Part shown: piece by piece, positions 1 through 64,000 of the stretch | Layout of the letters: every line of letters starts with the position of its first letter | Position numbering within the stretch: the stretch's first letter is position 1 | From: Candidatus Woesearchaeota archaeon | GTDB taxonomy: Archaea; Nanobdellota; Nanobdellia; Woesearchaeales; JAGVYU01 | Direction: 5' to 3' | DNA: 64,000 nt | Assembly: GCA_043805595.1 (NCBI GenBank) | Contig: JAZDHV010000006.1 | Location: 11,724 to 75,723 of the forward strand | Translations under genes and position numbers: made by a program | The notes under the pieces: model-generated | The model's database searches: none | Told to the model about the DNA's origin: nothing | Seen by the model: the letters and a program-made list of their open reading frames with translations, nothing else

Positions 1-13
1 TAAATCTATATAA

Positions 14-856
14 ATGACGAGAAAGCCGATTGTTGCAGGGCAGTTCTACCCAGCCAATAAAAATGAGCTAATGAAACAGATCAAAGACAGTTTTAATTCT
101 GAATTCGGCCCTGGAAATGCCTCTCAAGGAAAAATTGAGAAAGTGAAAGCAGTCATCAACCCTCATGCAGGATACTTTTTCTCAGGAGCAGGAGCTGCAC
201 ATGGATTCAAAAGGATAAAAGAAGGCGGTGTTCCAGATGTTTTTGTCATTATTGGATTAAGCCATAATATCCCAAAAAGCGGAATCTCTCTTGAAGATTG
301 GGAGACACCTCTTGGTGTAGCAGAGAATGATAATGAACTAGGTGAAATCATAATTAGAAATACTGGACTTGAGCAAGATGAACATCTGCACATGATGGAG
401 CACTCACTTGAAGTACAGGTCCCATTTATACAGTTTATCTCAAAAAAGGCAAAGATAGTGCCTATAATCGCTTCTGAAGATTTTGATTACAAAAAATTAG
501 GCGAGGGAATCAAAAAGAGTATCAAAGAATATGATAAGAAAGTTGTTGTTGTCGCTTCAAGTGATTTTACACACTATGGAGCCAATTATGGTTTTGTCCC
601 TTTTTCTGGTAATGTGAAAGAGAATATGAAAAAATTAGACAAGGGAGCAATTGAATTTATACTTAAAAAGGATGCAAAGGGATTTCTAAAATATGTTGAG
701 AAGACTGGTGCAACAATATGCGGAAGATGGCCGATTGCAGTATTGCTTTCTGCTGTTGATTGCGACAAGGTTGAGCTTTTGAGATATTACACTTCTGGCG
801 ACATTGTCGGAGATTATGAGAGTGCAGTAGGATATGCGAGCATAGTATTTTATTGA
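14..856 (+). CDS. MEMO1-family protein (AmmeMemoRadiSam system protein B-like)
   Basis: 280 aa; N-terminal AGQFYP, HAGYFFSGAGAA and SSDFTHYG motifs typical of Memo/UPF0103 proteins. Confidence 0.8.
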   Translation: MTRKPIVAGQFYPANKNELMKQIKDSFNSEFGPGNASQGKIEKVKAVINPHAGYFFSGAGAAHGFKRIKEGGVPDVFVIIGLSHNIPKSGISLEDWETPLGVAENDNELGEIIIRNTGLEQDEHLHMMEHSLEVQVPFIQFISKKAKIVPIIASEDFDYKKLGEGIKKSIKEYDKKVVVVASSDFTHYGANYGFVPFSGNVKENMKKLDKGAIEFILKKDAKGFLKYVEKTGATICGRWPIAVLLSAVDCDKVELLRYYTSGDIVGDYESAVGYASIVFY

Positions 857-1194
857 GGCAGATAATGAAAGGGAGAAAGATAAGGTTAAATGAAAAGATT
901 GGAGAAATCAAACATTGCAAAAGCATATTTTCAAAAGCAATTGGATTGATGTTCTCTTTTCCTAGAGACAGGGCTTTAGTGTTTCATTTCAACAAGGAGA
1001 AATTAGTTGATTTGCATATGTTCTTTGTTTTCTATCCAATTGATGTATTTTATCTTGATGCTGGGAAGAAGGTCACTTCAGTCAAAAACAATTTTATACA
1101 GTTCACAGTGACATGGCCAAGGAAGGCAAAATATGTGATTGAGGCAAAGAAAGGGTTATTGGACATTAAGATAGGGGATGTTGTAGAGTTCTGA
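853..1194 (+). CDS. DUF192 (COG1430) family protein
   Basis: 113 aa; GLMF...ALVFHF...HMFFVFYPIDVFYLD pattern resembles DUF192; 4-nt overlap with upstream gene. Confidence 0.55.
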   Translation: MRQIMKGRKIRLNEKIGEIKHCKSIFSKAIGLMFSFPRDRALVFHFNKEKLVDLHMFFVFYPIDVFYLDAGKKVTSVKNNFIQFTVTWPRKAKYVIEAKKGLLDIKIGDVVEF

Positions 1195-1250
1195 TTATTG
1201 AATATCAATTATTATTGAATATCAACTATTATTGAATATCAATTGTTATT
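1193..1250. repeat. Tandem repeat, 19-bp unit (attattgaatatcaaYtR) x3
   Basis: Seen directly between convergent genes 853..1194 (+) and 1229..1699 (-). Confidence 0.75.
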
Positions 1251-1699
1251 GCTCCAGAATAATAAGCAATAGCAGTGCAACTACCAACAAATGCTGCCAA
1301 GGCTACAGCTGTTAAACCTCCTTTAATCAAAGTTGATGAGACTGGATGCCTTAAACACCATAATTGATAGTCTGAATAATGAAGCTGTTGATTTACTAAT
1401 TGTCTCAACTCAGGATCTTCATTCCCAACATAAATCTCTTCTAATCCACTTCTTGCTGCAGATCTTTCATATTCAGGATATCTTGGAACCATTCTTAACT
1501 CTTGGACATCTTCAAAACCATCTGACCAGCCAGTAGTCCTATATCCAAGGTCCCTGCGCTCTCCTGTATCTACTAATCTTTTTACTTGATCATTTAATGT
1601 TTTTCCAAATCTTGCTATTAAATCATGCACAGCATCAGTACTAATAGTAGAGTCCATACTTAAGGAGAATACGCTTGAATCTAAAGAACCACCAGTCAT
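1229..1699 (-). CDS. Hypothetical protein with C-terminal TM segment
   Basis: 156 aa ORF; hydrophobic C-terminus GGLTAVALAAFVGSCTAIAYY; start codon lies inside palindrome P1 of repeat copy A. Confidence 0.4.
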   Translation of the reverse strand: MTGGSLDSSVFSLSMDSTISTDAVHDLIARFGKTLNDQVKRLVDTGERRDLGYRTTGWSDGFEDVQELRMVPRYPEYERSAARSGLEEIYVGNEDPELRQLVNQQLHYSDYQLWCLRHPVSSTLIKGGLTAVALAAFVGSCTAIAYYSGAITIDIQ

Positions 1700-1846
1700 A
1701 GACTGGTGGGATTCAATAATTCCACGTCCATTACATCTAAGGACTGGTGGTTCTTAGTGCTCAGGAATTTTTCACTCCTGAAAGCTAAATCAATCAAAGA
1801 TTGCCACCAGCCATAGACTGGGTGGAAAATTCCTGACATTTTAAAG
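1681..1846 (+). repeat. Palindrome-rich repeat element, copy A (~165 bp)
   Basis: Starts ctaaagaaccaccagtcatagactggtgg; contains CCACCAGTC-ATA-GACTGGTGG (1689-1709), half-site GACTGGTGG (1742-1750), degenerate second palindrome (1804-1825) and inverted pair TCAGGAATTTT/AAAATTCCTGA; near-identical to 61392-61556. Confidence 0.85.
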
Positions 1847-1952
1847 TTAATCCCAAAACAGCAGAAACCTCAAAAAAGGTTCCTAAGATTTGAAATATTA
1901 AAAAAAATTTCCCAAAACATTTAAATATCGACTTAAATTCTGATATTCTATC

Positions 1953-2108
1953 GGGGCTGTAGTATAATCTGGCTAGTATAGCGGCCTCCAGTGATGGAGG
2001 GATGAGCCATTTCGGCGATGAATAATCTTTCTGCTGAAGACAGCCGTGGATCTGGGTTCAAATTTGCCAAAAGAACATTATTTTGGCATGAAAATCCCAG
2101 CAGCCCCA
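1953..2108 (+). tRNA. Candidate tRNA-Trp(CCA) with two introns (canonical 37/38 intron ~50 nt; second ~32-nt intron in T-loop region)
   Basis: Acceptor GGGGCTG (1953-1959) pairs with CAGCCCC (2101-2107) plus discriminator A; D-arm with GG; anticodon stem GCGGC/GCCGT around loop CU-CCA-G; T-arm CTGGG-TTCAAAT...CCCAG split by hairpin-forming insert (GCCAAAA/TTTTGGC); first intron carries C/D-box-like motifs (GTGATGG, CGATGAA, CTGA); T-run follows. Confidence 0.5.
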
Positions 2109-2119
2109 TTTTATCTTTC

Positions 2120-2576
2120 CTAAAGAACCACCAGTCATAGACTGGTGGGATTCAATAAATCCGTAAATACCTTATGATAGAACTGGTGGTTCTTAGTGCT
2201 CAGAATGCTCAGAAATCTTTTTAAAAAATTTCTGGCATGCCAAAAATGCTCTGCATTTTTGTGCATTTTCCAGCTTATGCAGGCAGAATCATGCAAAGCT
2301 TGCCGCCAGTCAGAGACTGGATGGAAATGCTCAGAAAAGCTTTGCTTTTCTGGCACACTTAGAAATGCTAAATGCATTTCTTGTGCCCAAAAAACACAAA
2401 GTGTTTTTTAGGGTGTTAAAAATCTGAAAGATTTTTATACAATTCTGACATTTTAATAAAATTTCTGGCATGCCAAAAATGCTTTTCATTTTTGAGCATT
2501 TTTCTGATTCCAATATTGGGACTGGCTTTCGGCCACCAGTTAAAAACTGGTGGAAAATTTCTGACATTTAAAAAAG
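2120..2576 (+). repeat. Degenerate, internally re-duplicated copy of the palindrome-rich element (copy B mosaic)
   Basis: Begins with same ctaaagaaccaccagtcatagactggtgg (palindrome 2128-2148); half-site 2181-2189; degenerate GCCGCCAGTC-AGA-GACTGGATGG 2302-2324; variant CCACCAGTT-AAA-AACTGGTGG 2533-2553; aatttctggcatgccaaaaatgct unit occurs twice (about 2228 and 2458). Confidence 0.75.
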
Positions 2577-3392
2577 ATGGCACAAACAATAATCAGGAGA
2601 GCTAGAAGAGCAAATGACTTAGTTAGTCCAAGGTTTCTGACACAAGTGCCTCAGCGTGATTATATTCTAGAAGGGATCTCAGAACTAGTCAGGATCACAA
2701 CTGAGACCGGCTATGAAGCGGATTTTGATGTCTACAAAAGAGCAAGAACAGAAAAACTTCATATTTCAAAATACATCACTATTGGTGATGAAAATTCAGT
2801 AAGCCTGATATCAGGACTAAACAGGCTATCCTGGGAATATATTGAAAAAATAGGAAAAGACCCTCGATACAAAAGCAATCAAGATGATTTTGAAAGGTTT
2901 GTCAGAAATCATGAGATTGGATTTCAATCACCTATGCCAAAACAAGGCGAAATACCTTATGAAGAATTTGACAGAAGGACAGATTATGCATTATTATCTG
3001 TCCACTCACACCCAGGTGGAGCTGCGCATGCTTCAAGAGAAGACCTGCTTCATCTGAACAATATTAGAAGAATAGATTTTAAAAGAAGGTTAATGAGCAA
3101 CCCAATCAGCATGGTCATTGGAGTATATCAAGACAGCACCAAGACTCATGATGAAGATGAACTGGTAAGAATAATATTCGGCACTGAGCAGTCAGGTGAA
3201 ATAATGCTGTTCCAAGAGAAAAGCGAATGGCCTCATTCAATAAAAACAATAAAAAGGGCTGCGAAGTCATATCTATCTGAAACAGCAGAACAATCTAAAA
3301 AATCATACAATATTGCGAGAGGGCAATATCATGCTGATGAAAAAATGATTGAGGTTCCAGCAGGCTTGCTTGAATTTGGGTTTAGATTCTAA
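2577..3392 (+). CDS. JAB/MPN (JAMM) metallopeptidase-domain protein
   Basis: 271 aa; exact JAMM signature H-S-H-x7-S-x2-D in LSVHSHPGGAAHASRED with upstream Glu. Confidence 0.6.
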   Translation: MAQTIIRRARRANDLVSPRFLTQVPQRDYILEGISELVRITTETGYEADFDVYKRARTEKLHISKYITIGDENSVSLISGLNRLSWEYIEKIGKDPRYKSNQDDFERFVRNHEIGFQSPMPKQGEIPYEEFDRRTDYALLSVHSHPGGAAHASREDLLHLNNIRRIDFKRRLMSNPISMVIGVYQDSTKTHDEDELVRIIFGTEQSGEIMLFQEKSEWPHSIKTIKRAAKSYLSETAEQSKKSYNIARGQYHADEKMIEVPAGLLEFGFRF

Positions 3393-3433
3393 ATATATTT
3401 ATTATTTCCATAATTAATCCAATATAGGATAAT

Positions 3434-4519
3434 TTATTCTATTTTTTTAGCAAAGCCTTGTTTTGTGTCTATAAGAACAAGATCATTGTCTTTCAGAACT
3501 TTTGTAGCAAACTTTGTGCCTATCAAAGCAGGTATCTTGTATTCTCTGCTAAGAATAGCTGCATGGCATGTAACTCCACCTTCATCAGTTATTATTGCTC
3601 CTGCTTTTTTTAGATTTGGAGTTATTAAATCAGTTGTAGTCATCTGAGTAACTAAAACATCACCTTGATTTATCTTGTTCATATCTTCCCTTGTTTTAAT
3701 ATGCTTGACTATTCCCTGATATCTTGCGTCAAAAGTACCTTGGCCTTTTAACTCAGAACTATACACTTCATTTTCAAGATAATGAAGTATTAAAGAGGCA
3801 TTCTCATGCATTGAATACTGTCCATTAGCAAGAATAAAAACACACTTTTGCCTTTCTCTGACTTTTTTGTCAATATCAATTTTATATCCCTTGATAACTT
3901 GTTCAACCTCTTTAGGTGTTAAGAATTTAAGATCATTCACTGTAATTTTTAGCCTATTGGCAATTTCCTTAAACAGAGGCTCTGCTATTTCATGTGTTTC
4001 ATTAAATTTAGATCTTCCTAAAAGCCGCATATTAGCCATAATGTCAACAACTTCTTTTACAAAAATGCTTTTATCATCTTCTATACCTCTTGAGTCTACA
4101 CTGATCAGAAATGTTGGGTAAGCCTGCTTATAGAGAAAGAAATATTTCTTTATTAAGTGAAGCAATTCGATTCTGCTCCTTTTATTCAGGTTTTTAAGGC
4201 TATTGGAGAATTCTATTAAATCACCAAATTTCTCTTTTCCTTCCTCAAGAATCTTATGCATGAAATAATGATCCTGTTCGAGATTATTTTTAATGAATTT
4301 GTCAAGTTCTGAAGAGATTTCATTTCTCCAGAAATGAGAATAAGACATCCCATCCCTTATGGTCAGATAATCTGGATGTTTAATTCCAAATCTTTCTACA
4401 AATTCATTTGTCATTGCTTCATAAACTAAGCAATTCTTCAAGAAATCATTCTTTCTTTCTGCAATTAATTCCCATTTCATTTTAATCAGCAATTTCTGTG
4501 AAAGAATATATTGGAACAA
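3434..4519 (-). CDS. PEP-utilizing enzyme mobile (swivel phosphohistidine) domain protein; PEP synthase / rifampin phosphotransferase-like C-terminal half without ATP-grasp domain
   Basis: 361 aa; C-terminal GGVTCHAAILSREYKIPALIGT matches the conserved phosphohistidine swivel motif. Confidence 0.7.
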   Translation of the reverse strand: MFQYILSQKLLIKMKWELIAERKNDFLKNCLVYEAMTNEFVERFGIKHPDYLTIRDGMSYSHFWRNEISSELDKFIKNNLEQDHYFMHKILEEGKEKFGDLIEFSNSLKNLNKRSRIELLHLIKKYFFLYKQAYPTFLISVDSRGIEDDKSIFVKEVVDIMANMRLLGRSKFNETHEIAEPLFKEIANRLKITVNDLKFLTPKEVEQVIKGYKIDIDKKVRERQKCVFILANGQYSMHENASLILHYLENEVYSSELKGQGTFDARYQGIVKHIKTREDMNKINQGDVLVTQMTTTDLITPNLKKAGAIITDEGGVTCHAAILSREYKIPALIGTKFATKVLKDNDLVLIDTKQGFAKKIE

Positions 4520-5237
4520 CTCCTTTTGAGACTAAATCATCAATATTTGCTTGATTAACCTTATTATGGCGGTCAACTAAATATAAGCTTGGATTCACTC
4601 CAGCTGATTGAAATCCTTGATAGGCTGCATATAAAACAGATGGCTTATCGTCATAGAAAGCCTTAATATCCCTGTCTAATAAAGCTGGGACTCTTGCAAA
4701 AGTCTCTGGGTCATTCTTATCGCCAATCTCTTCTCCAACAAGAAGACCATCATATTGGCAAGTGTTTCCGATTAATAATTCAATTAATTCAATTGAACCT
4801 GATGTTAATAAGTAAACAAGATTTCCTTGTCCTCTGACAAGATTAAATCTTGGAGCGACATCATCATATACTATTTCAGAGGGATCTACTTCTAGTTCTC
4901 CTGCCTTTATAGCCTCGACCCAAGCATAATTCAATAAATTAAAGTCATCCTGAGAAATATTCCCTCTTGTCCTATGGAATTCTCTTATTCTCTCTAAAGC
5001 TTCTGGATCAGTTATATACTTTCCAGCAAGTTCACTAGCAATAAAATCATATCCTTGTCTGAATGGGCCTGTTATGACTCTTCCTACATCATATAGCTCG
5101 ATTCTTGGTTCTTGAGATTCAGATCCTTTTGTTGGATTTTGGTCTACTCTTTGTTCCAAATCTTGCTCTTCATCTCGTTCTCCTTTATCCTCATGTTCTT
5201 CTCTGTCGCCTGTTTGCTCTTCTTCCATTGTCATCAC
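4482..5237 (-). CDS. Hypothetical acidic protein, co-operonic with PEP-utilizer gene (38-nt overlap)
   Basis: 251 aa ORF with Glu/Asp-rich N-terminus; no recognised domain. Confidence 0.4.
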   Translation of the reverse strand: MMTMEEEQTGDREEHEDKGERDEEQDLEQRVDQNPTKGSESQEPRIELYDVGRVITGPFRQGYDFIASELAGKYITDPEALERIREFHRTRGNISQDDFNLLNYAWVEAIKAGELEVDPSEIVYDDVAPRFNLVRGQGNLVYLLTSGSIELIELLIGNTCQYDGLLVGEEIGDKNDPETFARVPALLDRDIKAFYDDKPSVLYAAYQGFQSAGVNPSLYLVDRHNKVNQANIDDLVSKGVVPIYSFTEIAD

Positions 5238-5355
5238 CTAATTAGTTGTCATAACTAAGTTTTCTATGCATTAGAAGTGAATATTGAGTATATTAATATT
5301 TGTTGTAATCATAATGACAACAATGTTTATATACTTGTTAATATTCCAATTAGAT

Positions 5356-6075
5356 ATGATCACAGAAATATTAGGAGAAATTGGATTAAGTGGAACAGAA
5401 GCTAAAGTTTATGTAGCTTTGCTGGAATTAGGATCAGCTTTAGCTGGAGAAATTACTAAAAAGTCTGAAGTGAATAGGACAAATGTTTATGATGCATTGG
5501 AAAGACTAATAAAAAAAGGTCTTGTTACATATGTGATAAGTGCCAACAGAAAAGTGTTTGAGCCTATAAAACCAGAAAGGATAAAAGAAATTCTTAAGGA
5601 AAAAGAAGAAAAGGTTAACTCAATAATGGAAGAATTGAATACTAAGTACATTACAAGCAAAACAAAAGAGCAAGCAACAATATTTAAAGGAAAGATGGGA
5701 ATTAAGTTAATTTTTGAAGATATTCTTAAAGAAGGCAAAATACTTTATGCATATGGAGCTGAAAGCAGATTTGCAGATAACTTTCCATCATACTTTAAAA
5801 TATGGAACAAGAGAAGGGCTAAACTAGGGATTAAAGTAAAGATGCTCTATAATGAAAAAGTAAGGAAAATAAAATTAACAGAGGGATTTAGATTATTAAC
5901 AATGAAATTCCTTCCAAAACAATATGAATTTCCTTCAACAATCCTTATCTATAATGATAAGGTTGTAACAATTGCATGGTCAGATATTCCATTTGGATTT
6001 ATGATTGAAAGCAAAGAAGCTGTAAGAAGCCAGATGAGTTTCTTTCATATTTTATGGAAGACTGCAAAAGAGTAG
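5356..6075 (+). CDS. TrmB-family transcriptional regulator
   Basis: N-terminal wHTH LSGTEAKVYVALLELGSALAGEITKKSEVNRTNVYDALERLIKKGLV typical of TrmB; start taken at internal Met MITEILGEIGL (ORF track begins at 5284). Confidence 0.75.
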   Translation: MITEILGEIGLSGTEAKVYVALLELGSALAGEITKKSEVNRTNVYDALERLIKKGLVTYVISANRKVFEPIKPERIKEILKEKEEKVNSIMEELNTKYITSKTKEQATIFKGKMGIKLIFEDILKEGKILYAYGAESRFADNFPSYFKIWNKRRAKLGIKVKMLYNEKVRKIKLTEGFRLLTMKFLPKQYEFPSTILIYNDKVVTIAWSDIPFGFMIESKEAVRSQMSFFHILWKTAKE

Positions 6076-6171
6076 AAAAGATTATTCTTTTACTATCAGA
6101 ATATCTTTGGTTCTACCAACCCCACAAATCATCATAAAGAAATTAAAGAAAGTGAAGTTTTATTAATTCCT

Positions 6172-6657
6172 CTAATCTCTCTTCATCAATTCCTCTAATT
6201 TCCCAAATTGTTTAGCATACAATGGTAAAACTTCCTCTGTTGAATGGATTTGAGTCATCTTAGGAATTCTCCAGAAACTATCTTCTCCATAAGCATGTTG
6301 TTCTGTAACTTGCAAAGGCTTTGCAGGTTTTCTACTGAGAAATCTTTTTGGTTTAAAATGAGTAGCTAATTCAACTTGGATTTCTCTTGGATAAAGCAGA
6401 AAATCAGTAGACATTTCCCTTCTTGGATCAGTATTTAGAGATTCCATCCTTATTTCACCAGATCTGAATGCATCCACATAGAATAACCACTCTAATTTAT
6501 GATCAAAGCTTTCTTCCAGCAAATAGTTCCTTGGACCATCCCACTGCTTTAAACCAATTGCCCTTAAACCATTTCTATCAAGGTCTGCATATTTTACAGT
6601 TTGCCCTGCTAATATTTCCCTCACAGCATCAATTACTTCTCTATCATTTGTGTACAT
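6172..6657 (-). CDS. Hypothetical protein
   Basis: 161 aa ORF between the two TrmB paralogs, opposite strand; no recognised motif. Confidence 0.4.
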   Translation of the reverse strand: MYTNDREVIDAVREILAGQTVKYADLDRNGLRAIGLKQWDGPRNYLLEESFDHKLEWLFYVDAFRSGEIRMESLNTDPRREMSTDFLLYPREIQVELATHFKPKRFLSRKPAKPLQVTEQHAYGEDSFWRIPKMTQIHSTEEVLPLYAKQFGKLEELMKRD

Positions 6658-6721
6658 TTTATTTTCCTCCTACATGTTTATTTGTAACACATTAGTAACT
6701 ACACATAGTATACTTAAGTTT

Positions 6722-6746
6722 TTGTTGTAATATTATATTACAACAA
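6722..6746. promoter_or_regulatory. Perfect 25-bp palindrome TTGTTGTAATAT-T-ATATTACAACAA in divergent promoter region (candidate TrmB operator)
   Basis: Seen directly, ~40 bp upstream of TrmB paralog start (6785); related TTGTTGT-N10-ACAACAA at 5300-5326 upstream of the other TrmB paralog. Confidence 0.4.
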
Positions 6747-6784
6747 TAATAAAATTTAAATACTGGAAAACAACTGCACTCTGT

Positions 6785-7528
6785 ATGAATCCAAAATTAA
6801 TACTTGAAAACGCAGGATTGGCAGGAAATGAAGTAAAAATCTATCTTGATCTTCTTGGTCTAGGATCTGCTTTGGCAGGAGAAATCACAAAAAAGTCAGG
6901 TATTAATAGGACAAATGTCTATGATGCTTTGGAAAGACTTATAGAAAAAGGCCTTGTCAGCTATGTTATAAAAACAAATAGAAAATATTTTGAAGCTGCT
7001 GAGCCAACTAGAATCACTAAGTTCCTGTCTGAAAAACAGGAAGAGATAGAACAAAAAAAGAAATTAGTAAATTCAATACTTCCTGAATTAAAGGCTAAAA
7101 GAATGCTAAGTAAAGAGCCTCAAGAAGCGACAATTTTTAAAGGCAGGAAAGGAATAAAATCAGTGGCTGAAGATGTCATAAAGACGAAAAAAGAATTACT
7201 TGTTTTTGGAGCAGAAGGCAAGTTTGTAGATTTATTCACACACTATGCAAGGCAATGGCATTTGAAAAGAAAAGAAAACAGAATTCCATTAAAAATTCTT
7301 TTTAATGAAAAAATTAGAAAAAAGAAATCCAAAGAAAAGTTTCCTATCTGTCAAATGCGATATAGCTCAAATATACAAGAGACTCCAGCAACAACATGGA
7401 TCTATGGTGACAAGGTAGCGATAATGGTTTGGGGAGAGCAGCCAATTGCCACTTTGATAAGAAGCAAAGAGGTAGCAAAATCATATAAAGTAAATTTTGA
7501 TCTTTTGTGGGATTTGGCCAAAAAATGA
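6785..7528 (+). CDS. TrmB-family transcriptional regulator (paralog of 5356..6075)
   Basis: N-terminal EVKIYLDLLGLGSALAGEITKKSGINRTNVYDALERLIEKGLV is near-identical to the HTH of the upstream paralog. Confidence 0.75.
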   Translation: MNPKLILENAGLAGNEVKIYLDLLGLGSALAGEITKKSGINRTNVYDALERLIEKGLVSYVIKTNRKYFEAAEPTRITKFLSEKQEEIEQKKKLVNSILPELKAKRMLSKEPQEATIFKGRKGIKSVAEDVIKTKKELLVFGAEGKFVDLFTHYARQWHLKRKENRIPLKILFNEKIRKKKSKEKFPICQMRYSSNIQETPATTWIYGDKVAIMVWGEQPIATLIRSKEVAKSYKVNFDLLWDLAKK

Positions 7529-7600
7529 TAGTTAATAAATATTCAATTGCAAATAATTAGAAACTTGATTAAAGAAACTTGTTTATAATTAATAATAAAG

Positions 7601-7608
7601 TTTATATA
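7601..7608 (+). promoter_or_regulatory. TATA-box-like TTTATATA ~25 bp upstream of transporter start
   Basis: Position and sequence fit archaeal TATA element for a leaderless transcript; inference only. Confidence 0.3.
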
Positions 7609-7630
7609 ATTATTATATGAGGAAAAGAAT

Positions 7631-8791
7631 ATGAAAAAAGAGGTGTGGGAGGCAGCTGCGACATTAGTCGGAGCAACAATCGGCGCAGGAGTCTTGGGAA
7701 TCCCTTATGTGATTGCAAAAGCAGGGTTTATTGTAGGCCTCGTGGATATCTTGATCATAGGTTTCTTCATCCTAATGCTTCAGCTCTATATGGGTGAGAT
7801 TGTATTGAGGACAAAAGGAAACCATCAGATAACAGGATTTGCAGAGAAATATATCGGGAAAAAAGGAAAATTTATTGTTGCATCACTTTTCATATTAAGC
7901 ATTTACGGTGCCTTGATTGCCTACCTGATTGCCAGCGGAGAATTATTGTCGACGATATTTGGAGGAAACCCAATATATTATGGATTTGGATTCTTTGTCT
8001 TCTGCAGCACAATAATATATATTGGAATCAAGGCAATCAAAAGATGGGAACTAGGGATATCAATGATCCTTATCGGGATCCTAATACTGATAATAACAGT
8101 ATCCTTCACAAAAATCAATTATTCAAATTTTCACCTAGTTAACTTTAACAATATACTTGTACCATATGGAGTTATCCTATTCTCATTATTTGGCACAGTG
8201 GCAATACCAGAGATGAAAGAAGAGCTCAAGAAGAACAAGAAAGAGCTGAAAAAAGCAATAATAATCGGGACAACTATATCAATACTGATTGCAATAATCT
8301 TCAGCTTTGCTGTATTAGGAGTGGTTGGACTACAGAATTTTGAGAGTCTTGAAACAGACAAAAGAATTGCAACAATAGCACTTGGGCAAATAATGGGGAG
8401 AAATATGCTCATATTTGCAAACTTGTTTGCATTATTTGCAATAACAACAAGCTTTTTAGTATTAGGCTATGGGTTAAAGGAGATGTTCCATTTTGATGAC
8501 CATATTGGATGGAGGCTGTCATGGATCTTCACAATATCTGTACCAATAATTTTTTTCTTCATTGACTCATTTATTGTCGATATCACCAATTTTATCAATA
8601 TAATCGGATTTACAGGAACTTTTGCATTAGGGTTAATAGGAATAATGACTGTCATCATATATATGAAAGCCAAGAAATACGGGGAGAGAAAACCAGAATA
8701 TACAATTGCAAAAAACAGAGTGATAGAATATCTTCTGATTGGGTTGTTTGTTCTTGGAATGGCTTATGAGATTGTTAAAATGTTAATATAA
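7631..8791 (+). CDS. Amino-acid permease-family transporter (Trp/Tyr permease / AAAP-like), ~11 TM
   Basis: 386 aa polytopic membrane protein; N-terminal EAAATLVGATIGAGVLGIPY motif typical of amino acid transporters. Confidence 0.65.
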   Translation: MKKEVWEAAATLVGATIGAGVLGIPYVIAKAGFIVGLVDILIIGFFILMLQLYMGEIVLRTKGNHQITGFAEKYIGKKGKFIVASLFILSIYGALIAYLIASGELLSTIFGGNPIYYGFGFFVFCSTIIYIGIKAIKRWELGISMILIGILILIITVSFTKINYSNFHLVNFNNILVPYGVILFSLFGTVAIPEMKEELKKNKKELKKAIIIGTTISILIAIIFSFAVLGVVGLQNFESLETDKRIATIALGQIMGRNMLIFANLFALFAITTSFLVLGYGLKEMFHFDDHIGWRLSWIFTISVPIIFFFIDSFIVDITNFINIIGFTGTFALGLIGIMTVIIYMKAKKYGERKPEYTIAKNRVIEYLLIGLFVLGMAYEIVKMLI

Positions 8792-8813
8792 GAAAATTAA
8801 TATGAGAATTAGA

Positions 8814-9398
8814 TTATTCCTCTATTCTATGTGTAATTTCAAGGTAAGGCCTATTGCCCCCAATCACCCATAATCTCTCACCAGGCATAAACAAGTCCTT
8901 AGAAAGCAAAAGCCTTCTCTGATTATCCATATGGGATTCACCATAAACATATCCTTTGAAATTAACATAATGTTGATTTACATCAGGAAAAACTAGATTT
9001 CTCTTTAAGATCCTATTTTCACCAATGACACATGTCTTGTATTTTCCCTCGGATTCAGGAAATAGATTGTAATAAGACGGAGGTATGCAAATCCTTCTTC
9101 CTTGATCGACTTTAACACCTTTTTTTATAGGATTTGAAAAGAGGATAGCACTTTCAGGATAATCTTGATTAGATCCTTGATAAGGCAACATAGCTAACAA
9201 TTCCCTAAATTCTATCATTGTAATAGGATCTAAATTGCAATCCAATCCTCTTCCACTTAATAACAGACCATGATCATGAGGAAGGAGCCCTTTTTCAACT
9301 GCTTCAACCACTAATTCAGGTGTAATTGAAAAATAATCAGCTAAATCATCTAGATCAAACATAATACCAAGTCTTCTTGCTGTACTCTTTGTTGTCAT
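8814..9398 (-). CDS. Hypothetical protein
   Basis: Start taken at internal Met (MTTKSTARRL) to avoid overlap with the 3' end of the giant gene; no recognised domain. Confidence 0.4.
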   Translation of the reverse strand: MTTKSTARRLGIMFDLDDLADYFSITPELVVEAVEKGLLPHDHGLLLSGRGLDCNLDPITMIEFRELLAMLPYQGSNQDYPESAILFSNPIKKGVKVDQGRRICIPPSYYNLFPESEGKYKTCVIGENRILKRNLVFPDVNQHYVNFKGYVYGESHMDNQRRLLLSKDLFMPGERLWVIGGNRPYLEITHRIEE

Positions 9399-9447
9399 GA
9401 TAAATCGAAGTATAAATTGATTTAAAAATGTTACGGTTAAGTAGTAA

Positions 9448-12400
9448 CTATTTCTTAGAATTCTTATCTTTTTTAGAAGATTTATTATCTTTTTCTTTTT
9501 CCTTTTTATTATTATTCTCATCCAAAAAATCAAGGATCTTGTCATTATATTTTACAAACAATATGATGATAAAAACAATGACTAAGCCTGCAATAATATA
9601 ATTGAGATAATCAATGAAAAAAGAGGCTGGTTTGCTTATAATCAAACTGGCACTTTCCTTAATCTTGCCTAAAAAATCATTCAAATCCTCTTTAATTTTC
9701 TCTGAAATAGGAACATCAGGAGCTTTCTTTACAATAAGGAGCACTTCATTGCTCTCAACAACACCTCCCTTGCCATCATCAGCTGTAAATACCACTGTTT
9801 CAGCACCACTAAATCCTGGGTCATGGATTAACTTAGCTATACCAAGTTCATTGTCAATATCAATATTTATATGATCTGTAGACTCAGCTGAATAAACAAG
9901 CTTATCACCATCAGGATCAATGAAATATTGAGAAAGATCTAAGGATCTATTCTCATCAAAATTCCAGACCTGGATGGGAATACCTTTTTCATCAATAATA
10001 GTCTTATTAACAGATAAAATCCTGATCAGATTGTTCAATTCATTGACAGACAGTCGTGTCTTAACAATAATATCAACCATATTCTTTATCAACAAATCAG
10101 CGAACTCATCGTTAGAAAGGATTGCGTTGGATTCAGTGTTGACAACCTTGCCTTCAGCATTATACTTATAACGGCCATCTGATATTGAGCTGAGGATCTC
10201 ATCAGTCCTAAACTCCTCAATTGTTGTAGTGGGTTTCTCAGGTATTGTGACCAATGTTGTTACAATCATCGTTGTTGATGTTATCTCAGCTGAACTCAAT
10301 GCTGTCTCTGCAGTTGGAGTAATCAAAGAAGAGATTGTGTCATAATTATAATAAACCAAGCTGACAATAACAGCTATTATCACTAAAATAAGCAGATATA
10401 TTGGCCATTGGAGATCATCCTCCTTTTTAGGCTTTTTCTCCCTGATTATCTTTTCTTTTGGTTTTTCAGTTATCTTTTTTGGAGCAACAATGACTGTCTT
10501 TTCAACAGGCTTTTCTATTTTTTTTAATTCAATAATAGGCTTTTTCTCCAAAATAACAGGTTTCTCCCTCATCAGACCAGCAATTGCATAATAGCTAAAA
10601 TCAGGAAGTTTTGTCTCAAAATAAAGGAATGAATCATCCTCATCAATGATCTTAGTAGAAATATCAATCCATTGGCGCTTTTCATACCTCTTTATAATAA
10701 TTGATTTTGGATCAATATCTTGATACACAATCCATGATTTCTTAACCCTGAACCTCAGAAGGACATTTGAAAGGTTGTTTTCACTTATATTTTTTGCATC
10801 TATCTCAAAATACCTATAAACATGAGGGGAAGGCCTGATGAAAGTAGGCTTTTTTTTCAAACCTTTGATAGAGATTGATGCATTGCTAATCCTGCTCCTG
10901 ATCCTAAATGATATCTCACCAATACCAATCTTCTCATTCACTGGGATTGTGACATCATCACCAACTGAATATGTTGAGAGTGATTTTTCAAAATAATATG
11001 CACTACTCCTCCTTTTAACATATGAGCGTATAATAATCAAAATAATGACAATTAAAATGCCAATAATAATGTAAGTGAGATTATTCATCAAAAAAAGCAA
11101 GATAAAATTTATTATGCTCCATGCACCAAAAAAGATTGATTTAACAATTCCATATAAAAAACTTAGAATGTTGAGTATTCCAATCTTCTTATGGATATAA
11201 TAAATCAAGGCAATCAATATTGCAAGAAGCACAAGCAAAAACAATAAGGCAGGCCAGATTTTTGGCTCAACAATCTCAGGACCTATCTGCATCTTTTCAT
11301 CTTTTTTTACCTGCTTTTCAACCAGTTTTTTAGGTTCAATATTTTGACCTTTCTTTATTTCCGCTTTTATTGTCTCATCTTTCCTGATCTCATCTTTTTT
11401 TTCTGGTATTACTGGCTTTTCTTTTTTTGGCCACTTTGAAATAAAAGATATTACCTTAATCAGAATTATCAAAAGAACCAGGACAATGATTCCAGCAATG
11501 ATATAGGGGAAATAATCATTAATCATGGTTCTAACAGGTGTTATCACATTGTTGAGTGAGCCTGATAATGTCTGCAAAAATCCTATATTTTCTCCAGATA
11601 AAGTTGTTGATGTTGTTAAAGGCCCACTAGTAGTTGTGACATCTACTAATGATGATGTTGTAGTCTCAATCAAAGTGGTTGTTGTTTCAGCCAAAGTTGT
11701 TGTCTCTACAATCTCTATTGCAGTGGTTGCTGTAACATTTTCATAAGGCAAGAATGGCAACATATTCATGTAATAAAAAGCAGTGACAATTATTGCAATC
11801 AAGATAATCAAGAATACAGGCCAAACAGGAGGTCTTTTCTTTTCCTCTTTTGTATCCTTTAACACTAATTTTTTAACAGGCCCTGCCTTGGCTCTCTTTA
11901 ATGGCTTTTTCTCAACATTTTTTATCAATTCTTTTCTCTTTTTCTCTTGTTCTATTCTCTTTTTCTCCTTTTCTAATCTTTTCTTTTCCCTATTCTTTTT
12001 ATTGAGCTCTTTTTTCCTTGCCCTTTTCACTCTCCATTTGCTGTATCTAACTCTTATTTTTCCAGATGTTTTCCTTGAGAATCTAAGAAGTGGTCTTCTA
12101 AAAATTAGAATTATGATGATTAGTAACAATAAGGTAATTCCTGCCAAGAAAAACCATTTATACAATAAGACAAAATTATAAGCTGATTTAAAGTATCCAA
12201 AAATAGTATCCTTTAATGTACCTATAACACCCTTAATTTTCTCATACAATATCCCAATCTTGGATGTGAGAGGGGGTTCAATTGCAGCCACTTCTGTCGT
12301 TGTCACTTCCTCTACTGTTGCAGCAGTTGTCTCATTTACTGGAACAAACAAAGACTTGAAAAAAGGCGCGATAGGATAAGCCAGAAAGACATAGATCAGG

Positions 12401-14145
12401 ACTGCAGCCACAATCGCAATAACAATAACCAAAATGATATGCCAGATCTCAACCTTGTACTTTTTTCTTGCAACCTCTTCTTTTATAATTTTTTCAGGCT
12501 CTTTTTTAACATCTTTTTTTGGCTCTTTCTTGACCTCTTTTTTGATAACAGACTTTACTTTTTTTACTTTCTCCATTATTTGAGCCTTTTCTGCAATCTT
12601 CTTCAATTTACTCTTTTTAACAATATCCTTTGACAAGGAAAGTATAATCAGGACAACAATCAAAATTATCAAGGCAATAATAAGATAAATCCAGAATATA
12701 GATATAAAGTCAATGATTGCATTTGACTTCTTAAGACTGATTATAAAAGGCTGGACATAAACAATATTGTTGCTGGATTTAACATTTAATTTGACCAGAT
12801 AATTTCCAGGAGGGGTATTTTCAGAAGGTTTTGTCATAATGCTAAAGGATGTTGATTCTGAAGGAGCTAAGGCAACAAATTTCTGCTGTGATGAAATCCA
12901 AGGCTGATCTGTCTCAAGAGACAGTTCATAATCAGCTAATTTATTCCCTGAATTCCTGATAGGAATTGAAGTAATGGATTCAGAATAGCTTACTTTTATC
13001 CTCTTTGATCCCCTGCCAATCTTTGGAATAAAACAATTCTCAATATTGAGAGGAAGAGACAAAGATTTGCTGATCTTCCCTATATCAGATTTGATATCAA
13101 TTGAATAAGTCCTTGAATATTCATCTCCAACAGGAGGCTTGACATTTAGGTATACTAATTGTGACTTGCCTGAACCAATTGAAACCTTATTTGTATCAAG
13201 AGATAAGATATCATCAATTGGAGAAATTTCAATCTCATATGAATTCTCAATCGGACCAGGATTATCAATCTTGACAGGGATTTTTACAGGCAAGGACTCG
13301 CAAATATCATAATCATAACTGATTTCCTTAAAATCATTATTTGATGCTTGAGATTGAGCAGATAAAACTTCACCAAGCTTAACATCATAATCATAACAAT
13401 TGTCCACCTGAAGATCCAGAGGAAATTTTGTAAGGAATTTAGATTGTGTAGCAAGAACTGATGCTTCAATTGAATAATTCCCAACATCTTCACAAGAAGG
13501 ATCAATACTTAAGGTAGTGATCTTACCAGCACCTGGATCAATAATAAGAGGGTTTTGGTCAGTTGCAGAGGCATCATTGAATGAATTGATATAAACCTTA
13601 TATTCTTCCTTGAAAAAGCCAACATTATTGATTTGGATCTCATATTCTGCCTTGTCACAACCGCAGATCTTCTGCGAATTTGTCAAAGGAATAACTTCCA
13701 AGTTCTGGCAATTCTGGATTATTACATTCTGATTTAACTCCTTGACCTCACCAGATGATGATATTATCTGGATTTTATGGCCATATGAGCCTTTATCATA
13801 GAAGCAGGGAACCTTAATATGCTGATATAAATCAATTGACTCTCCAGAATCTAATTTAAAGATATAAGGGGCAATTGTAACCCACTTTGAGATCTCATTA
13901 TTATATATATTTACTTCATAACTTCGAGAATAAATATCATTATTTTCCACTATTATAGTGTTTATTGACTCAATACAAGAGCATGTCCGAATTTCAGCAT
14001 CTGTATATGCATTCATCCTGTTTGTTGCATAAACATCAGAGGTTAAGCTAATCAAAAGAATTATTGACAATAAAAGTATAAGTGTTAAAGTATATTTTAT
14101 GGATTTATTCATATAATACCAACCATTTATGTAATAATCCCCCAA
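9448..14145 (-). CDS. Giant (1565 aa) multi-pass surface protein with alternating Thr-rich, TM and Lys/Glu-rich segments
   Basis: N-terminal signal/TM; at least 8-10 strongly hydrophobic TM helices interleaved with KKE-rich stretches and Thr-rich linkers (TATTAIEIVETTTLAETTTT); C-terminal basic tail. Confidence 0.65.
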   Translation of the reverse strand: MGDYYINGWYYMNKSIKYTLTLILLLSIILLISLTSDVYATNRMNAYTDAEIRTCSCIESINTIIVENNDIYSRSYEVNIYNNEISKWVTIAPYIFKLDSGESIDLYQHIKVPCFYDKGSYGHKIQIISSSGEVKELNQNVIIQNCQNLEVIPLTNSQKICGCDKAEYEIQINNVGFFKEEYKVYINSFNDASATDQNPLIIDPGAGKITTLSIDPSCEDVGNYSIEASVLATQSKFLTKFPLDLQVDNCYDYDVKLGEVLSAQSQASNNDFKEISYDYDICESLPVKIPVKIDNPGPIENSYEIEISPIDDILSLDTNKVSIGSGKSQLVYLNVKPPVGDEYSRTYSIDIKSDIGKISKSLSLPLNIENCFIPKIGRGSKRIKVSYSESITSIPIRNSGNKLADYELSLETDQPWISSQQKFVALAPSESTSFSIMTKPSENTPPGNYLVKLNVKSSNNIVYVQPFIISLKKSNAIIDFISIFWIYLIIALIILIVVLIILSLSKDIVKKSKLKKIAEKAQIMEKVKKVKSVIKKEVKKEPKKDVKKEPEKIIKEEVARKKYKVEIWHIILVIVIAIVAAVLIYVFLAYPIAPFFKSLFVPVNETTAATVEEVTTTEVAAIEPPLTSKIGILYEKIKGVIGTLKDTIFGYFKSAYNFVLLYKWFFLAGITLLLLIIIILIFRRPLLRFSRKTSGKIRVRYSKWRVKRARKKELNKKNREKKRLEKEKKRIEQEKKRKELIKNVEKKPLKRAKAGPVKKLVLKDTKEEKKRPPVWPVFLIILIAIIVTAFYYMNMLPFLPYENVTATTAIEIVETTTLAETTTTLIETTTSSLVDVTTTSGPLTTSTTLSGENIGFLQTLSGSLNNVITPVRTMINDYFPYIIAGIIVLVLLIILIKVISFISKWPKKEKPVIPEKKDEIRKDETIKAEIKKGQNIEPKKLVEKQVKKDEKMQIGPEIVEPKIWPALLFLLVLLAILIALIYYIHKKIGILNILSFLYGIVKSIFFGAWSIINFILLFLMNNLTYIIIGILIVIILIIIRSYVKRRSSAYYFEKSLSTYSVGDDVTIPVNEKIGIGEISFRIRSRISNASISIKGLKKKPTFIRPSPHVYRYFEIDAKNISENNLSNVLLRFRVKKSWIVYQDIDPKSIIIKRYEKRQWIDISTKIIDEDDSFLYFETKLPDFSYYAIAGLMREKPVILEKKPIIELKKIEKPVEKTVIVAPKKITEKPKEKIIREKKPKKEDDLQWPIYLLILVIIAVIVSLVYYNYDTISSLITPTAETALSSAEITSTTMIVTTLVTIPEKPTTTIEEFRTDEILSSISDGRYKYNAEGKVVNTESNAILSNDEFADLLIKNMVDIIVKTRLSVNELNNLIRILSVNKTIIDEKGIPIQVWNFDENRSLDLSQYFIDPDGDKLVYSAESTDHINIDIDNELGIAKLIHDPGFSGAETVVFTADDGKGGVVESNEVLLIVKKAPDVPISEKIKEDLNDFLGKIKESASLIISKPASFFIDYLNYIIAGLVIVFIIILFVKYNDKILDFLDENNNKKEKEKDNKSSKKDKNSKK

Positions 14146-14356
14146 ATAAACCCTATCTCAAAGTTAAAAAACTAGAAGTATTAAAAATAATACTATTGTT
14201 AAAGAAATATGATTTTTAAATTATTTTAGAATATATAGGTTAATATCATACAAGAGATTAATTGAGGAATTAGTCTGAAATTGATAAGATACTGAAGAAT
14301 TAGATTTTATTGATAAAAAATACAAAAAAGAAAAAAATAAAGGAGTAAATGAAAAG

Positions 14357-14396
14357 TAAAATAAAAAAAAATTAAAATTTTTGTGTTGTTCGGAAC
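14357..14396 (-). terminator. Hairpin GTTGTTC-G-GAACAAC followed by T-run (on - strand) immediately downstream of S-layer-like gene
   Basis: Perfect 7-bp stem at 14382-14396 next to stop at 14402; T-rich stretch follows on coding strand. Confidence 0.4.
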
Positions 14397-14401
14397 AACA
14401 A

Positions 14402-15715
14402 TTAATAATAAGTTTGTGTCCCTTCTGCGTCCTCGTCTTCATCGCCTTTTAATTTGTTAAATCCAATTATCAGGCCAAGAATGACTAAAAGGACGACTAA
14501 AACAACCAAACCAATCTCCAAGCCTCTCTTAAGGCTTGATCCAGCAACACCACTAGCTGATGTTCCAGCAACATTTGCTGTAAGTGGAATCTGTTTTAAA
14601 ACACTGTCTCCTGAACTTACAGATAGGCTGAATCCATACTGACCAGCTGGCACGCCCTGCTTTGCTGACAAGAACACTAAAACTGAATCAGCATCACCAG
14701 CATTTACCAATATTGTGTTACTTGGCTGGATTGAAGCATCTAACTGGTTTCCACCATTAACAGATACTGTGTAAGCTCTTGTTGAAGAACCTGCATTAGT
14801 AATTGTCACCTGGTAAGCACCTGCTCCTTCTCCAGTAGATACATCCTGAACCTTGATTATTGTTGAAGGTCCAGCTTCTGGTTGTGTAGTTGGAACTACA
14901 GTATCAAGCTCACAAGCTTCATTTGGAATAACCTCGATTGTCCTTGTTGTTGAAGCAACCTCGTCACCATCATCATAGGTAACATCGATCTGTACTGTGT
15001 AATCTCCTGCTTCAGCACAATCAGGAATCCTCATGTAAAGCTCTTCACTTGTTGTTTGATCATCATCTTCACCCTCAGGCTCAAGCTCATCAATGTAGTC
15101 AGCAGCTGAAATTCCTAATTCTGGTATAGATACTTCAACTTTAACGCCGTCTTCATTTCTGTCTCCATTATTTTCAACCCTAACAGTTGTCAATAGAGCT
15201 CTTCCAGCCTTTATCTTTCCAGCAGGTGAAAAGATAACATCGTCAATATCAATTAAATGTTCTGGGGTTTCAACTAAGATTGCATAATATCTCATTATTG
15301 AAATATCCCTTGTGGTTCCATGAATAGTTAATATTATATCATAAATCCCTGGTTCCATTCTTTTTGTCAATCTTAGATCAAGTCTCTCAATGTATCTTCC
15401 TCCGACAGTCAAATCAAAAACTTCTGATTCAGCTGCAATCACATCATCTCTAGAATCACCTTTAATCTCAACTTCAATTTCGACATATCTATCTGTTGAC
15501 TCATTTGCATTAAATGTTATTTTCAATGGTAATGTTTCTCCTCTATCAAGAACTGCAAAGGAACCAGTTAGTGGATCTGGATCTCCTTCTGGTAGCTCGA
15601 TATTGTCGAGATAAACTGTTATTGAACTCTCGTCTATCTGTGCACTTGCAATTGTTGTAAGTGCCAAGACACTTATCAGAAACATTAACAACATTCCGAA
15701 TATTTTACTTTTCAT
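14402..15715 (-). CDS. S-layer-like secreted surface protein with C-terminal TM anchor and acidic tail
   Basis: 437 aa; N-terminal signal peptide MKSKIFGMLLMFLISVLALTTIASA; C-terminal GLEIGLVVLVVLLVILGLIIGF followed by DEDEDAEG; Thr/Ser/Gly/Asp-rich beta-like composition. Confidence 0.55.
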   Translation of the reverse strand: MKSKIFGMLLMFLISVLALTTIASAQIDESSITVYLDNIELPEGDPDPLTGSFAVLDRGETLPLKITFNANESTDRYVEIEVEIKGDSRDDVIAAESEVFDLTVGGRYIERLDLRLTKRMEPGIYDIILTIHGTTRDISIMRYYAILVETPEHLIDIDDVIFSPAGKIKAGRALLTTVRVENNGDRNEDGVKVEVSIPELGISAADYIDELEPEGEDDDQTTSEELYMRIPDCAEAGDYTVQIDVTYDDGDEVASTTRTIEVIPNEACELDTVVPTTQPEAGPSTIIKVQDVSTGEGAGAYQVTITNAGSSTRAYTVSVNGGNQLDASIQPSNTILVNAGDADSVLVFLSAKQGVPAGQYGFSLSVSSGDSVLKQIPLTANVAGTSASGVAGSSLKRGLEIGLVVLVVLLVILGLIIGFNKLKGDEDEDAEGTQTYY

Positions 15716-15947
15716 TTGTTTTACCCCCTATATAATTTATTTTAATATTGATAGTTATATGGACGTAATTACATACTCATTTATAAACCTTTCGATTAAT
15801 GAGTATTATATAGTAATTACACCTAATAACTATGGTATAGTAAATACAACTTATATTTAAATATTATTGTATCATACTATATATATTTCCACTCGTAACT
15901 TTCAATACATCACCTTCTTTTTTTAGATATCCCCTCATATTAATCAA

Positions 15948-18900
15948 TTAATATATTTCTAATTCTCTATGACGGACTCTCCTCAAGTCATCACTTTTTG
16001 TTGAAGCTATAGAAACCCTCACGTCATAAATTCCTGGATCTGCCCAGTCTGGAATCTCTAAGTCAGCAAGTTTCGTCACTGTTGTCTTTGCATCAATACC
16101 AAAAGGACCTAACTTTCTTCTAACTCCAAGTTCAGGAATTGTGTATGTGACTGTAATCTCTTTTATATCATAATAGTCGTTGTTAGTCATTGTAATTACT
16201 GCCTGAACACTGCTTCCTGCCTCAAACTTATCTGAGTATGTTCCGTCGAAACTAATCCTGTCAATAAACAGCTTTCTACGAGGAGATGAAATCGGATCTG
16301 GTATAACTACGTCAATAATAAAATCCTGCAAGTCTGTCAAAAATCCGTCGGAAACCATGATTATCACATGATTTTCACCAGCCTGATCCTCATCTGGATC
16401 CCATTGTATCAATCCAGTAACTGGATCAATTGTCATGTCAGCCGGCCATGTTATTAGTGAATATACAAGAGGATCATTGTCAGGATCTGACGCATCTGAA
16501 TCATACTCATATCTCTCAACAAAATCCATTGGATCATTAATCTCTAAATAAGTTACAGGTGCTGATGTGAAATAAGGCGCATGATTAATCAATGGATCAA
16601 ACAAAACATTTACAACAAATGTATCCTCTGTAAATAATCCATCCGGATCCTCTGCCCTCACAACAGCTGTGCATGAACCGATAAAAGATAAGTCTGGAAC
16701 TATGTCAACATCATCATTGGAGCCAATTGATATTCCACATTGATTGTTGTTTGAAACAGACATCAAGGTGTATGTTAATTCTGAATCTGAATTATCTGGA
16801 TCGTCGGTATAATCATTCAGATTGAAAACATTATCATTCACAGAGTCTTCAAATACATCCTCATCAGGCAATCCGCTTATAACTGGTCCATCATTAATCT
16901 CATCATCGTCAAAATAATCAGTGCAACCTAGGTCATCAGGAAAATCTGTATATGTGTCAAAATCGTTGTCTACAGAATCAGAACACTCAGTATAATCACA
17001 ACCTAAACTATCATCACAAATAAAATAACAATAATCAGTGCCTGTATCAACATCTAAATCACAATAACTATGCTCAGTACCAGCATTCTCACAAATCGGA
17101 GTGTGAGTAGTGGTAACAAAATCAAGACCACCACAAGCAGACTCATCATAAGGAGAACCACAATCAAGATCAGCATAACACAAAACAGGACCATCTGATT
17201 CGTCATCGTCAAAATAATCAGTGCAACCTAGGTCATCAGGAAAATCTGTATATGTGTCAAAATCGTTGTCTACAGAATCAGAACACTCAGTATAATCACA
17301 ACCTAAACTATCATCACAAATAAAACTACAATAATCAGTGCCTGTATCAACATCCTCATCACAATAACTATGCTCAGTACCAGCATTCTCACAAATCGGA
17401 GTGTGAGTAGTGGTAACAAAATCAAGACCACCACAAGCAGACTCATCATAAGGAGAACCACAATCAAGATCAGCATCACAAACAACAACACCATCAGACT
17501 CATCATCATCAAGATATGAATCACAACCAAAATCAGCTGGATAATCTATATCACCATCACCATCATTATCAACACCATCATTACATTCATAAAATTGCCT
17601 TACAACAGTCAAAGTAACAACATTACTGTCTGCTGTCCCACCATTGCCATCATTTGCAGTAAATGTTACAGTCTCAACACCAAAATAACTAGATGGCTGA
17701 GTAAAACTGACAATATGGGAAGTTGGATTGATTGAAACGACAATATTAGGATTGTCTAAAGCAGATGCTGCATATGACAGAGCATCTCCATCTGGATCAG
17801 AAAAATAGTTGTCTAGGTCAAAAGCATTCAAATTTGATGTCCCTTGGTTCCATGTCTCATCAGAAATTGGGTTTACAATTGGATCAAAATTAGGCGGATC
17901 ATTTATAGGTGTAACAGTTACTCTGAAAGTGTCTTCAGAATATAATCCATCTGGATCTGTAACTCGAACAACAGCGTCACAAACACCATTAAAATCTAAT
18001 GCTGGAGCAATGTCAATATTGTCTGAACCATCAATGCTTATTCCACATTGATTGCTGTTTGAAACTGATGTAAGAGAATATATCAATTGTGAATCTGTAT
18101 TATCTGGATCACTAGCAAAATCATTCAAGTTAAAAGCATTAGGCTTTGTTGTGTCTTCTGCAAGAGTCTGATCAGGCAATGAACCAATCACAGGAGCATC
18201 ATTAACAGGAGTGACAGTAACCCTGAAAGTATCTGTATCAAAAGCTCCCAAAGGATCTTCAACCCTAACAGTAACATCACAAATTCCATAAAAATTAAAA
18301 TCAGGATTTATGTCAATATTGTCGCTTCCATCAATAGTAACTCCACATTGATTTCCATTAGTAATAGATGTCAATGAGTAAGCCAATAAAGAGTCAGCAT
18401 GATCTGGATCACCTGCATAATCATTCAAGTTAAATGCGTTATTAATTGATGCATCCTCTGCTAATGTTTGATCAGGCAATCCGCTTATTGTTGGTGCGTC
18501 ATTGACTGGTGTGACAGTAACTGAGATTGAATCAGTATCAGTCAATCCACCTGTATCTTGAACTGTGAATGTGACTATGCCTGTTGAACCACTATATCCC
18601 GGAGCAGGTGTAAAAGTCACAATATGAGTTGTTGGATTGATTGAAACACCAACATTAGGCAATTGATTAGATGTCCATGACAGATCTCCATCAAGGTCTT
18701 CCTCATCCTGGACATAATCATCCAAGTCAAGACTGTTATGGATTGTGTCTTCTGGGAATGAAACATCAGGAATATTAGTTATGATTGGAGGTGTGTTTGC
18801 CTTGTGCATAGCTCTTGAGACAGTCAGGTCTGTATTAGAAATATCAAACTCTCCTTCAATTGGAAGATATAATGGATTTGTAACATCATATGTATAGTGG

Positions 18901-20201
18901 CCGTTTACATAACCGCCGATAACAGCAACGCCATTTGAATTGGTTGTTGCAGTCTGACCATTTGATGAAACAGTTGCGCCCTGGATTCTTGCAGCAGTTG
19001 TATCATCTGAAATTATGAAAGTAACCTCATAGACTGGAGCTGGAGCAACATAAATCTCTTCCTGAGCTGTCTCAGTTGGATTAGGTTTTCCGTCACAAAG
19101 CGGTGAGTCAGCAGTTCCTGCCACTTCCATTGTAAAAACATCCTCATATGGAGCAACCCATTGGAATGAATGTGCTGTCGGATCAACTTCATTCGGATTA
19201 GCTGGAAGTGAAGCTGAACCAGATAAAATAACCTGATGAGCTGAATTTCTCACTTCATAATCAATATCTGTAGGAACAGATGTCAAAGCATGCTGTGGAT
19301 CAGCATAATTGCTGATCTTATTATACTCAACTGTTACAGTGTCTCCTGCAACTGGATAAGGATCAGTTGTCCTCAATCCATTGATGATTGTGTAACATTC
19401 ATTTGTAGGCCTTCCTGGAAGCACACCAAAATATTTACTTGATGACAATGGAATATTTGAGGAACATTGGTTGTCAGTAACAACAGTCCTTACTGTTGCC
19501 TCATATTGTCCGTCTTCAGCAGGAACCCATGAATATTCAACATTTTTCACCTCATCCATAAAGATTGGGTCACCATGTGCAGCATCAAAATAAGTCATCT
19601 GCTGGTTAACAATCTGGCCATCTTTTTTGATTGTCAAAGATACAGTAGTGTCTGCAGAATAATAGATATCCCTGTATGCTGGAGGGATATATCCAACATT
19701 ATTATGAGCATCCTGGAAAGCTGAATGAGTTACTGCATCTAATGAAGCAGAAACATTAACCTGCAAAGGCTCATTAGCATAAAGATCATTTGTGACTGTG
19801 AATTCATCAATTGTAGAAGCGCAATTTGCAACTCTGTCAAAATTAATATCAACACTTCCTGAAGCATGTCCAGGATTGCAAAAAGTATGGAATGTAGCAA
19901 TGCCTTCAACAGGGATATATCCTGTATCAGCTGGATTTGCTGCTGGAACTATGAAATAACCTGCATAACCAAAAGGGGACAATAAACAAGAGGGGAATGA
20001 GATCAGCATGTGCCCATTAGAGGTTGATCCTGAAAATGAAAATGGAGTTGAGCTAACAGTATCACAGTTAATGTCGAGACAGGTAAAGAACTTTGATTCG
20101 ACATTGTTGACATTAAAGTTAAATGTAATGTCTGCAACTGCAAAGACATTTGCTGCCAGAAGAACAGCTAAAAATGGCATTATAAATAGTATTTTTTTCA
20201 T
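15948..20201 (-). CDS. Giant (1417 aa) secreted adhesin-like protein with cadherin-like (VNDAP) repeats and duplicated Cys/Asp-rich modules
   Basis: Signal peptide MKKILFIMPFLAVLLAANVFA; at least three ~100-aa repeats RVTVTPVNDAPxISGLPDQTLAED; two near-identical Cys-rich modules; no C-terminal anchor. Confidence 0.7.
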   Translation of the reverse strand: MKKILFIMPFLAVLLAANVFAVADITFNFNVNNVESKFFTCLDINCDTVSSTPFSFSGSTSNGHMLISFPSCLLSPFGYAGYFIVPAANPADTGYIPVEGIATFHTFCNPGHASGSVDINFDRVANCASTIDEFTVTNDLYANEPLQVNVSASLDAVTHSAFQDAHNNVGYIPPAYRDIYYSADTTVSLTIKKDGQIVNQQMTYFDAAHGDPIFMDEVKNVEYSWVPAEDGQYEATVRTVVTDNQCSSNIPLSSSKYFGVLPGRPTNECYTIINGLRTTDPYPVAGDTVTVEYNKISNYADPQHALTSVPTDIDYEVRNSAHQVILSGSASLPANPNEVDPTAHSFQWVAPYEDVFTMEVAGTADSPLCDGKPNPTETAQEEIYVAPAPVYEVTFIISDDTTAARIQGATVSSNGQTATTNSNGVAVIGGYVNGHYTYDVTNPLYLPIEGEFDISNTDLTVSRAMHKANTPPIITNIPDVSFPEDTIHNSLDLDDYVQDEEDLDGDLSWTSNQLPNVGVSINPTTHIVTFTPAPGYSGSTGIVTFTVQDTGGLTDTDSISVTVTPVNDAPTISGLPDQTLAEDASINNAFNLNDYAGDPDHADSLLAYSLTSITNGNQCGVTIDGSDNIDINPDFNFYGICDVTVRVEDPLGAFDTDTFRVTVTPVNDAPVIGSLPDQTLAEDTTKPNAFNLNDFASDPDNTDSQLIYSLTSVSNSNQCGISIDGSDNIDIAPALDFNGVCDAVVRVTDPDGLYSEDTFRVTVTPINDPPNFDPIVNPISDETWNQGTSNLNAFDLDNYFSDPDGDALSYAASALDNPNIVVSINPTSHIVSFTQPSSYFGVETVTFTANDGNGGTADSNVVTLTVVRQFYECNDGVDNDGDGDIDYPADFGCDSYLDDDESDGVVVCDADLDCGSPYDESACGGLDFVTTTHTPICENAGTEHSYCDEDVDTGTDYCSFICDDSLGCDYTECSDSVDNDFDTYTDFPDDLGCTDYFDDDESDGPVLCYADLDCGSPYDESACGGLDFVTTTHTPICENAGTEHSYCDLDVDTGTDYCYFICDDSLGCDYTECSDSVDNDFDTYTDFPDDLGCTDYFDDDEINDGPVISGLPDEDVFEDSVNDNVFNLNDYTDDPDNSDSELTYTLMSVSNNNQCGISIGSNDDVDIVPDLSFIGSCTAVVRAEDPDGLFTEDTFVVNVLFDPLINHAPYFTSAPVTYLEINDPMDFVERYEYDSDASDPDNDPLVYSLITWPADMTIDPVTGLIQWDPDEDQAGENHVIIMVSDGFLTDLQDFIIDVVIPDPISSPRRKLFIDRISFDGTYSDKFEAGSSVQAVITMTNNDYYDIKEITVTYTIPELGVRRKLGPFGIDAKTTVTKLADLEIPDWADPGIYDVRVSIASTKSDDLRRVRHRELEIY
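16903..17502. repeat. Near-perfect 300-bp tandem duplication inside adhesin gene
   Basis: Seen directly: 16903-17202 vs 17203-17502, only a few mismatches; encodes duplicated Cys-rich module DCGSPYDESACGGLDFVTTTHTPICENAGTEHSYCD... Confidence 0.85.
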
Positions 20202-20283
20202 AAATAAATCCCCCCTATTGTCTTGTTTATGATTTTGTTAATCTATTTTAAATGAAAATGAAAAAATGAAATTATTAATGATA

Positions 20284-21789
20284 TTAAGGACCTGGATTTA
20301 GAGCTCCTCCCCCAGTAAAACCTCCACCACTCAAAACCCCTCCATTACCTGTTGGTCCAAAAGCATTGAAAAAGCTACCAGTTCCTCCTAATTGAGGAAT
20401 GCCGCCAGGTGAAGGTGGCAATTGAGGACACCATGGAATAAGACTATTACTACCATTTGGAACCATAATAGGAATAATATATATCTGCTGTTCAGGTTCA
20501 GGTGGAGTGTATAATGCTTTTTCAGCAGCTGCACCTACACCTTGAGAAGCAATGTCTATACCATAATCAATCAGTTTATTTGGACCTTTTACACCAGGTG
20601 CAAATAATGAAAATCCAAATAAACCACCTTGACGGTAAGAAGCAACATTCAAAACAAGAGGATCTTCTGTTAATTCAGACCTGTTGGATCTGCAGAGCAA
20701 TAGTATATCATTGCCATTAGAATCTACAAAAGGAACTAAATAATTAGCATTTGCTGCATTATCAGATCCAAATGCTCTCCAGAAAATCTGCTCATTAGTC
20801 AATGAACCAATATTTTGGCCAAGATCAACTTCATAAACAAAATTAACATCATCTCTCCTGTCTCTAAACAGATTAAGCAATCCTTTTGTGAGTTCTTTTG
20901 CAACATAACCACCTGCTCCAACTTCCGGCTGACCTAATGAAGCAGATGTTCTATAAGCTGCCAATCCAGCACCCATAAATTTCTCAAGTAAATTCCTGAC
21001 ATAAACTGTCTCATGCTCAAGATCAGGTCCATTATTACAGAAAACAAAAGAGATTTCTGGAATATCATTTGCCCTTATTCTCTTATCATAAAAATTAGTT
21101 GTCCTTGCATAAACCTGAGGGAATACCTTATTAATCTCTCCATCAGGATTGAATCTGCTGTAAAAAATCAGGAAATCCTTAAATCCTCCTGTAATGTCAG
21201 GATCGCTTACATACAATCCAGAAACCTGCATTTCTCCCTGAGGCAAGAAGTGTCTTGCAAACTGAGTAATATTAAATACTCCTTCTTGTGTTGAGCCAAT
21301 CCCATTCAAATAATTTTCACCAAATCTTAATAATTCAGAGTTTCCTGGTATTGAAGATTTTCTTGATGTGATCAAATTAACATCTACAGGAACAACATAA
21401 GATGTTCCATCAGATGGAATATGATCTTTAAGACCAGGATTGGGATCAATTCCAGTACCATTAATCAATGCACTTATCTGGCCTTGTTTTTTTGCTCTTT
21501 GAGCCATTTCTGTTTGGAGAATTGAATCAAGATCAGCTGGATCAAAAACATCTTCACATTCTGCTTGCGCAGGTTCTGGGGCTTTTTCCCTCACTTCTGG
21601 AAAATTTTCTGGAACTCTTCTTGATTTTGTTGTATGATCAACACCATAATTCTGTGTTGCACATGAAGCAGCTACAGCAACAATTGAAGTACCGATTACA
21701 AAATCTCTTGCTAATGCTTTAGCAGTATCCCATGCATTTGTTAGATATTCCATTGGATTTAAAAGATTGATATTATTCATTTTATTCAC
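20284..21789 (-). CDS. Hypothetical membrane-anchored protein with Gly-rich C-terminus
   Basis: 501 aa; N-terminal hydrophobic anchor FVIGTSIVAVAASCATQ; C-terminal GGIPQLGGTGSFFNAFGPTGNGGVLSGGGFTGGGA; 8-nt overlap with upstream gene. Confidence 0.45.
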   Translation of the reverse strand: MNKMNNINLLNPMEYLTNAWDTAKALARDFVIGTSIVAVAASCATQNYGVDHTTKSRRVPENFPEVREKAPEPAQAECEDVFDPADLDSILQTEMAQRAKKQGQISALINGTGIDPNPGLKDHIPSDGTSYVVPVDVNLITSRKSSIPGNSELLRFGENYLNGIGSTQEGVFNITQFARHFLPQGEMQVSGLYVSDPDITGGFKDFLIFYSRFNPDGEINKVFPQVYARTTNFYDKRIRANDIPEISFVFCNNGPDLEHETVYVRNLLEKFMGAGLAAYRTSASLGQPEVGAGGYVAKELTKGLLNLFRDRRDDVNFVYEVDLGQNIGSLTNEQIFWRAFGSDNAANANYLVPFVDSNGNDILLLCRSNRSELTEDPLVLNVASYRQGGLFGFSLFAPGVKGPNKLIDYGIDIASQGVGAAAEKALYTPPEPEQQIYIIPIMVPNGSNSLIPWCPQLPPSPGGIPQLGGTGSFFNAFGPTGNGGVLSGGGFTGGGALNPGP

Positions 21790-23932
21790 CTCTGCCTCTT
21801 CCTAATCTGCTGAATGGCCCACGAGCAATTGCTGCCAGATTATGGCCTAAATTTTGAATACCATGTTTAACAAATCTAACTGGACCTCTGCTATGGTCTT
21901 CAAAAGTCTCTTCAATTGTCTGCCTATTCCCAATTAAATGAGTTATTATTCCATCTTTATCCCTGTAATCAATCAAAGTCTGATCAACAACAGATAAAAC
22001 TCCAGCTGCCTGATCTAAATATTTACTATCAATAATATTTGAATCAGCTAAATTTGTTAATGCAAGGGCAAATGCCTCTGCAGGAACAGATGGATTTGTT
22101 ACGCTCATTTTTCCAGCAAAATATCCAGTTCCAAAACCAGGTTCAACATCAGGAACATTTTCTGCTCCTTGAGCTAAATTCCCAATATTAGATGTCATAG
22201 CAGAGATTTCATGGCCACTGTTTGTAATTAAATCTAAAACAGTATCACCAGGAGCAACTCCAATGTCATCTCCATAACCAAGTGCTGGAATATCTCGCAT
22301 AAAGTTGAGTCTAACTGTTTGTTTTCCTCTCTTACCTGTATCAACTTGTATTTGAGCAAGGTCTCTTGTACTTGATTCTAATTCATTACCGAGAGAATCC
22401 AATAATTGTAATTGAGTTAATTGATCAGGTGTTGTTTGCAAAGGAACTGGATTTAATTTAGAATCTAAATCTGCATCTTCAGCTTGAAAAGTATTATTTG
22501 CTGTTTGAAGCTCTGCTCTTGATTCTAGTGCTTTAATTGTCTCTTGCCTTGCGGTTCTTAAGCTTGAATATGCGCCTTTTAACTCAGATCCCCTTTTCCC
22601 ATAAGCATCAATTAATGCTGCAAGAGTTTCGTGTCCTGTACCTGCAATTAGAGATTGATTACTATCAATTGTTTGTTGAGCTATTTCTAAATCAGCCCCT
22701 CTTTTACCATAAGCTCCTAATAAAGCTAAAAGATTATTATGACCAGCACCTGCAATTTGTGCATTAATAGCATCAATATCAGATCTTGCTGTTCCTAAAG
22801 CAGCTGAAGTTTCTGAAAGCATAACTTGAGAATCTATTAAATCACCTTGAGCTTGTCCATAAGCTGCTAAAGCTTTGTCTCTTGCTAATGCAGCTGGCCT
22901 AGCTCTTGCATATTCTGTAAGAAAACTTCCAGCCATAATACCTGCAATTGCTGCAACTGCAGTAACTTTTACAACATTTCTTCTACACCAATCTTTTACT
23001 CTTTGATATAAAGAAGAAGGACTTGTAGTAATTTCAGGCAGAGTATCACTAGATGCTGCGACACTGCTTTCAGAAGTATCTGGTCTTTCAGCTGGAGCTG
23101 ATCCATCAGAAGCAGGACTACCATATAAACTTGCACTAACATCACTCTCGCTCAAACCAGGCCTATCACCTGGGGGAGTATCTCCAATCTCAGCTCTTGG
23201 ACCCTCTGGTGTTCGCATTGTAACTTCTGGAGTTCTAACACCACAAGGAAATCTGGAACTTGATAATTTATCAGGAACTCTTCCGCCTGCATAAACTGGA
23301 TGAGCTTCTCCAACAACAGCCTCTAAAGGTACATCTTGAGGTAGTACAACATCATCATCGCCTGGATGATCACCAGGACAACGAATTGTAGATTTACTCA
23401 TACCCCAAGCTTTATGAGCTCTTTGTAATGTTGATTGAGAATCTGAATCAACAACATCATCTATATCAGCTGGAGAAGTTGTATAACCATTAGCAATTTG
23501 CCGAGCTTTTGCCATCTTTGACAGACGAAGCTTGTCATCACTTCTCCTGTAATCAAATCCGTCGAGAACTCCTGAATAAAAAGCCCGTGCAGTTAGATTT
23601 AAGTCTCCTAAAATTGTATCAACAGATTCATCAGAATTTTGATATCTTTGACGAGCATTTGCTATATCATCATCAGATAATTGAGAAACTGATCTTAAAT
23701 GCGAGGAATCTTTTCCCTGATGTCTTGAGACTGTTTTAACAGTGCCATATTTGACACCAAATTGGTCACCAACTGCTTCTCTTCTTTCTTGAAGAGTTAG
23801 TTTTCTTCCATCTTCACTATGAGTTTTTGCTTGAAATGCAGTATAAATTTCATCTGCTTGAGTTGCATTTAAATCCCTGTATGTTGCTCTAGAAGCATAG
23901 TCTGGTTTTTTTTCAATATTTCCTTTAGTCAT
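21782..23932 (-). CDS. Hypothetical single-pass membrane protein with C-terminal coiled-coil repeats
   Basis: 716 aa; central TM VVKVTAVAAIAGIMAGSFL; repeated AGxGHxxLxALxxAYGKRGxxL units; higher GC than surroundings. Confidence 0.45.
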   Translation of the reverse strand: MTKGNIEKKPDYASRATYRDLNATQADEIYTAFQAKTHSEDGRKLTLQERREAVGDQFGVKYGTVKTVSRHQGKDSSHLRSVSQLSDDDIANARQRYQNSDESVDTILGDLNLTARAFYSGVLDGFDYRRSDDKLRLSKMAKARQIANGYTTSPADIDDVVDSDSQSTLQRAHKAWGMSKSTIRCPGDHPGDDDVVLPQDVPLEAVVGEAHPVYAGGRVPDKLSSSRFPCGVRTPEVTMRTPEGPRAEIGDTPPGDRPGLSESDVSASLYGSPASDGSAPAERPDTSESSVAASSDTLPEITTSPSSLYQRVKDWCRRNVVKVTAVAAIAGIMAGSFLTEYARARPAALARDKALAAYGQAQGDLIDSQVMLSETSAALGTARSDIDAINAQIAGAGHNNLLALLGAYGKRGADLEIAQQTIDSNQSLIAGTGHETLAALIDAYGKRGSELKGAYSSLRTARQETIKALESRAELQTANNTFQAEDADLDSKLNPVPLQTTPDQLTQLQLLDSLGNELESSTRDLAQIQVDTGKRGKQTVRLNFMRDIPALGYGDDIGVAPGDTVLDLITNSGHEISAMTSNIGNLAQGAENVPDVEPGFGTGYFAGKMSVTNPSVPAEAFALALTNLADSNIIDSKYLDQAAGVLSVVDQTLIDYRDKDGIITHLIGNRQTIEETFEDHSRGPVRFVKHGIQNLGHNLAAIARGPFSRLGRGRGE

Positions 23933-24147
23933 ACATTATCCCCTTCTAAAAGTTGTTTTAAAAAAATTATTATCTAATTGTAGGGTAGAAATATCTATTA
24001 CATATTTAAATCTTTTGTATTGATACTATTATAAAGTACTAATATAACTTAACTATTTTATAATAGATACTTTCTGGTTTTGTTGAGGGGAGGTTTTTGA
24101 TAAAAATTTAATTAGAATTAAATATTATTAGTCATTCTCTCTTTTCC

Positions 24148-25236
24148 ATGATATCAATTGTTGGCGCAGGACCAGTAGGTTGTTTTGCAGGATATCTTCT
24201 TGCAAAAAAAGGGCTTGAAGTTGAGATATATGAGAAAAACAAAGAAATCGGCAAGCCAGTGCAATGCACAGGGATTGTGACAAATTCCATTCTAAAATTG
24301 ATTGAAATTCCTGATGAATGTGTTGCTAATAGAATCAATGATGTCGAGATATGTGCTCCAAACGGAAAATCACTGAAAATCAGGTTTAGGGAAGCAAATC
24401 TTATCCTTGACAGAGAGAGATTTGACAAATTTTTAGCCCAGACAGCTGAAAAAGAGGGAGCAAAGATATTTCTAGGCAATAAAATTGAAATTGTTAGAGA
24501 CAATATGTTATCAATAAAAAAAACAGGCAGTGAGGAGAAGGTTGAAAGAAGATCTGATGTAATCATCGGAGCAGACGGGCCGCAAAGTGCAATAGCAAAA
24601 TCTCTTGGAAACAAAAAAAGAGAATACTGGACAAGCCTGCAATACAGGATTGAGCATAAAAATGAGAACAAGATTGAATTCTATCCATATTTAGGAACAT
24701 TTGCATGGATTGTTCCTGAGAATAAGGAAATTGCTCGCGTAGGCATAATTGGATCATTTGGTATAAGGAGAATATTGGATGATTTTTTAGAGAAAAAGAT
24801 TGGAAAGGATTTCAGAGACAATATAATTGAGACACAAGGTGGATTGATACCAAAATTTGATGCAAGAATGAACTTTAACAAAGAAAACATGTATATTATA
24901 GGTGATGCTGCCGGACTTGTAAAGGCAACAACTGCTGGAGGAATTATCCAAGGGATGAAATCAGCTGAAATATTGGCTGGATGCATTGGAACAGACAAGA
25001 AATTTTCAAGAGAATTGAGAAAGAGATTGTTTTTTGACTTATCTCTGCATAAATATATGAGAAATATTATGGACAAATTTGAGGAAAAAGACTGGAACAG
25101 GCTGATAGGATATTTTGACAAGCCAAGGATGAAAAAAATACTAGAGACAATTGACAGGGATGAGCCAAGCAAAATGGTATTTAAGCTATTGCTGAAAGAG
25201 CCAAGGCTGATCTATTTTGTTAAATTCCTTATTTGA
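24148..25236 (+). CDS. Geranylgeranyl reductase family FAD-dependent oxidoreductase
   Basis: 362 aa; N-terminal Rossmann IVGAGPVGCFAGYLLAKKG, IIGADGPQSAIAK and GDAAGLVKATTAGGI motifs typical of archaeal GGR. Confidence 0.75.
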   Translation: MISIVGAGPVGCFAGYLLAKKGLEVEIYEKNKEIGKPVQCTGIVTNSILKLIEIPDECVANRINDVEICAPNGKSLKIRFREANLILDRERFDKFLAQTAEKEGAKIFLGNKIEIVRDNMLSIKKTGSEEKVERRSDVIIGADGPQSAIAKSLGNKKREYWTSLQYRIEHKNENKIEFYPYLGTFAWIVPENKEIARVGIIGSFGIRRILDDFLEKKIGKDFRDNIIETQGGLIPKFDARMNFNKENMYIIGDAAGLVKATTAGGIIQGMKSAEILAGCIGTDKKFSRELRKRLFFDLSLHKYMRNIMDKFEEKDWNRLIGYFDKPRMKKILETIDRDEPSKMVFKLLLKEPRLIYFVKFLI

Positions 25237-25261
25237 CAAACATAAAAATTAATTATCTAAA

Positions 25262-25330
25262 CTAAAGAACCACCAGTCAGAGACTGGTGGAATTCACTAA
25301 ATCCACAACTGCAATACCTCCATGAAGCAC
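25262..25330 (+). repeat. Truncated copy C of the palindrome-rich element
   Basis: ctaaagaaccaccagtcagagactggtggaattcactaaatcc; palindrome 25270-25290; diverges after ~45 bp. Confidence 0.7.
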
Positions 25331-25331
25331 A

Positions 25332-26105
25332 CTAACCTTTTCCCACTAAAGTTTCAAGAGGACTATTTTTTTCGCCGCCTTTGGCGGACTCTCCTAAAAG
25401 TACCCCACGCAAGGCATCATGATCGCTGACATCGCGAAAGTTAGCATTGAAATTGGAATTGTTGACAAAGCCGTTAAGCCTAGACGCCCGCGCAACAATC
25501 TCATCATCCTTAATACTCTCAGCAGCATGATCAGGATTCATTGTGAATACTCTTGTTTCAGAAATTCTACCATTTACTCTTAGATTATCCATAACTCTTT
25601 CAAGCATATAACCAGAACCATAACCAGCACTAACCCAAGGCACCCTAGCAACAGTAACATCCTTATCATACCTACCAGTTCTGACATGAAATGACCTATA
25701 CTCAGCATCACTTCCTTTAAGCCTCAACCCTTTAGGATCAACAAAAACAACATCCCCTGCCTGCTCTAACCTCAAAATAAGATCTTTTTGTCCAGAATTA
25801 AGATGAACATAACCAATACCAGCAAGCTCCTGACACACAGTTGAAGTGCCTTCTCCAAAAACCACATTAAAAGCAGCATTCCCACCAATACCCAACAACA
25901 ATTTTCCATCTCTTTTTGTAGCAAGAGGAGCATTAGCAGTATAAAACCAAACTCTTCTCAATCCTTCACCAGCTATCCTAGCAGCAGACAATTGCGCACC
26001 AGTATTAATAGTAGAAGGAACAAACAACCCATAAATATCTTTTAAAGCTCCTTGCCTAACATTATAAACAAACTGTTGTTCTTGTGCATTATTCATTTTC
26101 CACAC
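25332..26105 (-). CDS. Hypothetical protein (paralog of 26140..27036 in C-terminal region)
   Basis: 257 aa; shares C-terminal VARASRLNGFVNNS...ALRGV segment with neighbour; unusually GC-rich codons. Confidence 0.5.
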   Translation of the reverse strand: MWKMNNAQEQQFVYNVRQGALKDIYGLFVPSTINTGAQLSAARIAGEGLRRVWFYTANAPLATKRDGKLLLGIGGNAAFNVVFGEGTSTVCQELAGIGYVHLNSGQKDLILRLEQAGDVVFVDPKGLRLKGSDAEYRSFHVRTGRYDKDVTVARVPWVSAGYGSGYMLERVMDNLRVNGRISETRVFTMNPDHAAESIKDDEIVARASRLNGFVNNSNFNANFRDVSDHDALRGVLLGESAKGGEKNSPLETLVGKG

Positions 26106-26139
26106 TCCAATTTTGGATTATATATTGATAATTAAAACT

Positions 26140-27036
26140 TTAACTTTCCTGACATTTACCTCTGTAAAGAGCTCCAACAGCCTCATAACCTCCAATTGTA
26201 GCAGGAGTTAAACTTGCAGCCATAATCTCTTGCGCCCTTGGCTTTGCAAGAAGTGCCGCAACTTCCTGAATTTTTTTCGAGTCGGCTTCGCCGACAATTT
26301 GTACCCCACGCAAGGCACCACGATCGCCGACAACGCGATGGCCAGCAACGAAACTGGAATCGTCGAGAAAGTTGAGAAGCCTAGACGCCCGCGCAACCAC
26401 CCCACCCTCAGGAATAAACCTTTCAATATGAGTCTCAGTTGGAAACCAAAGCCTTGTTCGTTCAACCTCCCCATCTTCTCTAAGCATATTCATATTCTCC
26501 CCATAATCTGGAAATTCTTGTTTTGGATCATATTTTGCTGTCAAACTGCCATGTGCCTTAACAGCAAAAGGCCTCACAACATCACTTAATCTTTCAGCAC
26601 GAACATCAGAAGTATTAACTGGAACATAACTCCACTCATCATTTTTTCTAATCAACCCTAATTCAGAAGCTAAAGCCCAATCAATATCAAATCCAGAAAG
26701 CAATTGCAGTTGAGACTCTGTAAGAGTGTAAACATGCCCCTCACTTTTCAATATCTCTCCACTAAATCTATCAATATCTGCACCAGCAACAGAATCAAAA
26801 GCCTGCCTACCACCAAGACCATACTCAAGATTACTATCAGAAACTCTGAAAAGAAACAAATTAGCAGTATAAACACATTTTACTCTCAGATCAGGATCTG
26901 TTGTCCTTCTCTGATTCTGAACCTCAGAAGCCTCTTGAAAAGTCCATTTTTCCAACCTTTTATAACCTTCAGCAAGACAATCTAAAATGGTTTCAAGCAT
27001 TAAATCAGGCATTTTAGAGATAGAAATGAGCAACAA
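26140..27036 (-). CDS. Hypothetical protein (paralog of 25332..26105 in C-terminal region)
   Basis: 298 aa ORF (true start may be internal MPDLML); C-terminal VARASRLLNFLDDSSF...ALRGV; DNA block 26301-26398 resembles 25399-25495. Confidence 0.5.
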   Translation of the reverse strand: MLLISISKMPDLMLETILDCLAEGYKRLEKWTFQEASEVQNQRRTTDPDLRVKCVYTANLFLFRVSDSNLEYGLGGRQAFDSVAGADIDRFSGEILKSEGHVYTLTESQLQLLSGFDIDWALASELGLIRKNDEWSYVPVNTSDVRAERLSDVVRPFAVKAHGSLTAKYDPKQEFPDYGENMNMLREDGEVERTRLWFPTETHIERFIPEGGVVARASRLLNFLDDSSFVAGHRVVGDRGALRGVQIVGEADSKKIQEVAALLAKPRAQEIMAASLTPATIGGYEAVGALYRGKCQES

Positions 27037-27381
27037 TTTATAAACTTTATTAATATCTTTATTATAAAGTAGTAAATTATTTTATAAAATTGTCAATTCT
27101 TAACTGATTACGTGAGAAACCCCCAACTTAAGCCAAATTAACATTAAAATGCAATGCATTTCTAAGCTCCCAGAAATTCCAAATGAATTTTAAGGATATA
27201 TTGAGAGTATATTATTTATAATCAAAACTAAAACAAACTTTTATAAAAGCAGAATAAGTCCCTATCCTATTATATATGCTAAGGGGAATTGATAAAATAA
27301 TTGATATTACAAATTATTAATTAGTAATATTAATTGGAAATATTAATTGGTAATTGATAATGTTAATGTGTAATTGATAAG

Positions 27382-30300
27382 GTGATGTCATTGGATGATG
27401 ATTTTGATGATGAAGAGATTTCATTTGACATGAAAAAGGTAAAAGGATTCTTCAAGAAAGTAAGTGGATCATTTAGCGATGATGATAAATCTCTTGATGC
27501 TCTTGATGAGAAAAAAAAAGATAAAAAAGATATCCATGAAGAGATAGAGAAGAAAAAAGAAGAGCTCAGGAGATTAGAGGCTGAAAAGGGAGAAGAGAGT
27601 CAAAGAGAGAGTCAAAAAAAAGAGGAGAATGGGAAAAAGGAAGAATACAAAGAAAAAGCAATAAAAGAGGATAAAAGAGAGGTTGCATGGAAAAAGAAAG
27701 ATATAATTAATGAAGATAATAAAACAGAAAAAGACGATGATGAACTCAATATTGATTTTTCTGGAATCAAAAACTTTTTTAAAAAAAAGGCCAAAAAAGA
27801 AAAAAGCGAGGATGAAGAAAAGGATGAAGAATTTTCAGATGTGACAAAAACTATAAAAAAAGGATATACTTATATTAAAAATAAACCTTGGATCATCCCA
27901 ACAATCCTTATCATATTTATACTACTGTTCTGTGTCTATTTCAGCGCTAATCTTAGATATCAGTCAGCAATATTGCCGATAACAGATGTTTGGGCAAGAG
28001 ACAATATATATAATGGGATAAGAGCCCAGGTTGAGAATAAAGTCAATAATGAATATCCAAATCTTCCTGATGAGAACAAAGCAAAAATAATTGAGAAAGA
28101 GTTTGAAAAGATCCTGAGTGAAAACAAAAAGGAAATTGATAATGCAATATCAGCCTCCTCAAACCAATTTAAATCAAGATTAAGGCGAGATATCACAAAC
28201 AGCAAAGGAGAGGTTATTGGTGAATTCACCTACCTATTGGCAATTGACCCTTATTATTGGACAAGGCATGCAAGAAATATACTTAACAATGGACATCCAG
28301 GAGACGAGCTTAGGGATGGAAAGCCGTTTGACAATCATATGTTTGCACCTTTGGGAAGGTTTATCGTGCCTGACATGCTCCACGCATATCTTTCTGCTTA
28401 TTTATTTAAAGTGTTCCAGTTTTTCAACAGAGACCTAGACCTAATGAGTTTCATTTTCCTTATGCCAATCCTCATCAGCGCTTTGGCAGTGATCCCTGGA
28501 TTTTTTATCACAAGAAGGCTTGCAGGCAATTATGGAGGATTTGCAGCAGGGTTTTTAATCGCAGTCCACGCTGCCTTTCTCAACAGGACAATGGGAGGGT
28601 TTTCAGATACAGATGCATATAGCGTGACACTGCCATTATATACAGCATGGTTCTTTTTAATTGCGTTTGAAGAAAAAGACCTAAAAAAGAAAATAATATA
28701 TTCTGCCTTATCTGGCATTTTAATCGGCCTTCTTGGTTTTGCATGGACAGGAGGATGGTGGTATATGTTCTATCTTATAATAATATCCACAATAATATAT
28801 GCCATTGGCTATCTAGCAGTCTATTTAATATTAAATTATAAAAAAGGAATAAAAATCAACCAGATAGTCAAACTAAAATTTATTAAATATAATTTTATTA
28901 TCTTGATCGTATTTATAATGTTCTCAGGCATTTTTATCACTATGTTTCTAGGATTCAATGAGTTCTATACAGTCGTGGAAAAACCTATGGGATTTGTCAC
29001 ATTAAAGCAAATAGGGGCAACATCTGTCTGGCCAAATGTCTTCACAACAGTGGCTGAACAGAATGAATCATCATTTCCTGAATTGATTGGAAATATAGGA
29101 GGCACATTCTTATTTTTCCTGAGTCTTTTAGGAATATTATTTGTATTTATAAAGGGGATAATATTTTTGATCAAAGATAAGGAGGGTGGATTGATTTATA
29201 TCAAGTACAGCATCCTGCTTGTCCTTTGGTTTGCTGCAACAGTATATTCTGGAATAAAAGGTATAAGATTCATATTATTATTTGTTCCTGCATTTTCGAT
29301 TGCAGTAGGACTTGCATTGGGGATTATATACCAGTATGCTGTCAAGATAATATCAAATGAATTAAAGATCAACAAACTAATCACACAAGTAGTCATCATA
29401 GCCCTGCTATCTTTAATCCTGATCAAGCCTCTGCAATCTGCACAATCAACAGCATATCAAGACATTCCAAGCATGACAGATGAATGGTGGAGCTCTTTAG
29501 AAAAGATAAGATTAGAAAGCAGTGAGAATGCCATAATAACATCATGGTGGGATTTCGGGCATTGGTTCAAATATATTGCAGACAGGCCTGTAACATTTGA
29601 CGGAACATCACAAGACTCACCAATGGCCCATTGGGTAGGATATTCACTCCTGACATCTGATGAAGATATCAGTGTCGGAATATTAAGAATGCTTGACTGC
29701 GGCAGCAACAATGCATTTGATGAGCTTGACAAGGTAATAAATGAAACTTACAAGAGCGTGGATACAATCTATGAGATAATTGTTTTAGAGAAAGAAGAGG
29801 CAAGAGAGGTATTGAAAGAGTATGGACTTAATGAAGAGCAGGCAGAAAATGTTTTGAAAAATACACACTGCGAGCCTCCTGAAGCATATTTTATAACCTC
29901 ATCTGACATGATAGGAAAAAGCGGAGTATGGGGGCATTTTGGAATCTGGAATTTCAGGAGATCAACAATGTATAACAAAATAAAAGATAATAATCTTAAT
30001 ATGGACAAAGGTGTCAAATATCTAAAAGATGAATTCAACATGACAGATGATGAAGCACAGGCAATATATTTAGAAATTCAATCATTGGGAACTGGCAGGG
30101 ATGCAAATGACTGGACAGCACCTTGGCCAAGCTATGCATCTGGAATTGATCCATGCACACCAGAAGATGAAGGGATATATATCTGCTCATTATTTGGAGG
30201 CGGTGCTGGACTGTTTAACTCTACATCAATGGAACTGGTATTTAGTTCAGCCCAAGGCATAGACAAACCCAAGAAATTGGTCATACTGAATGAAACTGGA

Positions 30301-30711
30301 ATAATCACCAAGGAATATGAGAATGGAGGGGATTTTGGTGTCCTGATGATCCCAACCGAGGATGGGTTTTCTAGGCTCATAACAAATGTTGAGCAGACTG
30401 ACAGCATATTCACCCAATTGTATTTCTTAGATGGGCATGGAACAAAACATTTTAAGAAGTTCAGTGAAGAGAACAGTGTCTTGGGACAAAGGATAGTTGT
30501 CTGGAAAGTTGACTGGGAAGGAAAACAGGAGAATGTCTATCCGTTTTTCCAGCAAGATGTGACAATTGAGGAAATCAGCGAAGAAGAGTATAATGCAACT
30601 GAGATTGATAATGTAGAAAATATTGAGATTGATACAATCAATAAAAGTGAAATTGTTATGATAAATGAAAGTGATGTGATTGGAGGAGAATTTAATACAA
30701 CTGAAGCATAA
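27382..30711 (+). CDS. aglB: AglB/STT3 dolichyl-phosphooligosaccharide-protein glycosyltransferase with long N-terminal Lys/Glu-rich extension
   Basis: 1109 aa; WWDYG-type motif TSWWDFGHWF; 13 predicted TM followed by large C-terminal soluble domain; ~170-aa charged N-terminal region before first TM; likely ATG at 27385. Confidence 0.85.
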   Translation: MMSLDDDFDDEEISFDMKKVKGFFKKVSGSFSDDDKSLDALDEKKKDKKDIHEEIEKKKEELRRLEAEKGEESQRESQKKEENGKKEEYKEKAIKEDKREVAWKKKDIINEDNKTEKDDDELNIDFSGIKNFFKKKAKKEKSEDEEKDEEFSDVTKTIKKGYTYIKNKPWIIPTILIIFILLFCVYFSANLRYQSAILPITDVWARDNIYNGIRAQVENKVNNEYPNLPDENKAKIIEKEFEKILSENKKEIDNAISASSNQFKSRLRRDITNSKGEVIGEFTYLLAIDPYYWTRHARNILNNGHPGDELRDGKPFDNHMFAPLGRFIVPDMLHAYLSAYLFKVFQFFNRDLDLMSFIFLMPILISALAVIPGFFITRRLAGNYGGFAAGFLIAVHAAFLNRTMGGFSDTDAYSVTLPLYTAWFFLIAFEEKDLKKKIIYSALSGILIGLLGFAWTGGWWYMFYLIIISTIIYAIGYLAVYLILNYKKGIKINQIVKLKFIKYNFIILIVFIMFSGIFITMFLGFNEFYTVVEKPMGFVTLKQIGATSVWPNVFTTVAEQNESSFPELIGNIGGTFLFFLSLLGILFVFIKGIIFLIKDKEGGLIYIKYSILLVLWFAATVYSGIKGIRFILLFVPAFSIAVGLALGIIYQYAVKIISNELKINKLITQVVIIALLSLILIKPLQSAQSTAYQDIPSMTDEWWSSLEKIRLESSENAIITSWWDFGHWFKYIADRPVTFDGTSQDSPMAHWVGYSLLTSDEDISVGILRMLDCGSNNAFDELDKVINETYKSVDTIYEIIVLEKEEAREVLKEYGLNEEQAENVLKNTHCEPPEAYFITSSDMIGKSGVWGHFGIWNFRRSTMYNKIKDNNLNMDKGVKYLKDEFNMTDDEAQAIYLEIQSLGTGRDANDWTAPWPSYASGIDPCTPEDEGIYICSLFGGGAGLFNSTSMELVFSSAQGIDKPKKLVILNETGIITKEYENGGDFGVLMIPTEDGFSRLITNVEQTDSIFTQLYFLDGHGTKHFKKFSEENSVLGQRIVVWKVDWEGKQENVYPFFQQDVTIEEISEEEYNATEIDNVENIEIDTINKSEIVMINESDVIGGEFNTTEA

Positions 30712-30746
30712 TAATTTTTAAACAAGAACATATTCTTTATTTTCTT

Positions 30747-31412
30747 ATGGAAGACAAATCCAAGATTTATGCTGTTGTGGCTGCATATAATGAGGAGAAA
30801 TATATAGGAAGTGTTATCAGGAATATTAAAAAACACCTGAACTATATCATTGTTGTTGATGATGGAAGCAGGGATGAAACCAATAAGATAGCCAAAGAGA
30901 ACAAGGCAATTGTTTTAAGACATCCCATAAATATAGGAAAAGGAGCTTCAATCAAGACAGGATGTGACTTTGTATTAAAAAAAGGTGGAAAGATAATGAT
31001 ACTGATTGATGCAGACGGCCAGCATGATCCAAAAGAGATCCCAAATTTTCTCGAAGCCATAAAGGACAATGACATTGTGTTTGGATTCAGAAAATTTAAT
31101 AAAGACATGCCATTGATGATGAAAATCGGAAACAACATTATAAATACTGCTACAAGGTTTTTATATAATATTGACTTATATGACTCACAGAGCGGATACA
31201 GGGCATATACTGCAGATGCATACAGGAAGATCAGATGGGATGCAAATGACTATTCAATGGAATCAGAGATGATCGCAAACCTTGGAAAGACAAGATTAAG
31301 GTATACACAAATCCCAATACAGACAATCTATTCAGACATCTACAAAGGGACAACTGCAATAGATGGAATTAAGATTGTGATTAACATGTTATTATGGAAA
31401 TTGAGGCGGTAA
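30747..31412 (+). CDS. GT2 family glycosyltransferase (dolichyl-phosphate sugar synthase-like)
   Basis: 221 aa; YAVVAAYNEEKYI ... VVDDGSRDET ... DADGQHDP GT-A/DxD motifs. Confidence 0.8.
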   Translation: MEDKSKIYAVVAAYNEEKYIGSVIRNIKKHLNYIIVVDDGSRDETNKIAKENKAIVLRHPINIGKGASIKTGCDFVLKKGGKIMILIDADGQHDPKEIPNFLEAIKDNDIVFGFRKFNKDMPLMMKIGNNIINTATRFLYNIDLYDSQSGYRAYTADAYRKIRWDANDYSMESEMIANLGKTRLRYTQIPIQTIYSDIYKGTTAIDGIKIVINMLLWKLRR

Positions 31413-31413
31413 T

Positions 31414-31755
31414 ATGCTAGGAATACAAATAATCGGAGTGCTGTTCGGACTGTTCATGCTTTACATCACATTCCTGCACAACAAAAGAAAAGAGTTTACT
31501 GTAAAAGAAGGATTAGTCTGGGCCATATTATGGCTAGGATTCATATTTATCACATTATTTCCAACCCAATTGAACTATTTTGTAAAGGATGTGCTGACAA
31601 TGCAGAGGCCTCTTGATTTCTATATAATATTAGGATTCATCATAATAATAGGAACACTTTTCCATACCTATTCCTTAGTCAGAAGACTGCAGAAGAAGAC
31701 AGATGACCTTGTATCAAAGATTGCAATCGGCAAAGAGGATAATAAGGAGAAGTAA
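31414..31755 (+). CDS. Small membrane protein (DUF2304-like, commonly paired with GT2 genes)
   Basis: 113 aa; 3 predicted TM; immediately follows GT2 gene with 1-nt spacing. Confidence 0.4.
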   Translation: MLGIQIIGVLFGLFMLYITFLHNKRKEFTVKEGLVWAILWLGFIFITLFPTQLNYFVKDVLTMQRPLDFYIILGFIIIIGTLFHTYSLVRRLQKKTDDLVSKIAIGKEDNKEK

Positions 31756-31805
31756 GAGATTTCTTAGAATAATTTTATAAAGTTAGATTCAATCCCATTT
31801 TAATT

Positions 31806-32945
31806 ATGGATGTAAAAAGCATCAAGTTTTTGGACAAATATGTCGGCACCTTGGTATGCCTTAAGCTAGGGATACTTAACAAGCTGTTTTCCAGGAAGAA
31901 ATTAAAGGCTGTTGATAGGATATTAGTAATTCAATTATGGGGGATTGGAGAGACAATATTGACTTTGCCTGCAATCAAGGCATTAAGAGAACAATATAAG
32001 GATTCACAGATTGATATTTTGACCACAAAGAGAGCAAAGGATGTTTTTGAAGGACAAGGTTTTATTGATGATATAATTGTGATTGAGACAAATTTGTCGT
32101 CCATATCCAGGTTCATCTCCAAAAATTACAGGAAATATTCATTAGTTGTTGATTTTGAAGAGTATCTAAACATTTCCTCAATCATATCTTTTTTTGTGGG
32201 CAGTTTTAGAGTCGGCTATAAAAATAGGATAAGAGGGATGACTTTGTCTAAGTCAGTCTCTTATAATGACAAACAGCATGTTGTTGAAACTCATCTTGAC
32301 CTGATAAGACTAATTGGATATGACGGGAAAGTGGAAAGATTGGAAAGATTGAGGTATAGTAAGAAAGATAAAAATTATATTGAGATATTATTGGATGATA
32401 AAAAAGTGTCTAAAAATGATTTTTTAGCGGGATTGTTTGCAGGAGCAGCTGAGTCGGCAAAATCAAGGATGTGGATGAAGGAGAATTTTGCTGAGCTTGG
32501 TGACAGGCTAATTGAGGAGAAGAATGCAAAAATTGTGTTATTAGGAAGCTCAGATGATATCAAGTTAAATGATGAAATAATCAGATTGGTCAAGAATAAA
32601 GACAAGATTGATAATCTTGCTGGGAAAACAAGCCTGCAGCAATTGTTTTATCTTGAGGAAAGATGTGATTTAATCATTAGCAATGATTCAGGGCCAATGC
32701 ATATTGGAGCTGCAATGGATACAAAAACAATCGGGTTGTTTGGCCCAAATCTTCCAATCAGATGGAGACCTTTCCAGAAAGACAGTGTTGGACTGTATAA
32801 AGGAGGTATCTGTGAGTTTAGCCCTTGCATAAATGTGCATCTGGGGAAAGTGCCTGAATGCCTTCAGCCAAGTCATAATAACATCTGCATGAAAAATCTG
32901 GAGGTAGAGGATGTCATGAAACATATTGAGAAGTTGAAAAGCTGA
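31806..32945 (+). CDS. GT9 family glycosyltransferase (heptosyltransferase-like)
   Basis: 379 aa; N-terminal ILVIQLWGIGETILTLPAIKAL and C-terminal ISNDSGPMHIGAAMDTKTIGLFGP match GT9 (RfaF/WaaC) signatures. Confidence 0.8.
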   Translation: MDVKSIKFLDKYVGTLVCLKLGILNKLFSRKKLKAVDRILVIQLWGIGETILTLPAIKALREQYKDSQIDILTTKRAKDVFEGQGFIDDIIVIETNLSSISRFISKNYRKYSLVVDFEEYLNISSIISFFVGSFRVGYKNRIRGMTLSKSVSYNDKQHVVETHLDLIRLIGYDGKVERLERLRYSKKDKNYIEILLDDKKVSKNDFLAGLFAGAAESAKSRMWMKENFAELGDRLIEEKNAKIVLLGSSDDIKLNDEIIRLVKNKDKIDNLAGKTSLQQLFYLEERCDLIISNDSGPMHIGAAMDTKTIGLFGPNLPIRWRPFQKDSVGLYKGGICEFSPCINVHLGKVPECLQPSHNNICMKNLEVEDVMKHIEKLKS

Positions 32946-32987
32946 TAGAATACCTGATTTCTATTCTTATATTATTCTATTCTTCAA

Positions 32988-33743
32988 TTATTCTTCCATA
33001 TGATGATATTCGCCGTAAGTGAAAAACCCATTCAACTGCTTTATCCTTGCTAATCTTGGAAAAACATCTTTTTCCAAAGAAGCAGTATTTTCAAAGAGCT
33101 CAAAGATCTCTGGCTTAAAGATGTATATTCCTGCATTAACAATGAATGAGGTTGTCTGCCTCGGCTTTTCCTGAAAATCAATGATCTGATCTCCATCAAG
33201 AACTGCGTTCCCATACTGGGATGGCTTTTCTCTTGTCATCAGGCCCATTGTTGCAAGCTTATCATTATGGATATGCTTTGAGATCATCTTATTGAGGTCA
33301 AAATCATTGTAGACATCACCGCTTGAGACAATAAAATTTGAGTCATCCAACATCTTTTTTACCCTGAATAATGCATTTGCATTGCCTTTTGAATCATCCT
33401 CAATTATCTTGACATCCTGTGTAGTATGAAGGCATTCATGATTTATCTTATCAAGATGGTTTGAGGACTGGGTCACAATCAGAATCTTTTTGATACCAAA
33501 GCTATTGAAAAAATCAAGCTGATTCTTGATCAAGGTCTTTGACTTAAGATTCTTTAATGCCACCTTATGATGATCTGATTTTAGAAGTATCACAGCAGTG
33601 CTAATCTGCTGAGAGCCAAGACCTTTTTTTAGGTAGATCTCAAAAGCCTGGGATCTTGAGCGGATGATTGAGCCGTCTACTTTGGAGTCTAATATATCTA
33701 ACAATGGCTTATCCACAGAAATCGCAATCTTTTCCTTCTTCAT
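32988..33743 (-). CDS. Sugar-phosphate nucleotidyltransferase-like protein with N-terminal ~50-aa RHH-like extension
   Basis: 251 aa; central/C-terminal SSGDVYNDFDL...EKP...FIVNAGIYIF resembles NTP_transferase fold; canonical GxGTRL motif not evident. Confidence 0.5.
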   Translation of the reverse strand: MKKEKIAISVDKPLLDILDSKVDGSIIRSRSQAFEIYLKKGLGSQQISTAVILLKSDHHKVALKNLKSKTLIKNQLDFFNSFGIKKILIVTQSSNHLDKINHECLHTTQDVKIIEDDSKGNANALFRVKKMLDDSNFIVSSGDVYNDFDLNKMISKHIHNDKLATMGLMTREKPSQYGNAVLDGDQIIDFQEKPRQTTSFIVNAGIYIFKPEIFELFENTASLEKDVFPRLARIKQLNGFFTYGEYHHMEE

Positions 33744-33862
33744 TTTAACTTTGATGTATTACCCCCTAACAGTATGATATAGTAATACCTTTTTAATAAT
33801 TTATATTTTCTAAAATATATATCATATAACAATAATGTATTTAAATAAGGTAGAAGAATAGT

Positions 33863-34369
33863 ATGAATAGTTCATACTTTAATATAATATATAATGAAGG
33901 TGATTTTATGCCAAATAAAGCAGAGACAAATTTTCTTGATAAACCAGATGTATTATTGATTGGAAAGGCAAGCAGTGAATATGGATTATTTGAAAAAGTT
34001 TCTGAGAAAGTAAGACCTGAATCCAGAGCATTTATAGCAATTGGAGGAAAAGAATATGGAAACAGGCCAAATGATATCAGAAAAGTGCTTTTACAGCAAT
34101 TATCATACCCATTATGGAACGGATTTGTTGTAATTGATGACCCTCAAATTGATTCTGGGCTTCCAGAAGATGTAAAAAGGATCCTCAAGATACAATCAGC
34201 AGGGCAAAGGCATTCAGATCCAATATTCTTAGCATATTCTAAAGATCCTGAGCTTTTAAGCTTAAGGCCATATGTTGATTTTATCCAAAATGGAGTAGTT
34301 GGGAGTGATATTGCAGATTCAATTGCAAGATATTCAGTGGATAGGATTAATGAAAGAAAAAGGCATTAA
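33863..34369 (+). CDS. Hypothetical protein
   Basis: 168 aa ORF; no recognised motif. Confidence 0.35.
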   Translation: MNSSYFNIIYNEGDFMPNKAETNFLDKPDVLLIGKASSEYGLFEKVSEKVRPESRAFIAIGGKEYGNRPNDIRKVLLQQLSYPLWNGFVVIDDPQIDSGLPEDVKRILKIQSAGQRHSDPIFLAYSKDPELLSLRPYVDFIQNGVVGSDIADSIARYSVDRINERKRH

Positions 34370-34449
34370 TAAAGTCTTATTCTTAAATATGGTAATTGAC
34401 ATACTTCCGAATCTGAGCAAAGGAGATTCAGTAGAACATATATTGAATA

Positions 34450-35448
34450 ATGGAGAGAAACAACAGAATGTCAAATGATTATGATCTTAAAAATGCAATC
34501 AGCAATTTTGATAAAAGAAGGATTCTGGTATTAGGAGATATTGCCCTTGACCATTACCTAATTGGAGAAGTTGAGAGGATAAATCCAGAACAACCTGCTG
34601 CTCCATTAGTAAGAGTAAATGGACATAGGTATAACCTAGGGGCAGGAGGCAATGTTGCACAAAATCTGGCAACATTAGATGCAAAAGCAACCTTATGCGG
34701 ATTGATAGGAAATGACTTTTATGGGGGAAAGGTAGAGGAAATTTGCAGACAATATGGAATATCATTTATACCAGTATATAATGGAGATGATAGGAGCACT
34801 ACAGTAAAACAGAGACTATTAGCCCATCAACAACAAATTGCCAGATTTGATGAAGAAGATACAAGCCCAATATCTGAAGAAACAGGCCAAATGATCCTGG
34901 ACAGAATAAAACCTTGCATTGATGAAAGTGATGCAGTAATATTATCTGATTATAATAAAGGGCTACTAATTGAATCAGTTGTCAGAGAAGTAATAAAATA
35001 TGCAGCACAAAAAGGTGTCAAAGTTTATTCTGAAGTGAAACCAACAAATGCTATATTCTATCAAAACTCAACATTAGTATGCTGTAATCTTAGCGAAGCT
35101 GAACAATTCACTAATCTCAGACTAAATGGCAGAGCTGACAATATTATAAATATTGGAAGAGAAATGATGCAGAGATTATCTCCAGAATATTTAGTCATCA
35201 CACTAAGTGAAAGAGGAATGTTCAGCTATGATAGTCATCATAATCATGCTTTAGAACCTACAAAGGCAAAATCTGTTGTTGATGTTTCAGGAGCAGGCGA
35301 TACAGCTATCTCATTATTGGCATTAGCCAATCTTGAACTAGATATTCATGCATCTGCATATCTAGCGAATCATGGAGCAGGCGCTGCTATTGAAAAGGTT
35401 GGGACAGCCACTATCACAAGAGATGAGCTATTGAAAAGCCTATCATGA
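34450..35448 (+). CDS. PfkB-family sugar kinase, heptose 7-phosphate kinase-like (HldA / HldE domain I-like)
   Basis: 332 aa; ILVLGDIALDHYLIGEVERINPEQPAAPLVRV...GAGGNVAQNLATLDAKATLCGLIGNDFYG closely matches RfaE domain I signature; C-terminal DVSGAGDT. Confidence 0.7.
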   Translation: MERNNRMSNDYDLKNAISNFDKRRILVLGDIALDHYLIGEVERINPEQPAAPLVRVNGHRYNLGAGGNVAQNLATLDAKATLCGLIGNDFYGGKVEEICRQYGISFIPVYNGDDRSTTVKQRLLAHQQQIARFDEEDTSPISEETGQMILDRIKPCIDESDAVILSDYNKGLLIESVVREVIKYAAQKGVKVYSEVKPTNAIFYQNSTLVCCNLSEAEQFTNLRLNGRADNIINIGREMMQRLSPEYLVITLSERGMFSYDSHHNHALEPTKAKSVVDVSGAGDTAISLLALANLELDIHASAYLANHGAGAAIEKVGTATITRDELLKSLS

Positions 35449-35512
35449 CTAAAAAAGAATGATTGTGGATAAGATATGTTTAAATAAAAATAAATAATCC
35501 TAAATCAATATC

Positions 35513-36097
35513 ATGGCAAAAATAACAAAAGCTGTTTTTTTAGACAGGGATGGAACCATCAATGTCGACTATGGATTCACATATGAACTTATGAAATTCC
35601 GATTTGAAGAAGGAGTAATCCAAGGACTTCAAAAGCTCAAATTAAAAAAATATCTCTTGATCATTACAACTGGACAATCTGGAATGGGAAGAGGATATTA
35701 CACTAAAGAAGAATACAATAAATTTACTGATTTAATGCTGGAAGAACTTAAAAAACATGACATTCAATTAGAGGGAGTTTATTACTGCCCCCATCATCCT
35801 ATGGAAGGAAAAGGGGAATTTAAGATTGATTGCGGCTGCAGAAAGCCAAAGACTGGAATGATACAAAAAGCTGTAAAAGATATGGCAGATAAAGGAATTG
35901 ATATAGATGTCAAGAACAGCTTTGTAATAGGAGACAAGACAGATGATATCAAGATGGGTGAAAATGCTGGATGCAGAACAATCCTTTTATTGACTGAATC
36001 AGGGAAAAAAGGGAAAGATGGCCATTATGAGGTAAAACCTACATTTATTGCAAAAAACCTTGACAAGGCAGCAGATTGGATAATAAAAAATGATTGA
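35513..36097 (+). CDS. gmhB: D,D-heptose 1,7-bisphosphate phosphatase-like HAD hydrolase
   Basis: 194 aa; AVFLDRDGTIN motif I, CPHHP...CGCRKP zinc-binding insert and IGDKTDD motif typical of GmhB/HisB-N family. Confidence 0.75.
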   Translation: MAKITKAVFLDRDGTINVDYGFTYELMKFRFEEGVIQGLQKLKLKKYLLIITTGQSGMGRGYYTKEEYNKFTDLMLEELKKHDIQLEGVYYCPHHPMEGKGEFKIDCGCRKPKTGMIQKAVKDMADKGIDIDVKNSFVIGDKTDDIKMGENAGCRTILLLTESGKKGKDGHYEVKPTFIAKNLDKAADWIIKND

Positions 36098-36106
36098 GTT
36101 GTTAAT

Positions 36107-37003
36107 ATGATAGACTTTTCAAAGATCAAGACAATAAGCATCAAGGACAGGGAACATAAAGAAGCATTAGTCAGGTTTCCAAATCCAGATGACCCATTCA
36201 AGATAATTGAGAATGAAGACCTAAGAGAGCTTGCAGAGAGGATAATCGAGGCATACAATAAAAACAAACAGATAATATTCATGATAGGAGGTCATGTTGT
36301 AAAGACAGGGATGAGCGCCTATATTGTAGATCTGATGAAAAAAGGAGTGATAAACCATATTGCAATGAATGGAGCAACAAGCATACATGATTTTGAGATT
36401 GCAACATATGGAGAGACAAGCGAGGATGTTGAATCAGGAATTAAGAATGGTACCTTTGGAATGGTCAAAGAGACTGGAGAATTCATGAACAGTGCAATCA
36501 AAGAAGGTGCAGGCTCAGGAAATGGATATGGACATGCAATTGGCAAGAAGATTGATGAGCTAAATGGAAAGAATAAGGAGAAGAGTGTGCTGTATCAGGC
36601 ATATAATCTTGGGATACCAGCAACTGTCCATGTTGCAATAGGAAATGACACAATACATATGAATCCAAAATGTGATGGAAGCAGCCTGGGAAAAGCGACA
36701 TATATTGACTTTAAGAAATTTGCAGATACACTAAGCAAGGCTGACAAAGGAGTGATAGTCAATATCGGAAGCGCAGTGATATTACCAGAAACATTTTTAA
36801 AAGCAATTACAATTGTAAGAAATCTAGGATATGATATAGGTGATATCACAACTGCCAATCTAGATATGATTGACCATTACAGGCCAAGATTAAATGTTGT
36901 GGAAAGACCTGTAAGCGCTTTAGGAGGAAAGGGATTTGTTATTATAGAAAGGCATGAAAAGACAATCCCTAGTTTATACAAACTGATTATGAAGGCGATC
37001 TGA
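36107..37003 (+). CDS. Hypothetical protein inside heptose operon (function unknown; candidate for missing isomerase step by position only)
   Basis: 298 aa; no motif recognised by eye; 1-nt overlap with downstream cytidylyltransferase gene. Confidence 0.4.
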   Translation: MIDFSKIKTISIKDREHKEALVRFPNPDDPFKIIENEDLRELAERIIEAYNKNKQIIFMIGGHVVKTGMSAYIVDLMKKGVINHIAMNGATSIHDFEIATYGETSEDVESGIKNGTFGMVKETGEFMNSAIKEGAGSGNGYGHAIGKKIDELNGKNKEKSVLYQAYNLGIPATVHVAIGNDTIHMNPKCDGSSLGKATYIDFKKFADTLSKADKGVIVNIGSAVILPETFLKAITIVRNLGYDIGDITTANLDMIDHYRPRLNVVERPVSALGGKGFVIIERHEKTIPSLYKLIMKAI

Positions 37004-37527
37004 TGAAAATCACAAGCCCGAAAGTAAAAACAAGAGAAGAGATCAGGCAGATTGCTGATGAATTAAGAAATCATGGCAAGACAATAGTTTCTATCAATGG
37101 AAGCTATGACATACTCCATATAGGGCATATCAAGATGCTCCAAGAAGCCAGAAAACAAGGAGATGTCCTGATTCTAGGATTGAACAGCGATGAATCAGTG
37201 AGAGAATGGAAAAAATTTGTAAAGAATCCAAACTGGTACAAAAGGCCGATAAATCCTGCCTGGGCAAGAGCAGAGATGCTTGCTGCGCTTGACAGTGTTG
37301 ATTACATTGAGATATATGATGAGCCAGAGTGCATGCCATTTCTTGACAATCTGAAGCCACATATCCATGTAAATGGCAGTGATTATGGAGAAGACTGTGT
37401 AGAGGCTCCAACTGTAAAGAAAAATGGCGGAAGGATATATATTGCCAAATTTATTGAGGGATTTTCCACAACAAAGTTCATCGAGAAGATACTTGACATT
37501 TATAATGATGAATCTGAAAAAAGATAA
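37003..37527 (+). CDS. Cytidylyltransferase-fold nucleotidyltransferase, heptose 1-phosphate adenylyltransferase-like (HldC / HldE domain II-like)
   Basis: 174 aa; NGSYDILHIGHIKMLQEA (HxGH motif) ... ILGLNSDESV ... VDYIEIYDE typical of RfaE domain II / TagD-like enzymes. Confidence 0.7.
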   Translation: MKITSPKVKTREEIRQIADELRNHGKTIVSINGSYDILHIGHIKMLQEARKQGDVLILGLNSDESVREWKKFVKNPNWYKRPINPAWARAEMLAALDSVDYIEIYDEPECMPFLDNLKPHIHVNGSDYGEDCVEAPTVKKNGGRIYIAKFIEGFSTTKFIEKILDIYNDESEKR

Positions 37528-37637
37528 AGAAATATTTTCATAAATATAGGCATTAATTTCATCTAAGTTTTCTTAAATATATAACATATCGACCCACATA
37601 TTTTTAAATACAAATTCATTCTTGACAAACTAATAAA

Positions 37638-38567
37638 ATGGATATAAGTGTTGTAATACCAATATATAATGAGGAAAAGAATATCAAATTTTTAGTAGAT
37701 GAAATCACAGATGTCCTTAAAGGGATAACTGACAAGTTTGAGATCATCCTTATTGATGACGGAAGCAAAGACAGATCATTCTTTTTTATGACCAAGATCA
37801 AGGAGAAGAACAAACATTTAAGGATCATCAAGTTCAGGAAGAATTTCGGGCAGACATCTGCATTGGATGCAGGATTCAGCCTTGCCAAAGGAAAAGTGAT
37901 AATTGAGATGGACGGGGACCTTCAGAATGATCCCCATGATATCCCAAACCTGCTGGAGAAAATGAAACAAGGATATGATGTTGTCAGCGGATGGAGGCAT
38001 AAGAGAAGAGACAGTTTTTTAAAAAAAATCATATCTAAAATTGCAAATATATTCAGAAAAGCTATCACTGGAGAGAAGATCCATGATTCTGGATGCTCAT
38101 TAAAAGCATATAAAAAAGAATGCCTTGCTGATATCAACCTTTTTGGAGAGATGCATAGATTTATACCCCTTATATTGATGTGGAAAGGATATAAGATCGG
38201 AGAGGTAAAAGTGAATCATAGGGGAAGAAAATATGGCAAGACAAAATACAATTTTGTAAGGGTGCTAAAGGGATTTCTTGATCTTTTGGTAATAAAATTC
38301 TGGATGCAATATTCAACCAGGCCAATGCACCTTTTTGGGGGATTAGGCATACTGTCATTCTTATTTGGTTTTCTGGTCAATCTCTATCTTACTTTCAGAA
38401 AATTCTTTTTCAATGAATCACTCACAAACAGGCCATTGCTCCTGTTAGGGGTATTGTTCATGATACTTGGATTCCAGCTGATAATATTAGGATTGTTAGC
38501 TGATATACTTATCAAAACATATTATGGCGGAGAGAGAAAGAGTTATTATATTGAGAAGATATTGTAG
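37638..38567 (+). CDS. GT2 polyprenol-phosphate glycosyltransferase with C-terminal TM helices (GtrB/ArnC/DPM-like)
   Basis: 309 aa; ISVVIPIYNEEKNI ... ILIDDGSKD ... DGDLQNDP; two C-terminal TM segments. Confidence 0.8.
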   Translation: MDISVVIPIYNEEKNIKFLVDEITDVLKGITDKFEIILIDDGSKDRSFFFMTKIKEKNKHLRIIKFRKNFGQTSALDAGFSLAKGKVIIEMDGDLQNDPHDIPNLLEKMKQGYDVVSGWRHKRRDSFLKKIISKIANIFRKAITGEKIHDSGCSLKAYKKECLADINLFGEMHRFIPLILMWKGYKIGEVKVNHRGRKYGKTKYNFVRVLKGFLDLLVIKFWMQYSTRPMHLFGGLGILSFLFGFLVNLYLTFRKFFFNESLTNRPLLLLGVLFMILGFQLIILGLLADILIKTYYGGERKSYYIEKIL

Positions 38568-38655
38568 GATTTCTAAGGGTAAATTATACTTATTGCTCTT
38601 TTTGCTCTTTTTTTAAAAAATTTTTTTGTTTTTTGTGTCTAAAAAATTTTTAGGA

Positions 38656-38700
38656 ATTTGAATCAATGATCATTCGGAATCAAATTCCGACTTGATTCTA
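38656..38700. terminator. Nested palindrome (GGAATTTGA...AATGATCATT...TCAAATTCC) after T-runs between convergent genes; probable bidirectional terminator
   Basis: Seen directly between 37638..38567 (+) and 38719..39681 (-); preceded by ctctttttgctcttttttt T-stretches. Confidence 0.4.
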
Positions 38701-38718
38701 TTATTCTTCTTTTATTTT

Positions 38719-39681
38719 TTAGTCTTTAGTTTTATAATTCTTGTACCACTCAACAAAAATCCTTATGCCATCCTCAATCTTTATCTTAGGACTGTAATTC
38801 AACAATTTTTTTGCCTTACTGATATCTGCGCAGGTTATTGTTACATCACCTGGATTTATTGCCATCCTATTGATAATAGCCTTTTTTCCAAGATTTTTCT
38901 CAATCAATGAAATCAGATAATTAAGCTCAATAGGATTATTGTCCCCTAAATTGATTATCTCAAACTTAAGGTCAGCGTCCAAAGCTGAGATTATCCCATC
39001 ACAAATGTCGCTGACAAAGGTATAATCCCTTTTTGAGGATCCATCTCCAAAAACTGTGATCGGCCTTTGCTCATCTATAAGCCTTGTGAACTTGAAGATG
39101 GCCATATCAGGCCTGCCACCAGGACCATAGACTGTGAAAAACCTAAGGCATATAATGTTTATATTAAAGAGGCTATGATAAGTGTAGCAGAGGACTTCAC
39201 CTGCTTTTTTTGTAGCTGCATATGGTGATATTGGATAGTCTGTGTTATCTGACTCCTTAAATGGGATCTCTTCCCTATCTCCATAAACAGAAGATGATGA
39301 AGCAGACACAAATTTCTTGATATTATATTTTCTGGCAGACTCAAGCAAGTTCTGAAGCCCAATGATGTTCACATTTGAATATAACATTGGCTTTTCTATT
39401 GAAGGCCTGACACCAGCCATTGCAGCCAAATGGATTATCTTTTCAATATTTTCATGAGAAAATATTTCTTTTATCCCATCCATATCTGTGATATCTGCCT
39501 TGTAAAAAATAAAAGAATCTGGGAATGAACTCTTAAGCTCATCAATATTAGATTGCTTTAAATCCTGTCCATAATTATCACTCAGGTTATCAATACATAC
39601 AACAATATGGTCTTTTTCTAGAAGTTTCCTGCAAACAATGCTGCCAATAAGGCCAGCCCCCCCAGTAACTAATATTTTCAT
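38719..39681 (-). CDS. NAD-dependent sugar epimerase/dehydratase (SDR family; UDP-sugar 4-epimerase or ADP-heptose 6-epimerase-like)
   Basis: 320 aa; MKILVTGGAGLIGS Rossmann and YAATKKAGE (YxxxK) catalytic motif. Confidence 0.8.
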   Translation of the reverse strand: MKILVTGGAGLIGSIVCRKLLEKDHIVVCIDNLSDNYGQDLKQSNIDELKSSFPDSFIFYKADITDMDGIKEIFSHENIEKIIHLAAMAGVRPSIEKPMLYSNVNIIGLQNLLESARKYNIKKFVSASSSSVYGDREEIPFKESDNTDYPISPYAATKKAGEVLCYTYHSLFNINIICLRFFTVYGPGGRPDMAIFKFTRLIDEQRPITVFGDGSSKRDYTFVSDICDGIISALDADLKFEIINLGDNNPIELNYLISLIEKNLGKKAIINRMAINPGDVTITCADISKAKKLLNYSPKIKIEDGIRIFVEWYKNYKTKD

Positions 39682-39716
39682 CTTGCCATAAAGAAAACAT
39701 AAGTATTTAAATATTT

Positions 39717-40730
39717 ATGCCATATCCTATTACTATAAAAAAAAAGATTATATTTTTTCAGATGAAAAAGAAACAAATTATCAAAAATGTCATTTTTGGA
39801 GCAATTGCATTAGGATTGATCTGGTTACTACTGTCCCAAATATCACTTAAAAGCTTGTTTGAGACATTGAAAAATGCAGACATACAGCTTCTTTTTGTAG
39901 GATTTGTATTGTATGCAATAACCTATCTTTTCAGAACATTCAGGTTTAAGGCATTGCTTAATGACAGCATTAATGTGAACAATCTTTTCAAGATTGTATC
40001 ATTGCATGCACTATTGAATAATCTGATACCAGCAAGGCTTGGCGAGCTCAGTTTTGTGTATTTTACAAAAAAAATAGGCAATATCAAAAGTGCGCAATCA
40101 ATCTCAGTACTTATCATATGCAGGGTAATGGATTTTACTGTGTCATTGATAATATTCTCAATAGCGCTATTGAATATTGGAGAAATACCAAGCATAATGT
40201 CCAGTATTCTGAAAATAATGTCAGTCTTTCTGCTATTAATGATCATGCTGTTATTTATTTTAATATTTACAAGATATAACATCCATAAGATTGCTTTTAG
40301 GTTCTGCAACCTGCTGAAAATTGATCATTATAGATTTATATCCTTTCTTCTGGCAAAGATAAAAGAGATCATTGAAGAGATAAAAAATATTAAATCAAAT
40401 AAGAAGATGGTGCAGGTCATTATTTATTCTATATTAATCTGGGCCAGTTTCCTGACTTCATTTTATTTTATAATATTGAGCCTTAATATGCAGATAAGTT
40501 TATGGATAATAATGATAGCATTCATATTCCTTATGTGGGCAAGCATCCTGCCAATCCACTCATTTGGCGGATTTGGAACATCTGAAGGGGCTTGGGCAAT
40601 AGCAATGATTGCCCTTGGAACTGGAAAGGAACAAGCAATTATATCTGGATTTTCTGTGCACATACTCATGTATGTGTTTGTGATAATACTCTGTATTTTT
40701 GCAATTCCTATCTTAAGGAAGATAAAATAA
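39717..40730 (+). CDS. UPF0104 / LPG-synthase-TM-like polytopic membrane protein (putative flippase-like)
   Basis: 337 aa, ~8 TM; N-terminal IFGAIALGLIWLLLSQISLKSLFETLKNADIQLL resembles PF03706-type proteins often linked to GT2 genes; likely start at MKKKQ. Confidence 0.45.
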   Translation: MPYPITIKKKIIFFQMKKKQIIKNVIFGAIALGLIWLLLSQISLKSLFETLKNADIQLLFVGFVLYAITYLFRTFRFKALLNDSINVNNLFKIVSLHALLNNLIPARLGELSFVYFTKKIGNIKSAQSISVLIICRVMDFTVSLIIFSIALLNIGEIPSIMSSILKIMSVFLLLMIMLLFILIFTRYNIHKIAFRFCNLLKIDHYRFISFLLAKIKEIIEEIKNIKSNKKMVQVIIYSILIWASFLTSFYFIILSLNMQISLWIIMIAFIFLMWASILPIHSFGGFGTSEGAWAIAMIALGTGKEQAIISGFSVHILMYVFVIILCIFAIPILRKIK

Positions 40731-40814
40731 GGGGATAATAGGGTATTCCTCCAGAGTAATATTTAAATAAGCTGAGATAACTAATCATAATGGGGAAATA
40801 TTTGAGGGTATAAT

Positions 40815-41573
40815 ATGAAATGTGCAGTATGCGGACAACCAATGCAAGGCAAGTCTTGCAAAAGATGCAATTTTTCATATGACAATTTTAAAGATGAATA
40901 TATTAAAAATGATTTCAGGGATTTTAACCTATTTAATCTCATTATGAAAAATATAAAAGGGAAAAGTGTGCTGGATATAGGTTGCGGAGGAGGATACCTG
41001 ATAAGGCTTTTGAGCAAAAGGGGGATGAAAACATTTGGAATGGAAATTGACAAAGATTCTGCAGAGCATGCCAGAGCAATCAATTCTGATTCAAAAATAT
41101 TTAATGAACCAGCTGAGAATATAAGGAAAGTATTGAAACAAAATGTTGACTCTATTGTAATGATAGATGTTTTAGAGCATATTGAAGATGATAATAAGGT
41201 TGTTTCAGATTTAGGAAAGATAATCAATGAAAAAGGCCAATTGATCATAGTTGTTCCATGTTTTAGGTTCTTATACGGCAAAAGAGATATTTTAGCAGGA
41301 CATAAAAGAAGATATACATCCAAAATGCTAAGGAAGATACTGTTAAAAAATGGGTTTAAAGTTAGAAAAATGAGATACTGGAACATGATGGGATTTTTCC
41401 CTTATCTAATCAGTGAGAAGGTAATGAAGAGGTCCTTGAAAGCAGGATTCAGAAGCAATAAAAAGAGCCTATTGAATAACATGCTGAATATCTGGTTCAA
41501 AAATGTTGAAAATAGAATAAATTTTGGTTTTGGATTAAGTATTTTGTGTGTTGCTGAGAAAAAGCAGGATTGA
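40815..41573 (+). CDS. Class I SAM-dependent methyltransferase with N-terminal zinc ribbon
   Basis: 252 aa; CAVCGQPMQGKSCKRC; motif I VLDIGCGGGYLIRLL; motif post-I GMEID. Confidence 0.75.
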   Translation: MKCAVCGQPMQGKSCKRCNFSYDNFKDEYIKNDFRDFNLFNLIMKNIKGKSVLDIGCGGGYLIRLLSKRGMKTFGMEIDKDSAEHARAINSDSKIFNEPAENIRKVLKQNVDSIVMIDVLEHIEDDNKVVSDLGKIINEKGQLIIVVPCFRFLYGKRDILAGHKRRYTSKMLRKILLKNGFKVRKMRYWNMMGFFPYLISEKVMKRSLKAGFRSNKKSLLNNMLNIWFKNVENRINFGFGLSILCVAEKKQD

Positions 41574-41587
41574 ATGTCAGATGATTT

Positions 41588-43906
41588 TTGAAAATTCCTG
41601 ACAATTTTTTTAAAATGGATGAAAAAAATAAAAAGGTGATGGTTTTTGGGATTCTCGTAATTCTTATCCCATCAATATTTTATCTAAATTTCTTGTTGAG
41701 TGACAATATTCCAGTCAGGGACATGCTGACATATGGTTTTGCAAGGTCAGAGGTGCTTAGGCATTCTTTTGAACAATATAATGACTACAATCCCTTATGG
41801 AACCCATTTTTCATGAGCGGGACTCCTTATTATGCACAGGCAATCTCTTTTGGGTTTGACCAGCCTATTGGATATCTGCTTCTTTTTTTTAATACTGTCA
41901 CAGCGTTAAAGCTGAATTTTGTGATTGATATAATATTGGCAGGATTATTCATGTACCTGTTTATGATTTCTATCAGACTAAAACCAGAATATGCATTTGT
42001 TTCTGCGTTTGTCTATATGTTCAATGGATATGCAATAAAATATTTTTACAACACAAATCTGATGACACTCAATGCCTATGCATTTATTCCACTTGTGATG
42101 CTGTTTGCTGTAATGACATTAAAATCAAAGAAATGGTTTTTGCTGTCTGTGATCACTGGGCTGATATTTGCAATCCAAATAAGAGTAGGGCCTGATCTAA
42201 AAGTTTTCTTATTTACCTTTCTAATATTCTTAGTTTATAATGCAATGATAATGGTTATGAATTTTAAGAAAAACGTCAAAATGGTTGTAATTAATGTGAT
42301 TATTGTTGGATTGATAATCGGAGGGTTGTCAGCACAAAAGATCCTGCCAGAAAAAGAATATCTTGAGATGAGCTCAAGGTCAGAGCTGAAATATGAGGAA
42401 TCATCTGGCAGGAGGGTTCCTGTATCTGAATTCTTTTCAAGATTGATTGAGCCAATAAGAATGCCAAAAATACATGAATTCAAGACTTCAGAGCACATAG
42501 GCATATTTGCTGCACTGCTTGCGCTGCTGGCAATTGCGTTTAAATTCAGGAACAAAATGACAATCTTTTTTCTGATTGTTTTAATCATATCATTATTATT
42601 GGCATCTGGATCATTCCTATTCTATGTCTTATGGAAGTATATCCCACCGTTTGACAGTTTCAGATATTTGGAAAGAATATTATCTATGTTTGCGTTTGGA
42701 GCTTCTGCTCTAGCAGGGATAGGTGCATTTGTATTATTTGAGAAAATATTGAAAAAAGTCACTAGGAATACAAAAATTGGACTGTATATAGCTGTCTTTT
42801 TACTCATATTTCTAGATTTAGCTGTATTTGGATATTCACCATTTAACAAGATCAACATTGATGTCTATAATGCAATTGAAAACAATGATGCTGTAAATGA
42901 GATTGATTCTAAAGAAGGCATTTTCAGGATGAATTTCTGGGAAATAAGAGGAATAGACTGGGATACACAATTTTATACAGTCCCACTAGGGATTGAGGGA
43001 ATATATGGATATGAATCTGCATGGCATGTGCCTTATTTCAACCAATATTTGGGATATGCCAACCAAAATCCATCCAAATTATGGGGAATACTTAATTTGA
43101 AGTATATCACTTCAACAACAGAGCTGAATGTCAGCGGGTTTGAGCTGGTGAAAAAGGCTTCAGATTGTGAAATCTGCAAAAGTGAGGAGCCAAACATCAA
43201 CAAAGGATGGGGGCCATATGTCTATGAAAATAAAAATGCCATCCCAAGGGCTTTTTTGACAGAGCATGCAATCCTTTTATTTGGAGAGAAAATGAATATT
43301 GACAATGTTATGCCAAGACTGCTGCTTGGAGATGAGTTTAATCCTATCAGGACAGTGATAATAACAAAAGAGACTGACAATAAAAAAATTATTGAGAATG
43401 ATCTCAAACATATATCTGGTGTGATATTGGCAAAGAGCACTCTTGATGATAGTGAAATCAGAGTGTTGAGAGAATTTTATGATAATGGAGGCCTGATAAT
43501 TCCTGATATCTTCAATGATGAGAATCAATTAACAAATGAGGGCATTAAAAGAATATTTGAGACAGAATCAGAGCCTGTGGTTATTGAGGATGAAGATATT
43601 ATCACACATGATTTTGATCACAAAGAGATAAGATTAAATAAAGAGTCTAAGGGAAAATTCCTGGTGATAAGCGAGAAGTATTCAATATTCCCTGGGTGGA
43701 AGGCAACAATTGATGGAAAAGAGAAAGAGATTCTGAATGCAGACAGCATGATAACAGCTGTTTATATTGATGAGGCTGAAGATGTGATGTTTAGTTATAT
43801 GCCTCAATCATATAAAACAGGAAGATTGATCACTATAATTACAATAATTTTAATAATTGGAGTTTTAGTCTATCTATTATTTGTCAAAAAAGAGAGAAAA
43901 GAATAA
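41588..43906 (+). CDS. Large polytopic membrane protein with C-terminal extracytoplasmic domain (GT-C fold-like, YfhO/ArnT-like)
   Basis: 772 aa; ~12 N-terminal TM helices then ~300-aa soluble domain and terminal TM; start may be at internal Met. Confidence 0.45.
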   Translation: MKIPDNFFKMDEKNKKVMVFGILVILIPSIFYLNFLLSDNIPVRDMLTYGFARSEVLRHSFEQYNDYNPLWNPFFMSGTPYYAQAISFGFDQPIGYLLLFFNTVTALKLNFVIDIILAGLFMYLFMISIRLKPEYAFVSAFVYMFNGYAIKYFYNTNLMTLNAYAFIPLVMLFAVMTLKSKKWFLLSVITGLIFAIQIRVGPDLKVFLFTFLIFLVYNAMIMVMNFKKNVKMVVINVIIVGLIIGGLSAQKILPEKEYLEMSSRSELKYEESSGRRVPVSEFFSRLIEPIRMPKIHEFKTSEHIGIFAALLALLAIAFKFRNKMTIFFLIVLIISLLLASGSFLFYVLWKYIPPFDSFRYLERILSMFAFGASALAGIGAFVLFEKILKKVTRNTKIGLYIAVFLLIFLDLAVFGYSPFNKINIDVYNAIENNDAVNEIDSKEGIFRMNFWEIRGIDWDTQFYTVPLGIEGIYGYESAWHVPYFNQYLGYANQNPSKLWGILNLKYITSTTELNVSGFELVKKASDCEICKSEEPNINKGWGPYVYENKNAIPRAFLTEHAILLFGEKMNIDNVMPRLLLGDEFNPIRTVIITKETDNKKIIENDLKHISGVILAKSTLDDSEIRVLREFYDNGGLIIPDIFNDENQLTNEGIKRIFETESEPVVIEDEDIITHDFDHKEIRLNKESKGKFLVISEKYSIFPGWKATIDGKEKEILNADSMITAVYIDEAEDVMFSYMPQSYKTGRLITIITIILIIGVLVYLLFVKKERKE

Positions 43907-43909
43907 AAA

Positions 43910-45811
43910 ATGGAAGAGATTAAGATAAACCTTGAGAAAATATACCTTGTTGTATTTGTTCTAGTCATGATGTGGGTAGGCTTTGCCTTGTATGACAACA
44001 GCCTCAGGCATGATTATCCTCATGGGGACTTTGCATCAGATGCATTCCAGCATCTGCCAAAGACTGATTGGGTCAAAAAAGAGGGAAGCTATAAATTCAA
44101 CCCATTCTATGGCTCAACTGGATACCATGATGTGGTAGGATTTTACCCGCCAGGACTATATTATGTGAGTGCTGCGTTTTCTATTGCTTCAGGATTAGAA
44201 GTGTATGATGTAATATTTTTTATCACAATAATTATCACAATAATTAGCTGTATGTTTATTTATGTGATCATCAGGGAATATAACAAGAATGTGGCCCTGC
44301 TTTCTCTTCCACTAATGCTTTTAGTATTCATTGATCCGTTCTTTATAGGGATAAGGTTTGGGTCAAGGCCATTTTTCATAACAAACCTCTTTGTCATAGG
44401 AGTATTATGGTTTTTCTCAAAAATAGAACTGAAAAAAAGCTGGATATTTTTTGGAATATTCTGGGGAGTGACTATGATTGCACATGGAATAGAATATTTC
44501 TATATTGTGGGAATAGTCAGTGCCTTTGTTGCCCTAAAACTGATTTACAGAAGATTGAAACTTGCTGATTTAAAGAACATTATCATAGGGGGTGTGATTG
44601 GAGTAATACTGCCAATCTATTATTCAATAATATTTGTGCTGCTTTATGTTGTTGGAGACATACAGCAAGGATCAAATGGAGGCACAGGATTCTTTCCAAA
44701 CGGTTTCTTAAGGTTTGTCGGAGTCGGAAATCCGATCTACAATAATGTCACTTATTCCACAATATTTCAGCAGTTTAAATTAGTCTCAATAATTGTAATT
44801 ATAGGTATGATCATCTCTGGGATTGTCTTGGCAAAAAAGCTGATTGACAAGAAAGGCATTGATTATGCCTTATTATTTGGATTCTTCGGATTTATGATGG
44901 GAAGCTTTAATTTCATCGGATTCAGAAAAGCATTCCAGTCAAGATTCTTTTTTCCAATATTTTTAGCAGTGTTTTTTGGGATTGCTGTTTATTATGTTAT
45001 AATATTAGTTAAGAGCCTAGCAAAAATCAAATGGAAAACAATGTATAGCATAGTCATAAGTTCGGTGCTGTTGCTTAGCATCACATTTGCCTATTATGAC
45101 AAACCAAGCCATTTCAGCGCAATTGACCCATATCATTGGGAGGCAATAACATGGATACCAGACAATACTCCAATTGATTCAAAAGTTTACTTTTTTTATG
45201 GAGACATCTATGACCAGGATGCAATATTAAGGAACAGCCACAGGTTCCATTTCTTCATCAATTGGCAGGATCAAGAATATCAAAGAGCAGTTCAGAATGG
45301 AACAGTCCTTGCTTATTATAACACTGAAAGGCCAGGCGATTCATTGCCAGGATATCCCTACAGGACAGGCTTGTTTTCTTTTGGAAGGCATGAATGGGAA
45401 TATAATGAAGAACATGGAGAAATGTCATTGAAGTTTTCTTTAATGGATATCTGCTCTTTTGATTATTATGTATTTGACATCCATCCAGATGTGAGCAGGA
45501 CTCCTGCATTTATACAACACAATAATATTGTCAGAGCTGTGTTTTTAACAAATGGGATGAGCGAGGTTTTCAATAATCAGGTAGTCAGCATTGTAAAAAA
45601 TGATAATATCTTGGATTGCTCAAATATGGACAAATTTATTGAAATGATTCAGGCACAGCAAGCAGAAGCTGAAGGAAGAGAAGCAGGAGGGACAACAAGT
45701 GAAGGGGAAGAAGCAAAAACAGATGAGGCAGAAAGTCAAGGAGAGGAAGGCTCAGAAGGTGAAGTGCGAACAGAAGGAGATAATGGAAATGGATCAGAAG
45801 CTATTGAATAA
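43910..45811 (+). CDS. Large polytopic membrane protein with acidic Glu/Gly-rich C-terminal tail (GT-C fold-like)
   Basis: 633 aa; ~13 TM; C-terminal AEAEGREAGGTTSEGEEAKTDEAESQGEEGSEGE. Confidence 0.45.
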   Translation: MEEIKINLEKIYLVVFVLVMMWVGFALYDNSLRHDYPHGDFASDAFQHLPKTDWVKKEGSYKFNPFYGSTGYHDVVGFYPPGLYYVSAAFSIASGLEVYDVIFFITIIITIISCMFIYVIIREYNKNVALLSLPLMLLVFIDPFFIGIRFGSRPFFITNLFVIGVLWFFSKIELKKSWIFFGIFWGVTMIAHGIEYFYIVGIVSAFVALKLIYRRLKLADLKNIIIGGVIGVILPIYYSIIFVLLYVVGDIQQGSNGGTGFFPNGFLRFVGVGNPIYNNVTYSTIFQQFKLVSIIVIIGMIISGIVLAKKLIDKKGIDYALLFGFFGFMMGSFNFIGFRKAFQSRFFFPIFLAVFFGIAVYYVIILVKSLAKIKWKTMYSIVISSVLLLSITFAYYDKPSHFSAIDPYHWEAITWIPDNTPIDSKVYFFYGDIYDQDAILRNSHRFHFFINWQDQEYQRAVQNGTVLAYYNTERPGDSLPGYPYRTGLFSFGRHEWEYNEEHGEMSLKFSLMDICSFDYYVFDIHPDVSRTPAFIQHNNIVRAVFLTNGMSEVFNNQVVSIVKNDNILDCSNMDKFIEMIQAQQAEAEGREAGGTTSEGEEAKTDEAESQGEEGSEGEVRTEGDNGNGSEAIE

Positions 45812-46157
45812 AATAAAAAATGAAGGGATTTATGTATTGATTCTGTTAGTTCTTACATTAGTTTTGTTTAAGTTAGTGTTTTTTAAAGAGAGTGTCTTGG
45901 TTATATTAAGAACAGTTGTTTCATTATATTGGCTTTTTATAATCCCAGGAATAGCAATGATGTACTATTGGCATGACAAACTCAAGTTTTTTGAGAGAAT
46001 GATAGTCGGGACTGCATTAAACATTGGATTGTTTATTATATTTAGCTATAATATTTCTATTATGGGACTGCATATTAAGTGGCATATTTGGGTTTGGCCT
46101 GTTTTGGTTCTTTTGGGAAGTTGGTTTGTTATTAAGTTTATTAAAGAAAAAGATTAG
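45783..46157 (+). CDS. Small membrane protein (4 TM)
   Basis: Start taken at internal Met to remove overlap with upstream gene; hydrophobic throughout. Confidence 0.35.
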   Translation: MEMDQKLLNKIKNEGIYVLILLVLTLVLFKLVFFKESVLVILRTVVSLYWLFIIPGIAMMYYWHDKLKFFERMIVGTALNIGLFIIFSYNISIMGLHIKWHIWVWPVLVLLGSWFVIKFIKEKD

Positions 46158-46912
46158 TTTAAAGCAGTATTCCATAGTATCTCAAAATACTGATTGAATG
46201 AACCAGTCACTTCTTTTCCAGTAATCCTTATGATTAAAGGGTCTTTTGTCAGGATTATTATACATGATCTGTTCTTGTATGTCATGATCTCTGCAGGAGT
46301 GGACTGCTGGAGGAATCTGATATTGTAATTTTTGGAGTTTTGGAAGAATTCAATCCTTTGCTTTCTGTTTTTTAATTCCTTGTTGAAGATGATGTTTGTT
46401 ATGATTCCTTTTTTTTCCCTTAATTTTGAGTATTTGACAAAGAACCTGTCAGCTTGTTTGTCAGATTCACCTTTGCTGGCACCAAATACATTGCAGATGT
46501 CACCTTTATTGCATTCGTTTATTAAGTCTTGGAAAATTGTTTTCATACCATTCCAGCCTTGGAAAACTTCAACATTGACTTTTTCCTTGGTTTCATTGAA
46601 TTTCAATAATAAAGTTGGTAATAGCTGATTTATGAAGTCTTTTTCTTTTTGGATTTCATTTTCTTTGTCATTAAGAAAGTTAAGGATATGGTTTGGGTTA
46701 GCAGGGCTAAAATGAGAGATGCCATTCTTTTCAACTTTTGAGATTATACCTTTTTCTATCAATCTGTTTGTGACATCATAAATGTTTGATGGAGAGATGC
46801 CTGAGGTTTTTGCTAATAATGTTTTTGTGCACTCACCTAACCCTAATAAGGCTTCATATACCTTAATCTCACCTTCTGTAAGGCCAATCCTTCTAAGGTT
46901 TTGGAACTGCAT
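46154..46912 (-). CDS. TrmB-family transcriptional regulator (third copy)
   Basis: 252 aa; N-terminal LTEGEIKVYEALLGLGECTKTLLAKTSGISPSNIYDVTNRLIEKGII wHTH; divergent from PEP-utilizer cassette. Confidence 0.65.
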   Translation of the reverse strand: MQFQNLRRIGLTEGEIKVYEALLGLGECTKTLLAKTSGISPSNIYDVTNRLIEKGIISKVEKNGISHFSPANPNHILNFLNDKENEIQKEKDFINQLLPTLLLKFNETKEKVNVEVFQGWNGMKTIFQDLINECNKGDICNVFGASKGESDKQADRFFVKYSKLREKKGIITNIIFNKELKNRKQRIEFFQNSKNYNIRFLQQSTPAEIMTYKNRSCIIILTKDPLIIRITGKEVTGSFNQYFEILWNTALN

Positions 46913-47047
46913 ATTAGCTCATTATATGATTTTATATATAAATTTTACTAAAGTAGTCCTGTAAAAGGACACTCTTATTCATATACTTATTAGCCACCAC
47001 TTATTGGTAAGCAATGACTAAACCAGCCAAAGAGTTGGTTTACACAG

Positions 47048-47455
47048 GTGACAAAAATGGAGGATCATAAACAAGAAGTAAAACAAAGTATCATTCAGAG
47101 CATTGATTTGTTATTGCAAGAATTACACCAGCCTGGTCCTTGTTGGGGTATTATGGAATGTGGAAGAATGTTGCATGAAAGGGAAAGGCTTCTAAGAATG
47201 GCTCTTGAAAATGAGGGATATGATATACTGGCTAATTTTCAAAATCCTGATTTATGTGATGACATTATTGAATGTTATAATATAATGGCTCGTCGTTCAA
47301 ATCGATTGGATAGATGGCCAGAAACTCAGGCTGACGAGGAGTTTTATGATAAGATCAGATCAGATTATAAAATAGGTGAATTTGATACAGCGATGGCCCG
47401 AAGTTGTGGTATGGTAACTCATGGTTTAAGGGCCACATACGATTGGGCTGACTAG
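47048..47455 (+). CDS. Hypothetical protein
   Basis: 135 aa ORF; several Cys (CWGIMECG, CDDIIEC) but no recognised motif. Confidence 0.35.
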   Translation: MTKMEDHKQEVKQSIIQSIDLLLQELHQPGPCWGIMECGRMLHERERLLRMALENEGYDILANFQNPDLCDDIIECYNIMARRSNRLDRWPETQADEEFYDKIRSDYKIGEFDTAMARSCGMVTHGLRATYDWAD

Positions 47456-47463
47456 AATATAGG

Positions 47464-48339
47464 GTGATAAAAATGACAGAATATATAGCAATGGATTTTA
47501 CAGGAGTGTTTACAGGGGTTGAGAAGACAACTATGCAGGCTCAGTTTGAGCATCTTCATAGGGATCACTACCAGCCAAATTTTGGAGCTTCTCCACTTGA
47601 GGATTATCTAGCTGTAAATAAACAGTATGGAGCTACTTCTAAAGAAAAAAGCTCAGATCATGCACTTAGAGAATGGTTCATGACTATGGGGGATGTGTAT
47701 GGAATGACCAGAGAAGATCTTGAAGAGACAGTTGATAAGTGCTTTGACAGTGGCGTAATGAACCAAGGTGTGATTGATGCAGTCATAAGGCTTGCAAAGG
47801 AGCATGGAAAAAAGATAATCATAGTCTCAAAAAATCCAAAAGATGAAGTCTCTTATGTAGCTGACAGAATAAATGAAGAGGCAGGAGAAGAAGTAATCTA
47901 TGGAGTGATTGGAACAGAGCTGGAATATGACTCAGACGGAAGAATAATCGGTGTAAAAGAGCTGGAATATGACTCAGACGGAAGAATAATCGGTGTAAAA
48001 AGACTTATCTCTGACAGTGGATCAGGTGACATTGATGATACAGAACTTGTGCTGAAAAGCGAAGAGATAGTCAGATATGCAACCAGCTATGACTTTGTAA
48101 GTGATGAAAAAGACATTGACATAGCTGAAGCTGCTGTAGCAGCTGGAAATAAGGCAATCCTGATCAGGCACACACCTGGTGGTGAGGAGAGGGATCCATA
48201 TTTTGCTAGAAGCGAAGATTATCAAGAATCAACGATTGAAAGCGGTGCATACAATGAAGAGGTTGAGAATGATGGGAATGTAGAGGATAATCTAGTTGAT
48301 ATGCTAGCTGACAATGAAAATGAAAGTGAAAGTGAATAA
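47464..48339 (+). CDS. Hypothetical acidic protein with 14-aa tandem repeat (possibly degenerate HAD-like)
   Basis: 291 aa; ELEYDSDGRIIGVK x2 encoded by perfect 42-bp tandem repeat 47917-48000; acidic C-terminal tail; overlaps downstream gene by 26 nt. Confidence 0.4.
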   Translation: MIKMTEYIAMDFTGVFTGVEKTTMQAQFEHLHRDHYQPNFGASPLEDYLAVNKQYGATSKEKSSDHALREWFMTMGDVYGMTREDLEETVDKCFDSGVMNQGVIDAVIRLAKEHGKKIIIVSKNPKDEVSYVADRINEEAGEEVIYGVIGTELEYDSDGRIIGVKELEYDSDGRIIGVKRLISDSGSGDIDDTELVLKSEEIVRYATSYDFVSDEKDIDIAEAAVAAGNKAILIRHTPGGEERDPYFARSEDYQESTIESGAYNEEVENDGNVEDNLVDMLADNENESESE

Positions 48340-49771
48340 AATGACTCAAAAATATAGAAAAGTCTGGGAATCAAATTATTTGCCTTTTCTTTATGCTCAA
48401 TGGAATCTAGAGTCAAATCTGAAAGAGCTCAAGAAGAATCTAGGAGTCGGATACAGGAATTCAATTATTGTCGGTAGAAATAGTGCTTGTGAAACCTTTT
48501 ATTCAGAACAGGATATGGAAAGAGAATCTAAGATTGGGTTAAGCATATTCTCAGATAATGATAAGGCTAAGAAACTTTTAGGAAAGTCAAGGAATCTGGC
48601 AATAAATGGATTAAAGTTTAATACTGAATTGTTTAATTCAGATTTGTCTGAAAAGAATAATAAAGAGCTGCTAAAGAAATTCTTAAAGAATTATGATTTG
48701 ACTATAAAACTTTTTGGAGTCTATCATACAACTCAACCACAATGCTTTAAGCTTGTAAAAGAAGAATTGTCTAAATATCTGGAGACTAAAAAAATCAATC
48801 CTTTGATCTTGTTGGATCTAACAGTTCCAACTTCACCAAGCATTATAAAAAAATCAGAAATTGACTGGCACAAAATAGTATTAGATGATGATAAAGGAGG
48901 CATTATAGATTATCATGATAAATACAGATTTTTAGGCACTGAAGAGGGGATGCCTCATAAACCATTGAGCCATTTTATCAAAAAGTTTGATAACGATATT
49001 AAAATTGGGAAACACAAAATAAAAGATAAGATTGAAAAGATTATGGACTCCTTGGAATCAATCAAGTCAAAGCAAGATTTTATTATAAAGAAATATAAAA
49101 TATCTCCAGAAATTCAGGAATTGTCAAGATTAGTCCAGGATTTTAGCCATGCAAGGCTTGAAATAAGATTGGCTTGGGTAAGTGGTGAATGGGGTTGCAG
49201 GAAAATATTTGAGGAGATTGGAAAAAGATTTCAATTAAGTGTAAGTGACTTAGAAAATTACTCTAAAGAAGAGATTATTAAGTTGCTAGAGAAAGAAGAA
49301 AAGGTTGATCAACAAATAGTAAATGAAAGAAAAGAATTGTTTGTTGCATTCTTAAAAGACTCAAAATATGATTTTCTTACTGGAAATGAAGCTGAAAGGT
49401 ATTTTAAATTAAACAATCTGGATGAAAAAATTGATTTGTCAGAAGTTCATGGACAAACTGCTAATAAAGGATATGCAAAAGGAAAAGCAACTGTGATCAG
49501 GGCAGGATTCAGTCTAAATGATGAAATGAAAAAAATGCAAAAAGGAGATATCTTGATTGTGACTCAGACAAAGCCTCTGTTCATGCCAATAATCATGAAG
49601 GCAAGCGCAGTTGTCACAGATGAAGGAGGCATTACAGGCCATGCAGCTGTTGTTTCAAGAGAATTAAACATACCTTGCGTGATTGCTGCCCATAATGCGA
49701 CCAAAATGTTTAAAGATGGCGATTTAGTAGAAGTACAGGCTGATAAGGGGATTGTGAAGAAAATTATTTAG
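48314..49771 (+). CDS. PEP-utilizing enzyme mobile (swivel phosphohistidine) domain protein, paralog of 3434..4519
   Basis: 485 aa; C-terminal GGITGHAAVVSRELNIPCVIAA; region preceding swivel domain aligns with that of 3434..4519. Confidence 0.7.
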   Translation: MKMKVKVNKMTQKYRKVWESNYLPFLYAQWNLESNLKELKKNLGVGYRNSIIVGRNSACETFYSEQDMERESKIGLSIFSDNDKAKKLLGKSRNLAINGLKFNTELFNSDLSEKNNKELLKKFLKNYDLTIKLFGVYHTTQPQCFKLVKEELSKYLETKKINPLILLDLTVPTSPSIIKKSEIDWHKIVLDDDKGGIIDYHDKYRFLGTEEGMPHKPLSHFIKKFDNDIKIGKHKIKDKIEKIMDSLESIKSKQDFIIKKYKISPEIQELSRLVQDFSHARLEIRLAWVSGEWGCRKIFEEIGKRFQLSVSDLENYSKEEIIKLLEKEEKVDQQIVNERKELFVAFLKDSKYDFLTGNEAERYFKLNNLDEKIDLSEVHGQTANKGYAKGKATVIRAGFSLNDEMKKMQKGDILIVTQTKPLFMPIIMKASAVVTDEGGITGHAAVVSRELNIPCVIAAHNATKMFKDGDLVEVQADKGIVKKII

Positions 49772-50181
49772 TTATGATTGTGTGAATCATCTGGTTTCTT
49801 TAAATAATAATTTAAAACTAATCCTATAATAATCAATAAGATAAATGTGACTACTGCAGATATTTTTATTGAATTCAGAGGAAATGCCAAATAATAGGCT
49901 ATTGTTGAGAACAAACCTATTCCTATGAAGAAGGGGAGGAAAATCTTTTCATCCCTTTGCAAGTTGGTCTTTCTAAGGATTAAGTAGAATGGGAGAATGA
50001 AGAACAGGAAGATTATGATTATTGTGAGTAAGCCAGTTAATCCAAATATGGCTAATGAAAATACTGCAATGATTAGTGCAAGTCCAATGTTGAAATAAGG
50101 GTTGTTAATTTTCAATTTGATACACCCTGATATTTTCTCTATTATATGCAGGCTGGGAGTTGTTGAAGTTCTGTTGTTCAT
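49768..50181 (-). CDS. Small hydrophobic ORF overlapping 5' end of next membrane protein gene (possible frameshifted N-terminus)
   Basis: 137 aa, 3 TM; overlaps 50105..51670 in another frame by 77 nt. Confidence 0.3.
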   Translation of the reverse strand: MNNRTSTTPSLHIIEKISGCIKLKINNPYFNIGLALIIAVFSLAIFGLTGLLTIIIIFLFFILPFYLILRKTNLQRDEKIFLPFFIGIGLFSTIAYYLAFPLNSIKISAVVTFILLIIIGLVLNYYLKKPDDSHNHN

Positions 50182-51670
50182 TTGAGACTAATTGATCAAA
50201 TGTGTTTCGGTCACCTATAATAACAACATCACTATAATCATATATAACATGAGTATTTGGAATCCCTTGTTCCAATTCCTCAATATTAATGCCATTGAAA
50301 TGGCGCTGAGAGATGTACTGCATCCAGCGCTTCTTTGCCAATGAAGATGTACCCATATCTAGGATTACTGCAGATTCTAGAGTGTTCTCAGTCAGCCATT
50401 GAGAAACCTCAAATTGAGGCTGGTTAAGCCTTGATAGAGGTGATTCATAAAATGTGTTTAACATGTTTATTGAAGGTAGGATGTTGAAAATCAATGCAAG
50501 TGCAATAAAAATTATTATTAATGCATATTTTGCATAATCTTTTACTGGCTTTTTAAGTGGAATAAATGAGATTATTGCTAACAATCCAATTGCTGCTAAA
50601 GGTGCAAAAACCATGTTAGAAGCAGCTAATGAACGATGGACAAAAGGGCCTTTCCCAATGACATCTGCATGAATCACTATGTATAATGATACAATCCAGC
50701 CAAGCATGAAAATGTCCTGTGTTTTTCTTCTTAATGCAAGGAAGATTATTCCAAGCAGGATCAGAGGAATAATCCAGAGTCCGTTCATATCTGCAAATGA
50801 GAAATAAATCTCTGGAACACCTCCAAGATTGTCTGGCTTTTTAAACCAAGAGAATAATCTGCTGAAATCACCCTGAGTTCCTTCAACAGAAGGAGAGCCT
50901 TGGAAGGATTTTATCACATTTCCAGTCTGGTAAGGGAATATTGCGATTATTATCAAGAAAATTATTATAGGCAGAAACAATGTCTTCAGGTTGACTATGA
51001 AAATCTTTTTTTGTTTTATTGCCAAGAAAAGATAGATTATTGCCAATGCTGCCACTGAATGGAAAAAACCCATTGGATGGAGCAAGAGGTTGATAGCCAG
51101 TAGGACTGCTAATAGATACATGTAAATGGTCTTTTCTTCTTTTTTATTGTAATTGATGAAATACATGTAAAATAAGTAAATAATGATTGGAGTGAAAAAG
51201 TATGAGATCCTTTCAGGCCATTGGCCGAATAAGTAGACAAGAACATTCCTGCCTGCAAATGCAACCAGAATTGAGGAGAGGAAAGCAGGCCAGAATCCAT
51301 ACCATTTGTCAATTATGAAATAATTGATCAATACTATCAATGAGCAGAGGATTGCAATGAAAATGTAGAATGAGAGGAATCTGCTGTTTGTAAATGACTG
51401 CATTAGGGCTAGGTTTAAGTGGTAAGGAGGATGATACCAAAGTGTGTTCTCTTTGTAAGTATTGTCTAAACCATATCTATAATAGATGTATTTTGGCAGA
51501 TATATTATTGGCTGATCATAGGATGAAGTGTAATCTGCAACTGTGAAATGAGATGATGCGTCTACCTGGCCAAAAGGGATCTCATTTGTCCTTATAGGCT
51601 GTGTCCAGGTGAATATAGTGAAAAGGTAAAGGATTGTTATCATTAATATATGGATATGTTTGGATTTCAT
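50105..51670 (-). CDS. Large polytopic membrane protein with C-terminal soluble domain (GT-C fold-like)
   Basis: 521 aa; ~11 TM then ~120-aa hydrophilic C-terminus; architecture similar to 41588..43906 and 43910..45811. Confidence 0.45.
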   Translation of the reverse strand: MKSKHIHILMITILYLFTIFTWTQPIRTNEIPFGQVDASSHFTVADYTSSYDQPIIYLPKYIYYRYGLDNTYKENTLWYHPPYHLNLALMQSFTNSRFLSFYIFIAILCSLIVLINYFIIDKWYGFWPAFLSSILVAFAGRNVLVYLFGQWPERISYFFTPIIIYLFYMYFINYNKKEEKTIYMYLLAVLLAINLLLHPMGFFHSVAALAIIYLFLAIKQKKIFIVNLKTLFLPIIIFLIIIAIFPYQTGNVIKSFQGSPSVEGTQGDFSRLFSWFKKPDNLGGVPEIYFSFADMNGLWIIPLILLGIIFLALRRKTQDIFMLGWIVSLYIVIHADVIGKGPFVHRSLAASNMVFAPLAAIGLLAIISFIPLKKPVKDYAKYALIIIFIALALIFNILPSINMLNTFYESPLSRLNQPQFEVSQWLTENTLESAVILDMGTSSLAKKRWMQYISQRHFNGINIEELEQGIPNTHVIYDYSDVVIIGDRNTFDQLVSNEQQNFNNSQPAYNRENIRVYQIEN

Positions 51671-51702
51671 TATTATAAGTAAAAAGGTTAAATTATTTAA
51701 AT

Positions 51703-52182
51703 ATGACTAAAAAACTGATAAATATGGGTAAGAAATACATAGGTATTTTTGTGATATTAGGAATAGGAGTCCTATTAGCCAGTTCATATTATATATATTT
51801 AGAGCATGACAAATATTTTCCCTCAATCTCTGACATCAATAAAAACCCATCCAAATATGAGAATATGAAGGCAGAGATATGGGGATATTTAGAAGAGATA
51901 AATGAAACAGAATATTATGTCGCTTATAATTCTGATAGAATAAAAGTTTTTGGAAATAAAAGGAAGAATGATGATTCTATAAGGCAGGTGATGATAAGAG
52001 GAACTGTTGAAGAGGGAGCAGTAATTGAAGAAGAATTCCTAATGTTTGAGAAGGACAGCCTGATGTTTGGGCTTTCAATAGTTGGATTGATAGGATTCTT
52101 AACCATATTTTTTTATGATTGGAAGATTAAATTTAGGAAATCTAAGATTCCAATATTTCTTGACAGGAGGAAAAATGCCTGA
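51703..52182 (+). CDS. Small protein with N- and C-terminal TM segments
   Basis: 159 aa ORF; no recognised domain. Confidence 0.35.
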   Translation: MTKKLINMGKKYIGIFVILGIGVLLASSYYIYLEHDKYFPSISDINKNPSKYENMKAEIWGYLEEINETEYYVAYNSDRIKVFGNKRKNDDSIRQVMIRGTVEEGAVIEEEFLMFEKDSLMFGLSIVGLIGFLTIFFYDWKIKFRKSKIPIFLDRRKNA

Positions 52183-52645
52183 CTGGATATCACATCTTAT
52201 GCTAGGATTGATACTTGCAAAAGTATTCAGGGTAAAGAAGAAAAGCCTGGTGTTGTTAGGAGCGATCCTGCCAGATATTTTATTTCAATTCTATCATCTA
52301 AGCTTGTTTTTTAAGATACCTGAGAATACAGAATGGCTATTGGTTGGATTCCACCAGCCATTTGCAATGATAATATTATCATTGGTTATCCCATTTTTTT
52401 TCAAGCATGGTTATATAAAATCATTTTTTATGCTGACAATTGGGTGGATAGGGCATGTTGTTATTGACATAATCAATGTAGCCTCATTCAACCATGGAAT
52501 GATATTACTGCCATTCAGCTGGACAGTTGTCTCATTCGGCAGTTTTTATATTGCAGAATATTTTTTCTATATACTGCTGTTCGGAAATATTTACTTGCTT
52601 CTTATAATAATCGACTATTTTAGGTTTAAGAAAGTGGTATTTTAA
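52175..52645 (+). CDS. Membrane-bound metal-dependent hydrolase-like protein (DUF457/YdjM-like)
   Basis: Start at internal MPDWISHLMLG; conserved His-rich segments WISH, ILPD, GHVVIDI in a 4-5 TM protein. Confidence 0.4.
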   Translation: MPDWISHLMLGLILAKVFRVKKKSLVLLGAILPDILFQFYHLSLFFKIPENTEWLLVGFHQPFAMIILSLVIPFFFKHGYIKSFFMLTIGWIGHVVIDIINVASFNHGMILLPFSWTVVSFGSFYIAEYFFYILLFGNIYLLLIIIDYFRFKKVVF

Positions 52646-52703
52646 TATTGTTTTGTATTGATATTAAAGTTTTCAATTATTAGAAACATTTATAATTAAT
52701 ATA

Positions 52704-53756
52704 TTGTTCTTTATACCTATGGGGGGCTTTAGAATTTTAGTAATAAAATGCGGGGCATCAGGCGATGTAGTCAGGACTACTTTTATACTTCCTGGACTAA
52801 AGAAAAAACATAAGGGTTGTGATATCATTTGGGTGACTTCAAAATTCAATCTTGACCTGATAAAACATATTGACCTTATTGATGAGAAAATCGTATTTGA
52901 TGCAGATACAAAAGACAAGCTAAATGATGAATATGAAGTAGTTATTTCTTTAGATGATGAAAAAGCAATGTGTGAATTGGCAAGTTCTGTCAAAAGCAGG
53001 AAAATAATTGGAGCATACCTTGATCCTGATGGAAAAAGGAAGTATACAGATGATTCAGAACAATGGCTTGGAATGGGTTTGTTGAGGCCAGATGAGAAAG
53101 GTGGTAAAGAGAAAGCTGACAAACTCAAATTTGAGAACAAAAAAACCTATCAGCAGATTATTTCTGAAATATTAAGGATAGAGATGAACAAACCAATTGT
53201 CAGATATTCAGACAGTGAGACAGAGTTTGCAAGAAAATTTTCTGAAGAAAATGATATAAATAAAGATGATTTGGTCATTGGACTCAACACAGGTGCAGGA
53301 GGCAGATGGAAATACAAAAGAATAAGTGAAGAAAAAACAGCTGAACTAGCTGATAGATTAGTTAGGGGATTGGGAGCCAAAATCATATTATTTGGAGGGC
53401 CTGATGAGGTCGAGAGGAATAAAAAGATAATTGAGCTGGTCAATGAGCAAATAATTGATGCTGGATGCAATAACTCACTGCTTGAGTTTGCTGCACTAAT
53501 TGACCTGTGTGATGCAGTTGTGGCAAGCGACACACTTGGAATGCATCTGGGAATAGCACAAGACAAGAAAGTAGTGAGCTTTTTCGGCCCGACTCCTGCA
53601 GCTGAGATCGAGATGTATGGAAAAGGAGAAAAAATTGTGCCTGACAAAGACTGCCTGGTTTGCTATCTGATGGATTGCGATGAGAAAATTAAATGCATGG
53701 AATTGATAACATCTGATTTATTGTTTGATGCTGTGAAAAAGGTGCTTGGAAAATGA
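52704..53756 (+). CDS. GT9 family glycosyltransferase (heptosyltransferase-like), second copy
   Basis: 350 aa; N-terminal ILVIKCGASGDVVRTTFILPGLKK and C-terminal VASDTLGMHLGIAQDKKVVSFFGPTP GT9 signatures. Confidence 0.75.
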   Translation: MFFIPMGGFRILVIKCGASGDVVRTTFILPGLKKKHKGCDIIWVTSKFNLDLIKHIDLIDEKIVFDADTKDKLNDEYEVVISLDDEKAMCELASSVKSRKIIGAYLDPDGKRKYTDDSEQWLGMGLLRPDEKGGKEKADKLKFENKKTYQQIISEILRIEMNKPIVRYSDSETEFARKFSEENDINKDDLVIGLNTGAGGRWKYKRISEEKTAELADRLVRGLGAKIILFGGPDEVERNKKIIELVNEQIIDAGCNNSLLEFAALIDLCDAVVASDTLGMHLGIAQDKKVVSFFGPTPAAEIEMYGKGEKIVPDKDCLVCYLMDCDEKIKCMELITSDLLFDAVKKVLGK

Positions 53757-54460
53757 AGTCATTCGTAGTGGTGCCAACATATAATGAGAGCGAGAATATT
53801 CAGAATCTTCTTAATGAGCTGATCCAATTTGATATAGAAATTGTAGTAGTTGATGACAACAGCCCAGATGGGACTTCTGGGTTGGTTAAGGTAATGCAGA
53901 AGAAAAGCAAAAAGATACATCTGATAACAAGGACAACAGAGAGAGGGAGAGGGAGTGCAGGAATAGCTGGATTCAAGTATGCTTTGGCAAAAGGAGCAGA
54001 TGTTGCAGGTGAGATGGATGCTGATTATTCACATAATCCTAAGTATATCCCTAATATGCTTGAAAGAATAAAAGAATGTGATCTGGTACTTGGTTCTAGA
54101 CTGGTGAAGGGTGGAAAAGATATTGGAAGGCCATTATTGAGAAGGATAATCACAATATTAGCAAATCTTTATATACAAATAATACTAGGAATAAAAGCAA
54201 GGGATTGCAACTCAGGATACAGGTTTTTTAAGAGAAATGTGCTTGAAACAATCAATTTGGACAAAATGGTTTCTCAAGGGCCATCAATTGTGCAAGAGAT
54301 GCTTTACAAGACTCATCTTAAGGGATTTAAGATATGCGAGATACCTATAGAATTTGTTGAAAGGGAGAAAGGCAAATCAAAACTAGGGTTCAAACAATTA
54401 TACAAAGGATATATAATGGTATTAAAGCTCAAATGGTGGAGAATCACAGGAAGGATATGA
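53753..54460 (+). CDS. GT2 dolichyl-phosphate mannose/glucose synthase-like glycosyltransferase
   Basis: 235 aa; SFVVVPTYNESENI ... VVDDNSPDGT ... DADYSHNP; 4-nt overlap with upstream GT9. Confidence 0.8.
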   Translation: MKSFVVVPTYNESENIQNLLNELIQFDIEIVVVDDNSPDGTSGLVKVMQKKSKKIHLITRTTERGRGSAGIAGFKYALAKGADVAGEMDADYSHNPKYIPNMLERIKECDLVLGSRLVKGGKDIGRPLLRRIITILANLYIQIILGIKARDCNSGYRFFKRNVLETINLDKMVSQGPSIVQEMLYKTHLKGFKICEIPIEFVEREKGKSKLGFKQLYKGYIMVLKLKWWRITGRI

Positions 54461-55029
54461 ATATGGCAGATGAAGAATATAATGGAAGATGGAAAGTGCT
54501 TGAATCAGAATATTTAGTGCAGAACAAATGGGTGAATGTGAAAAGAGAGAAAATCAGATTACCCAATAATAAAATAATCAAAGATTATTATTTACTTGAA
54601 AGACCAGATTCTGTGATTGTTTTTTGCTTGACCAAACAAAACAAGATATTGATATTAAAACAATACAAGCATGGAGCGCAAGAAGAGATACAGGAGATTC
54701 CAGCAGGCATGATGGATGATAGAGAGTCTCCTGAAGACGCAGCAAGAAGAGAGGTTTTAGAAGAAACAGGATATAAGGTTGAGAATCTAGAAAAGATTGG
54801 AACAATATTTCTTGACCCAACTGCAACAAGAAGTACATGCCATATATATTTTGCAACTGGAGCTGAGAAAGTAGGTTCGCAAAAACTTGATGCAACTGAA
54901 GATATTACAGTCATGGAGATGACAAAAGAAGAAGTGCTTGGAAACCTGAAGAATTCAACAATCAATTCAGGTGTTGTTCCTGGAGCAATATTCTTAGGCC
55001 TTGAGAAGATGAAGGATATGGGAAAATGA
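54457..55029 (+). CDS. NUDIX hydrolase (ADP-sugar pyrophosphatase-like)
   Basis: Nudix box GMMDDRESPEDAARREVLEETG; start taken at MNMADEE. Confidence 0.8.
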   Translation: MNMADEEYNGRWKVLESEYLVQNKWVNVKREKIRLPNNKIIKDYYLLERPDSVIVFCLTKQNKILILKQYKHGAQEEIQEIPAGMMDDRESPEDAARREVLEETGYKVENLEKIGTIFLDPTATRSTCHIYFATGAEKVGSQKLDATEDITVMEMTKEEVLGNLKNSTINSGVVPGAIFLGLEKMKDMGK

Positions 55030-55122
55030 TAAAATCCAGGGGATTTTCAGGATGCCAAAAAAGGAAAAAAAATGGAGGAAGGAGAACTTTATAATTGAAT
55101 TATTGAGTTTTCCCTTTTTAGA

Positions 55123-56223
55123 ATGAGCCTGCTAAACAGAACAATAGGAATAATTGGAAATATTATATTTATCTTCAAGAAAAGAAAGATCAAGGAAGTG
55201 CTTGATCCTGAAAAAATACTGCTGATCAGATCTGCAAGCATAGGAGATGTGATGATGACAACTCCTGCAATCAAAGCATTGGCTGAGAAATATCCAAAAG
55301 CTAAGATTGATTATCTAGTTGGGAATTATTCAAAAAAAGTGTTAGAAGGAAATAATCATATTGATGAAATCATAGGATTTGATGAGGAAATCATCAGAAG
55401 GACAAAAATTGGAGGGATCATAAAGCTGATCAAAGAACTGAGGGCAAAGAAGTATGACTTATGCATTGTTTTTGACAAATCATGGATATGGGGATTATTC
55501 GCTTACCTCTGCAGGGTGAAATACAGGATTGGCTTCGACAGAAAAGGAGAAGGGTTTGCACATAATCTTAAAGTCAAGTTCAAGGGAGAAGAGTATGAGC
55601 TTGACTATAATAATTTATTATTAGGATTGCTTAAGATTGGAAATATAAGCAGACAGATGGAGATATTCATCTCTCCTGAAGAAAATAATGAGGCAGATGA
55701 AATTGTGAGAAAAGCAAAAACAAAGAGAACATTAATTGGGATTGCTCCAGGAGGGGCAAAGAATCCAGGGCAAGAGATGGACTCAAAAAGGCTGCCAAAA
55801 CCAAAATATGCCAAGATCTGCAATAAATTGATTGAGAAAAACAATATAATATTTTTTGGATCAAAAGAAGACAGTCATATAATATCTGATATCATGAAGC
55901 TTATGAAAACAAAACCCACAGACTTAAGCGGAAAATTAAGCCTGAAAGTGAGTGCAGCAGTTATTGGAAAATGTGATCTGTTCATATCCCATGATACAGG
56001 GCTGATGCATATAGCAGCTGCAATGAAAGTCCCTCAGATAGCAATATTCGGACCAACACCTCCAAAAAGGTTTTCACCAGAAAAAGCAAAAGTGGTTGCA
56101 GCAGGGCAGAAAAAAAGGTTATGTTATGACATGTATGGCAGATTTAACAAGAAATGCACATGCATACAGGAGATCAATGCAGATGAAGTCATTGAAGAAG
56201 CCAAGAGGATTCTTGGAGATTGA
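55123..56223 (+). CDS. GT9 family glycosyltransferase (heptosyltransferase-like), third copy
   Basis: 366 aa; ILLIRSASIGDVMMTTPAIKALAEKYP and ISHDTGLMHIAAAMKVPQIAIFGPTPP. Confidence 0.75.
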   Translation: MSLLNRTIGIIGNIIFIFKKRKIKEVLDPEKILLIRSASIGDVMMTTPAIKALAEKYPKAKIDYLVGNYSKKVLEGNNHIDEIIGFDEEIIRRTKIGGIIKLIKELRAKKYDLCIVFDKSWIWGLFAYLCRVKYRIGFDRKGEGFAHNLKVKFKGEEYELDYNNLLLGLLKIGNISRQMEIFISPEENNEADEIVRKAKTKRTLIGIAPGGAKNPGQEMDSKRLPKPKYAKICNKLIEKNNIIFFGSKEDSHIISDIMKLMKTKPTDLSGKLSLKVSAAVIGKCDLFISHDTGLMHIAAAMKVPQIAIFGPTPPKRFSPEKAKVVAAGQKKRLCYDMYGRFNKKCTCIQEINADEVIEEAKRILGD

Positions 56224-56915
56224 GATATGACAGCAAGTTTTTTATATACCTGAATATTACAGGTAATATGTGGACAGTAAAGGTAAAGATTAAGCATGAC
56301 TGCACAATTGGAGCAAGATGCAAAAAATTCAACTGCATCAGCTTTTCAATCTCTTTAAACCATTGGGAAGAAAAAGATTTTTATTACACTTCACAAAGGC
56401 ATACAATTGAGGGAAATAGGAAAAACATTAATGGATTTATTAAGGATTTGAAAAAAGACAAAAGAATCATTAATCTTGAGATTTCAAAAAACACTGTTTT
56501 TTTTATTGAGAAAAGAAAAAGGGGAGAAATCCCGAGTTCTCATTATAATCCAAGGATGTTCTTTGTAAAGCCTGTTTTTGTTGACAGAAATGGCTATGAG
56601 CTTTGGGAGTTGGCTTCTTGGAGAAAAGAAATCCTGATGAAGTTTGTCAATGACCTTAAAAAAGAAAAAAATGTGAAGATGAAGATTGAAAAATTCCAGA
56701 ATGTTAAGCTGGAAACAATTTATTTTCCGAAGATCATGCCAAAATTAAGTGATAAACAAAGAGAAGCTTTTCAGCTGGCTATTGAAAACAATTATTATGT
56801 TTTTCCAAGAAAAGCTGATTTGAAATATCTTGCCAGGCTTATGGGCGTGTCAGTTTCAACTTTTCAAGAGCATTTAAGAAGGGCTGAAGAAAAAATAATG
56901 CCAATTTATACTTGA
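56220..56915 (+). CDS. HTH_10 (bacterio-opsin activator-type) transcriptional regulator
   Basis: 231 aa; C-terminal LSDKQREAFQLAIENNYYVFPRKADLKYLARLMGVSVSTFQEHLRRAEEKI matches HTH_10 domain consensus. Confidence 0.65.
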   Translation: MRYDSKFFIYLNITGNMWTVKVKIKHDCTIGARCKKFNCISFSISLNHWEEKDFYYTSQRHTIEGNRKNINGFIKDLKKDKRIINLEISKNTVFFIEKRKRGEIPSSHYNPRMFFVKPVFVDRNGYELWELASWRKEILMKFVNDLKKEKNVKMKIEKFQNVKLETIYFPKIMPKLSDKQREAFQLAIENNYYVFPRKADLKYLARLMGVSVSTFQEHLRRAEEKIMPIYT

Positions 56916-56988
56916 TTCTAAATTGCATTGGATACCCTGATATTTACGGGTAAAAAATAAAATACCTAATAAGTACTACTAAAAAGTT

Positions 56989-57972
56989 ATGAAACCTGTT
57001 GAGACTACAGAAAATGGAAAACTCCAAATATGCATAGAAGAAAGAATAACTGAAAGAGAGCTAGACAAAAAATTGGAAGAAGAGATTTTAGAAGGAAGAT
57101 TATCTGGAGCAGAACATTGCTTTAGAGATTCAGTGCATTGGTATAATCTAGCCATGGGATATGTCAATCCATACAATATATCCAGAGTGCATGCTGAATT
57201 AGCATTGATTGAAAAGCATTCACAAGCTGTTAAAGCTTTTAATGTAAATTATCCTAATGATGATCCTTTGTTTGAAGCAATCAGAAGAAAGACTCTTGTT
57301 TTTTATGGAGTTGGAATTGGAGACACTGAAATGGAATTTGTAGATTGGCAGTTGAGATCAGACCATAATCCTGTCCAAGTCATAGGAATTGATGTCAATA
57401 AAGATTTTCTTGAGTGCTTTGCCATAGCCTTAAAGAACAGACTTATAGAAACCAGAATAACAGGAGGGTGTTCTAGTCACAAAACTATAATTACATATAA
57501 AGGCTTAAATGCCCTATTTGGACAGGTTACAAGAGAAGATATTAAGTTTGATGGATCAGAAGAACAAGGAAGCGCGAATATTTGTGTTGGCAGCACAATT
57601 GGGAATTTTTATTATGATAATGATATTTTCCGTATATTTGACAGAACTTCATCACTTGGAGATTCATTGATATTAGGTTTTCAGACAAACAGGCATCTTG
57701 ATATTTTATTTGAGAAGTATAGAAGAAATCCATTATTTGCTGAATTTGTATTAAGTTGGGTGCCAAAAAATGAACGATCTAAACTTGATTGGTTTTATGA
57801 TCCTCATAATGGTCTTATAATTGCTAAACATAAAAGTATTGAGGTTTTCAGATCAAGAAAGTATGATCCAGAAAGATTAACATTCCAGGTTCAATGCCAT
57901 GGTTTTGATTTGAAGTATCAGGATATTGACCAGGAAGGTAATACATGCATTCAGGTTTATGAGAAATTGTGA
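56989..57972 (+). CDS. Putative SAM-dependent methyltransferase, EgtD/Methyltransf_33-like
   Basis: 327 aa; VFYGVGIGDTEMEFV, VIGIDVNKDFL and VGSTIGNF resemble EgtD-family motifs; tentative. Confidence 0.4.
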   Translation: MKPVETTENGKLQICIEERITERELDKKLEEEILEGRLSGAEHCFRDSVHWYNLAMGYVNPYNISRVHAELALIEKHSQAVKAFNVNYPNDDPLFEAIRRKTLVFYGVGIGDTEMEFVDWQLRSDHNPVQVIGIDVNKDFLECFAIALKNRLIETRITGGCSSHKTIITYKGLNALFGQVTREDIKFDGSEEQGSANICVGSTIGNFYYDNDIFRIFDRTSSLGDSLILGFQTNRHLDILFEKYRRNPLFAEFVLSWVPKNERSKLDWFYDPHNGLIIAKHKSIEVFRSRKYDPERLTFQVQCHGFDLKYQDIDQEGNTCIQVYEKL

Positions 57973-58015
57973 GAAACCAACAAATTTAAAAACATCTATC
58001 TATTGATGTTCGATT

Positions 58016-59446
58016 ATGTCACACTCAAAAAGGATAGCTGGAAATGCAGTGATATTGTTCACATCAAATGTATTGAGGCATGTACTATCATTTGTTCTTG
58101 TCGTATTGATTGCCAGGTACCTTGGGGATGAAGGATTAGGGCAATACAGTTTTGCATTTGCTTTTGTAAGCCTGTTTATAGTTTTCATTGACCTTGGCCT
58201 AGAGACATTCATGATAAGAGAGGTTGCAAGGGATGAAAGCAAAGTTAGAAAATATACAAACAATATCCTAACAATAAGACTTATTGCAGGAGTAATAGTG
58301 ATACTAGCTGCTACAATCATAGCCAAGCTGTCAAATCTTTCAAACCAAATGGTCTTCCTGATATTTTTAGGAAGTATTTCCTTATTCCTGATACAAATAT
58401 TGTATGTGTTTTGTGTTGCATTCATATCATTGCAAAAGACTGCATTTGATGCATTGTTTAAATTAGTTGAAAGGATAGCAGTATTCTTAATTGTGATTGG
58501 GGTATTATTAAGCGGCAAGGGAATATTAGGATTATTTATTGGAATAATAGCAGGAAGCTTTGTCTCAGTAATTTTTTCATTTATCATCACATCAATCAAG
58601 ATTGGACTGATCAAATTCCAATATGAAAAGGAATTCTGGATATATCTGCTCAAGAAATCATTGCCATTTCTCGCTACAAACATATTTCTTGTCATCTATT
58701 TCAGAATCGACACAGTAATGCTTGGATTTATCACAGATTATGCAGTTGTAGGCTGGTATAATGCAGCGTACAAGCTGATAGATGGATTATCATTTATCCC
58801 AATAGTCGGATTATTGGCAGTATATCCAGCAATGTCAAAATTCTTCAAGGAAAATAAGGAATATCTGAAAATCACTTTTGAAAGGACATTCAAGTACATG
58901 CTGATGCTGGCAATACCAATATCCATAGGAACAACATTCCTGGCAGCAAGGCTTATTGAATTCCTGTATAAGATTGAGTTTTCACAATCAGGCCTGGCAT
59001 TGCAGATATTGATATGGGCAGAATTATTTGTGTTCCTGAATTATGTGATGGGATACCTGCTGAATTCCATCAATAAACAGAAATTGTTTGCAATAGTCTC
59101 TGGGATTGCAGTTTTAGTGAATGTTATACTCAACCTGCTATTAATCCCATCGCTAAGCCTGTATGGAGCAGCAATAGCAACAGTGATAACACAATTGATC
59201 AATTTCTTCATGCTCTATTATCTTGCATCAAAGAATGGATTCAAATTAAAATTGTTCAGGATGAGCTATAAGATGATAATTGCAGGCATGATAATGGGAA
59301 TCTTGATCTATTATTTATTAGACCTGCACATCCTGCTGATAATCCCTATTGCAGGAATAGCATATTTTATCATATTGCTGATCACAAGATCAATAGGAAA
59401 AGAAGAATTTGATGTAGTCAAGCAGTTTTTTCACAAAAGTCCTTAA
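58016..59446 (+). CDS. Wzx-type oligosaccharide flippase (MOP/polysaccharide biosynthesis protein family)
   Basis: 476 aa; ~12-14 TM; N-terminal AGNAVILFTSNVLRHVLSFVLVVLIARYLGDEGLGQYSFAF typical of Wzx/RfbX/AglR. Confidence 0.8.
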   Translation: MSHSKRIAGNAVILFTSNVLRHVLSFVLVVLIARYLGDEGLGQYSFAFAFVSLFIVFIDLGLETFMIREVARDESKVRKYTNNILTIRLIAGVIVILAATIIAKLSNLSNQMVFLIFLGSISLFLIQILYVFCVAFISLQKTAFDALFKLVERIAVFLIVIGVLLSGKGILGLFIGIIAGSFVSVIFSFIITSIKIGLIKFQYEKEFWIYLLKKSLPFLATNIFLVIYFRIDTVMLGFITDYAVVGWYNAAYKLIDGLSFIPIVGLLAVYPAMSKFFKENKEYLKITFERTFKYMLMLAIPISIGTTFLAARLIEFLYKIEFSQSGLALQILIWAELFVFLNYVMGYLLNSINKQKLFAIVSGIAVLVNVILNLLLIPSLSLYGAAIATVITQLINFFMLYYLASKNGFKLKLFRMSYKMIIAGMIMGILIYYLLDLHILLIIPIAGIAYFIILLITRSIGKEEFDVVKQFFHKSP

Positions 59447-60344
59447 GGATTTTTAACCCATCACCCAAAGAGGTTTTTGGAGTGAAATTGCAGAGTTCTT
59501 CCATCTCTTCTGAAGAGCCGATGAATGAGATTGGCTCAGCTGTTGTTCCTTGAGTGATTATATCTGGATTTTCTATTCCAAAAGTTTTTGCCGCCTCAAG
59601 AATGAGTTCTTTTATTGTCAAAGGATTTCCAATACAAAAGTCAATCACTTTGTTGCTGGCTTTTTCGCTTTCAATTATTTTCAAGATGCCCTCAATAGCA
59701 TCATCTATAAACATTGCATCTATAAGATTTGTGCCATCCCCTCTGATTGTAAACTCATGCTTGTTCTCGATTCCAAATGATCTTACTAATTGAGAGTATA
59801 TCTTTCTCTCAGGCTCATGAGGGCCATATGCTCCGAAAAACCTTACAATCACATAATCTGAGAGATTATGCCTCTCTTTATGAAAGAATTTAATGTATTG
59901 CTCTGCTGCAAGCTTTGAAATAGCATAAGGGAGAGTGGGATTTAAAGGTTGATCTTTTGCAGGACCTTTGATGCCATCATAAACTGCTCCAGATGAGAAG
60001 AATATGAGTCTTTTCCCTTTGAAATAAGTGAGGAAGTTAATTAAAGCTGTGACATTCAGCTCAAAATCAAGTTTTGGATCCTGCACAGAGATTGTTGGAT
60101 TAGCATTTGCAGCCAGATACAAGCAGATATCAAAATCATTGCTTGAAGATAAATATGTCTTGATCTGTTCTTTGTCCAAAAGATCACATTTAACAGGAGT
60201 TGTGTTGCTTAGAGAATTTTTATTTATGAATTCAGGAAAATCAGATGAAGAGTTGTAAAAAGCAAATATTTCCCAATCCTTTGGAGCCTTTAAAAGGAAA
60301 TTTTTTCCGATAAATCCAGAAGCACCTGTTACCAAAACTTTCAT
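59418..60344 (-). CDS. NAD-dependent sugar epimerase/dehydratase/reductase (SDR family)
   Basis: 308 aa; MKVLVTGASGFIGKNF Rossmann; YAISKLAAE (YxxxK). Confidence 0.75.
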   Translation of the reverse strand: MKVLVTGASGFIGKNFLLKAPKDWEIFAFYNSSSDFPEFINKNSLSNTTPVKCDLLDKEQIKTYLSSSNDFDICLYLAANANPTISVQDPKLDFELNVTALINFLTYFKGKRLIFFSSGAVYDGIKGPAKDQPLNPTLPYAISKLAAEQYIKFFHKERHNLSDYVIVRFFGAYGPHEPERKIYSQLVRSFGIENKHEFTIRGDGTNLIDAMFIDDAIEGILKIIESEKASNKVIDFCIGNPLTIKELILEAAKTFGIENPDIITQGTTAEPISFIGSSEEMEELCNFTPKTSLGDGLKILKDFCEKTA

Positions 60345-60361
60345 CCTTATTCACCTAATTA

Positions 60362-61330
60362 TCAATCCAATTTATCAACATTATCCTTAAACCATTCAAG
60401 GGAGAGCCTTATGCCTTCATCAATATCAATTTTTGGAGTATAACCCAGAATTTTATTTGCTTTATCAACAACTGGAACCCTATTCTTCACATCAGGATAG
60501 TCAATATCCTTAAAAACAATTTTTGAACTTGAACCCGAATGCTTAATAATCTTTTCAGCAAGCTCTTTTGTGGAGACTGAAGCAGAAGGATTTCCAATAT
60601 TAAATATATGGCCAATAGCCTCTTTTCTTTCAATCATGGCAAAAATCCCTTCAATAAAATCTGATACATAACACCAAGCTCTAATTGCAGAGCCATCACC
60701 ATGTATAGTTAAGCCATCTCCTTTAACAGAATTTATCAAGAAATTTCTGATAGCTCCCCCACCAACCTGCCTAGGACCATAAACATTGAAAGGTCTGACA
60801 GAACACACTGGAATATTGAATTCCTTATGGTATGAGAAAGACAATAGCTCTGATGAAAGCTTTGAAATAGCATAACTCCAACGAGGCTCTGTTATAGGCC
60901 CCTGGACTGTATTAGAATTTTCATCAACATTCTCTGCATCAGGACCATAAACTTCACTTGTCGAGAAATCTATCAGGATATCAATATCCTTGCCTTTGAC
61001 AGCTTCAAGAATATTGTATGTTCCGAACAAATTTACAGAGAATGTCTTAGCAGGGTGGTCAACAACATTCTTGACACCTGCAATAGCTGCCATATGCAAG
61101 AAGACTGTTGCAGAAGAACTTTCAACTGCATCTTTTAATACCTTTGTGTCAAGGACATTACCTCTTATAAAAGTAAGATTTTCATGATCTTTGAAAGGGC
61201 AAAGCTTTAAGGCATTTCTTTCACAATTATCATATATTGTGATCCTATTATTATCTATCAGTTTCTCAATAATATGGGAAGCAATGAAACCTGCCCCACC
61301 TGTAATGAAAATATTCTTGTTTTCTATCAT
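60362..61330 (-). CDS. NAD-dependent sugar epimerase/dehydratase (SDR family)
   Basis: 322 aa; IFITGGAGFIASHII; YAISKLSSE (YxxxK); element copy D lies in its upstream region. Confidence 0.8.
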   Translation of the reverse strand: MIENKNIFITGGAGFIASHIIEKLIDNNRITIYDNCERNALKLCPFKDHENLTFIRGNVLDTKVLKDAVESSSATVFLHMAAIAGVKNVVDHPAKTFSVNLFGTYNILEAVKGKDIDILIDFSTSEVYGPDAENVDENSNTVQGPITEPRWSYAISKLSSELLSFSYHKEFNIPVCSVRPFNVYGPRQVGGGAIRNFLINSVKGDGLTIHGDGSAIRAWCYVSDFIEGIFAMIERKEAIGHIFNIGNPSASVSTKELAEKIIKHSGSSSKIVFKDIDYPDVKNRVPVVDKANKILGYTPKIDIDEGIRLSLEWFKDNVDKLD

Positions 61331-61391
61331 TTTATAACCTAATTGTCAAGATTATTGATCAGCAACTTACCAAAACATTGATCAATAAATA

Positions 61392-61556
61392 CTAAAGAAC
61401 CACCAGTCATAGACTGGTGGGATTCAATAATTCCACGTCCATTACATCTAAGGACTGGTGGTTCTTAGTGCTCAGGAATTTTTCACTCCTGAAAGCTAAA
61501 TCAATCAAAGATTGCCACCAGTCAGAGACTGGTGGAAAATTCCTGACATTTTAATG
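61392..61556 (+). repeat. Palindrome-rich repeat element, copy D (near-identical to copy A)
   Basis: Identical to 1681-1810 over ~130 bp, then 4 substitutions/1 indel in last palindrome; palindromes 61400-61420 and 61515-61535. Confidence 0.85.
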
Positions 61557-61571
61557 GGTGAGTGTTCAATA

Positions 61572-62348
61572 TTATCCTATCAAATCCTTAATATCCTTAT
61601 ATTTTACCTTGCCTTGCTCAACCCTTTTTTTAGTCAATTCATTTGAGCTAATTATCGCATTTAGAAAATCTGAGCTGATGTCCTTCTTCAGGATCTCAAT
61701 ATTAGGCAAGAGGCAATGGCCTCCAATTATCCCAGGAAACATCAACGGCCTAGGAACCTTATGCTCAATATCCATTGTCTGAGTAGCAGAGAATCTTGTA
61801 ACAGCATTCTTGAAGTCAGCACCAAATTCCTGGCAAATCCTATCCATCTCCTGATGGAATGCAATGTTAATCGCATAATAGGTTGTCTCAAACAGTTTTC
61901 CAAGCTCAGAATCAACAGATGAGCCAAAAACCTCAGTCTTAAGGCCAAGTGACTCAAAATGCTCTTTAGCAAGCTTGGCTGATTCCTCATTAACCGGGCC
62001 GATGAATTTAACAAATTTCTTCAAGCCTTCAAGAAGCTTTGGATGCCTTCCCCTCACTGGACTATGGACCAGTTGAATATTTGTCTTTTCAAAAATTGAT
62101 CTTGTAGTGCCAGGCCTGACAGTTGAATTAATGATCACAAGCTTTGGCTTATATTCATTTATATAATTTATCACAATATCATTGAAATTGCCAAAAAAAG
62201 GAATGCATATATGCATGATATCAATCTGCTCAGTGATTTTGACAGGCTCAATATCTTTCTTAAAAACCTTGTATTTGCCTGATTCGTCCAAAAGTTCAAT
62301 CAGAGCAGATCCAATCTCCCCTGTTCCAATAATTAATACATTTTTCAT
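61572..62348 (-). CDS. Nucleotide-sugar dehydrogenase family protein (UDP-glucose/GDP-mannose dehydrogenase-like), short form lacking C-terminal domain
   Basis: 258 aa; N-terminal IIGTGEIGSALIELL Rossmann and GGHCLLPN (catalytic Cys motif GGxCxxKD-like); typical enzymes are ~430 aa. Confidence 0.55.
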   Translation of the reverse strand: MKNVLIIGTGEIGSALIELLDESGKYKVFKKDIEPVKITEQIDIMHICIPFFGNFNDIVINYINEYKPKLVIINSTVRPGTTRSIFEKTNIQLVHSPVRGRHPKLLEGLKKFVKFIGPVNEESAKLAKEHFESLGLKTEVFGSSVDSELGKLFETTYYAINIAFHQEMDRICQEFGADFKNAVTRFSATQTMDIEHKVPRPLMFPGIIGGHCLLPNIEILKKDISSDFLNAIISSNELTKKRVEQGKVKYKDIKDLIG

Positions 62349-62476
62349 TTTTTTATTATTTTATTATTTTATTTATTTATTTGTTTATTGGTTTATTTGT
62401 TTATTGGTTTATTTGTTTATTATAATTTATAATTTGATAACACTATTTGTTTATTATAATTTATAATTTGATAACA
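62341..62476. repeat. AT-rich microsatellite-like repeats plus 34-bp direct repeat x2 (atttgtttattataatttataatttgataacact)
   Basis: Seen directly in intergenic region between two minus-strand genes (tttattattttattattttatttatttatttgtttattggtttatttgtttattggtttatttg then 34-bp unit twice). Confidence 0.7.
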
Positions 62477-63462
62477 CTTTTTGTCTTTGATGACTCCAAT
62501 ATCTTCAAAGCCAATTCAAGAGCCAATAAACCCTGCTCACCAGTCACTTTTGGATCCTTATTCTCCTTAATACATTCTATAAAGGATTCAAGCTCAAGCC
62601 TCAAAGGCTCCTGCTTCTGGATATTTATCTTCATCATATCTCCAGCTGTGACTGACAATATTGAGCTGGAATAATCATAATCTTCACTGGCACTGTTCTT
62701 ATAAAAATAAAGCTCTTGAGTAAGATAATTAAGCCTGAACATCCCTTTTTCACCAGTAATTGACAATTCCCTTATGACAACTGGAGTGAGCCAGTCAATA
62801 TTTAACAATCCAATAACACCATTCTCAAAAGAAAGCTGTGAGCAAAGCATATCCTCATTTGAAGAATGAATCCTTTTTTCAGTCTGCGCATAGATATGAG
62901 TGATTCTAGAATTGTTAATATTGGAAATAATGTCAAGATCGTGGACTGCCAAATCTATAACCACACCAACATCCAATATTCTTGTAGGAAAAGGCGATGA
63001 CCTTGCAACTGAAAATTTGTAAATCTTGCCAATCTCCTTATTATCAACCCTTTTTTTCAGCTCTGTGACAGCTGGATTAAACCTCTCAACATGACCAACC
63101 ATCAATTTTACATTCTTCTCCCTTGCCTTGCTGATGATATCCTGTGCATCTTCAACAGTTGAAGCAATTGGCTTTTCAATAAGAACATTAATCCCCTTGT
63201 CAATCACATCAAAGGCAACCTGCTTATGAAGAGAGGTAGGAACTGCAATGATTACAGCATCTAATTTTTCTGAATCCAGCAAATTTTTGTAATCAATATA
63301 TTGCTTGACCTTGTAAATAGAAGAAATCTTGTTCAATTGATCTGAATTGGCATCTGAGATTGCAACTAGATTAACATTATCAATCTCATTCAATAATCTC
63401 ACATGGTTTTTTCCCATGTTTCCAGTTCCGATCACAGCAAAATTTAGCTTTTCCATTTTCAT
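62461..63462 (-). CDS. Gfo/Idh/MocA family NAD(P)-dependent sugar oxidoreductase (WbpB-like UDP-sugar 3-dehydrogenase candidate)
   Basis: 333 aa; FAVIGTGNMGKNHVRLL ... AVIIAVPTSLHKQVAFDVIDKGINVLIEKPIA classic family signature. Confidence 0.8.
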   Translation of the reverse strand: MKMEKLNFAVIGTGNMGKNHVRLLNEIDNVNLVAISDANSDQLNKISSIYKVKQYIDYKNLLDSEKLDAVIIAVPTSLHKQVAFDVIDKGINVLIEKPIASTVEDAQDIISKAREKNVKLMVGHVERFNPAVTELKKRVDNKEIGKIYKFSVARSSPFPTRILDVGVVIDLAVHDLDIISNINNSRITHIYAQTEKRIHSSNEDMLCSQLSFENGVIGLLNIDWLTPVVIRELSITGEKGMFRLNYLTQELYFYKNSASEDYDYSSSILSVTAGDMMKINIQKQEPLRLELESFIECIKENKDPKVTGEQGLLALELALKILESSKTKSVIKL

Positions 63463-63471
63463 TCCAGATTT

Positions 63472-64000
63472 TTATTCTGGATTGTTCAGTATATTCACAA
63501 TATTTTTAAGATCTTTCATCGAGACAGAAGGATGGATTGGCAATGACAACACTTCTTGACATACTTTTTCAACAACAGGAAGAGACATATTACCAAAAAT
63601 CTCTTTTAAAGCATCCTGCCCATACAGAGGAATAGGATAAAATATTGAAGTCTGAATACCATTTTTTTCAAACAATTTTATCAGATCAGCCCTTGACAAA
63701 GGATACTCATCAGTAACCCTGATAGTATACTGATGGAAGACATGCTTAATATTAGGCTCGACTTTTGGAGTGACTATTCCTTTGTATGATATGTTGTCGC
63801 TGAGAAACTTTGCATTCTCAATCCTAGATTCATTAAAATCATCAATTTTACCTAATTGCACCAATGCAATTGCTGCCTGCAAATCTGTCATCCTGTAATT
63901 AAAACCAATGATCTTATGCCTATAGCGCTCTTCCTGGCCATGATTTCTCAAAAGCCTTAAGGAATTATTAATTTTAGAATCTTTAGTAGTTATAAGGCCT
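63472..64000 (-). CDS. DegT/DnrJ/EryC1/StrS-family PLP-dependent sugar aminotransferase (C-terminal part; gene continues beyond window)
   Basis: C-terminal portion RNHGQE..YRHKIIGFNYRMTDLQAAIALVQLGKID; reading frame open to window edge. Confidence 0.75.
   Translation of the reverse strand, partial: GLITTKDSKINNSLRLLRNHGQEERYRHKIIGFNYRMTDLQAAIALVQLGKIDDFNESRIENAKFLSDNISYKGIVTPKVEPNIKHVFHQYTIRVTDEYPLSRADLIKLFEKNGIQTSIFYPIPLYGQDALKEIFGNMSLPVVEKVCQEVLSLPIHPSVSMKDLKNIVNILNNPE

What the first reader, a model, noticed from the sequence alone, without database searches (positions are those of the whole stretch)
3434..6075. Cassette A: TrmB regulator divergent from acidic protein + stand-alone PEP-utilizing swivel-domain protein
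A two-gene operon (4482..5237 overlapping 3434..4519) encodes an acidic unknown protein and a 361-aa protein whose C-terminus is a phosphohistidine swivel domain (GGVTCHAAILSREYKIPALIGT) but which lacks ATP-grasp and PEP/pyruvate-binding domains. A TrmB-type (sugar-responsive) regulator is divergently transcribed. Swivel-domain proteins outside PEP synthase/PPDK are phosphotransfer enzymes of mostly unknown substrate, so this may be a sugar- or PEP-linked phospho-relay regulating the adjacent glycosylation island.
Basis: partly seen in the sequence, partly recalled or inferred. Interest (0 to 1): 0.6.

Follow-up and report, generated by a model that had tools for sequence, protein, structure and literature searches.

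The report
Split dikinase subunit with phosphatase partner
A small archaeon carries a conserved, self-regulated three-gene unit: a DNA-binding regulator, a phosphatase-like protein, and the phosphate-carrying half of an ATP-driven kinase related to the rifampin-inactivating enzyme. Its target molecule is unknown.

Summary
All three genes exist, and the swivel motif is a bona fide PF00391 domain with the catalytic His. No ATP-grasp or PEP-binding domain is present.

Corrections:
- The swivel protein is 348 aa (ATG 4480) and does not overlap its neighbour.
- The "acidic unknown protein" is a HAD-fold phosphohydrolase-like protein. It has the Asp nucleophile but lacks the Asp+2 general acid.
- The adjacent TrmB is a recent duplicate. 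The ancestral cassette regulator is the second TrmB, at 6785-7528.

TrmB, a palindromic operator (TTGTTGTAAT-N-ATTACAACAA), a HAD or metallophosphoesterase-like gene, and the short swivel protein recur in about 20 DPANN contigs with unrelated flanks.

The N-terminal domain is homologous to the middle domain of proteins fused to a PPDK_N ATP-grasp, which is the rifampin-phosphotransferase architecture. The protein is therefore best read as the substrate-binding and phosphohistidine-carrier subunit of a split small-molecule dikinase, like HpeH, CreH and PpsA. Its ATP-grasp partner would be encoded elsewhere; there is none in the 64-kb window.

The substrate and the phosphatase's target are unknown. 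The link to the glycosylation island is not supported.

The same module forms large tandem arrays and giant polyproteins in CPR and DPANN genomes.

The parts
3434..4480 (-). 348-aa protein: substrate-binding (N) domain plus phosphohistidine swivel domain. Proposed carrier/specificity subunit of a split RPH/PEPS-type dikinase.
   Evidence: P0001 is 100% identical; 45 near-full-length homologues at 28-55% identity. AF2 pLDDT 90.5. Foldseek PDB top 5 hits are all rifampin phosphotransferase.
3776..4480 (-). N-terminal domain (aa 1-235): alpha/beta plus helical bundle, no Pfam family. Family invariants are R9, K15, R42, Y117, Y121, R152. Conserved across the superfamily: E172, R176, E191, R210.
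   Evidence: Profile A3 finds 640 representative clusters. Some are fused C-terminal to PPDK_N (P0177, P0209, P0172, P0174). Conservation. The C-terminal ~65 aa align to RPH 700-765.
3440..3754 (-). Phosphohistidine swivel domain (aa 243-347), PF00391.
3563..3565 (-). Codon of catalytic His306 (His319 in the 361-aa ORF numbering) in the motif TDEGGVTCHAAILSRE.
   Evidence: Invariant in A1. Present in 97% of 365 superfamily members. Coordinates.
4482..5228 (-). 248-aa HAD-superfamily protein (HADa) with a genome-specific 43-aa acidic N-terminal insertion. Motif I is D-V-G-R-V: the nucleophile Asp is present and the Asp+2 general acid/base is absent.
   Evidence: 17 homologues of ~205 aa start at MIELYDVGRV. 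AF2 pLDDT 87, with the tail disordered. Foldseek top hits are enolase-phosphatase E1 and Utr4, L-2-haloacid dehalogenases and beta-PGM.
5088..5090 (-). Codon of the HAD nucleophile Asp (Asp47 of the 248-aa protein; D50 in alignment A2 numbering), at the end of beta-strand 1.
   Evidence: Invariant Y-D-x-G-R. Strand E46-50 in the model. Coordinates.
5289..5296 (-). TATA-like box (TTAATATA on the minus strand) for the HAD/swivel operon.
   Evidence: Read from the sequence. The same position relative to the palindrome is seen in L001, L003, L008, L010 and L026. Inference only; no transcript data.
5300..5323 (.). Operator 1: palindrome TTGTTGTAAT-CATA-ATGACAACAA between the two divergent TATA boxes.
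   Evidence: The pattern TTGTTGT-N8-13-ACAACA finds two palindromic sites in the window, each matched on both strands (4 matches), against 0 in 100 shuffles. The equivalent site is present in every cassette locus.
5326..5333 (+). TATA box (TTTATATA) 22 nt upstream of the TrmB1 ATG.
   Evidence: Read from the sequence. Inference.
5356..6075 (+). TrmB1: TrmB-family wHTH regulator (239 aa). A lineage-specific paralogue of the cassette regulator.
   Evidence: PF01978 E 5e-18. Only 45-54% identical to the cassette TrmBs of other genomes.
6172..6657 (-). 161-aa orphan ORF lying between the two operator+TrmB copies.
   Evidence: No Pfam or NCBIfam hit. No homologue in any fetched locus.
6722..6746 (.). 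Operator 2: perfect palindrome TTGTTGTAATAT-T-ATATTACAACAA upstream of TrmB2.
6785..7528 (+). TrmB2 (247 aa): orthologue of the regulator that sits divergently next to the HAD/swivel operon in all other genomes.
   Evidence: 64-72% identical to the TrmBs of L001, L003, L004 and L005. PF01978 E 3e-15.

Best explanation
The region is a self-contained, TrmB-controlled cassette. Its enzymatic core is the carrier and specificity subunit of a split ATP-dependent dikinase of the rifampin-phosphotransferase / phenylphosphate-synthase kind, co-transcribed with a phosphohydrolase.

Proposed mechanism:
1. A stand-alone PPDK_N-type ATP-grasp protein, encoded outside this window, uses ATP to phosphorylate His306 of the C-terminal swivel domain (inferred).
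2. The swivel domain docks on its own 230-aa N-terminal domain. That domain binds a so far unknown, probably small-molecule, substrate and receives the phosphoryl group (inferred by homology).
3. The upstream HAD-fold protein removes a phosphoryl group again. In two genomes a metallophosphoesterase-like protein takes its place. The target is either the phosphorylated product or a derivative of it, as in the Hpe pathway, or the phosphohistidine itself (inferred; the two are not distinguishable here).
4. A TrmB-family dimer binds the palindrome TTGTTGTAAT-N-ATTACAACAA, which lies 2-3 nt from each of two divergent TATA boxes. It thereby controls both its own gene and the operon (operator conservation is shown; binding and its sign are inferred).

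Shown here: domain composition, folds, catalytic residues, gene order, operator conservation, and fusion or adjacency to ATP-grasp in relatives.
Inferred: the in-trans ATP-grasp, the direction of phosphoryl flow, and the substrate.
For: Swivel domain and catalytic His:
- PF00391 with the catalytic His, closest to PEP synthase swivels.
- His306 is invariant in the family and present in 97% of 365 superfamily members.

N-domain as the middle domain of an RPH-like dikinase:
- Its profile hits 640 representative clusters.
- In P0177 (687 aa), P0209 (656 aa), P0172 and P0174 it lies between a full PPDK_N (Pfam E 1e-82 to 1e-100) and the swivel, which is the RPH three-domain order.
- In L007, L023, L024 and L043 a stand-alone 315-330-aa PPDK_N gene directly precedes such genes.
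- Paralogues within a locus share 54.5% identity in the swivel but only 16% in the N-domain, as expected of a specificity domain.

Published precedent:
- Two-component dikinases HpeHI, CreHI and PpsAB have exactly this split, and in the Hpe pathway the phosphate is later removed (PMC12167813).
- RPH domain limits and mechanism: PMC4844700.

Phosphohydrolase partner:
- HAD fold with motifs I-IV.
- It is replaced in L003 and L008 by a family with metallophosphoesterase motifs; 4 of 11 members give weak Pfam Metallophos hits.
- Only PPDK_N, never a phosphatase, is found fused to the module.

Cassette conservation:
- Window, L001/2, L003-5, a JGI contig, L008, L010, L026, L046, L085, L086 and L088-L092.
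- The operator is restricted to that intergenic region.
Against: - No PPDK_N gene is present anywhere in the 64-kb window.
- None lies within 5-10 kb of the cassette in L001, L003, L005, L008, L026, L046 or L085. L004 has only a canonical PEP synthase next door.
- Whether this genome has an ATP-grasp partner at all could not be checked. The MAG is not in the contig index.
- The N-domain (230 aa) is half the size of the RIF-binding domain (about 430 aa). Only its last ~65 residues align by sequence, and the RPH catalytic Arg-Glu/Lys block could not be mapped.
- A kinase plus a phosphatase with no intervening enzyme looks futile unless other genes take part.
- The HAD protein lacks the Asp+2 general acid expected of an ordinary phosphomonoesterase.
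Confidence: 0.55

Rival explanations
1. Direct protein-to-protein phosphotransfer. The HAD-like protein is the dedicated partner of the swivel phosphohistidine. It would act either as a phosphohistidine phosphatase (an eraser that resets the carrier) or as a His-to-Asp phospho-acceptor that keeps a long-lived aspartyl-phosphate.
For: - All HAD-like families found next to swivel modules lack the Asp+2 general acid/base. HADa has DVGRV; HADb (window 47464-48339) has DFTGV; HADc has DSAGV, DCYGL, DISDV and similar. This suits good leaving groups such as P-N bonds.
- From my own knowledge, not checked here: the HAD enzyme LHPP, a phospho-Lys/His phosphatase, has DISGV.
- In CPR arrays one phosphatase-type gene (His_Phos_1-like in 10 loci, LMWPc-like in 3, SixA-like RHG proteins in 4) serves 2-10 different swivel proteins. 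That fits a target common to all of them, the conserved swivel domain.
- From my own knowledge, not checked here: SixA, PGAM5, YwlE and PP1/2A hydrolyse P-N bonds.
- Charges are complementary: HADa family pI 4.3-6.0, swivel proteins pI 8.5-9.2.
- The genes are translationally coupled.
Against: - A metallophosphoesterase-like protein replaces HAD in L003 and L008. It has no covalent phospho-enzyme intermediate, which argues against a His-to-Asp relay, though not against a phosphohistidine phosphatase.
- No HAD-swivel fusion was found among 277 proteins.
- No complex prediction could be run.
- The motif-I reading for HADb and HADc is from sequence only.
Confidence: 0.2
2. ATP-grasp-independent phosphotransferase. 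The 348-aa protein works without any ATP-grasp, shuttling a phosphoryl group via His306 between a phosphorylated metabolite and an acceptor. The HAD or MPE enzyme would make or consume one of these compounds. Alternatively the flow runs in reverse, from a metabolite phosphate to His.
For: - No PPDK_N lies in the window or near any cassette copy.
- HpeH alone catalyses phosphotransfer from 4-phosphoacetophenone to acetovanillone (PMC12167813).
- Pta-like (acetyl-phosphate-forming) genes sit next to swivel arrays in 5 DPANN loci. The Pta assignment comes from reading the sequence only.
Against: - All fusions and many adjacent genes in relatives point to PPDK_N as the loader.
- No candidate donor-binding domain was identified.
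- In the characterised systems, phosphate exchange without ATP is a side reaction.
Confidence: 0.1
3. One reading: a PEP- or sugar-linked phospho-relay that regulates the adjacent glycosylation island.
For: A TrmB-family regulator is present. Glycosyltransferase genes exist in the same window.
Against: - The glycosylation genes are at 31.8-45.8 kb, 27 kb or more away, separated by large surface-protein genes.
- In roughly 20 other contigs the cassette is flanked by unrelated genes: purine biosynthesis, ribosomal proteins, RNA polymerase, redox genes.
- There is no PEP-binding domain.
- No TrmB sugar-binding domain was detected.
Confidence: 0.03
4. A decaying fragment of a PEP synthase gene, with no function of its own.
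For: The swivel domain is 46-48% identical to that of archaeal PEP synthases.
Against: - 45 full-length homologues with 20 invariant and 44 nearly invariant columns.
- A confident model (pLDDT 90.5).
- Conserved operon, regulator and operator.
- The N-domain is unrelated to the PEPS N- or C-domains.
Confidence: 0.02

Closest known systems
Two-component small-molecule dikinases: HpeHI (Rhodococcus), CreHI (Corynebacterium), phenylphosphate synthase PpsAB (Thauera/Aromatoleum)
   Same: The enzyme is split into an ATP-grasp component and a component carrying the substrate-binding domain followed by a C-terminal His swivel domain. Phosphate is delivered via phosphohistidine. In the Hpe pathway the phosphate is later removed (PMC12167813). 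In relatives of the window protein, the ATP-grasp is a separate adjacent gene (L007, L023, L024, L043).
   Different: - The window protein is about half the size of HpeH (348 aa against 71 kDa).
- No ATP-grasp gene is adjacent or anywhere in the 64 kb.
- The operon partner is a HAD or metallophosphoesterase-like protein, not a carboxylase or oxygenase pathway.
- The host is a DPANN archaeon with no aromatic catabolism context.
- The regulator is of TrmB type.
- The substrate is unknown.
Rifampin phosphotransferase (RPH-Lm; PDB 5fbt, 5hv1, 5fbs)
   Same: It is the best structural match for the whole model. Sequence alignment covers the end of the RIF-binding domain plus the swivel domain, RPH 700-865. 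Fused relatives have the same domain order: ATP-grasp, middle domain, swivel.
   Different: - The ATP-grasp is not in the polypeptide.
- The middle domain is 230 aa against about 430 aa.
- RIF-contacting residues and the catalytic Arg666/Glu667 block were not identifiable.
- NCBIfam RPH models score 35-44 bits against cut-offs of 999-1700.
PEP synthase / pyruvate phosphate dikinase
   Same: The swivel domain is most similar in sequence to that of archaeal PEP synthases, with the same TCH motif.
   Different: It lacks both catalytic domains, PPDK_N and PEP-utilizers_C. The N-domain is unrelated.
HAD superfamily, C1-cap members (enolase-phosphatase E1/Utr4, L-2-haloacid dehalogenase, beta-phosphoglucomutase)
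   Same: Same fold (Foldseek E 2e-9 to 1e-5). Nucleophile Asp, motif II Thr-Ser, motif III Lys and motif IV Asp-Asp are all invariant.
   Different: Motif I is D-V-G-R-V, with no Asp/Glu at +2. TIGR01691 scores 14.5 bits against a 128-bit cut-off. The family is restricted to DPANN archaea and always sits next to the swivel gene.
TrmB / TrmBL transcription regulators of Thermococcales and haloarchaea
   Same: N-terminal TrmB wHTH (PF01978). A palindromic operator next to the BRE/TATA region. Divergent autoregulated arrangement.
   Different: The proteins are 239-247 aa against about 340 aa. No sugar-binding C-domain was detected. NCBIfam TrmB, TrmBL1 and TrmBL2 models score 30-48 bits against cut-offs of 500-650. 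The operator sequence differs from the TGM motif (TATCAC-N5-GTGATA, quoted from my own knowledge).

Membership tests
PEP synthase / PPDK (canonical dikinases) | N-terminal PPDK_N ATP-grasp nucleotide-binding domain in the same polypeptide | tested here: not met
   No PF01326 at E<=0.1. My own PPDK_N HMM and tblastn with a PEPS find none in the protein or in the 64-kb window.
PEP synthase / PPDK (canonical dikinases) | C-terminal PEP/pyruvate-binding TIM barrel (PF02896) | tested here: not met
   Absent in Pfam and NCBIfam scans. The protein ends 5 residues after the swivel domain.
PEP synthase / PPDK (canonical dikinases) | Swivel domain with catalytic His in a T-x-H motif | tested here: met
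   PF00391 E 3.8e-21. TCH with His306 is invariant.
RPH-type small-molecule dikinase superfamily | Domain order ATP-grasp, substrate-binding domain, C-terminal swivel | tested here: inconclusive
   The window protein has only the last two domains. Homologues of its N-domain occur in exactly this order behind PPDK_N (P0177, P0209, P0172, P0174).
RPH-type small-molecule dikinase superfamily | Middle domain homologous to the RIF-binding domain | tested here: inconclusive
RPH-type small-molecule dikinase superfamily | Catalytic Arg-Glu/Lys block of the substrate domain (RPH Arg666/Glu667; PMC4844700) | not tested
   No residue-level structural alignment was available. Superfamily-conserved E172, R176, E191 and R210 are candidates but are unmapped.
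Two-component dikinases (HpeHI/CreHI/PpsAB) | A separate ATP-grasp component, required together with the swivel component for ATP-dependent phosphorylation | not testable with these tools
   None in the window. The rest of the MAG could not be reached. An adjacent PPDK_N is seen in relatives.
Two-component dikinases (HpeHI/CreHI/PpsAB) | A component made of a substrate-binding domain followed by a swivel domain with an essential His | tested here: met
   Architecture and invariant His. The essentiality of the His was not tested.
HAD superfamily | Rossmannoid HAD fold with a cap | tested here: met
   AF2 pLDDT 87. 66 PDB matches at E<=1e-3; those listed are HAD-superfamily proteins or engineered derivatives of them.
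HAD superfamily | Motif I nucleophile Asp at the end of strand 1; motif II Ser/Thr; motif III Lys; motif IV acidic pair | tested here: met
   D50, T145/S146, K174 and D196/D197 are invariant in 17 sequences. The strand positions agree with the model.
HAD superfamily (phosphomonoesterase subclass) | Asp+2 general acid/base (DxDxT/V) | tested here: not met
   Position +2 is an invariant Gly (D-V/M-G-R).
Enolase-phosphatase E1 (TIGR01691) | Score above the equivalog cut-off | tested here: not met
   14.5 bits against a cut-off of 128.1.
TrmB family regulators | N-terminal TrmB winged helix-turn-helix | tested here: met
   PF01978 E 5e-18 (TrmB1) and 3e-15 (TrmB2).
TrmB family regulators (sugar-sensing TrmB/TrmBL1) | C-terminal sugar-binding domain and an equivalog-level match | tested here: not met
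   No C-terminal TrmB domain at E<=0.1. NCBIfam scores are 32-48 bits against cut-offs of 500-650, and the matches cover only the N-terminal half.
Metallophosphoesterases (alternative partner in L003/L008) | DxH, GDxxDR, GNH[DE], H and GHxH metal-binding motifs, plus a Pfam Metallophos match | tested here: inconclusive
   D19-x-H21, G90-D91...R96, G173-N-A-D176, H290 and H325-G-H-T-H329 are invariant or nearly invariant in 11 sequences. Only 4 of 11 give weak PF00149 hits, best E 0.002. There is no PDB sequence match.

The most novel reading that the evidence does not exclude
The Asp+2-less HAD protein could be a dedicated partner of the swivel phosphohistidine. The pair would then form a previously unrecognised His/Asp phosphotransfer couple, unrelated to histidine-kinase/receiver systems and to the PTS. 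More broadly, CPR and DPANN organisms may use one ATP-grasp "writer", one phosphatase-fold "eraser" and many interchangeable "specificity domain plus swivel" carriers, present as arrays of up to 16 genes or as 2,500-4,800-aa polyproteins. This would be a modular phosphorylation machine acting on many scavenged or hostile compounds.
Probability: 0.15. Interest if true: 0.8.

Novelty: new variant of a known kind. Interest (0 to 1): 0.55.

Why it matters
DPANN archaea and CPR bacteria have tiny genomes, and most of their lineage-specific genes have no assigned role. This work places a conserved Woesearchaeota/Nanoarchaeota cassette in the RPH / phenylphosphate-synthase class of phosphohistidine-swivel dikinases. 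It also defines the cassette's regulator and operator.

The same "variable domain plus swivel" module turns out to be one of the most expanded gene families around these loci. I counted 304 modules in 84 loci, including giant polyproteins with a single ATP-grasp.

If the substrates are antibiotics or host metabolites, this would be a major and unrecognised detoxification or salvage system of episymbionts. If the phosphatase partners act on the phosphohistidine, it would be a new kind of writer/eraser phosphocarrier system.

The cassette is small, self-contained and has a clear operator, so it is a tractable entry point for biochemistry.

Tried and rejected
1. **Known-domain test for the N-terminus.** I tested whether it is a known PPS/PPDK domain using Pfam, NCBIfam, PDB phmmer and a PDB profile search. 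Only the swivel matches.
3. **ATP-grasp in the window.** I searched with tblastn using a PEPS and with my own PPDK_N HMM. None was found.
4. **Reaching the rest of this MAG.** Looking up window proteins in the contig index returned "not on record" twice. The presence of PPDK_N elsewhere in the genome therefore stays open.
5. **Fusions.** I looked for phosphatase-swivel fusions among 277 fetched proteins. There were none, only PPDK_N fusions.
6. **Partner gene in L003/L008.** Pfam on single sequences and PDB profile searches found nothing. Only the family-wide scan gave weak Metallophos hits.
7. **AFDB Foldseek.** The library was unavailable.
8. **Defence systems.** PADLOC gave no hit beyond HTH similarity.
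9. **RNA features.** Rfam and tRNA scans of the window found nothing.
10. **Literature.** Four searches found no description of this cassette or of the CPR/DPANN swivel arrays in the held library.
11. **Cassette B operator.** The cassette A palindrome is not present upstream of cassette B, and no convincing alternative palindrome was found there.
12. **ORF161.** It has no homologue in any locus.

Full report
**1. Observation**

The three ORFs are present as described. The window comes from a Candidatus Woesearchaeota MAG: P0001 and P0121 are 100% identical NCBI proteins on a 99,375-bp contig.

Pfam finds a single domain in the 361-aa ORF. It is the PEP-utilizers mobile (swivel) domain at aa 284-355, E 3.8e-21. 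There is no PPDK_N and no PEP-utilizers_C. NCBIfam models of PEP synthase, RPH, PigC/RedH, pyruvate kinase and EI all match only that segment and score far below their cut-offs. The divergent gene has a TrmB wHTH (E 5e-18).

Gene boundaries need three corrections:
- 45 homologues and the NCBI call start the swivel protein at MKWE (ATG 4480; 348 aa). The HAD stop TAA (4482-4484) is then followed after one base by that ATG, so there is no 38-nt overlap.
- The upstream gene starts at ATG 5228, behind a GGTGAT Shine-Dalgarno (248 aa).
- TrmB1 starts at ATG 5356. The longer TTG ORF would run through the operator and TATA box.

**2. The swivel protein**

An AlphaFold2 model built on 45 homologues is confident (pLDDT 90.5, pTM 0.82). 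Residues 243-347 form the swivel domain, with the motif TDEGGVTCH306AAILSRE. His306 is invariant in the family and present in 97% of 365 superfamily members.

- Foldseek ranks 1-5 are all RPH, at E about 1e-9 with 265-438 aligned columns.
- The sequence alignment runs from RPH residue 700, the end of the RIF-binding domain, to 865.
- RPH domain limits are ATP-grasp 1-314, RIF-binding 327-754 and swivel 767-865 (PMC4844700).

**3. What the N-domain is**

I searched a profile of the N-domain alone (A3) against 1.84 billion representative proteins. It finds 640 clusters at E<=1e-3.

- Most hits are 440-530-aa CPR/DPANN proteins. They match in two stretches, so they carry a roughly 130-aa insertion, and they end in a swivel domain.
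- Several hits are fusions. P0177 (687 aa) and P0209 (656 aa) have a full PPDK_N ATP-grasp (Pfam E 1e-100 and 2e-82), then the N-domain homologue, then the swivel. P0172 (1462 aa) and P0174 (1179 aa) have one PPDK_N followed by two or more such modules.
- In L007 a stand-alone 322-aa PPDK_N gene overlaps the start of the first of four swivel genes. L023, L024 and L043 show the same arrangement.

The window protein is therefore the middle-plus-swivel part of an RPH-type three-domain dikinase, encoded without its ATP-grasp. This is exactly the split described for HpeHI, CreHI and PpsAB. In those enzymes one component is the ATP-grasp and the other carries the substrate-binding and swivel domains (PMC12167813).

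Across the superfamily the swivel is highly conserved. The N-domain keeps only E172, R176, E191 and R210. Paralogues in one locus share 54.5% identity in the swivel but 16% in the N-domain. That is the pattern expected of a constant phosphocarrier joined to a variable specificity domain.

**4. The "acidic unknown protein"**

It has 17 homologues of about 205 aa, all starting MIELYDVGRV. The 43-residue acidic stretch after the initiator Met is an insertion unique to this genome and is predicted to be disordered.

The model (pLDDT 87) is a HAD fold with a C1-type cap. Foldseek returns enolase-phosphatase E1, Utr4, L-2-haloacid dehalogenases and beta-phosphoglucomutase (E 2e-9 to 1e-5).

The following are invariant and sit where the model predicts (A2 numbering):
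- motif I Asp50, at the end of strand 1
- motif II Thr145-Ser146
- motif III Lys174
- motif IV Asp196-Asp197

The Asp+2 general acid/base is replaced by an invariant Gly, giving D-V/M-G-R. So the protein can form an aspartyl-phosphate but is not a standard phosphomonoesterase. The missing general acid fits substrates with good leaving groups, such as phosphoramidates or acyl, enol and aryl phosphates. That last point is an inference from HAD enzymology, not tested here.

**5. Regulator and operator**

The TrmB next to the operon in other genomes (247 aa) is 64-72% identical to the window's second TrmB (6785-7528). It is only 45-54% identical to TrmB1.

The palindrome TTGTTGTAAT-N4/5-ATTACAACAA lies in the divergent intergenic region of every cassette locus. 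In the window it occurs twice, at 5300-5323 and 6722-6746, against 0 matches in 100 shuffles. In 1.24 Mb of fetched loci the exact core TGTTGT-N-ACAACA occurs 9 times, always at that position. L026 has a one-mismatch variant, and 9 further sites lie in loci L085-L094.

In the window, operator 1 lies 3 nt from a TATA-like box for the operon (5289-5296, minus strand) and 2 nt from a TTTATATA box 22 nt upstream of the TrmB1 ATG. This is a classic archaeal autoregulated divergent promoter. Whether it represses or activates cannot be told from sequence.

The window lineage duplicated the "operator plus TrmB" unit and acquired an orphan 161-aa ORF between the copies.

No TrmB sugar-binding domain is detectable, so "sugar-responsive" is unproven.

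**6. Conservation of the cassette**

Searching from the swivel side, TrmB(-) / partner(+) / short swivel(+) is present in L001/L002, L003, L004, L005, a 517-kb JGI contig, L008, L010, L026 and L046. L009 lacks both TrmB and HAD.

Searching from the HAD side, it is present in L085, L086 and L088-L092. The one exception is L087, where a different ORF follows the HAD gene.

Flanking genes differ everywhere. They include purine biosynthesis, rubrerythrin/FUR, ribosomal protein S15, RNA polymerase and VIT1, so the cassette is an autonomous unit.

In L003 and L008 the HAD gene is replaced by a 330-360-aa family. That family has conserved DxH, GD...R, GNxD, H and HGHTH motifs, and 4 of 11 members give weak Pfam Metallophos matches. 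Displacement by another phosphoesterase fold suggests that phosphoester hydrolysis is the required activity.

**7. Mechanism**

The best-supported model (confidence 0.55) has four steps:
- An ATP-grasp subunit encoded elsewhere charges His306.
- The swivel delivers the phosphoryl group to a substrate held by the N-domain.
- The HAD or MPE protein later removes a phosphoryl group.
- TrmB2 and TrmB1 control expression through the palindrome.

Domain identities, catalytic residues, linkage and operator are shown here. The in-trans ATP-grasp, the substrate and the phosphatase's target are inferred.

The main weakness is that no PPDK_N lies in the 64-kb window or near any cassette copy. The rest of the MAG could not be reached.

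Kinase-plus-phosphatase logic is not necessarily futile. In the Hpe pathway the phosphate is a transient handle that is removed later. From my own knowledge, the same holds for the Cre pathway, and plant glucan-water dikinase works with the SEX4 phosphatase. Here, however, no intervening enzyme is encoded in the cassette.

**8. Rivals**

(a) The HAD protein acts on the phosphohistidine itself, as an eraser or as a His-to-Asp acceptor (confidence 0.2).
- In favour: every HAD-like family found beside swivel modules lacks Asp+2. HADa has DVGRV, HADb has DFTGV, and HADc has DSAGV, DCYGL or DISDV.
- In favour: in CPR arrays a single phosphatase-type gene accompanies 2-10 different swivel proteins. 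The types seen are His_Phos_1-like, LMWPc-like and SixA-like. A single phosphatase serving many carriers fits a shared target.
- In favour: the pI values are complementary.
- Against a covalent relay: the metallophosphoesterase replacement.
- Against direct pairing: the absence of phosphatase fusions.

(b) ATP-grasp-independent transphosphorylation (0.1). HpeH alone can do this.

It is contradicted by distance and by non-conserved context.

(d) A gene remnant (0.02). It is contradicted by conservation.

**9. Comparison with known systems and novelty**

The protein works like the HpeH/CreH/PpsA component of two-component dikinases and like the C-terminal two-thirds of RPH.

It fails membership of PEP synthase/PPDK, because two of the three domains are absent. 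It scores far below all NCBIfam equivalogs. Membership of the RPH superfamily is supported by architecture in fused relatives and by structural ranking. It is not yet supported at the level of catalytic residues in the middle domain.

Four literature searches found no description of the following:
- the minimal 230-aa middle domain
- the obligatory HAD or MPE partner
- the TrmB-type control with a defined operator
- the DPANN restriction

I classify it as a new variant of a known kind.

**10. Wider context seen on the way**

The same window contains a second, paralogous cassette with identical logic:
- TrmB3 at 46154-46912(-)
- a HAD-like protein at 47464-48339(+)
- a 485-aa long-form swivel protein at 48314-49771(+)

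In 84 loci from CPR and DPANN genomes I counted 304 swivel modules. These include tandem arrays, with 16 consecutive genes in L060. They also include single ORFs of 4768 aa (L062; PPDK_N plus 10 swivels), 3761 aa (L066) and 2502 aa (L067). This expansion is the more surprising finding and deserves its own study.

Noticed in passing
window 46154-49771: A second, paralogous cassette with the same logic. It has TrmB3 at 46154-46912(-), a 550-nt intergenic region, an acidic HAD-like protein at 47464-48339(+) (weak PF12710; motif I read as DFTGV; acidic C-terminal tail), and an overlapping 485-aa long-form swivel protein at 48314-49771(+). It lacks the cassette A palindrome. It lies next to the glycosylation genes.
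   Followed up: partly
window 47917-48000: A perfect 42-nt tandem duplication inside the cassette B HAD-like gene. It encodes ELEYDSDGRIIGVK twice. This is either a very recent in-frame duplication or an assembly artefact.
   Followed up: no
window 5284-7528: The operator-plus-TrmB unit is duplicated in this lineage (operators at 5300-5323 and 6722-6746; TrmB1 and TrmB2 are 48-49% identical). An orphan 161-aa ORF (6172-6657, minus strand) with no detectable homologue lies between the copies.
   Followed up: partly
L060 222-19893; L020; L016; L013; L047; L068: Tandem arrays of 8-16 consecutive, co-directional genes, each encoding a variable N-domain plus a conserved swivel domain, in CPR and DPANN genomes. 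Paralogues share about 54% identity in the swivel but about 16% in the N-domain.
   Followed up: partly
L062 4307-18613; L066 7520-18805; L067 3-7511; L012; L042; L083: Giant single ORFs (4768, 3761 and 2502 aa, among others) made of one N-terminal PPDK_N ATP-grasp followed by 5-10 swivel modules. One ATP-loading domain apparently serves many carrier/specificity modules.
   Followed up: no
L006 6930-7859; L017, L031, L035, L040, L041, L059, L067, L072, L075; L004 294-944; L032; L062: A single phosphatase-type gene is embedded in many swivel arrays. It is a His_Phos_1-like protein of about 300 aa in 10 loci and LMWPc-like in 3. One search also found SixA-like RHG proteins of about 190 aa in 4 loci and HD-motif proteins in 3.
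   Followed up: partly
L013 10651-11838; L022 7867-8469; L045 3786-4379; L050 6253-6864; L071 11508-12119: A third HAD-like family of about 200 aa lies next to swivel arrays. Its motif I reads DSAGV, DCYGL, DMSDV, DLYGI or DISDV. Like the two HAD-like proteins in the window, none has the Asp+2 general acid.
   Followed up: no
L045 7326-8315; L055 54-650; L070 1917-2891; L076 8866-9810; L077 6459-7460: Phosphotransacetylase-like ORFs (identified by reading the sequence only) sit beside swivel arrays in five DPANN loci. This hints at acetyl phosphate as a possible phospho-donor or product.
   Followed up: no
L003 4899-5981; L008 4832-5818: In two Woesearchaeota genomes the HAD gene of the cassette is replaced by a divergent metallophosphoesterase-like family (11 members found). 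This looks like non-orthologous displacement of the phosphatase partner.
   Followed up: yes
L004 1-4425: In one Woesearchaeota contig a canonical 756-aa PEP synthase converges on the cassette's TrmB gene. Just upstream lies another pair: a 478-aa swivel protein plus an LMWPc-type phosphatase.
   Followed up: no
window 31806-45811: Glycosylation and envelope genes: GT9 heptosyltransferase-like, PfkB kinase, GT2, LPG_synthase_TM and a YfhO-like protein. They are 27 kb from cassette A and are preceded by very large surface or membrane proteins (9448-14145, 1565 aa; 15948-20201, 1417 aa).
   Followed up: partly
L013, L014, L016, L046, L050, L060, L061, L071, L079: Contigs labelled "uncultured Gammaproteobacteria" or "Methanosarcinales" carry CPR/DPANN-type swivel arrays or the DPANN cassette. 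The taxonomic labels of these bins look doubtful.
   Followed up: no
window 2577-3392: A 271-aa protein immediately downstream of the cassette gives a sub-threshold Prok-JAB hit (24.1 bits against a cut-off of 25). It is not conserved next to the cassette elsewhere.
   Followed up: no

Follow-up and report, generated by a model that had tools for sequence, protein, structure and literature searches.

A predicted polytopic envelope protein encoded beside a putative S-layer gene in Woesearchaeota

In the SlaA/SlaB system of the Sulfolobales, SlaB is a membrane-anchored stalk encoded beside the lattice protein, with a single C-terminal TM helix and a coiled-coil. Haloarchaeal S-layer glycoproteins are fixed in the membrane by one lipid or TM anchor and have one Thr cluster; such clusters beside the membrane anchor are O-glycosylated spacers (PMC5744192). 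A third group to be compared are the PGF-pre-PGF/PGF-CTERM proteins of Euryarchaeota (ArtA substrates, e.g., P0008 type), in which the PGF-pre-PGF domain is canonically extracellular and membrane-proximal. S-layer genes are among the top-expressed genes of Woesearchaeota (PMC11606122), and none of the S-layer proteins of DPANN archaea has been determined so far (bioRxiv 10.1101/2023.10.27.564410).

Here we describe a protein from a Candidatus Woesearchaeota archaeon, encoded in a window of 64,000 nucleotides (the whole stretch of DNA analysed), that shares some traits with each of these systems. We propose, with a probability of roughly 0.55, that it is a polytopic envelope glycoprotein and a membrane-integral partner that anchors or organises the putative S-layer protein encoded next to it. 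The features considered below are as follows (TM positions and sidedness are predicted).

9448..14112, minus strand: whole gene, 1554 aa plus stop, start backed by the L006 orthologue
14023..14112, minus strand: apparent signal peptide (aa 1-30), h-region LTLILLLSIILLISL, c-region SDVYA/T (slash, predicted cleavage)
12703..14022, minus strand: extracellular N-domain (aa 31-470), from alignment A1, Pfam matches on homologues and profile search
12382..12690, minus strand: hairpin 1, TM1 (aa 475-493, out to in), K-rich loop (494-558, net +14), TM2 (559-577, in to out)
12157..12381, minus strand: extracellular loop (aa 578-652), moderately Thr-rich, with a NET sequon and an amphipathic pre-TM segment (KIGILYEKIKG...)
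11770..12156, minus strand: hairpin 2, TM3 (aa 653-671), K/R-rich loop (672-762, net +31), TM4 (763-781)
11503..11769, minus strand: extracellular Thr-rich mucin-like linker (aa 782-870), 34% T+S, NVT sequon, predicted disordered
11203..11502, minus strand: hairpin 3, TM5 (aa 871-889), K/E-rich loop (890-951, net +5), TM6 (952-970)
11080..11202, minus strand: hydrophobic/amphipathic segment (aa 971-1011), treated as extracellular/interfacial from homology and the L007 orthologue
10408..11079, minus strand: TM7 (aa 1012-1030, out to in) and predicted cytoplasmic loop (1031-1235), from TIGR04213, AF2 and TM parity
10576..10938, minus strand: PGF-pre-PGF domain (aa 1059-1179), TIGR04213
10213..10407, minus strand: TM8 (aa 1236-1254, in to out) and Thr-rich extracellular linker (1255-1300)
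9628..10212, minus strand: extracellular C-domain (aa 1301-1495)
9451..9609, minus strand: TM9 (aa 1502-1520, out to in) and cytoplasmic tail, from alignment A3 and the L007 orthologue
14402..15715, minus strand: S-layer-like gene, 437 aa, with signal peptide, Ig-like domains, C-terminal TM and acidic tail ...NKLKGDEDEDAEGTQTYY
15948..20201: second large gene, adhesin-type with five Big_9 domains, inserted beside this pair
27382..32945, plus strand: N-glycosylation block AglB/STT3, GT2, DUF2304, GT9, a conserved neighbour

In its longest reading the ORF spans 9448..14145 and encodes 1565 aa from a TTG codon, as an earlier note on this DNA had it; the ORF exists, but it lies on the minus strand and the true start is likely the ATG at 14112 (MNKSIKYTL...), giving 1554 aa, because the 89%-identical L006 relative opens with the same nine residues. 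The exact protein is already in NCBI as 'MAG: PGF-pre-PGF domain-containing protein [Candidatus Woesearchaeota archaeon]'. Its length and modularity are out of the ordinary, and an alternative ORF (8814..9545) overlaps the 3' end of the gene, as might be expected if several genes had been fused through a frameshift or misassembly. However, the 89%-identical copy on the contig of an independent MAG is uninterrupted; all five indels that separate the two are in frame and confined to loops (one, a 7-aa repeat unit, falls in the K/R-rich loop of hairpin 2), and purifying selection is seen throughout, with dN/dS of 0.07 in the TMs, ~0.2 in folded domains and ~0.4 in loops (range 0.07–0.41). In addition, an orthologue of lower identity (L007, from a 47%-GC bin) has the same layout, and the architecture agrees across the family. 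The ORF is thus a real gene, as had been claimed, and the probability of an artefact is vanishingly small.

The beta-rich extracellular part of ~450 aa noticed earlier resolves into four tandem ~110-aa Ig-like modules (CARDB/NEW3/FixG_C/HYDIN-type) with conserved CxC...PC...C cysteines. The segment that precedes them had been taken for a signal anchor; it ends in VYA/T and looks instead like a cleavable signal peptide, with AXA-like sites at this position in all homologues. The Ig array is the family-defining region: a profile search with alignment A1 identified 3987 cluster representatives at E<=1e-3, of which 829 reach E<=1e-30, and the protein studied here, itself the seed sequence of this profile, carries the Cys-containing array. 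Hence the search for DPANN homologues suggested in the earlier note recovers a large and widespread family, and the architecture, which the note could not assign to a described family, is no orphan: databases already list family members under the names 'hypothetical protein' or 'PGF-pre-PGF domain-containing protein'; in the literature, we found no paper describing the Ig-array polytopic family. The protein is the most expanded member of this large family in Woesearchaeota/Pacearchaeota-type DPANN archaea, in which divergence is fast, domain content is variable and lengths range from 183 to 1562 aa.

Kyte-Doolittle analysis, on which the TM calls are based exclusively, reveals, besides an N-terminal segment of the signal type, nine windows of 19 residues whose mean hydropathy is 2.4–3.5; when the protein was shuffled 1000 times, hydrophobic windows numbered 0.35 on average and 4 at most. 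The segment at aa 971-1011 is also called a TM by a naive scan; because it is homologous to the extracellular segment preceding TM3 (z = 6.0) and is replaced by a short polar loop in L007, which has an unambiguous 7+1+1 TM layout, we treat it as extracellular or interfacial. With this segment resolved by homology, the protein has an odd number of TMs, nine, and basic inside loops alternate with acidic or glycosylatable outside loops. Lys and Arg make up 30.9% of the inside segments vs 8.1% of the outside segments (Fisher p = 9e-26), Thr 2.2% vs 7.8% (p = 1e-5), and all 10 Cys residues are in outside segments. The AF2 model of the TM region is of low confidence (mean pLDDT 48.8). Across the family, 1, 3, 5, 7 and 9 TMs follow the signal peptide in 36, 30, 48, 13 and 3 proteins, respectively, and an even number in 14; among ~150 representatives, K+R averages 36.6% in odd loops and 8.8% in even loops, with 0.29 and 1.84 sequons per 100 aa, respectively. 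Thus, hydropathy, charge bias and the family-wide alternation of loops agree with the original proposal that the protein very probably crosses the membrane many times, with the long charged loops all on one side, and the best explanation of these sequence signals is a topology with nine predicted TMs, the N-terminus outside and the C-terminus inside.

The TM/K-loop regions of the protein and its relatives give weak Pfam matches to Ctr, cytochrome b561, OATP, ZIP and connexin, which would be compatible with the helices packing into the functional bundle of a transporter or channel. Nevertheless, the last four are below their Pfam cutoffs, the whole-protein score for Ctr (30.1 bits vs the cutoff of 25.3) is just above yet looks compositional, and in this protein no single stretch passes alone; for Ctr, OATP, ZIP and cytochrome b561, this leaves no domain-level match above the Pfam cutoff with a conserved TM core. 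Given also that the TM number in the family varies from 1 to 9, that the helices are almost purely aliphatic and set apart by long loops, and that the modules are duplicated hairpins (see below), we consider such a function highly improbable. The DUF2207 predicted membrane proteins (PF20990) similarly combine an extracellular beta-rich N-domain with TM helices and charged loops; the match (21 bits vs a cutoff of 33) looks compositional, and the protein does not belong to this family.

Sequence alignment shows the TM hairpins to be duplicated internally: modules that share an orientation align at z = 5–9, and cross-orientation controls at z ~0–2. The modular alternation described in the earlier note is therefore present, but this origin had been missed, and of the at least four rounds of helix, KKE stretch, helix and Thr-rich linker, the four K-rich segments stand whereas only three Thr-rich linkers are found, a moderate one (aa 578-652) and two strong ones (aa 782-870 and 1255-1300). 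The L007 orthologue has the same layout of nine TMs, PGF-pre-PGF domain and C-domain, but its loops are short and ordinary and a Thr tract is almost absent; comparison of the two sequences indicates that the skeleton is conserved and that the extreme KKE and Thr tracts on it are low-complexity expansions specific to the lineage. It is conceivable, if doubtful, that the alternation has no specific function and that replication slippage in a 33%-GC genome expands loops that serve only as topogenic (positive-inside) elements or spacers, so that only the Ig array, the TMs and the C-domain matter. Such an origin is compatible with the economy of L007, with the loops having the highest dN/dS and all the indels, including the repeat unit, and with the disorder that AF2 predicts for most of them. 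However, loop dN/dS is still clearly below 1, basic loops of 40–90 aa recur family-wide (median 40 aa), far beyond the needs of topology, and the loop of hairpin 2 contains a confidently predicted long ER/K-type helix (~aa 694-734; pLDDT 68–89, for the helix only).

The fourth of the K-rich segments (aa 1031-1235) had been counted as another KKE stretch, and the folded 120-aa PGF-pre-PGF domain within it was overlooked. In domain scans of the window, which took in ~24 ORFs, TIGR04213 matches aa 1059-1179 with E = 3.6e-26 (92 bits vs a cutoff of 28), i.e., this is a bona fide PGF-pre-PGF domain; AF2 predicts a beta-sandwich (pLDDT 63–86), and the remainder of the loop is a K/P/E-rich disordered linker. 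As in the euryarchaeal proteins, a K/P-rich linker and then a TM helix come after the domain. In contrast to them, it lies between two TMs, with basic residues on its flanks and further extracellular domains after it, and the PGF-CTERM signal is lacking: no NCBIfam match to the PGF-CTERM model was detected in the protein at E<=0.01, and no PGF motif precedes the last TM (...FFIDYLNYIIAG). With the C-terminal PGF motif/TM/basic tail signal absent, the protein does not look like a substrate of archaeosortase A. The domain is found in the same 7+1+1 layout in L007, and the TM count is odd on both sides of it, to the extracellular N-domain and to the C-domain, in 12 of 12 other representatives. 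Because of this parity, the domain is predicted to be cytoplasmic, rather than in the canonical location.

The C-domain combines a small helical subdomain with a cadherin-like/Big_9-type beta-sandwich (LDLSQYFIDPDGDKL...FTADDGKGG), its score for Big_9 (PF17963) being marginal (22.4 vs the gathering threshold of 23.6 bits). The cytoplasmic tail carries the conserved motif KxILDFL(E/D)E and is K-rich at its end.

The gene had been placed upstream of the S-layer-like gene; it is actually directly downstream on the same strand. The same arrangement, typically with a gap of 30–150 nt, is found in 63 of 69 species-level Woesearchaeota/Nanoarchaeota loci, and the pair in the window belongs with them in being immediately adjacent. 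The gap in the window is 290 nt, with a hairpin and T-run after the S-layer-like stop codon, so co-transcription here is not assured. The neighbour is conserved across the loci (~420 aa; orthologues 40–45% identical); its tail ends in YY in 80 of 80 cases and is net acidic in 76 of 80, and the inside segments of the family partners have a median net charge of +21. We infer that it is an S-layer protein from its architecture, the proximity of AglB and a match to NF033506 ('putative S-layer protein'), which at 74 bits is under the cutoff of 110.

Because the gene nearly always adjoins the putative S-layer gene, a role in anchoring or organising the envelope is probable, and the scaffold or tether suggested in the earlier note fits this conserved position, although it stays at the level of a proposal. 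The likeness to SlaA/SlaB lies in the conserved adjacent gene pair, in a membrane-anchored, probably glycosylated partner with many Ig-like/beta-sandwich domains, and in the lattice anchoring and spacing proposed here. PDB sequence searches detected no similarity to SlaA/SlaB, and unlike SlaB the partner is polytopic, with nine predicted TMs and large cytoplasmic elements. Another difference is that the lattice candidate bears its own TM, so a separate anchor is not obviously needed. As in haloarchaeal S-layer glycoproteins, Thr clusters are located just outside membrane helices and AglB N-glycosylation machinery is nearby (PMC5744192); here, however, three Thr-rich linkers, presumably glycosylated, emerge from separate TM hairpins.

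DPANN archaea are typically episymbionts, and the protein might be an adhesin for contact with a host or other cell, the Ig array and cadherin-like domain gripping the partner, the hairpins merely anchoring them, and the S-layer gene being close by as part of a general surface island. The fold of the C-domain, the rapid divergence, variable domain content and wide length range of the family, and the Big_9 adhesin-type gene beside the pair would all suit an adhesin, and the S-layer partnership is further weakened by the uncertain co-transcription. Still, we consider an adhesin unlikely: the same position in 63 of 69 loci is more readily expected of a housekeeping envelope component than of an accessory adhesin, which moreover has no need for up to nine TMs or conserved cytoplasmic elements (the PGF-pre-PGF domain and ILDFLEE tail). 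Compared with cadherin-like/Big_9/dystroglycan-type adhesins, a single such domain, not a tandem array, is present within a polytopic protein.

As a partner of the S-layer, the protein would display outside four Ig-like domains in an array, able to form disulfides, two to three Thr-rich spacer linkers, probably glycosylated, rising straight from the membrane, and one cadherin-like domain. Nine TM helices, i.e., the duplicated two-helix hairpins and a final anchor, would stitch it into the membrane; inside, there would be three Lys/Arg/Glu loops of strongly basic character, one or more of them forming a long ER/K-type helix, the PGF-pre-PGF beta-sandwich with its K/P-rich linker, and the short tail with the conserved ILDFLEE motif. 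The protein could thereby give the surface layer its anchorage, spacing or organisation and link it with the cytoplasmic face. In a physical interaction, the basic loops might act as a multivalent binding surface for the conserved acidic ...YY tails of the S-layer-like protein, or for anionic lipids; since all membrane proteins show a positive-inside bias, the charge complementarity is weak evidence for binding.

AglB is often located near the gene pair. The AglB/STT3-GT2-DUF2304-GT9 block of the window is found also in the L001 and L003 loci, and the order of the S-layer-like and family genes, with this block and a Trp/Tyr permease nearby, is retained in three genomes, among which the large protein, with only ~29% identity, evolves much faster than the S-layer-like protein (41–45%).

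The open reading frame reported in the earlier note at 9448..14145 of the window exists on the minus strand, the plus-strand frame being full of stops. Read from a TTG codon, it encodes 1565 aa, and from the ATG at 14112 (MNKSIKYTL...) 1554 aa; given that the orthologue from locus L006, 89% identical to the window protein, opens with the same residues as the ATG-started product, this ATG is the probable true start. An NCBI record derived from a Candidatus Woesearchaeota MAG matches the protein exactly, and the L006 relative comes from a separate MAG and contig. Codon-level comparison of the two reveals five indels, all in frame, and purifying selection throughout, with dN/dS of 0.07 for the TMs, 0.19–0.29 for folded domains and ~0.4 for the loops rich in K and those rich in T. 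The independent MAG copy, the in-frame indels and dN/dS below 1 therefore refute the scenario in which the ORF is a fusion created by frameshift or assembly error, which the earlier note had raised.

A hydropathy scan detects a signal-type segment at the N-terminus and nine windows of 19 residues whose mean Kyte-Doolittle values are 2.4–3.5, whereas in 1000 shuffles of the same protein such windows number 0.35 on average and at most 4; the 30-mers rich in K/R, and those rich in T, likewise go far beyond the shuffles. The predicted domains and TM segments are arranged as follows.

Predicted features of the 1554-aa protein (window 9448..14112, minus strand), coordinates in amino acids
1–30: signal peptide, with a VYA|T site of putative cleavage
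31–470: four tandem Ig-like modules of ~110 aa each, with conserved CxC...PC...C cysteines (N-domain alignment A1)
475–493: TM1, followed by a K-loop of net charge +14
559–577: TM2, followed by a moderately Thr-rich loop with a NET sequon
653–671: TM3, followed by a K/R-loop of net charge +31
763–781: TM4, followed by a Thr-rich linker (34% T+S)
871–889: TM5, followed by a K/E-loop of net charge +5
952–970: TM6, followed by a hydrophobic/amphipathic segment (971–1011)
1012–1030: TM7, followed by a 205-aa basic loop (1031–1235)
1236–1254: TM8, followed by a Thr-rich linker and then a C-domain of ~195 aa
1502–1520: TM9, followed by a K-rich tail

The segments assigned to one side of the membrane contain 30.9% K+R vs 8.1% on the other side (p = 9e-26), the Thr bias is reversed (2.2% on the K/R-rich side vs 7.8%), and all ten cysteines are on the low-K side. 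By these compositions, the alternation of Thr-rich, TM and Lys-Glu-rich stretches described in the earlier note is real; what that description missed is a genuine PGF-pre-PGF domain (TIGR04213, aa 1059–1179, 92 bits with a cutoff of 28) inside the 205-aa loop, the fourth of the basic loops. In the AF2 model of aa 1005–1554 (mean pLDDT 64), this domain is a beta-sandwich (pLDDT 63–86), the C-domain consists of a small helical subdomain and a beta-sandwich (pLDDT 80–91), and the K/P and Thr linkers C-terminal to the PGF-pre-PGF domain are disordered. The model of the TM region is of low confidence (mean pLDDT 48.8) and does not resolve the helix packing or segment 971–1011; its Thr linkers are disordered, and its one confident long helix is an ER/K-like stretch at ~aa 694–734 (pLDDT 68–89). 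Searches of PDB sequences gave no matches, and Foldseek against PDB found nothing at E<=1e-3. The Ig-like modules of homologues match generic Ig-type Pfam models, namely HYDIN/VesB-like Ig, FixG_C and NPCBM_assoc. The Pfam matches that might suggest a transporter look compositional and were rejected.

The signal peptide, cysteines and sequons indicate that the N-domain is extracellular, and the same is indicated for the C-domain by its cadherin-like character and the sequon- or Thr-rich linkers that precede it. A naive threshold calls residues 989–1007 a tenth helix, which would break parity. This call was set aside on three grounds: segment 972–1035 aligns with the extracellular pre-TM3 segment and TM3 (KIGIL...; z = 6.0, a score reached by 0/2000 shuffles); the more distant orthologue from locus L007, with the same overall layout, has a short polar loop in place of the 971–1011 segment and an unambiguous order of 7 TMs, PGF-pre-PGF, 1 TM, C-domain and 1 TM; and in all 12 other representatives carrying PGF-pre-PGF, the TMs that precede this domain are odd in number, as are those that separate it from the C-domain. 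With the N- and C-domains outside and the TM counts odd, the PGF-pre-PGF domain is predicted, from hydropathy, the positive-inside rule and parity, to be on the cytoplasmic side. In every member, K/R runs border the domain on either side.

The PGF-pre-PGF domain is named for preceding the PGF-CTERM surface-anchor signal, and in a canonical surface protein of this type (P0008) it is the last extracellular domain. The predicted cytoplasmic location is thus unexpected and contrary to what the name implies. Two readings that invoke proteolysis were considered and rejected. As a signal-peptidase "polyprotein", the product would be expected to carry AXA-type sites, which the in-to-out TMs lack. A ZU5-like autoproteolytic (HFS) role of the PGF-pre-PGF domain is unsupported: a weak Peptidase_S68 match (E = 0.068) occurs in a single homologue, the invariant Ser is preceded by differing residues (DFS, HLS, GCS, EFS), and in one member this Ser is missing.

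BLASTP self-comparison of the protein found no internal repeats, and a DNA repeat search returned low-complexity matches only. Orientation-specific alignment of the TM modules with their flanks, controlled by shuffling, gave z = 9.1, 8.4 and 6.7 for the in-to-out pairs TM6-TM8, TM4-TM6 and TM4-TM8, and 7.2, 5.3 and 5.1 for the out-to-in pairs TM5-TM9, TM7-TM9 and TM3-TM7, whereas all 20 cross-orientation controls were between -0.05 and 2.8. The in-to-out helices share W(P)xxLxILxxIAxxxxxxxYY, and the out-to-in helices an amphipathic lead-in with Y(I/L)xYIIAG. This orientation-specific similarity shows that the protein grew by duplication of a two-helix unit, the loops diverging later, so that the repeated modules noticed earlier are duplicated TM hairpins (z of 5–9 within an orientation), a point that had escaped notice.

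Of the unusual Lys-Glu/Thr architecture, it is the skeleton of Ig array, nine TMs, PGF-pre-PGF and C-domain that is conserved, and not the extreme composition: the L007 loops are short and mixed (R/K/A/E), with hardly any Thr tract (L007 comes from a bin labelled 47% GC vs 33–36% in the window). The indels between the window protein and its L006 relative fall in loops and include a 7-residue unit, IEQEKKG, the extra copy of which in L006 lies within the ER/K-like helix of the second K-loop (window 11950–11990, minus strand), which suggests that the loops grow by heptad-sized slippage. Given the absence of this composition from L007 and the loop indels, part of the striking pattern is low-complexity expansion, albeit under some constraint (dN/dS ~0.4).

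The protein belongs, by profile similarity, to a large, undescribed family. The N-domain profile matches 3987 representatives of 50%-identity clusters at E<=1e-3, of which 1792 remain at E<=1e-10 and 829 at E<=1e-30. Source names are restricted to 'hypothetical protein', 'uncharacterized membrane protein' and 'PGF-pre-PGF domain-containing protein', from Woesearchaeota, Pacearchaeota and Nanoarchaeia; cluster look-ups gave only the first two kinds of name, and a word-indexed homologue search with the profile 5 matches without informative names. Literature searches on PGF-pre-PGF, PACE-CTERM and Woesearchaeota/Pacearchaeota S-layers yielded no description of the family, nor of the polytopic hairpin architecture, a cytoplasmic PGF-pre-PGF or the pairing with an acidic YY tail; the earlier impression that the architecture is not a described family thus holds for the literature searched, but the protein is not an orphan.

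Of the best 150 representatives, 36 have 1 TM following the signal peptide, 30 have 3, 48 have 5, 13 have 7 and 3 have 9; the count is even in only 14, in several of these simply because the final anchor is missing. K+R makes up on average 36.6% of odd loops and 8.8% of even loops, and sequons number 0.29 and 1.84 per 100 aa, respectively. The cadherin-like C-domain is found in ~65 and PGF-pre-PGF in ~14 of these 150. The cytoplasmic tail motif (K/R)x(I/M)LxFLEED recurs among close relatives and is rare in a wider set (4/52 with a loose pattern). The modular addition of TM hairpins, from 1 to 9 TMs, is, like the predicted cytoplasmic PGF-pre-PGF, unusual for archaeal surface proteins, and the family offers a natural series in which to follow the evolution of polytopic topology through duplication of hairpins.

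The strongest functional clue is the genomic context. Directly upstream of the gene in the window, on the same strand, is that of a 437-aa S-layer-like protein (14402..15715, minus strand). This protein has Ig-like domains of the FixG_C and NPCBM_assoc types in addition to a signal peptide, a TM at the C-terminus and an acidic tail, and gives a sub-threshold match to the NCBIfam 'putative S-layer protein' model NF033506; the N-domain of the polytopic protein is itself weakly similar to it (E ~1e-4). The same gene order is present on the contigs of two 29%-identical homologues (P0003 and P0004), where GT9/DUF2304/GT2/AglB is followed by the S-layer-like protein and the family member, with a Trp/Tyr permease nearby; S-layer-like orthologues are 40–45% identical. 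The S-layer-like alignment, which is more conserved than that of the N-domain, was used to scan one genome per GTDB species. It returned 80 loci, most from records titled Woesearchaeota, Nanoarchaeota or Nanoarchaeia and including the complete genome GW2011_AR15. About two dozen are TPA metagenome bins titled 'uncultured Methanosarcinales archaeon' (among them L008, L009, L016, L023 and L024), one is titled Saccharibacteria and a few 'archaeon'. The Methanosarcinales- and Saccharibacteria-titled bins contain the pair, with S-layer-like proteins 33–58% identical to that of the window, and these titles are probably taxonomic mislabels.

Of the 69 loci whose downstream sequence extends for at least 2.5 kb, 63 have a next same-strand gene that matches the N-domain profile, usually after a gap of 30–150 nt. 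The median partner length is 740 aa, usually with a signal peptide plus 3 or 5 TMs; the largest, at 1554–1562 aa, are the protein of the window and its close relative. All 80 S-layer-like tails contain NKL(K/R)G, an acidic run and YY-COOH, in fuller form GLIIGFNKL(K/R)G, acidic run and (T/S)YY at the very C-terminus (window 14402–14470, minus strand); 76 of the 80 are net acidic, and the inside segments of the partners have a median net charge of +21. The conserved tail looks like a recognition or sorting motif, and a related NCBIfam model is named 'PACE-CTERM-PROT'.

The best-supported reading is that the protein is a polytopic envelope glycoprotein partnering the putative S-layer protein. 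We infer that, on the outer side, the Ig array and the cadherin-like domain could pack alongside or underneath the Ig domains of the S-layer-like protein, the Thr-rich linkers acting as glycosylated spacers from the membrane, as described for haloarchaeal S-layer glycoproteins (PMC5744192); inside, the basic loops, which are multivalent, would be binding surfaces together with the PGF-pre-PGF sandwich and the ILDFLEE tail, the acidic ...YY tails of the S-layer-like protein being a candidate ligand. Counter-points are that the S-layer-like protein has its own anchor and that, in the window, the two genes are parted by a 290-nt gap (vs 30–150 nt in most other species) and, just past the S-layer-like stop codon, by the inverted repeat TTGTTGTTCCGAACAACA with a long T-run (14375–14401, minus strand), resembling a terminator. 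Fast evolution and the variable length of the partner, as in adhesins, would also fit an adhesin-like role. Solid as the structural and genomic facts are, the function is putative.

As a polytopic S-layer partner, the protein would work most like a membrane-anchored one (SlaB-like logic) but, with no hits in the PDB sequence searches, is not a member of the SlaB class; its parts are known from archaeal surface proteins, but it lacks the PGF-CTERM signal and is not a member of that class either. What sets it apart are the polytopic hairpins, the predicted cytoplasmic PGF-pre-PGF and its conserved pairing with an S-layer-like protein that has an acidic YY tail. The 2023 Nanobdella aerobiophila preprint (10.1101/2023.10.27.564410) states that the S-layer protein of no DPANN archaeon has been determined by experiment, and the literature searched contained no experimental data on the Woesearchaeota/Pacearchaeota envelope. 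S-layer genes are reported to be among the top-expressed genes of Woesearchaeota (PMC11606122); those genes could not be linked to this locus. The near-universal two-gene locus by N-glycosylation genes, encoding the S-layer-like protein with its acidic ...YY tail and the polytopic Ig-array partner, provides concrete, testable candidates for building and anchoring the coat of these ultrasmall, probably symbiotic cells.

No tRNA or Rfam features were found in the window. A 243-aa ORF (8814–9545, minus strand), probably starting at an internal ATG, overlaps the 3' end of the polytopic protein gene by 98 nt, has no Pfam match and no conserved counterpart downstream of the gene pair at loci L001 or L003. 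The genes at 15948–23932 and 25332–27036 (both minus strand), absent from these two syntenic loci, may be a foreign insertion in the S-layer/AglB island. They comprise a 1417-aa adhesin-type protein (15948..20201; five Big_9, tandem-95, cadherin-like), two Ala/Gly/Pro/Arg-rich ORFs of richer GC (0.37–0.39; 20284..21789 and 21782..23932) and a paralogous-looking pair sharing the motifs VARASRL.F and ALRGV (25332..26105 and 26140..27036), the latter four without Pfam matches. In AglB/STT3, the first TM is preceded by an N-terminal extension of ~170 aa with abundant K, E and D (27382–27900, plus strand), whereas in L001 and L003 AglB is instead fused to rotamase/FKBP domains.

What the first reader, a model, noticed from the sequence alone, without database searches (positions are those of the whole stretch)
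16903..17502. Near-perfect 300-bp tandem duplication (Cys/Asp-rich module) inside the 1417-aa adhesin gene
Units 16903-17202 and 17203-17502 differ at only a handful of positions. Each encodes a ~100-aa module with 10 Cys and many Asp (DCGSPYDESACGG...CDDSLGCDYTECSDSVDNDFDTYTDFPDD), likely a disulfide/Ca-binding knot. The high identity suggests very recent expansion, a hotspot for copy-number variation, or an assembly artefact.
Basis: seen in the sequence. Interest (0 to 1): 0.5.

Follow-up and report, generated by a model that had tools for sequence, protein, structure and literature searches.

The report
Homogenised Cys/Asp module pair in archaeal adhesin
Two almost identical 100-residue cysteine- and aspartate-rich modules sit side by side in a large secreted protein of a Woesearchaeota-like archaeon. 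They belong to an uncurated module family that forms arrays of 1 to 15 copies, and their near-identity most likely comes from recent recombination between two older modules, which is ordinary for repeat-bearing surface proteins.

Summary
Window 16903-17202 and 17203-17502 differ at 13 of 300 bases, in frame, inside a 1417-aa signal-peptide protein (15948-20201, minus strand) built from tandem-95/Big_9/cadherin-like domains.

Each unit has two parts. An 8-Cys beta-sheet sub-domain ("B") has no Pfam hit and no PDB analogue. A 30-residue acidic loop closed by two Cys ("A") is a divergent NCBIfam acid_disulf_rpt; its invariant Asp/Asn align with the Ca2+ ligands of the teneurin-4 C-rich domain.

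The same 100-aa module forms arrays of up to 14-15 copies in other DPANN archaeal proteins.

The closest relative is a Woesearchaeota MAG with 91% aa identity. It already has two modules in this gene, but they are only 70% identical and are separated by extra motifs.

In the window, the first 9 codons of copy 2 still encode the relative's module-2 sequence. The remaining 273 nt are a near-copy of module 1.

The pair is therefore best read as gene conversion or unequal exchange plus flanking deletions, not a fresh duplication.

An assembly artefact cannot be excluded without reads but is disfavoured. Interest is modest.

The parts
15948..20201 (-). Host gene: 1417-aa secreted, adhesin-like protein. 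It has an N-terminal signal-peptide-like segment, tandem-95/Big_9/cadherin-like repeats, the Cys/Asp modules, one more cadherin-like repeat, He_PIG, and a C-terminal Ig-like domain.
   Evidence: The ORF is listed. Pfam hits are Big_9 (1e-29), Cadherin_5 and He_PIG. NCBIfam tand_rpt_95 scores 119 bits against a cutoff of 90.
17502..17606 (-). Leading acidic motif A0 (aa 866-900, ...ECNDGVDNDGDGDIDYPADFGCDSYLDDD). It is a partial, third 'A' copy preceding module 1 and explains TRF's 2.1 copies.
   Evidence: The module HMM matches positions 56-100 at 17502-17636, and the A-motif regex matches at 17523-17585.
17202..17501 (-). Module copy 1 (aa 901-1000). It is orthologous to module 1 of the relative MAG (84% nt identity, first 27 nt identical).
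16902..17201 (-). Module copy 2 (aa 1001-1100).
17175..17201 (-). First 9 codons of copy 2 (ESDGPVLCY). This is the unconverted 5' segment. It is identical in protein to the start of the relative's module 2, with every nt difference at a silent position or within a Leu-to-Leu codon change. It differs from copy 1 at 7 of 27 nt.
   Evidence: Family frequencies of P5, L7 and Y9 are 29%, 2% and 20%. Fisher test of 7/27 against 6/273 gives p = 2.6e-5.
16902..17174 (-). Inferred conversion/exchange tract: codons 10-100 of copy 2, 97.8% identical to 17202-17474 of copy 1. Perfect runs of 121, 27 and 119 nt are interrupted only at 17026-17027 (codon 59, Ser/Tyr) and 17055-17057 (codon 49, Glu/Leu).
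17292..17489 (-). B sub-domain of copy 1 (about aa 905-970). It has 8 conserved Cys and a predicted three-stranded beta-sheet. The matching part of copy 2 is 16992-17189.
   Evidence: Family alignment and Cys columns 8, 14, 23, 37, 47, 58, 62, 68. AF2 model with pLDDT 91.9. No Pfam hit. No PDB analogue.
17202..17291 (-). A motif of copy 1 (aa 971-1000, TECSDSVDNDFDTYTDFPDDLGCTDYFDDD). It is an acidic loop closed by Cys73-Cys93 and a putative Ca2+ site. The matching part of copy 2 is 16902-16991.
   Evidence: Invariant C/D/N columns. Weak NF033662 hit. Alignment to teneurin-4 7PLP. Ligand list in PMC9058538.
17622..18794 (-). Older 100-aa-period tandem-95/cadherin-like repeats in the same gene. 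They serve as an internal control, being only 66-71% identical at nt level.

Best explanation
What is shown. The 600 bp encode two adjacent copies of a 100-residue extracellular module in a secreted, adhesin-like protein of a Woesearchaeota-type (DPANN) archaeon. Each module has two parts. One is a disulfide-rich beta-sheet sub-domain (B) with 8 conserved Cys. The other is an acidic C-x-D-x-x-DND-x-D-x3-D-x-P-x-D-x2-C loop (A).

Inferred function. The A loop probably binds Ca2+, in the manner of thrombospondin type-3 repeats and the teneurin C-rich domain. Such modules would be strung head to tail to form a stiff, protease-resistant stalk or spacer. The number of modules would then set the reach of the binding domains.

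Inferred history. The near-identity of the two copies is not a newly created duplicate. The ancestor already had module 1, acidic spacer motifs, a diverged module 2, another acidic motif and a Big_9-like domain. This arrangement is still seen in the closest MAG and, in part, in a more distant homologue. In the window's lineage three things happened.
- A deletion between repeated GATGATGATGAG sequences removed the spacers.
- A deletion at AATGATG microhomology removed the downstream motif and domain.
- Homologous recombination (gene conversion or unequal exchange) overwrote codons 10-100 of module 2 with module-1 sequence. It left a 9-codon module-2 remnant at the 5' end.

Prediction. The resulting perfect runs of 119-121 nt make the locus prone to further gain or loss of units.
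For: The module is a real, recurrent domain.
- An exhaustive phmmer search gives 775 hits.
- Full modules occur with a 100-101 aa period: 15 copies in P0054, 10 in Woesearchaeota MCB9358687.1, 14 in P0324, and 4 in Nanoarchaeia HLC96339.1.
- Ten Cys columns and the DND/D columns are 80-100% conserved.
- The AF2 model has pLDDT 91.9.

Ca-binding by the A motif.
- A-only arrays score 330-414 bits on NF033662.
- The A profile aligns with teneurin-4 7PLP. Family-invariant D/N fall on D840, D843, N844, D845, D847, D851 and D854, which the paper lists as Ca2+ ligands.

Comparison with the closest relative (REL, GCA_043810355.1).
- It is colinear with no gaps over aa 1-1001 at 91% identity. Its contig ends exactly at the end of module 1.
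- The rest of its gene starts a second contig. That part carries 3 A motifs, a module 2 that is 70% identical to module 1, an A motif, and a Big_9-like domain absent from the window.
- Flanking synteny is conserved on both sides.

Evidence for homogenisation.
- Copy 1 against copy 2 shows 7 differences in the first 27 nt and 6 in the next 273 (p = 2.6e-5).
- The first 9 residues of copy 2 equal those of the relative's module 2, with only silent nt differences.
- dS is about 0.04 in the tract, against 0.41-0.44 between the two genomes.

Polarity. Homologue P0062 has module 1 followed by A motifs and also has the Big_9-like domain.

Microhomology is visible at both junctions.

Concerted evolution is also seen elsewhere.
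- The relative's two modules share an identical final 42 nt.
- Adjacent copies are 89-100% identical in P0054 and P0070.
- Other 100-aa repeats in the same gene are only 66-71% identical.
Against: - No reads are available, so copy number and phasing in the window are unverified.
- Only one close relative exists, and its gene is split over two contigs. Sequence could be missing between them, and their adjacency is inferred from synteny and a 10-nt overlap.
- Orthology of the 5' end of copy 2 to the relative's module 2 rests on 3 diagnostic residues.
- The two whole-codon differences (GAG/TTA and AGT/TAT) match neither of the relative's modules. A simple conversion tract does not explain them.
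- Ca2+ binding, disulfide formation and an adhesin or stalk role are inferred by analogy only. The match to 7PLP has E = 0.15, and the A motif scores below the NF033662 cutoff.
Confidence: 0.68

Rival explanations
1. Fresh tandem duplication. A single ancestral module was duplicated very recently by slippage or unequal exchange, and the 13 differences accumulated afterwards.
For: The units are exactly 300 nt, head to tail and 95.7% identical. Near-identical neighbouring modules occur in other family members.
Against: - A tandem duplication creates no new sequence at the junction. Yet copy 2 starts with 7 differences in 27 nt, against 6 in the following 273 (p = 2.6e-5).
- Those 9 codons encode exactly the start of the relative's module 2.
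- The relative has two modules. Both it and outgroup P0062 carry extra motifs here, so the window's arrangement is derived by loss.
Confidence: 0.1
2. Assembly artefact. The contig may thread through a repeat or strain bubble incorrectly. In that case the true genome has one module, more than two modules, or a relative-like arrangement, and copy 2 is a chimera of reads from co-occurring strains.
For: - The relative's MEGAHIT assembly breaks exactly at the end of module 1.
- Three of 12 module-bearing contigs end within 3-20 nt of a module end.
- The two whole-codon variants could be strain variants.
- The window's genome is not in the public collection, so its assembly method is unknown.
Against: - The copy1-to-copy2 junction and the PVLCY segment occur once in the window and must come from real reads.
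- The period equals the natural module period, and the frame, all 10 Cys and all motif residues are intact in both copies.
- Flanks are colinear with the relative on both sides.
- Artefactual duplications are usually exact and k-mer sized (general knowledge, not tested here).
Confidence: 0.17
3. Programmed diversification. The pair is a template/variable repeat of a diversity-generating retroelement or a similar targeted mutagenesis system, and the codon-sized differences are its product.
For: The internal differences are clustered multi-nucleotide changes confined to two codons, with no scattered substitutions. DGRs are known to be common in DPANN archaea (my knowledge, not tested here).
Against: - The changes are GAG/TTA and AGT/TAT, which are not adenine-specific in either direction or on either strand.
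- Only two codons differ.
- Both copies are translated parts of one ORF.
- No other copy or donor of the variant sequences exists in the window.
- The presence of a reverse transcriptase in the window was not tested.
Confidence: 0.02

Closest known systems
NCBIfam NF033662, acidic double-disulfide repeat (acid_disulf_rpt)
   Same: The A part has the same C-x-D-x-x-D-N-D-x-D-x3-D...C acidic loop. Proteins retrieved with the module query that carry A-only arrays score 330-414 bits on this model. Both occur as tandem arrays in secreted proteins.
   Different: In the window each acidic loop is fused to a 66-70-residue, 8-Cys beta-sheet sub-domain that the model does not cover, giving a 100-aa period. 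The window's A motif scores only 15.7 bits against a cutoff of 41. The B sub-domain is almost confined to DPANN archaea among the proteins fetched.
Teneurin C-rich Ca2+-binding domain (PDB 7PLP) and thrombospondin type-3 repeats
   Same: The acidic ligand motif is shared. Seven Ca2+-ligand positions of teneurin-4 align with invariant D/N of the module family, and the first and third Cys of teneurin align with the Cys73-Cys93 pair. Both sit in extracellular adhesion proteins.
   Different: The sequence match is weak (E = 0.15). Teneurin has six Cys in 38 residues with a 1-3, 2-5, 4-6 pattern, whereas the A motif has two. There is no Pfam TSP_3 hit. The host is archaeal, and Ca2+ binding has not been shown.
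Tandem-95 repeat / Big_9 / bacterial cadherin-like fibrillar adhesins
   Same: The host protein meets the NF012211 and PF17963 thresholds. It shares the general logic of a long secreted protein built from about 100-aa repeats.
   Different: The Cys/Asp module is a different, uncurated domain inserted among those repeats. The tandem-95 repeats in this gene are old (66-71% nt identity), while the module pair is 96% identical.
Concerted evolution and copy-number variation of repeats in surface adhesins (for example staphylococcal SasG/Aap, streptococcal Rib/alpha C, yeast FLO/ALS; from general knowledge)
   Same: In-frame, near-identical tandem units are homogenised by recombination. Copies within a genome are more alike than orthologous copies between genomes, as seen here in both the window and the relative.
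   Different: The domain type is different and the host is an archaeon. No population data demonstrate length polymorphism at this locus.

Membership tests
Tandem-95 repeat protein (NCBIfam NF012211) / Pfam Big_9 - host protein | Score at or above the curated cutoff, with several repeats | tested here: met
   NF012211 scores 119.3 bits against a cutoff of 90, in 4 stretches. PF17963 scores 103.6 bits against a cutoff of 23.6, in 5 stretches.
NCBIfam NF033662 acidic double-disulfide repeat - A motif | Score at or above the curated cutoff of 41 bits | tested here: not met
   The two-module segment scores 15.7 bits (E = 0.0094). The family is not listed at all for the whole protein.
NCBIfam NF033662 acidic double-disulfide repeat - A motif | Shared motif and homology to bona fide members | tested here: met
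   The module query retrieves A-only array proteins. These score 330-414 bits on NF033662. The window motif aligns to profile positions 5-27 of 32.
Teneurin C-rich / thrombospondin type-3 Ca2+-binding repeat | Acidic ligand motif D-x-x-D-N-D-x-D-x3-D-x2-D conserved | tested here: met
   Profile alignment to 7plp_A. The ligands are listed in PMC9058538. The aligned columns are invariant in 36 diverse modules.
Teneurin C-rich / thrombospondin type-3 Ca2+-binding repeat | Significant sequence or fold similarity | tested here: not met
Teneurin C-rich / thrombospondin type-3 Ca2+-binding repeat | Six-Cys pattern 1-3, 2-5, 4-6 within about 38 residues | tested here: not met
   The A motif contains two Cys, at unit positions 73 and 93.
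Teneurin C-rich / thrombospondin type-3 Ca2+-binding repeat | Ca2+ actually bound | not testable with these tools
   This needs biochemistry or a solved structure.
Recent tandem duplication (segmental) | Divergence spread uniformly along the unit, with no foreign sequence at the junction | tested here: not met
   Seven of 27 nt differ against 6 of 273 (p = 2.6e-5). The junction segment encodes the start of the relative's module 2.
Gene conversion / concerted evolution between repeats | Paralogous copies within a genome are more alike than orthologous copies between genomes, with a mosaic boundary | tested here: met
   Copy 1 against copy 2 is 97.8% identical over codons 10-100. Copy 1 against its orthologue is 82.8%, and copy 2 against the relative's module 2 is 68.5%. 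The relative's two modules share an identical last 42 nt that differ from the window's.
Diversity-generating retroelement template/variable repeat | Differences restricted to template adenines | tested here: not met
   The differences are GAG/TTA and AGT/TAT.
Diversity-generating retroelement template/variable repeat | Reverse transcriptase gene nearby | not tested
   Only 14 of the window's ORFs were scanned against Pfam. None of those was an RT.

The most novel reading that the evidence does not exclude
The B sub-domain (8 Cys, three-stranded sheet) fused to an acidic Ca-type loop may be a previously undescribed disulfide-rich fold. It would be essentially specific to DPANN archaea, with rare CPR examples, and used as a rapidly recombining, length-tunable stalk in the surface proteins by which these episymbionts contact their hosts. 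The window would then capture a homogenisation event in progress.
Probability: 0.3. Interest if true: 0.5.

Novelty: new variant of a known kind. Interest (0 to 1): 0.3.

Why it matters
The finding has three modest uses.

- It defines a 100-aa Cys/Asp module with no Pfam model and no solved analogue. The module is abundant in the giant surface proteins of DPANN archaea and could be curated as a family.
- It gives a clean, small example of concerted evolution with a visible tract boundary in an archaeal surface protein.
- It is a practical warning. These module arrays break short-read MAG assemblies, so copy numbers in such genes should not be trusted without long reads.

It does not open a new mechanism. 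Repeat homogenisation in adhesin genes is well known.

Tried and rejected
- The word-indexed homologue search with one unit found nothing. The exhaustive search was needed.
- Exact look-ups of the window's adhesin, its 437-aa neighbour and its STT3 protein found no public contig, so the source and assembly method stay unknown.
- The first metagenome scan, using the C-terminal half, found no close relative.
- The second metagenome scan, using the module profile, gave 79 loci. Only 10 of these new loci (12 of all 81 loci held, counting the two from the relative MAG) carry full modules, and none is a close orthologue. No strain-level copy-number comparison beyond one MAG was therefore possible.
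- Model coordinates are not exposed, so the disulfide pairing could not be read.
- Literature searches for DPANN cysteine-rich surface proteins and for the NCBIfam repeat name found nothing relevant.
- The DGR idea was rejected on the mutation pattern.
- An ectopic donor for the two odd codons was rejected within the window.
- An antisense coding function was rejected. Only ORFs of 31-49 aa lie on the plus strand there, and there are no inverted repeats.
- The cluster of P0057, P0322, P0323 and P0324 looked like copy-number variants. It is explained by fragments of one 14-module protein.
Full report
**Observation**

The repeat is real. Window 16903-17202 and 17203-17502 differ at 13 of 300 positions. 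TRF reports period 300, 2.1 copies and score 1131, the strongest tandem repeat in the window.

It lies in frame on the minus strand inside ORF 15948-20201, which encodes 1417 aa. In codon phase the units are 17202-17501 (aa 901-1000, "copy 1") and 16902-17201 (aa 1001-1100, "copy 2"). Each has 10 Cys, 24 Asp and 6 Glu.

No antisense ORF longer than 49 aa and no inverted repeat is present.

**Host protein and organism**

The protein starts with a signal-peptide-like segment, as read directly from the sequence.

- Its Pfam hits are Big_9 (1e-29), Cadherin_5 and He_PIG.
- It also meets NCBIfam tandem-95 repeat at 119 bits against a cutoff of 90.
- The window has 34.8% G+C.
- The closest public protein is 91% identical and comes from a Candidatus Woesearchaeota MAG.
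- Neighbouring genes include an STT3/AglB oligosaccharyltransferase and glycosyltransferases, in the same order as on the MAG contig.

The "adhesin" label is an inference from domain types only.

**What the unit is**

Neither Pfam nor the word-indexed search recognised the unit. An exhaustive phmmer search did, returning 775 proteins at E <= 1e-3 and 30 at E <= 1e-30.

An HMM built from those hits shows a module with a 100-101 aa period in head-to-tail arrays:

| Protein | Length (aa) | Source | Full copies |
|---|---|---|---|
| P0054 | 3828 | not named | 15 |
| P0324 | 2113 | not named | 14 |
| MCB9358687.1 | 1605 | Woesearchaeota | 10 |
| P0056 | 925 | not named | 7 |
| HLC96339.1 | 1286 | Nanoarchaeia | 4 |

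P0324 also has detectable (23% identity) N-terminal similarity and tandem-95 repeats. P0054 and P0055 share the window protein's C-terminal domains.

Ten Cys columns are at least 80% conserved, at unit positions 8, 14, 23, 37, 47, 58, 62, 68, 73 and 93. The motif C73-S-D-x-x-D-N-D-x-D-x3-D-x-P-x-D-x2-C93 is nearly invariant.

The module is therefore composite.

- **The A part (positions about 71-100).**
  - It is a divergent copy of NCBIfam NF033662, "acidic double-disulfide repeat". The window scores only 15.7 bits against a cutoff of 41.
  - A-only array proteins found with the same query score 330-414 bits.
- **The B part (positions about 5-70).**
  - No Pfam model matches any of 36 diverse members.
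  - It was detected in 38 of 330 fetched proteins. All named ones are DPANN archaea, apart from one Staskawiczbacteria protein.

**Calcium**

A profile search of PDB sequences finds one weak hit (E = 0.15), the teneurin-4 C-rich domain 7PLP. The alignment covers exactly the A motif.

The paper describing that structure lists E835, D840, D843, N844, D845, D847, D851, D854 and D856 as ligands of three Ca2+ ions. It likens two of the sites to thrombospondin type-3 repeats (PMC9058538).

Seven of those positions (D840 to D854) align with columns that are invariant in the module family. Teneurin's C838 and C857, which are disulfide-bonded, align with C73 and C93.

It is not demonstrated, and formal family membership fails on score and on Cys pattern.

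**Why the two copies are so alike**

The relative (REL, GCA_043810355.1, MEGAHIT) is colinear with the window protein over aa 1-1001 without a single gap. Its contig ends exactly at the last codon of module 1.

The rest of its gene opens a second contig of the same MAG. Flanking synteny shows that the two contigs bracket the same locus:

- window 31933-17200 matches the first contig;
- window 16895-6678 matches positions 998-11737 of the second.

Between these, REL has about 1 kb where the window has 300 nt. REL carries three A-type motifs, a second B+A module, another A motif and a Big_9-like domain.

Nucleotide identity between modules is as follows:

| Comparison | nt identity |
|---|---|
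| REL module 1 vs REL module 2 | 70% |
| Window copy 1 vs REL module 1 | 84% |
| Window copy 2 vs REL module 2 | 69% |
| Window copy 1 vs window copy 2 | 96% |

The differences between the window's copies are strongly non-uniform. Seven fall in the first 27 nt of copy 2 and six in the remaining 273 (Fisher p = 2.6e-5).

Those first nine codons encode ESDGPVLCY, identical to the start of REL module 2. Every nucleotide difference from REL there is silent or lies within a Leu-to-Leu codon change. Copy 1 and REL module 1 both start ESDGVVVCD, with identical DNA.

The diagnostic residues P5, L7 and Y9 occur in 29%, 2% and 20% of family modules. The only other module with P5 and L7 is REL's own module 2.

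A tandem duplication cannot create such a junction. A recombination tract that stops nine codons short of the module start can.

Synonymous divergence in the tract is about 0.04, with one clean silent change. Between the two genomes it is 0.41-0.44 across the gene. The event is therefore roughly ten times younger than the split from REL.

**Polarity**

A more distant homologue, P0062, has the same "...LTVVRQxFxCNDGxDNDGD" entry into module 1. Module 1 there is followed by A motifs, and P0062 also contains the Big_9-like domain that REL has and the window lacks. The window's compact arrangement is therefore derived.

The junctions show plausible deletion end-points:

- a repeated GATGATGATGAG at the ends of the A motifs;
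- AATGATG at the boundary with the next cadherin-like repeat.

**Concerted evolution is a family habit**

- REL's two modules share an identical final 42 nt that differ from the window's.
- Adjacent modules are 89-97% identical in part of P0054 and 91-100% in P0070. Elsewhere they are 45-70% identical.
- Within the window gene, the tandem-95 repeats, which also have a 300-nt spacing, are only 66-71% identical.
- Module 1 evolves about three times faster at non-synonymous sites than the rest of the protein (dN 0.127 against 0.043). Changes fall in the variable columns.

**Unexplained**

Inside the tract the only non-silent differences are two whole-codon replacements:

- codon 49, GAG (E) to TTA (L), at 17055-17057;
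- codon 59, AGT (S) to TAT (Y), at 17026-17027.

They match neither REL module, have no donor elsewhere in the window, and are not adenine-specific. That last point rules out a DGR signature.

Candidate explanations are patchy heteroduplex repair, multi-nucleotide mutation under selection at variable surface positions, or strain mixing in the assembly. I cannot distinguish among these.

**Assembly artefact**

This cannot be tested without reads, and the source genome is not in the searchable collection.

Points against an artefact:

- The junction segment is unique in the window.
- The period equals the natural module length.
- Both copies keep the frame and every conserved residue.
- An independent assembly also has two modules here.

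Points calling for caution:

- REL's contig breaks at this very spot.
- Three of 12 module-bearing contigs (REL's first contig and two metagenome contigs) end within 3-20 nt of a module end.

The true copy number could still be higher than two if identical internal copies were collapsed.

**Mechanism, with status**

Shown:

- A conserved composite module exists and forms arrays.
- The pair has a mosaic boundary.
- Copies within a genome are more alike than orthologous copies between genomes.
- The structural difference from the relative within this gene is confined to this spot.

Inferred:

- The A loop binds Ca2+.
- The ten Cys form five disulfides.
- Arrays form a rigid extracellular stalk whose length is set by module number.
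- The perfect runs of 119-121 nt will promote further gain or loss by homologous recombination or slippage.

**Verdict**

This is a real and tidy example of an ordinary process, repeat homogenisation in a surface-protein gene. It occurs in a module family that is itself uncurated and structurally unmatched. Interest is modest (0.3). The category is a new variant of a known kind.

Noticed in passing
window 47916-48000: A perfect 42-bp x 2 tandem duplication (100% identity, TRF score 170) lies inside ORF 47464-48339 (+, 291 aa, no Pfam hit). It is an in-frame 14-residue duplication.
   Followed up: partly
window 25240-27225: About 2 kb carrying two minus-strand ORFs (25332-26105 and 26140-27036, no Pfam hits) is absent from the relative MAG. 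There the flanking STT3 and FAD-oxidoreductase genes abut (L001 4772/4777). This is an indel between close relatives.
   Followed up: partly
window 20365-23444: The two genes just upstream of the adhesin gene (501 aa and 716 aa, no Pfam hits) have no nucleotide-level match to the relative's genes at the same position (458 aa and 814 aa). The flanks are 85-91% identical, so these look like hypervariable neighbours.
   Followed up: no
window 9448-14145 (-): A 1565-aa ORF has many hydrophobic segments alternating with Lys/Glu-rich and Thr-rich linkers, plus one Big_9 domain near the C-terminus. Its only Pfam hits are weak, compositional-looking matches (Ctr, cytochrome b561).
   Followed up: no
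window 1-64000: No tRNA (ARAGORN) and no Rfam family at gathering threshold was found anywhere in the 64 kb.
   Followed up: partly
L001 12959-13000 and L002 572-613: In the relative MAG the two modules, otherwise 63-70% identical, share an identical final 42 nt. This is a short conversion tract, and it lies exactly where the MEGAHIT contig breaks.
   Followed up: yes
L005 3378-3677 and L006 6097-6396: Two metagenome contigs (Ga0307992_1015007 and Ga0307990_1001826) end 6 and 20 nt after a complete module. Module arrays seem to terminate short-read contigs repeatedly.
   Followed up: partly
protein P0070 (765 aa, SRR3989344): A variant of the module with a 140-aa period is repeated four times at 91-100% amino-acid identity. 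This is an even more extreme case of homogenised copies.
   Followed up: no
window 62347-62484 and 1194-1251: AT-rich short tandem repeats lie in and around intergenic DNA, the second overlapping the start of ORF 1229-1699. The first region has 8-, 24- and 34-bp periods and the second a 17-bp period x 3.4.
   Followed up: no
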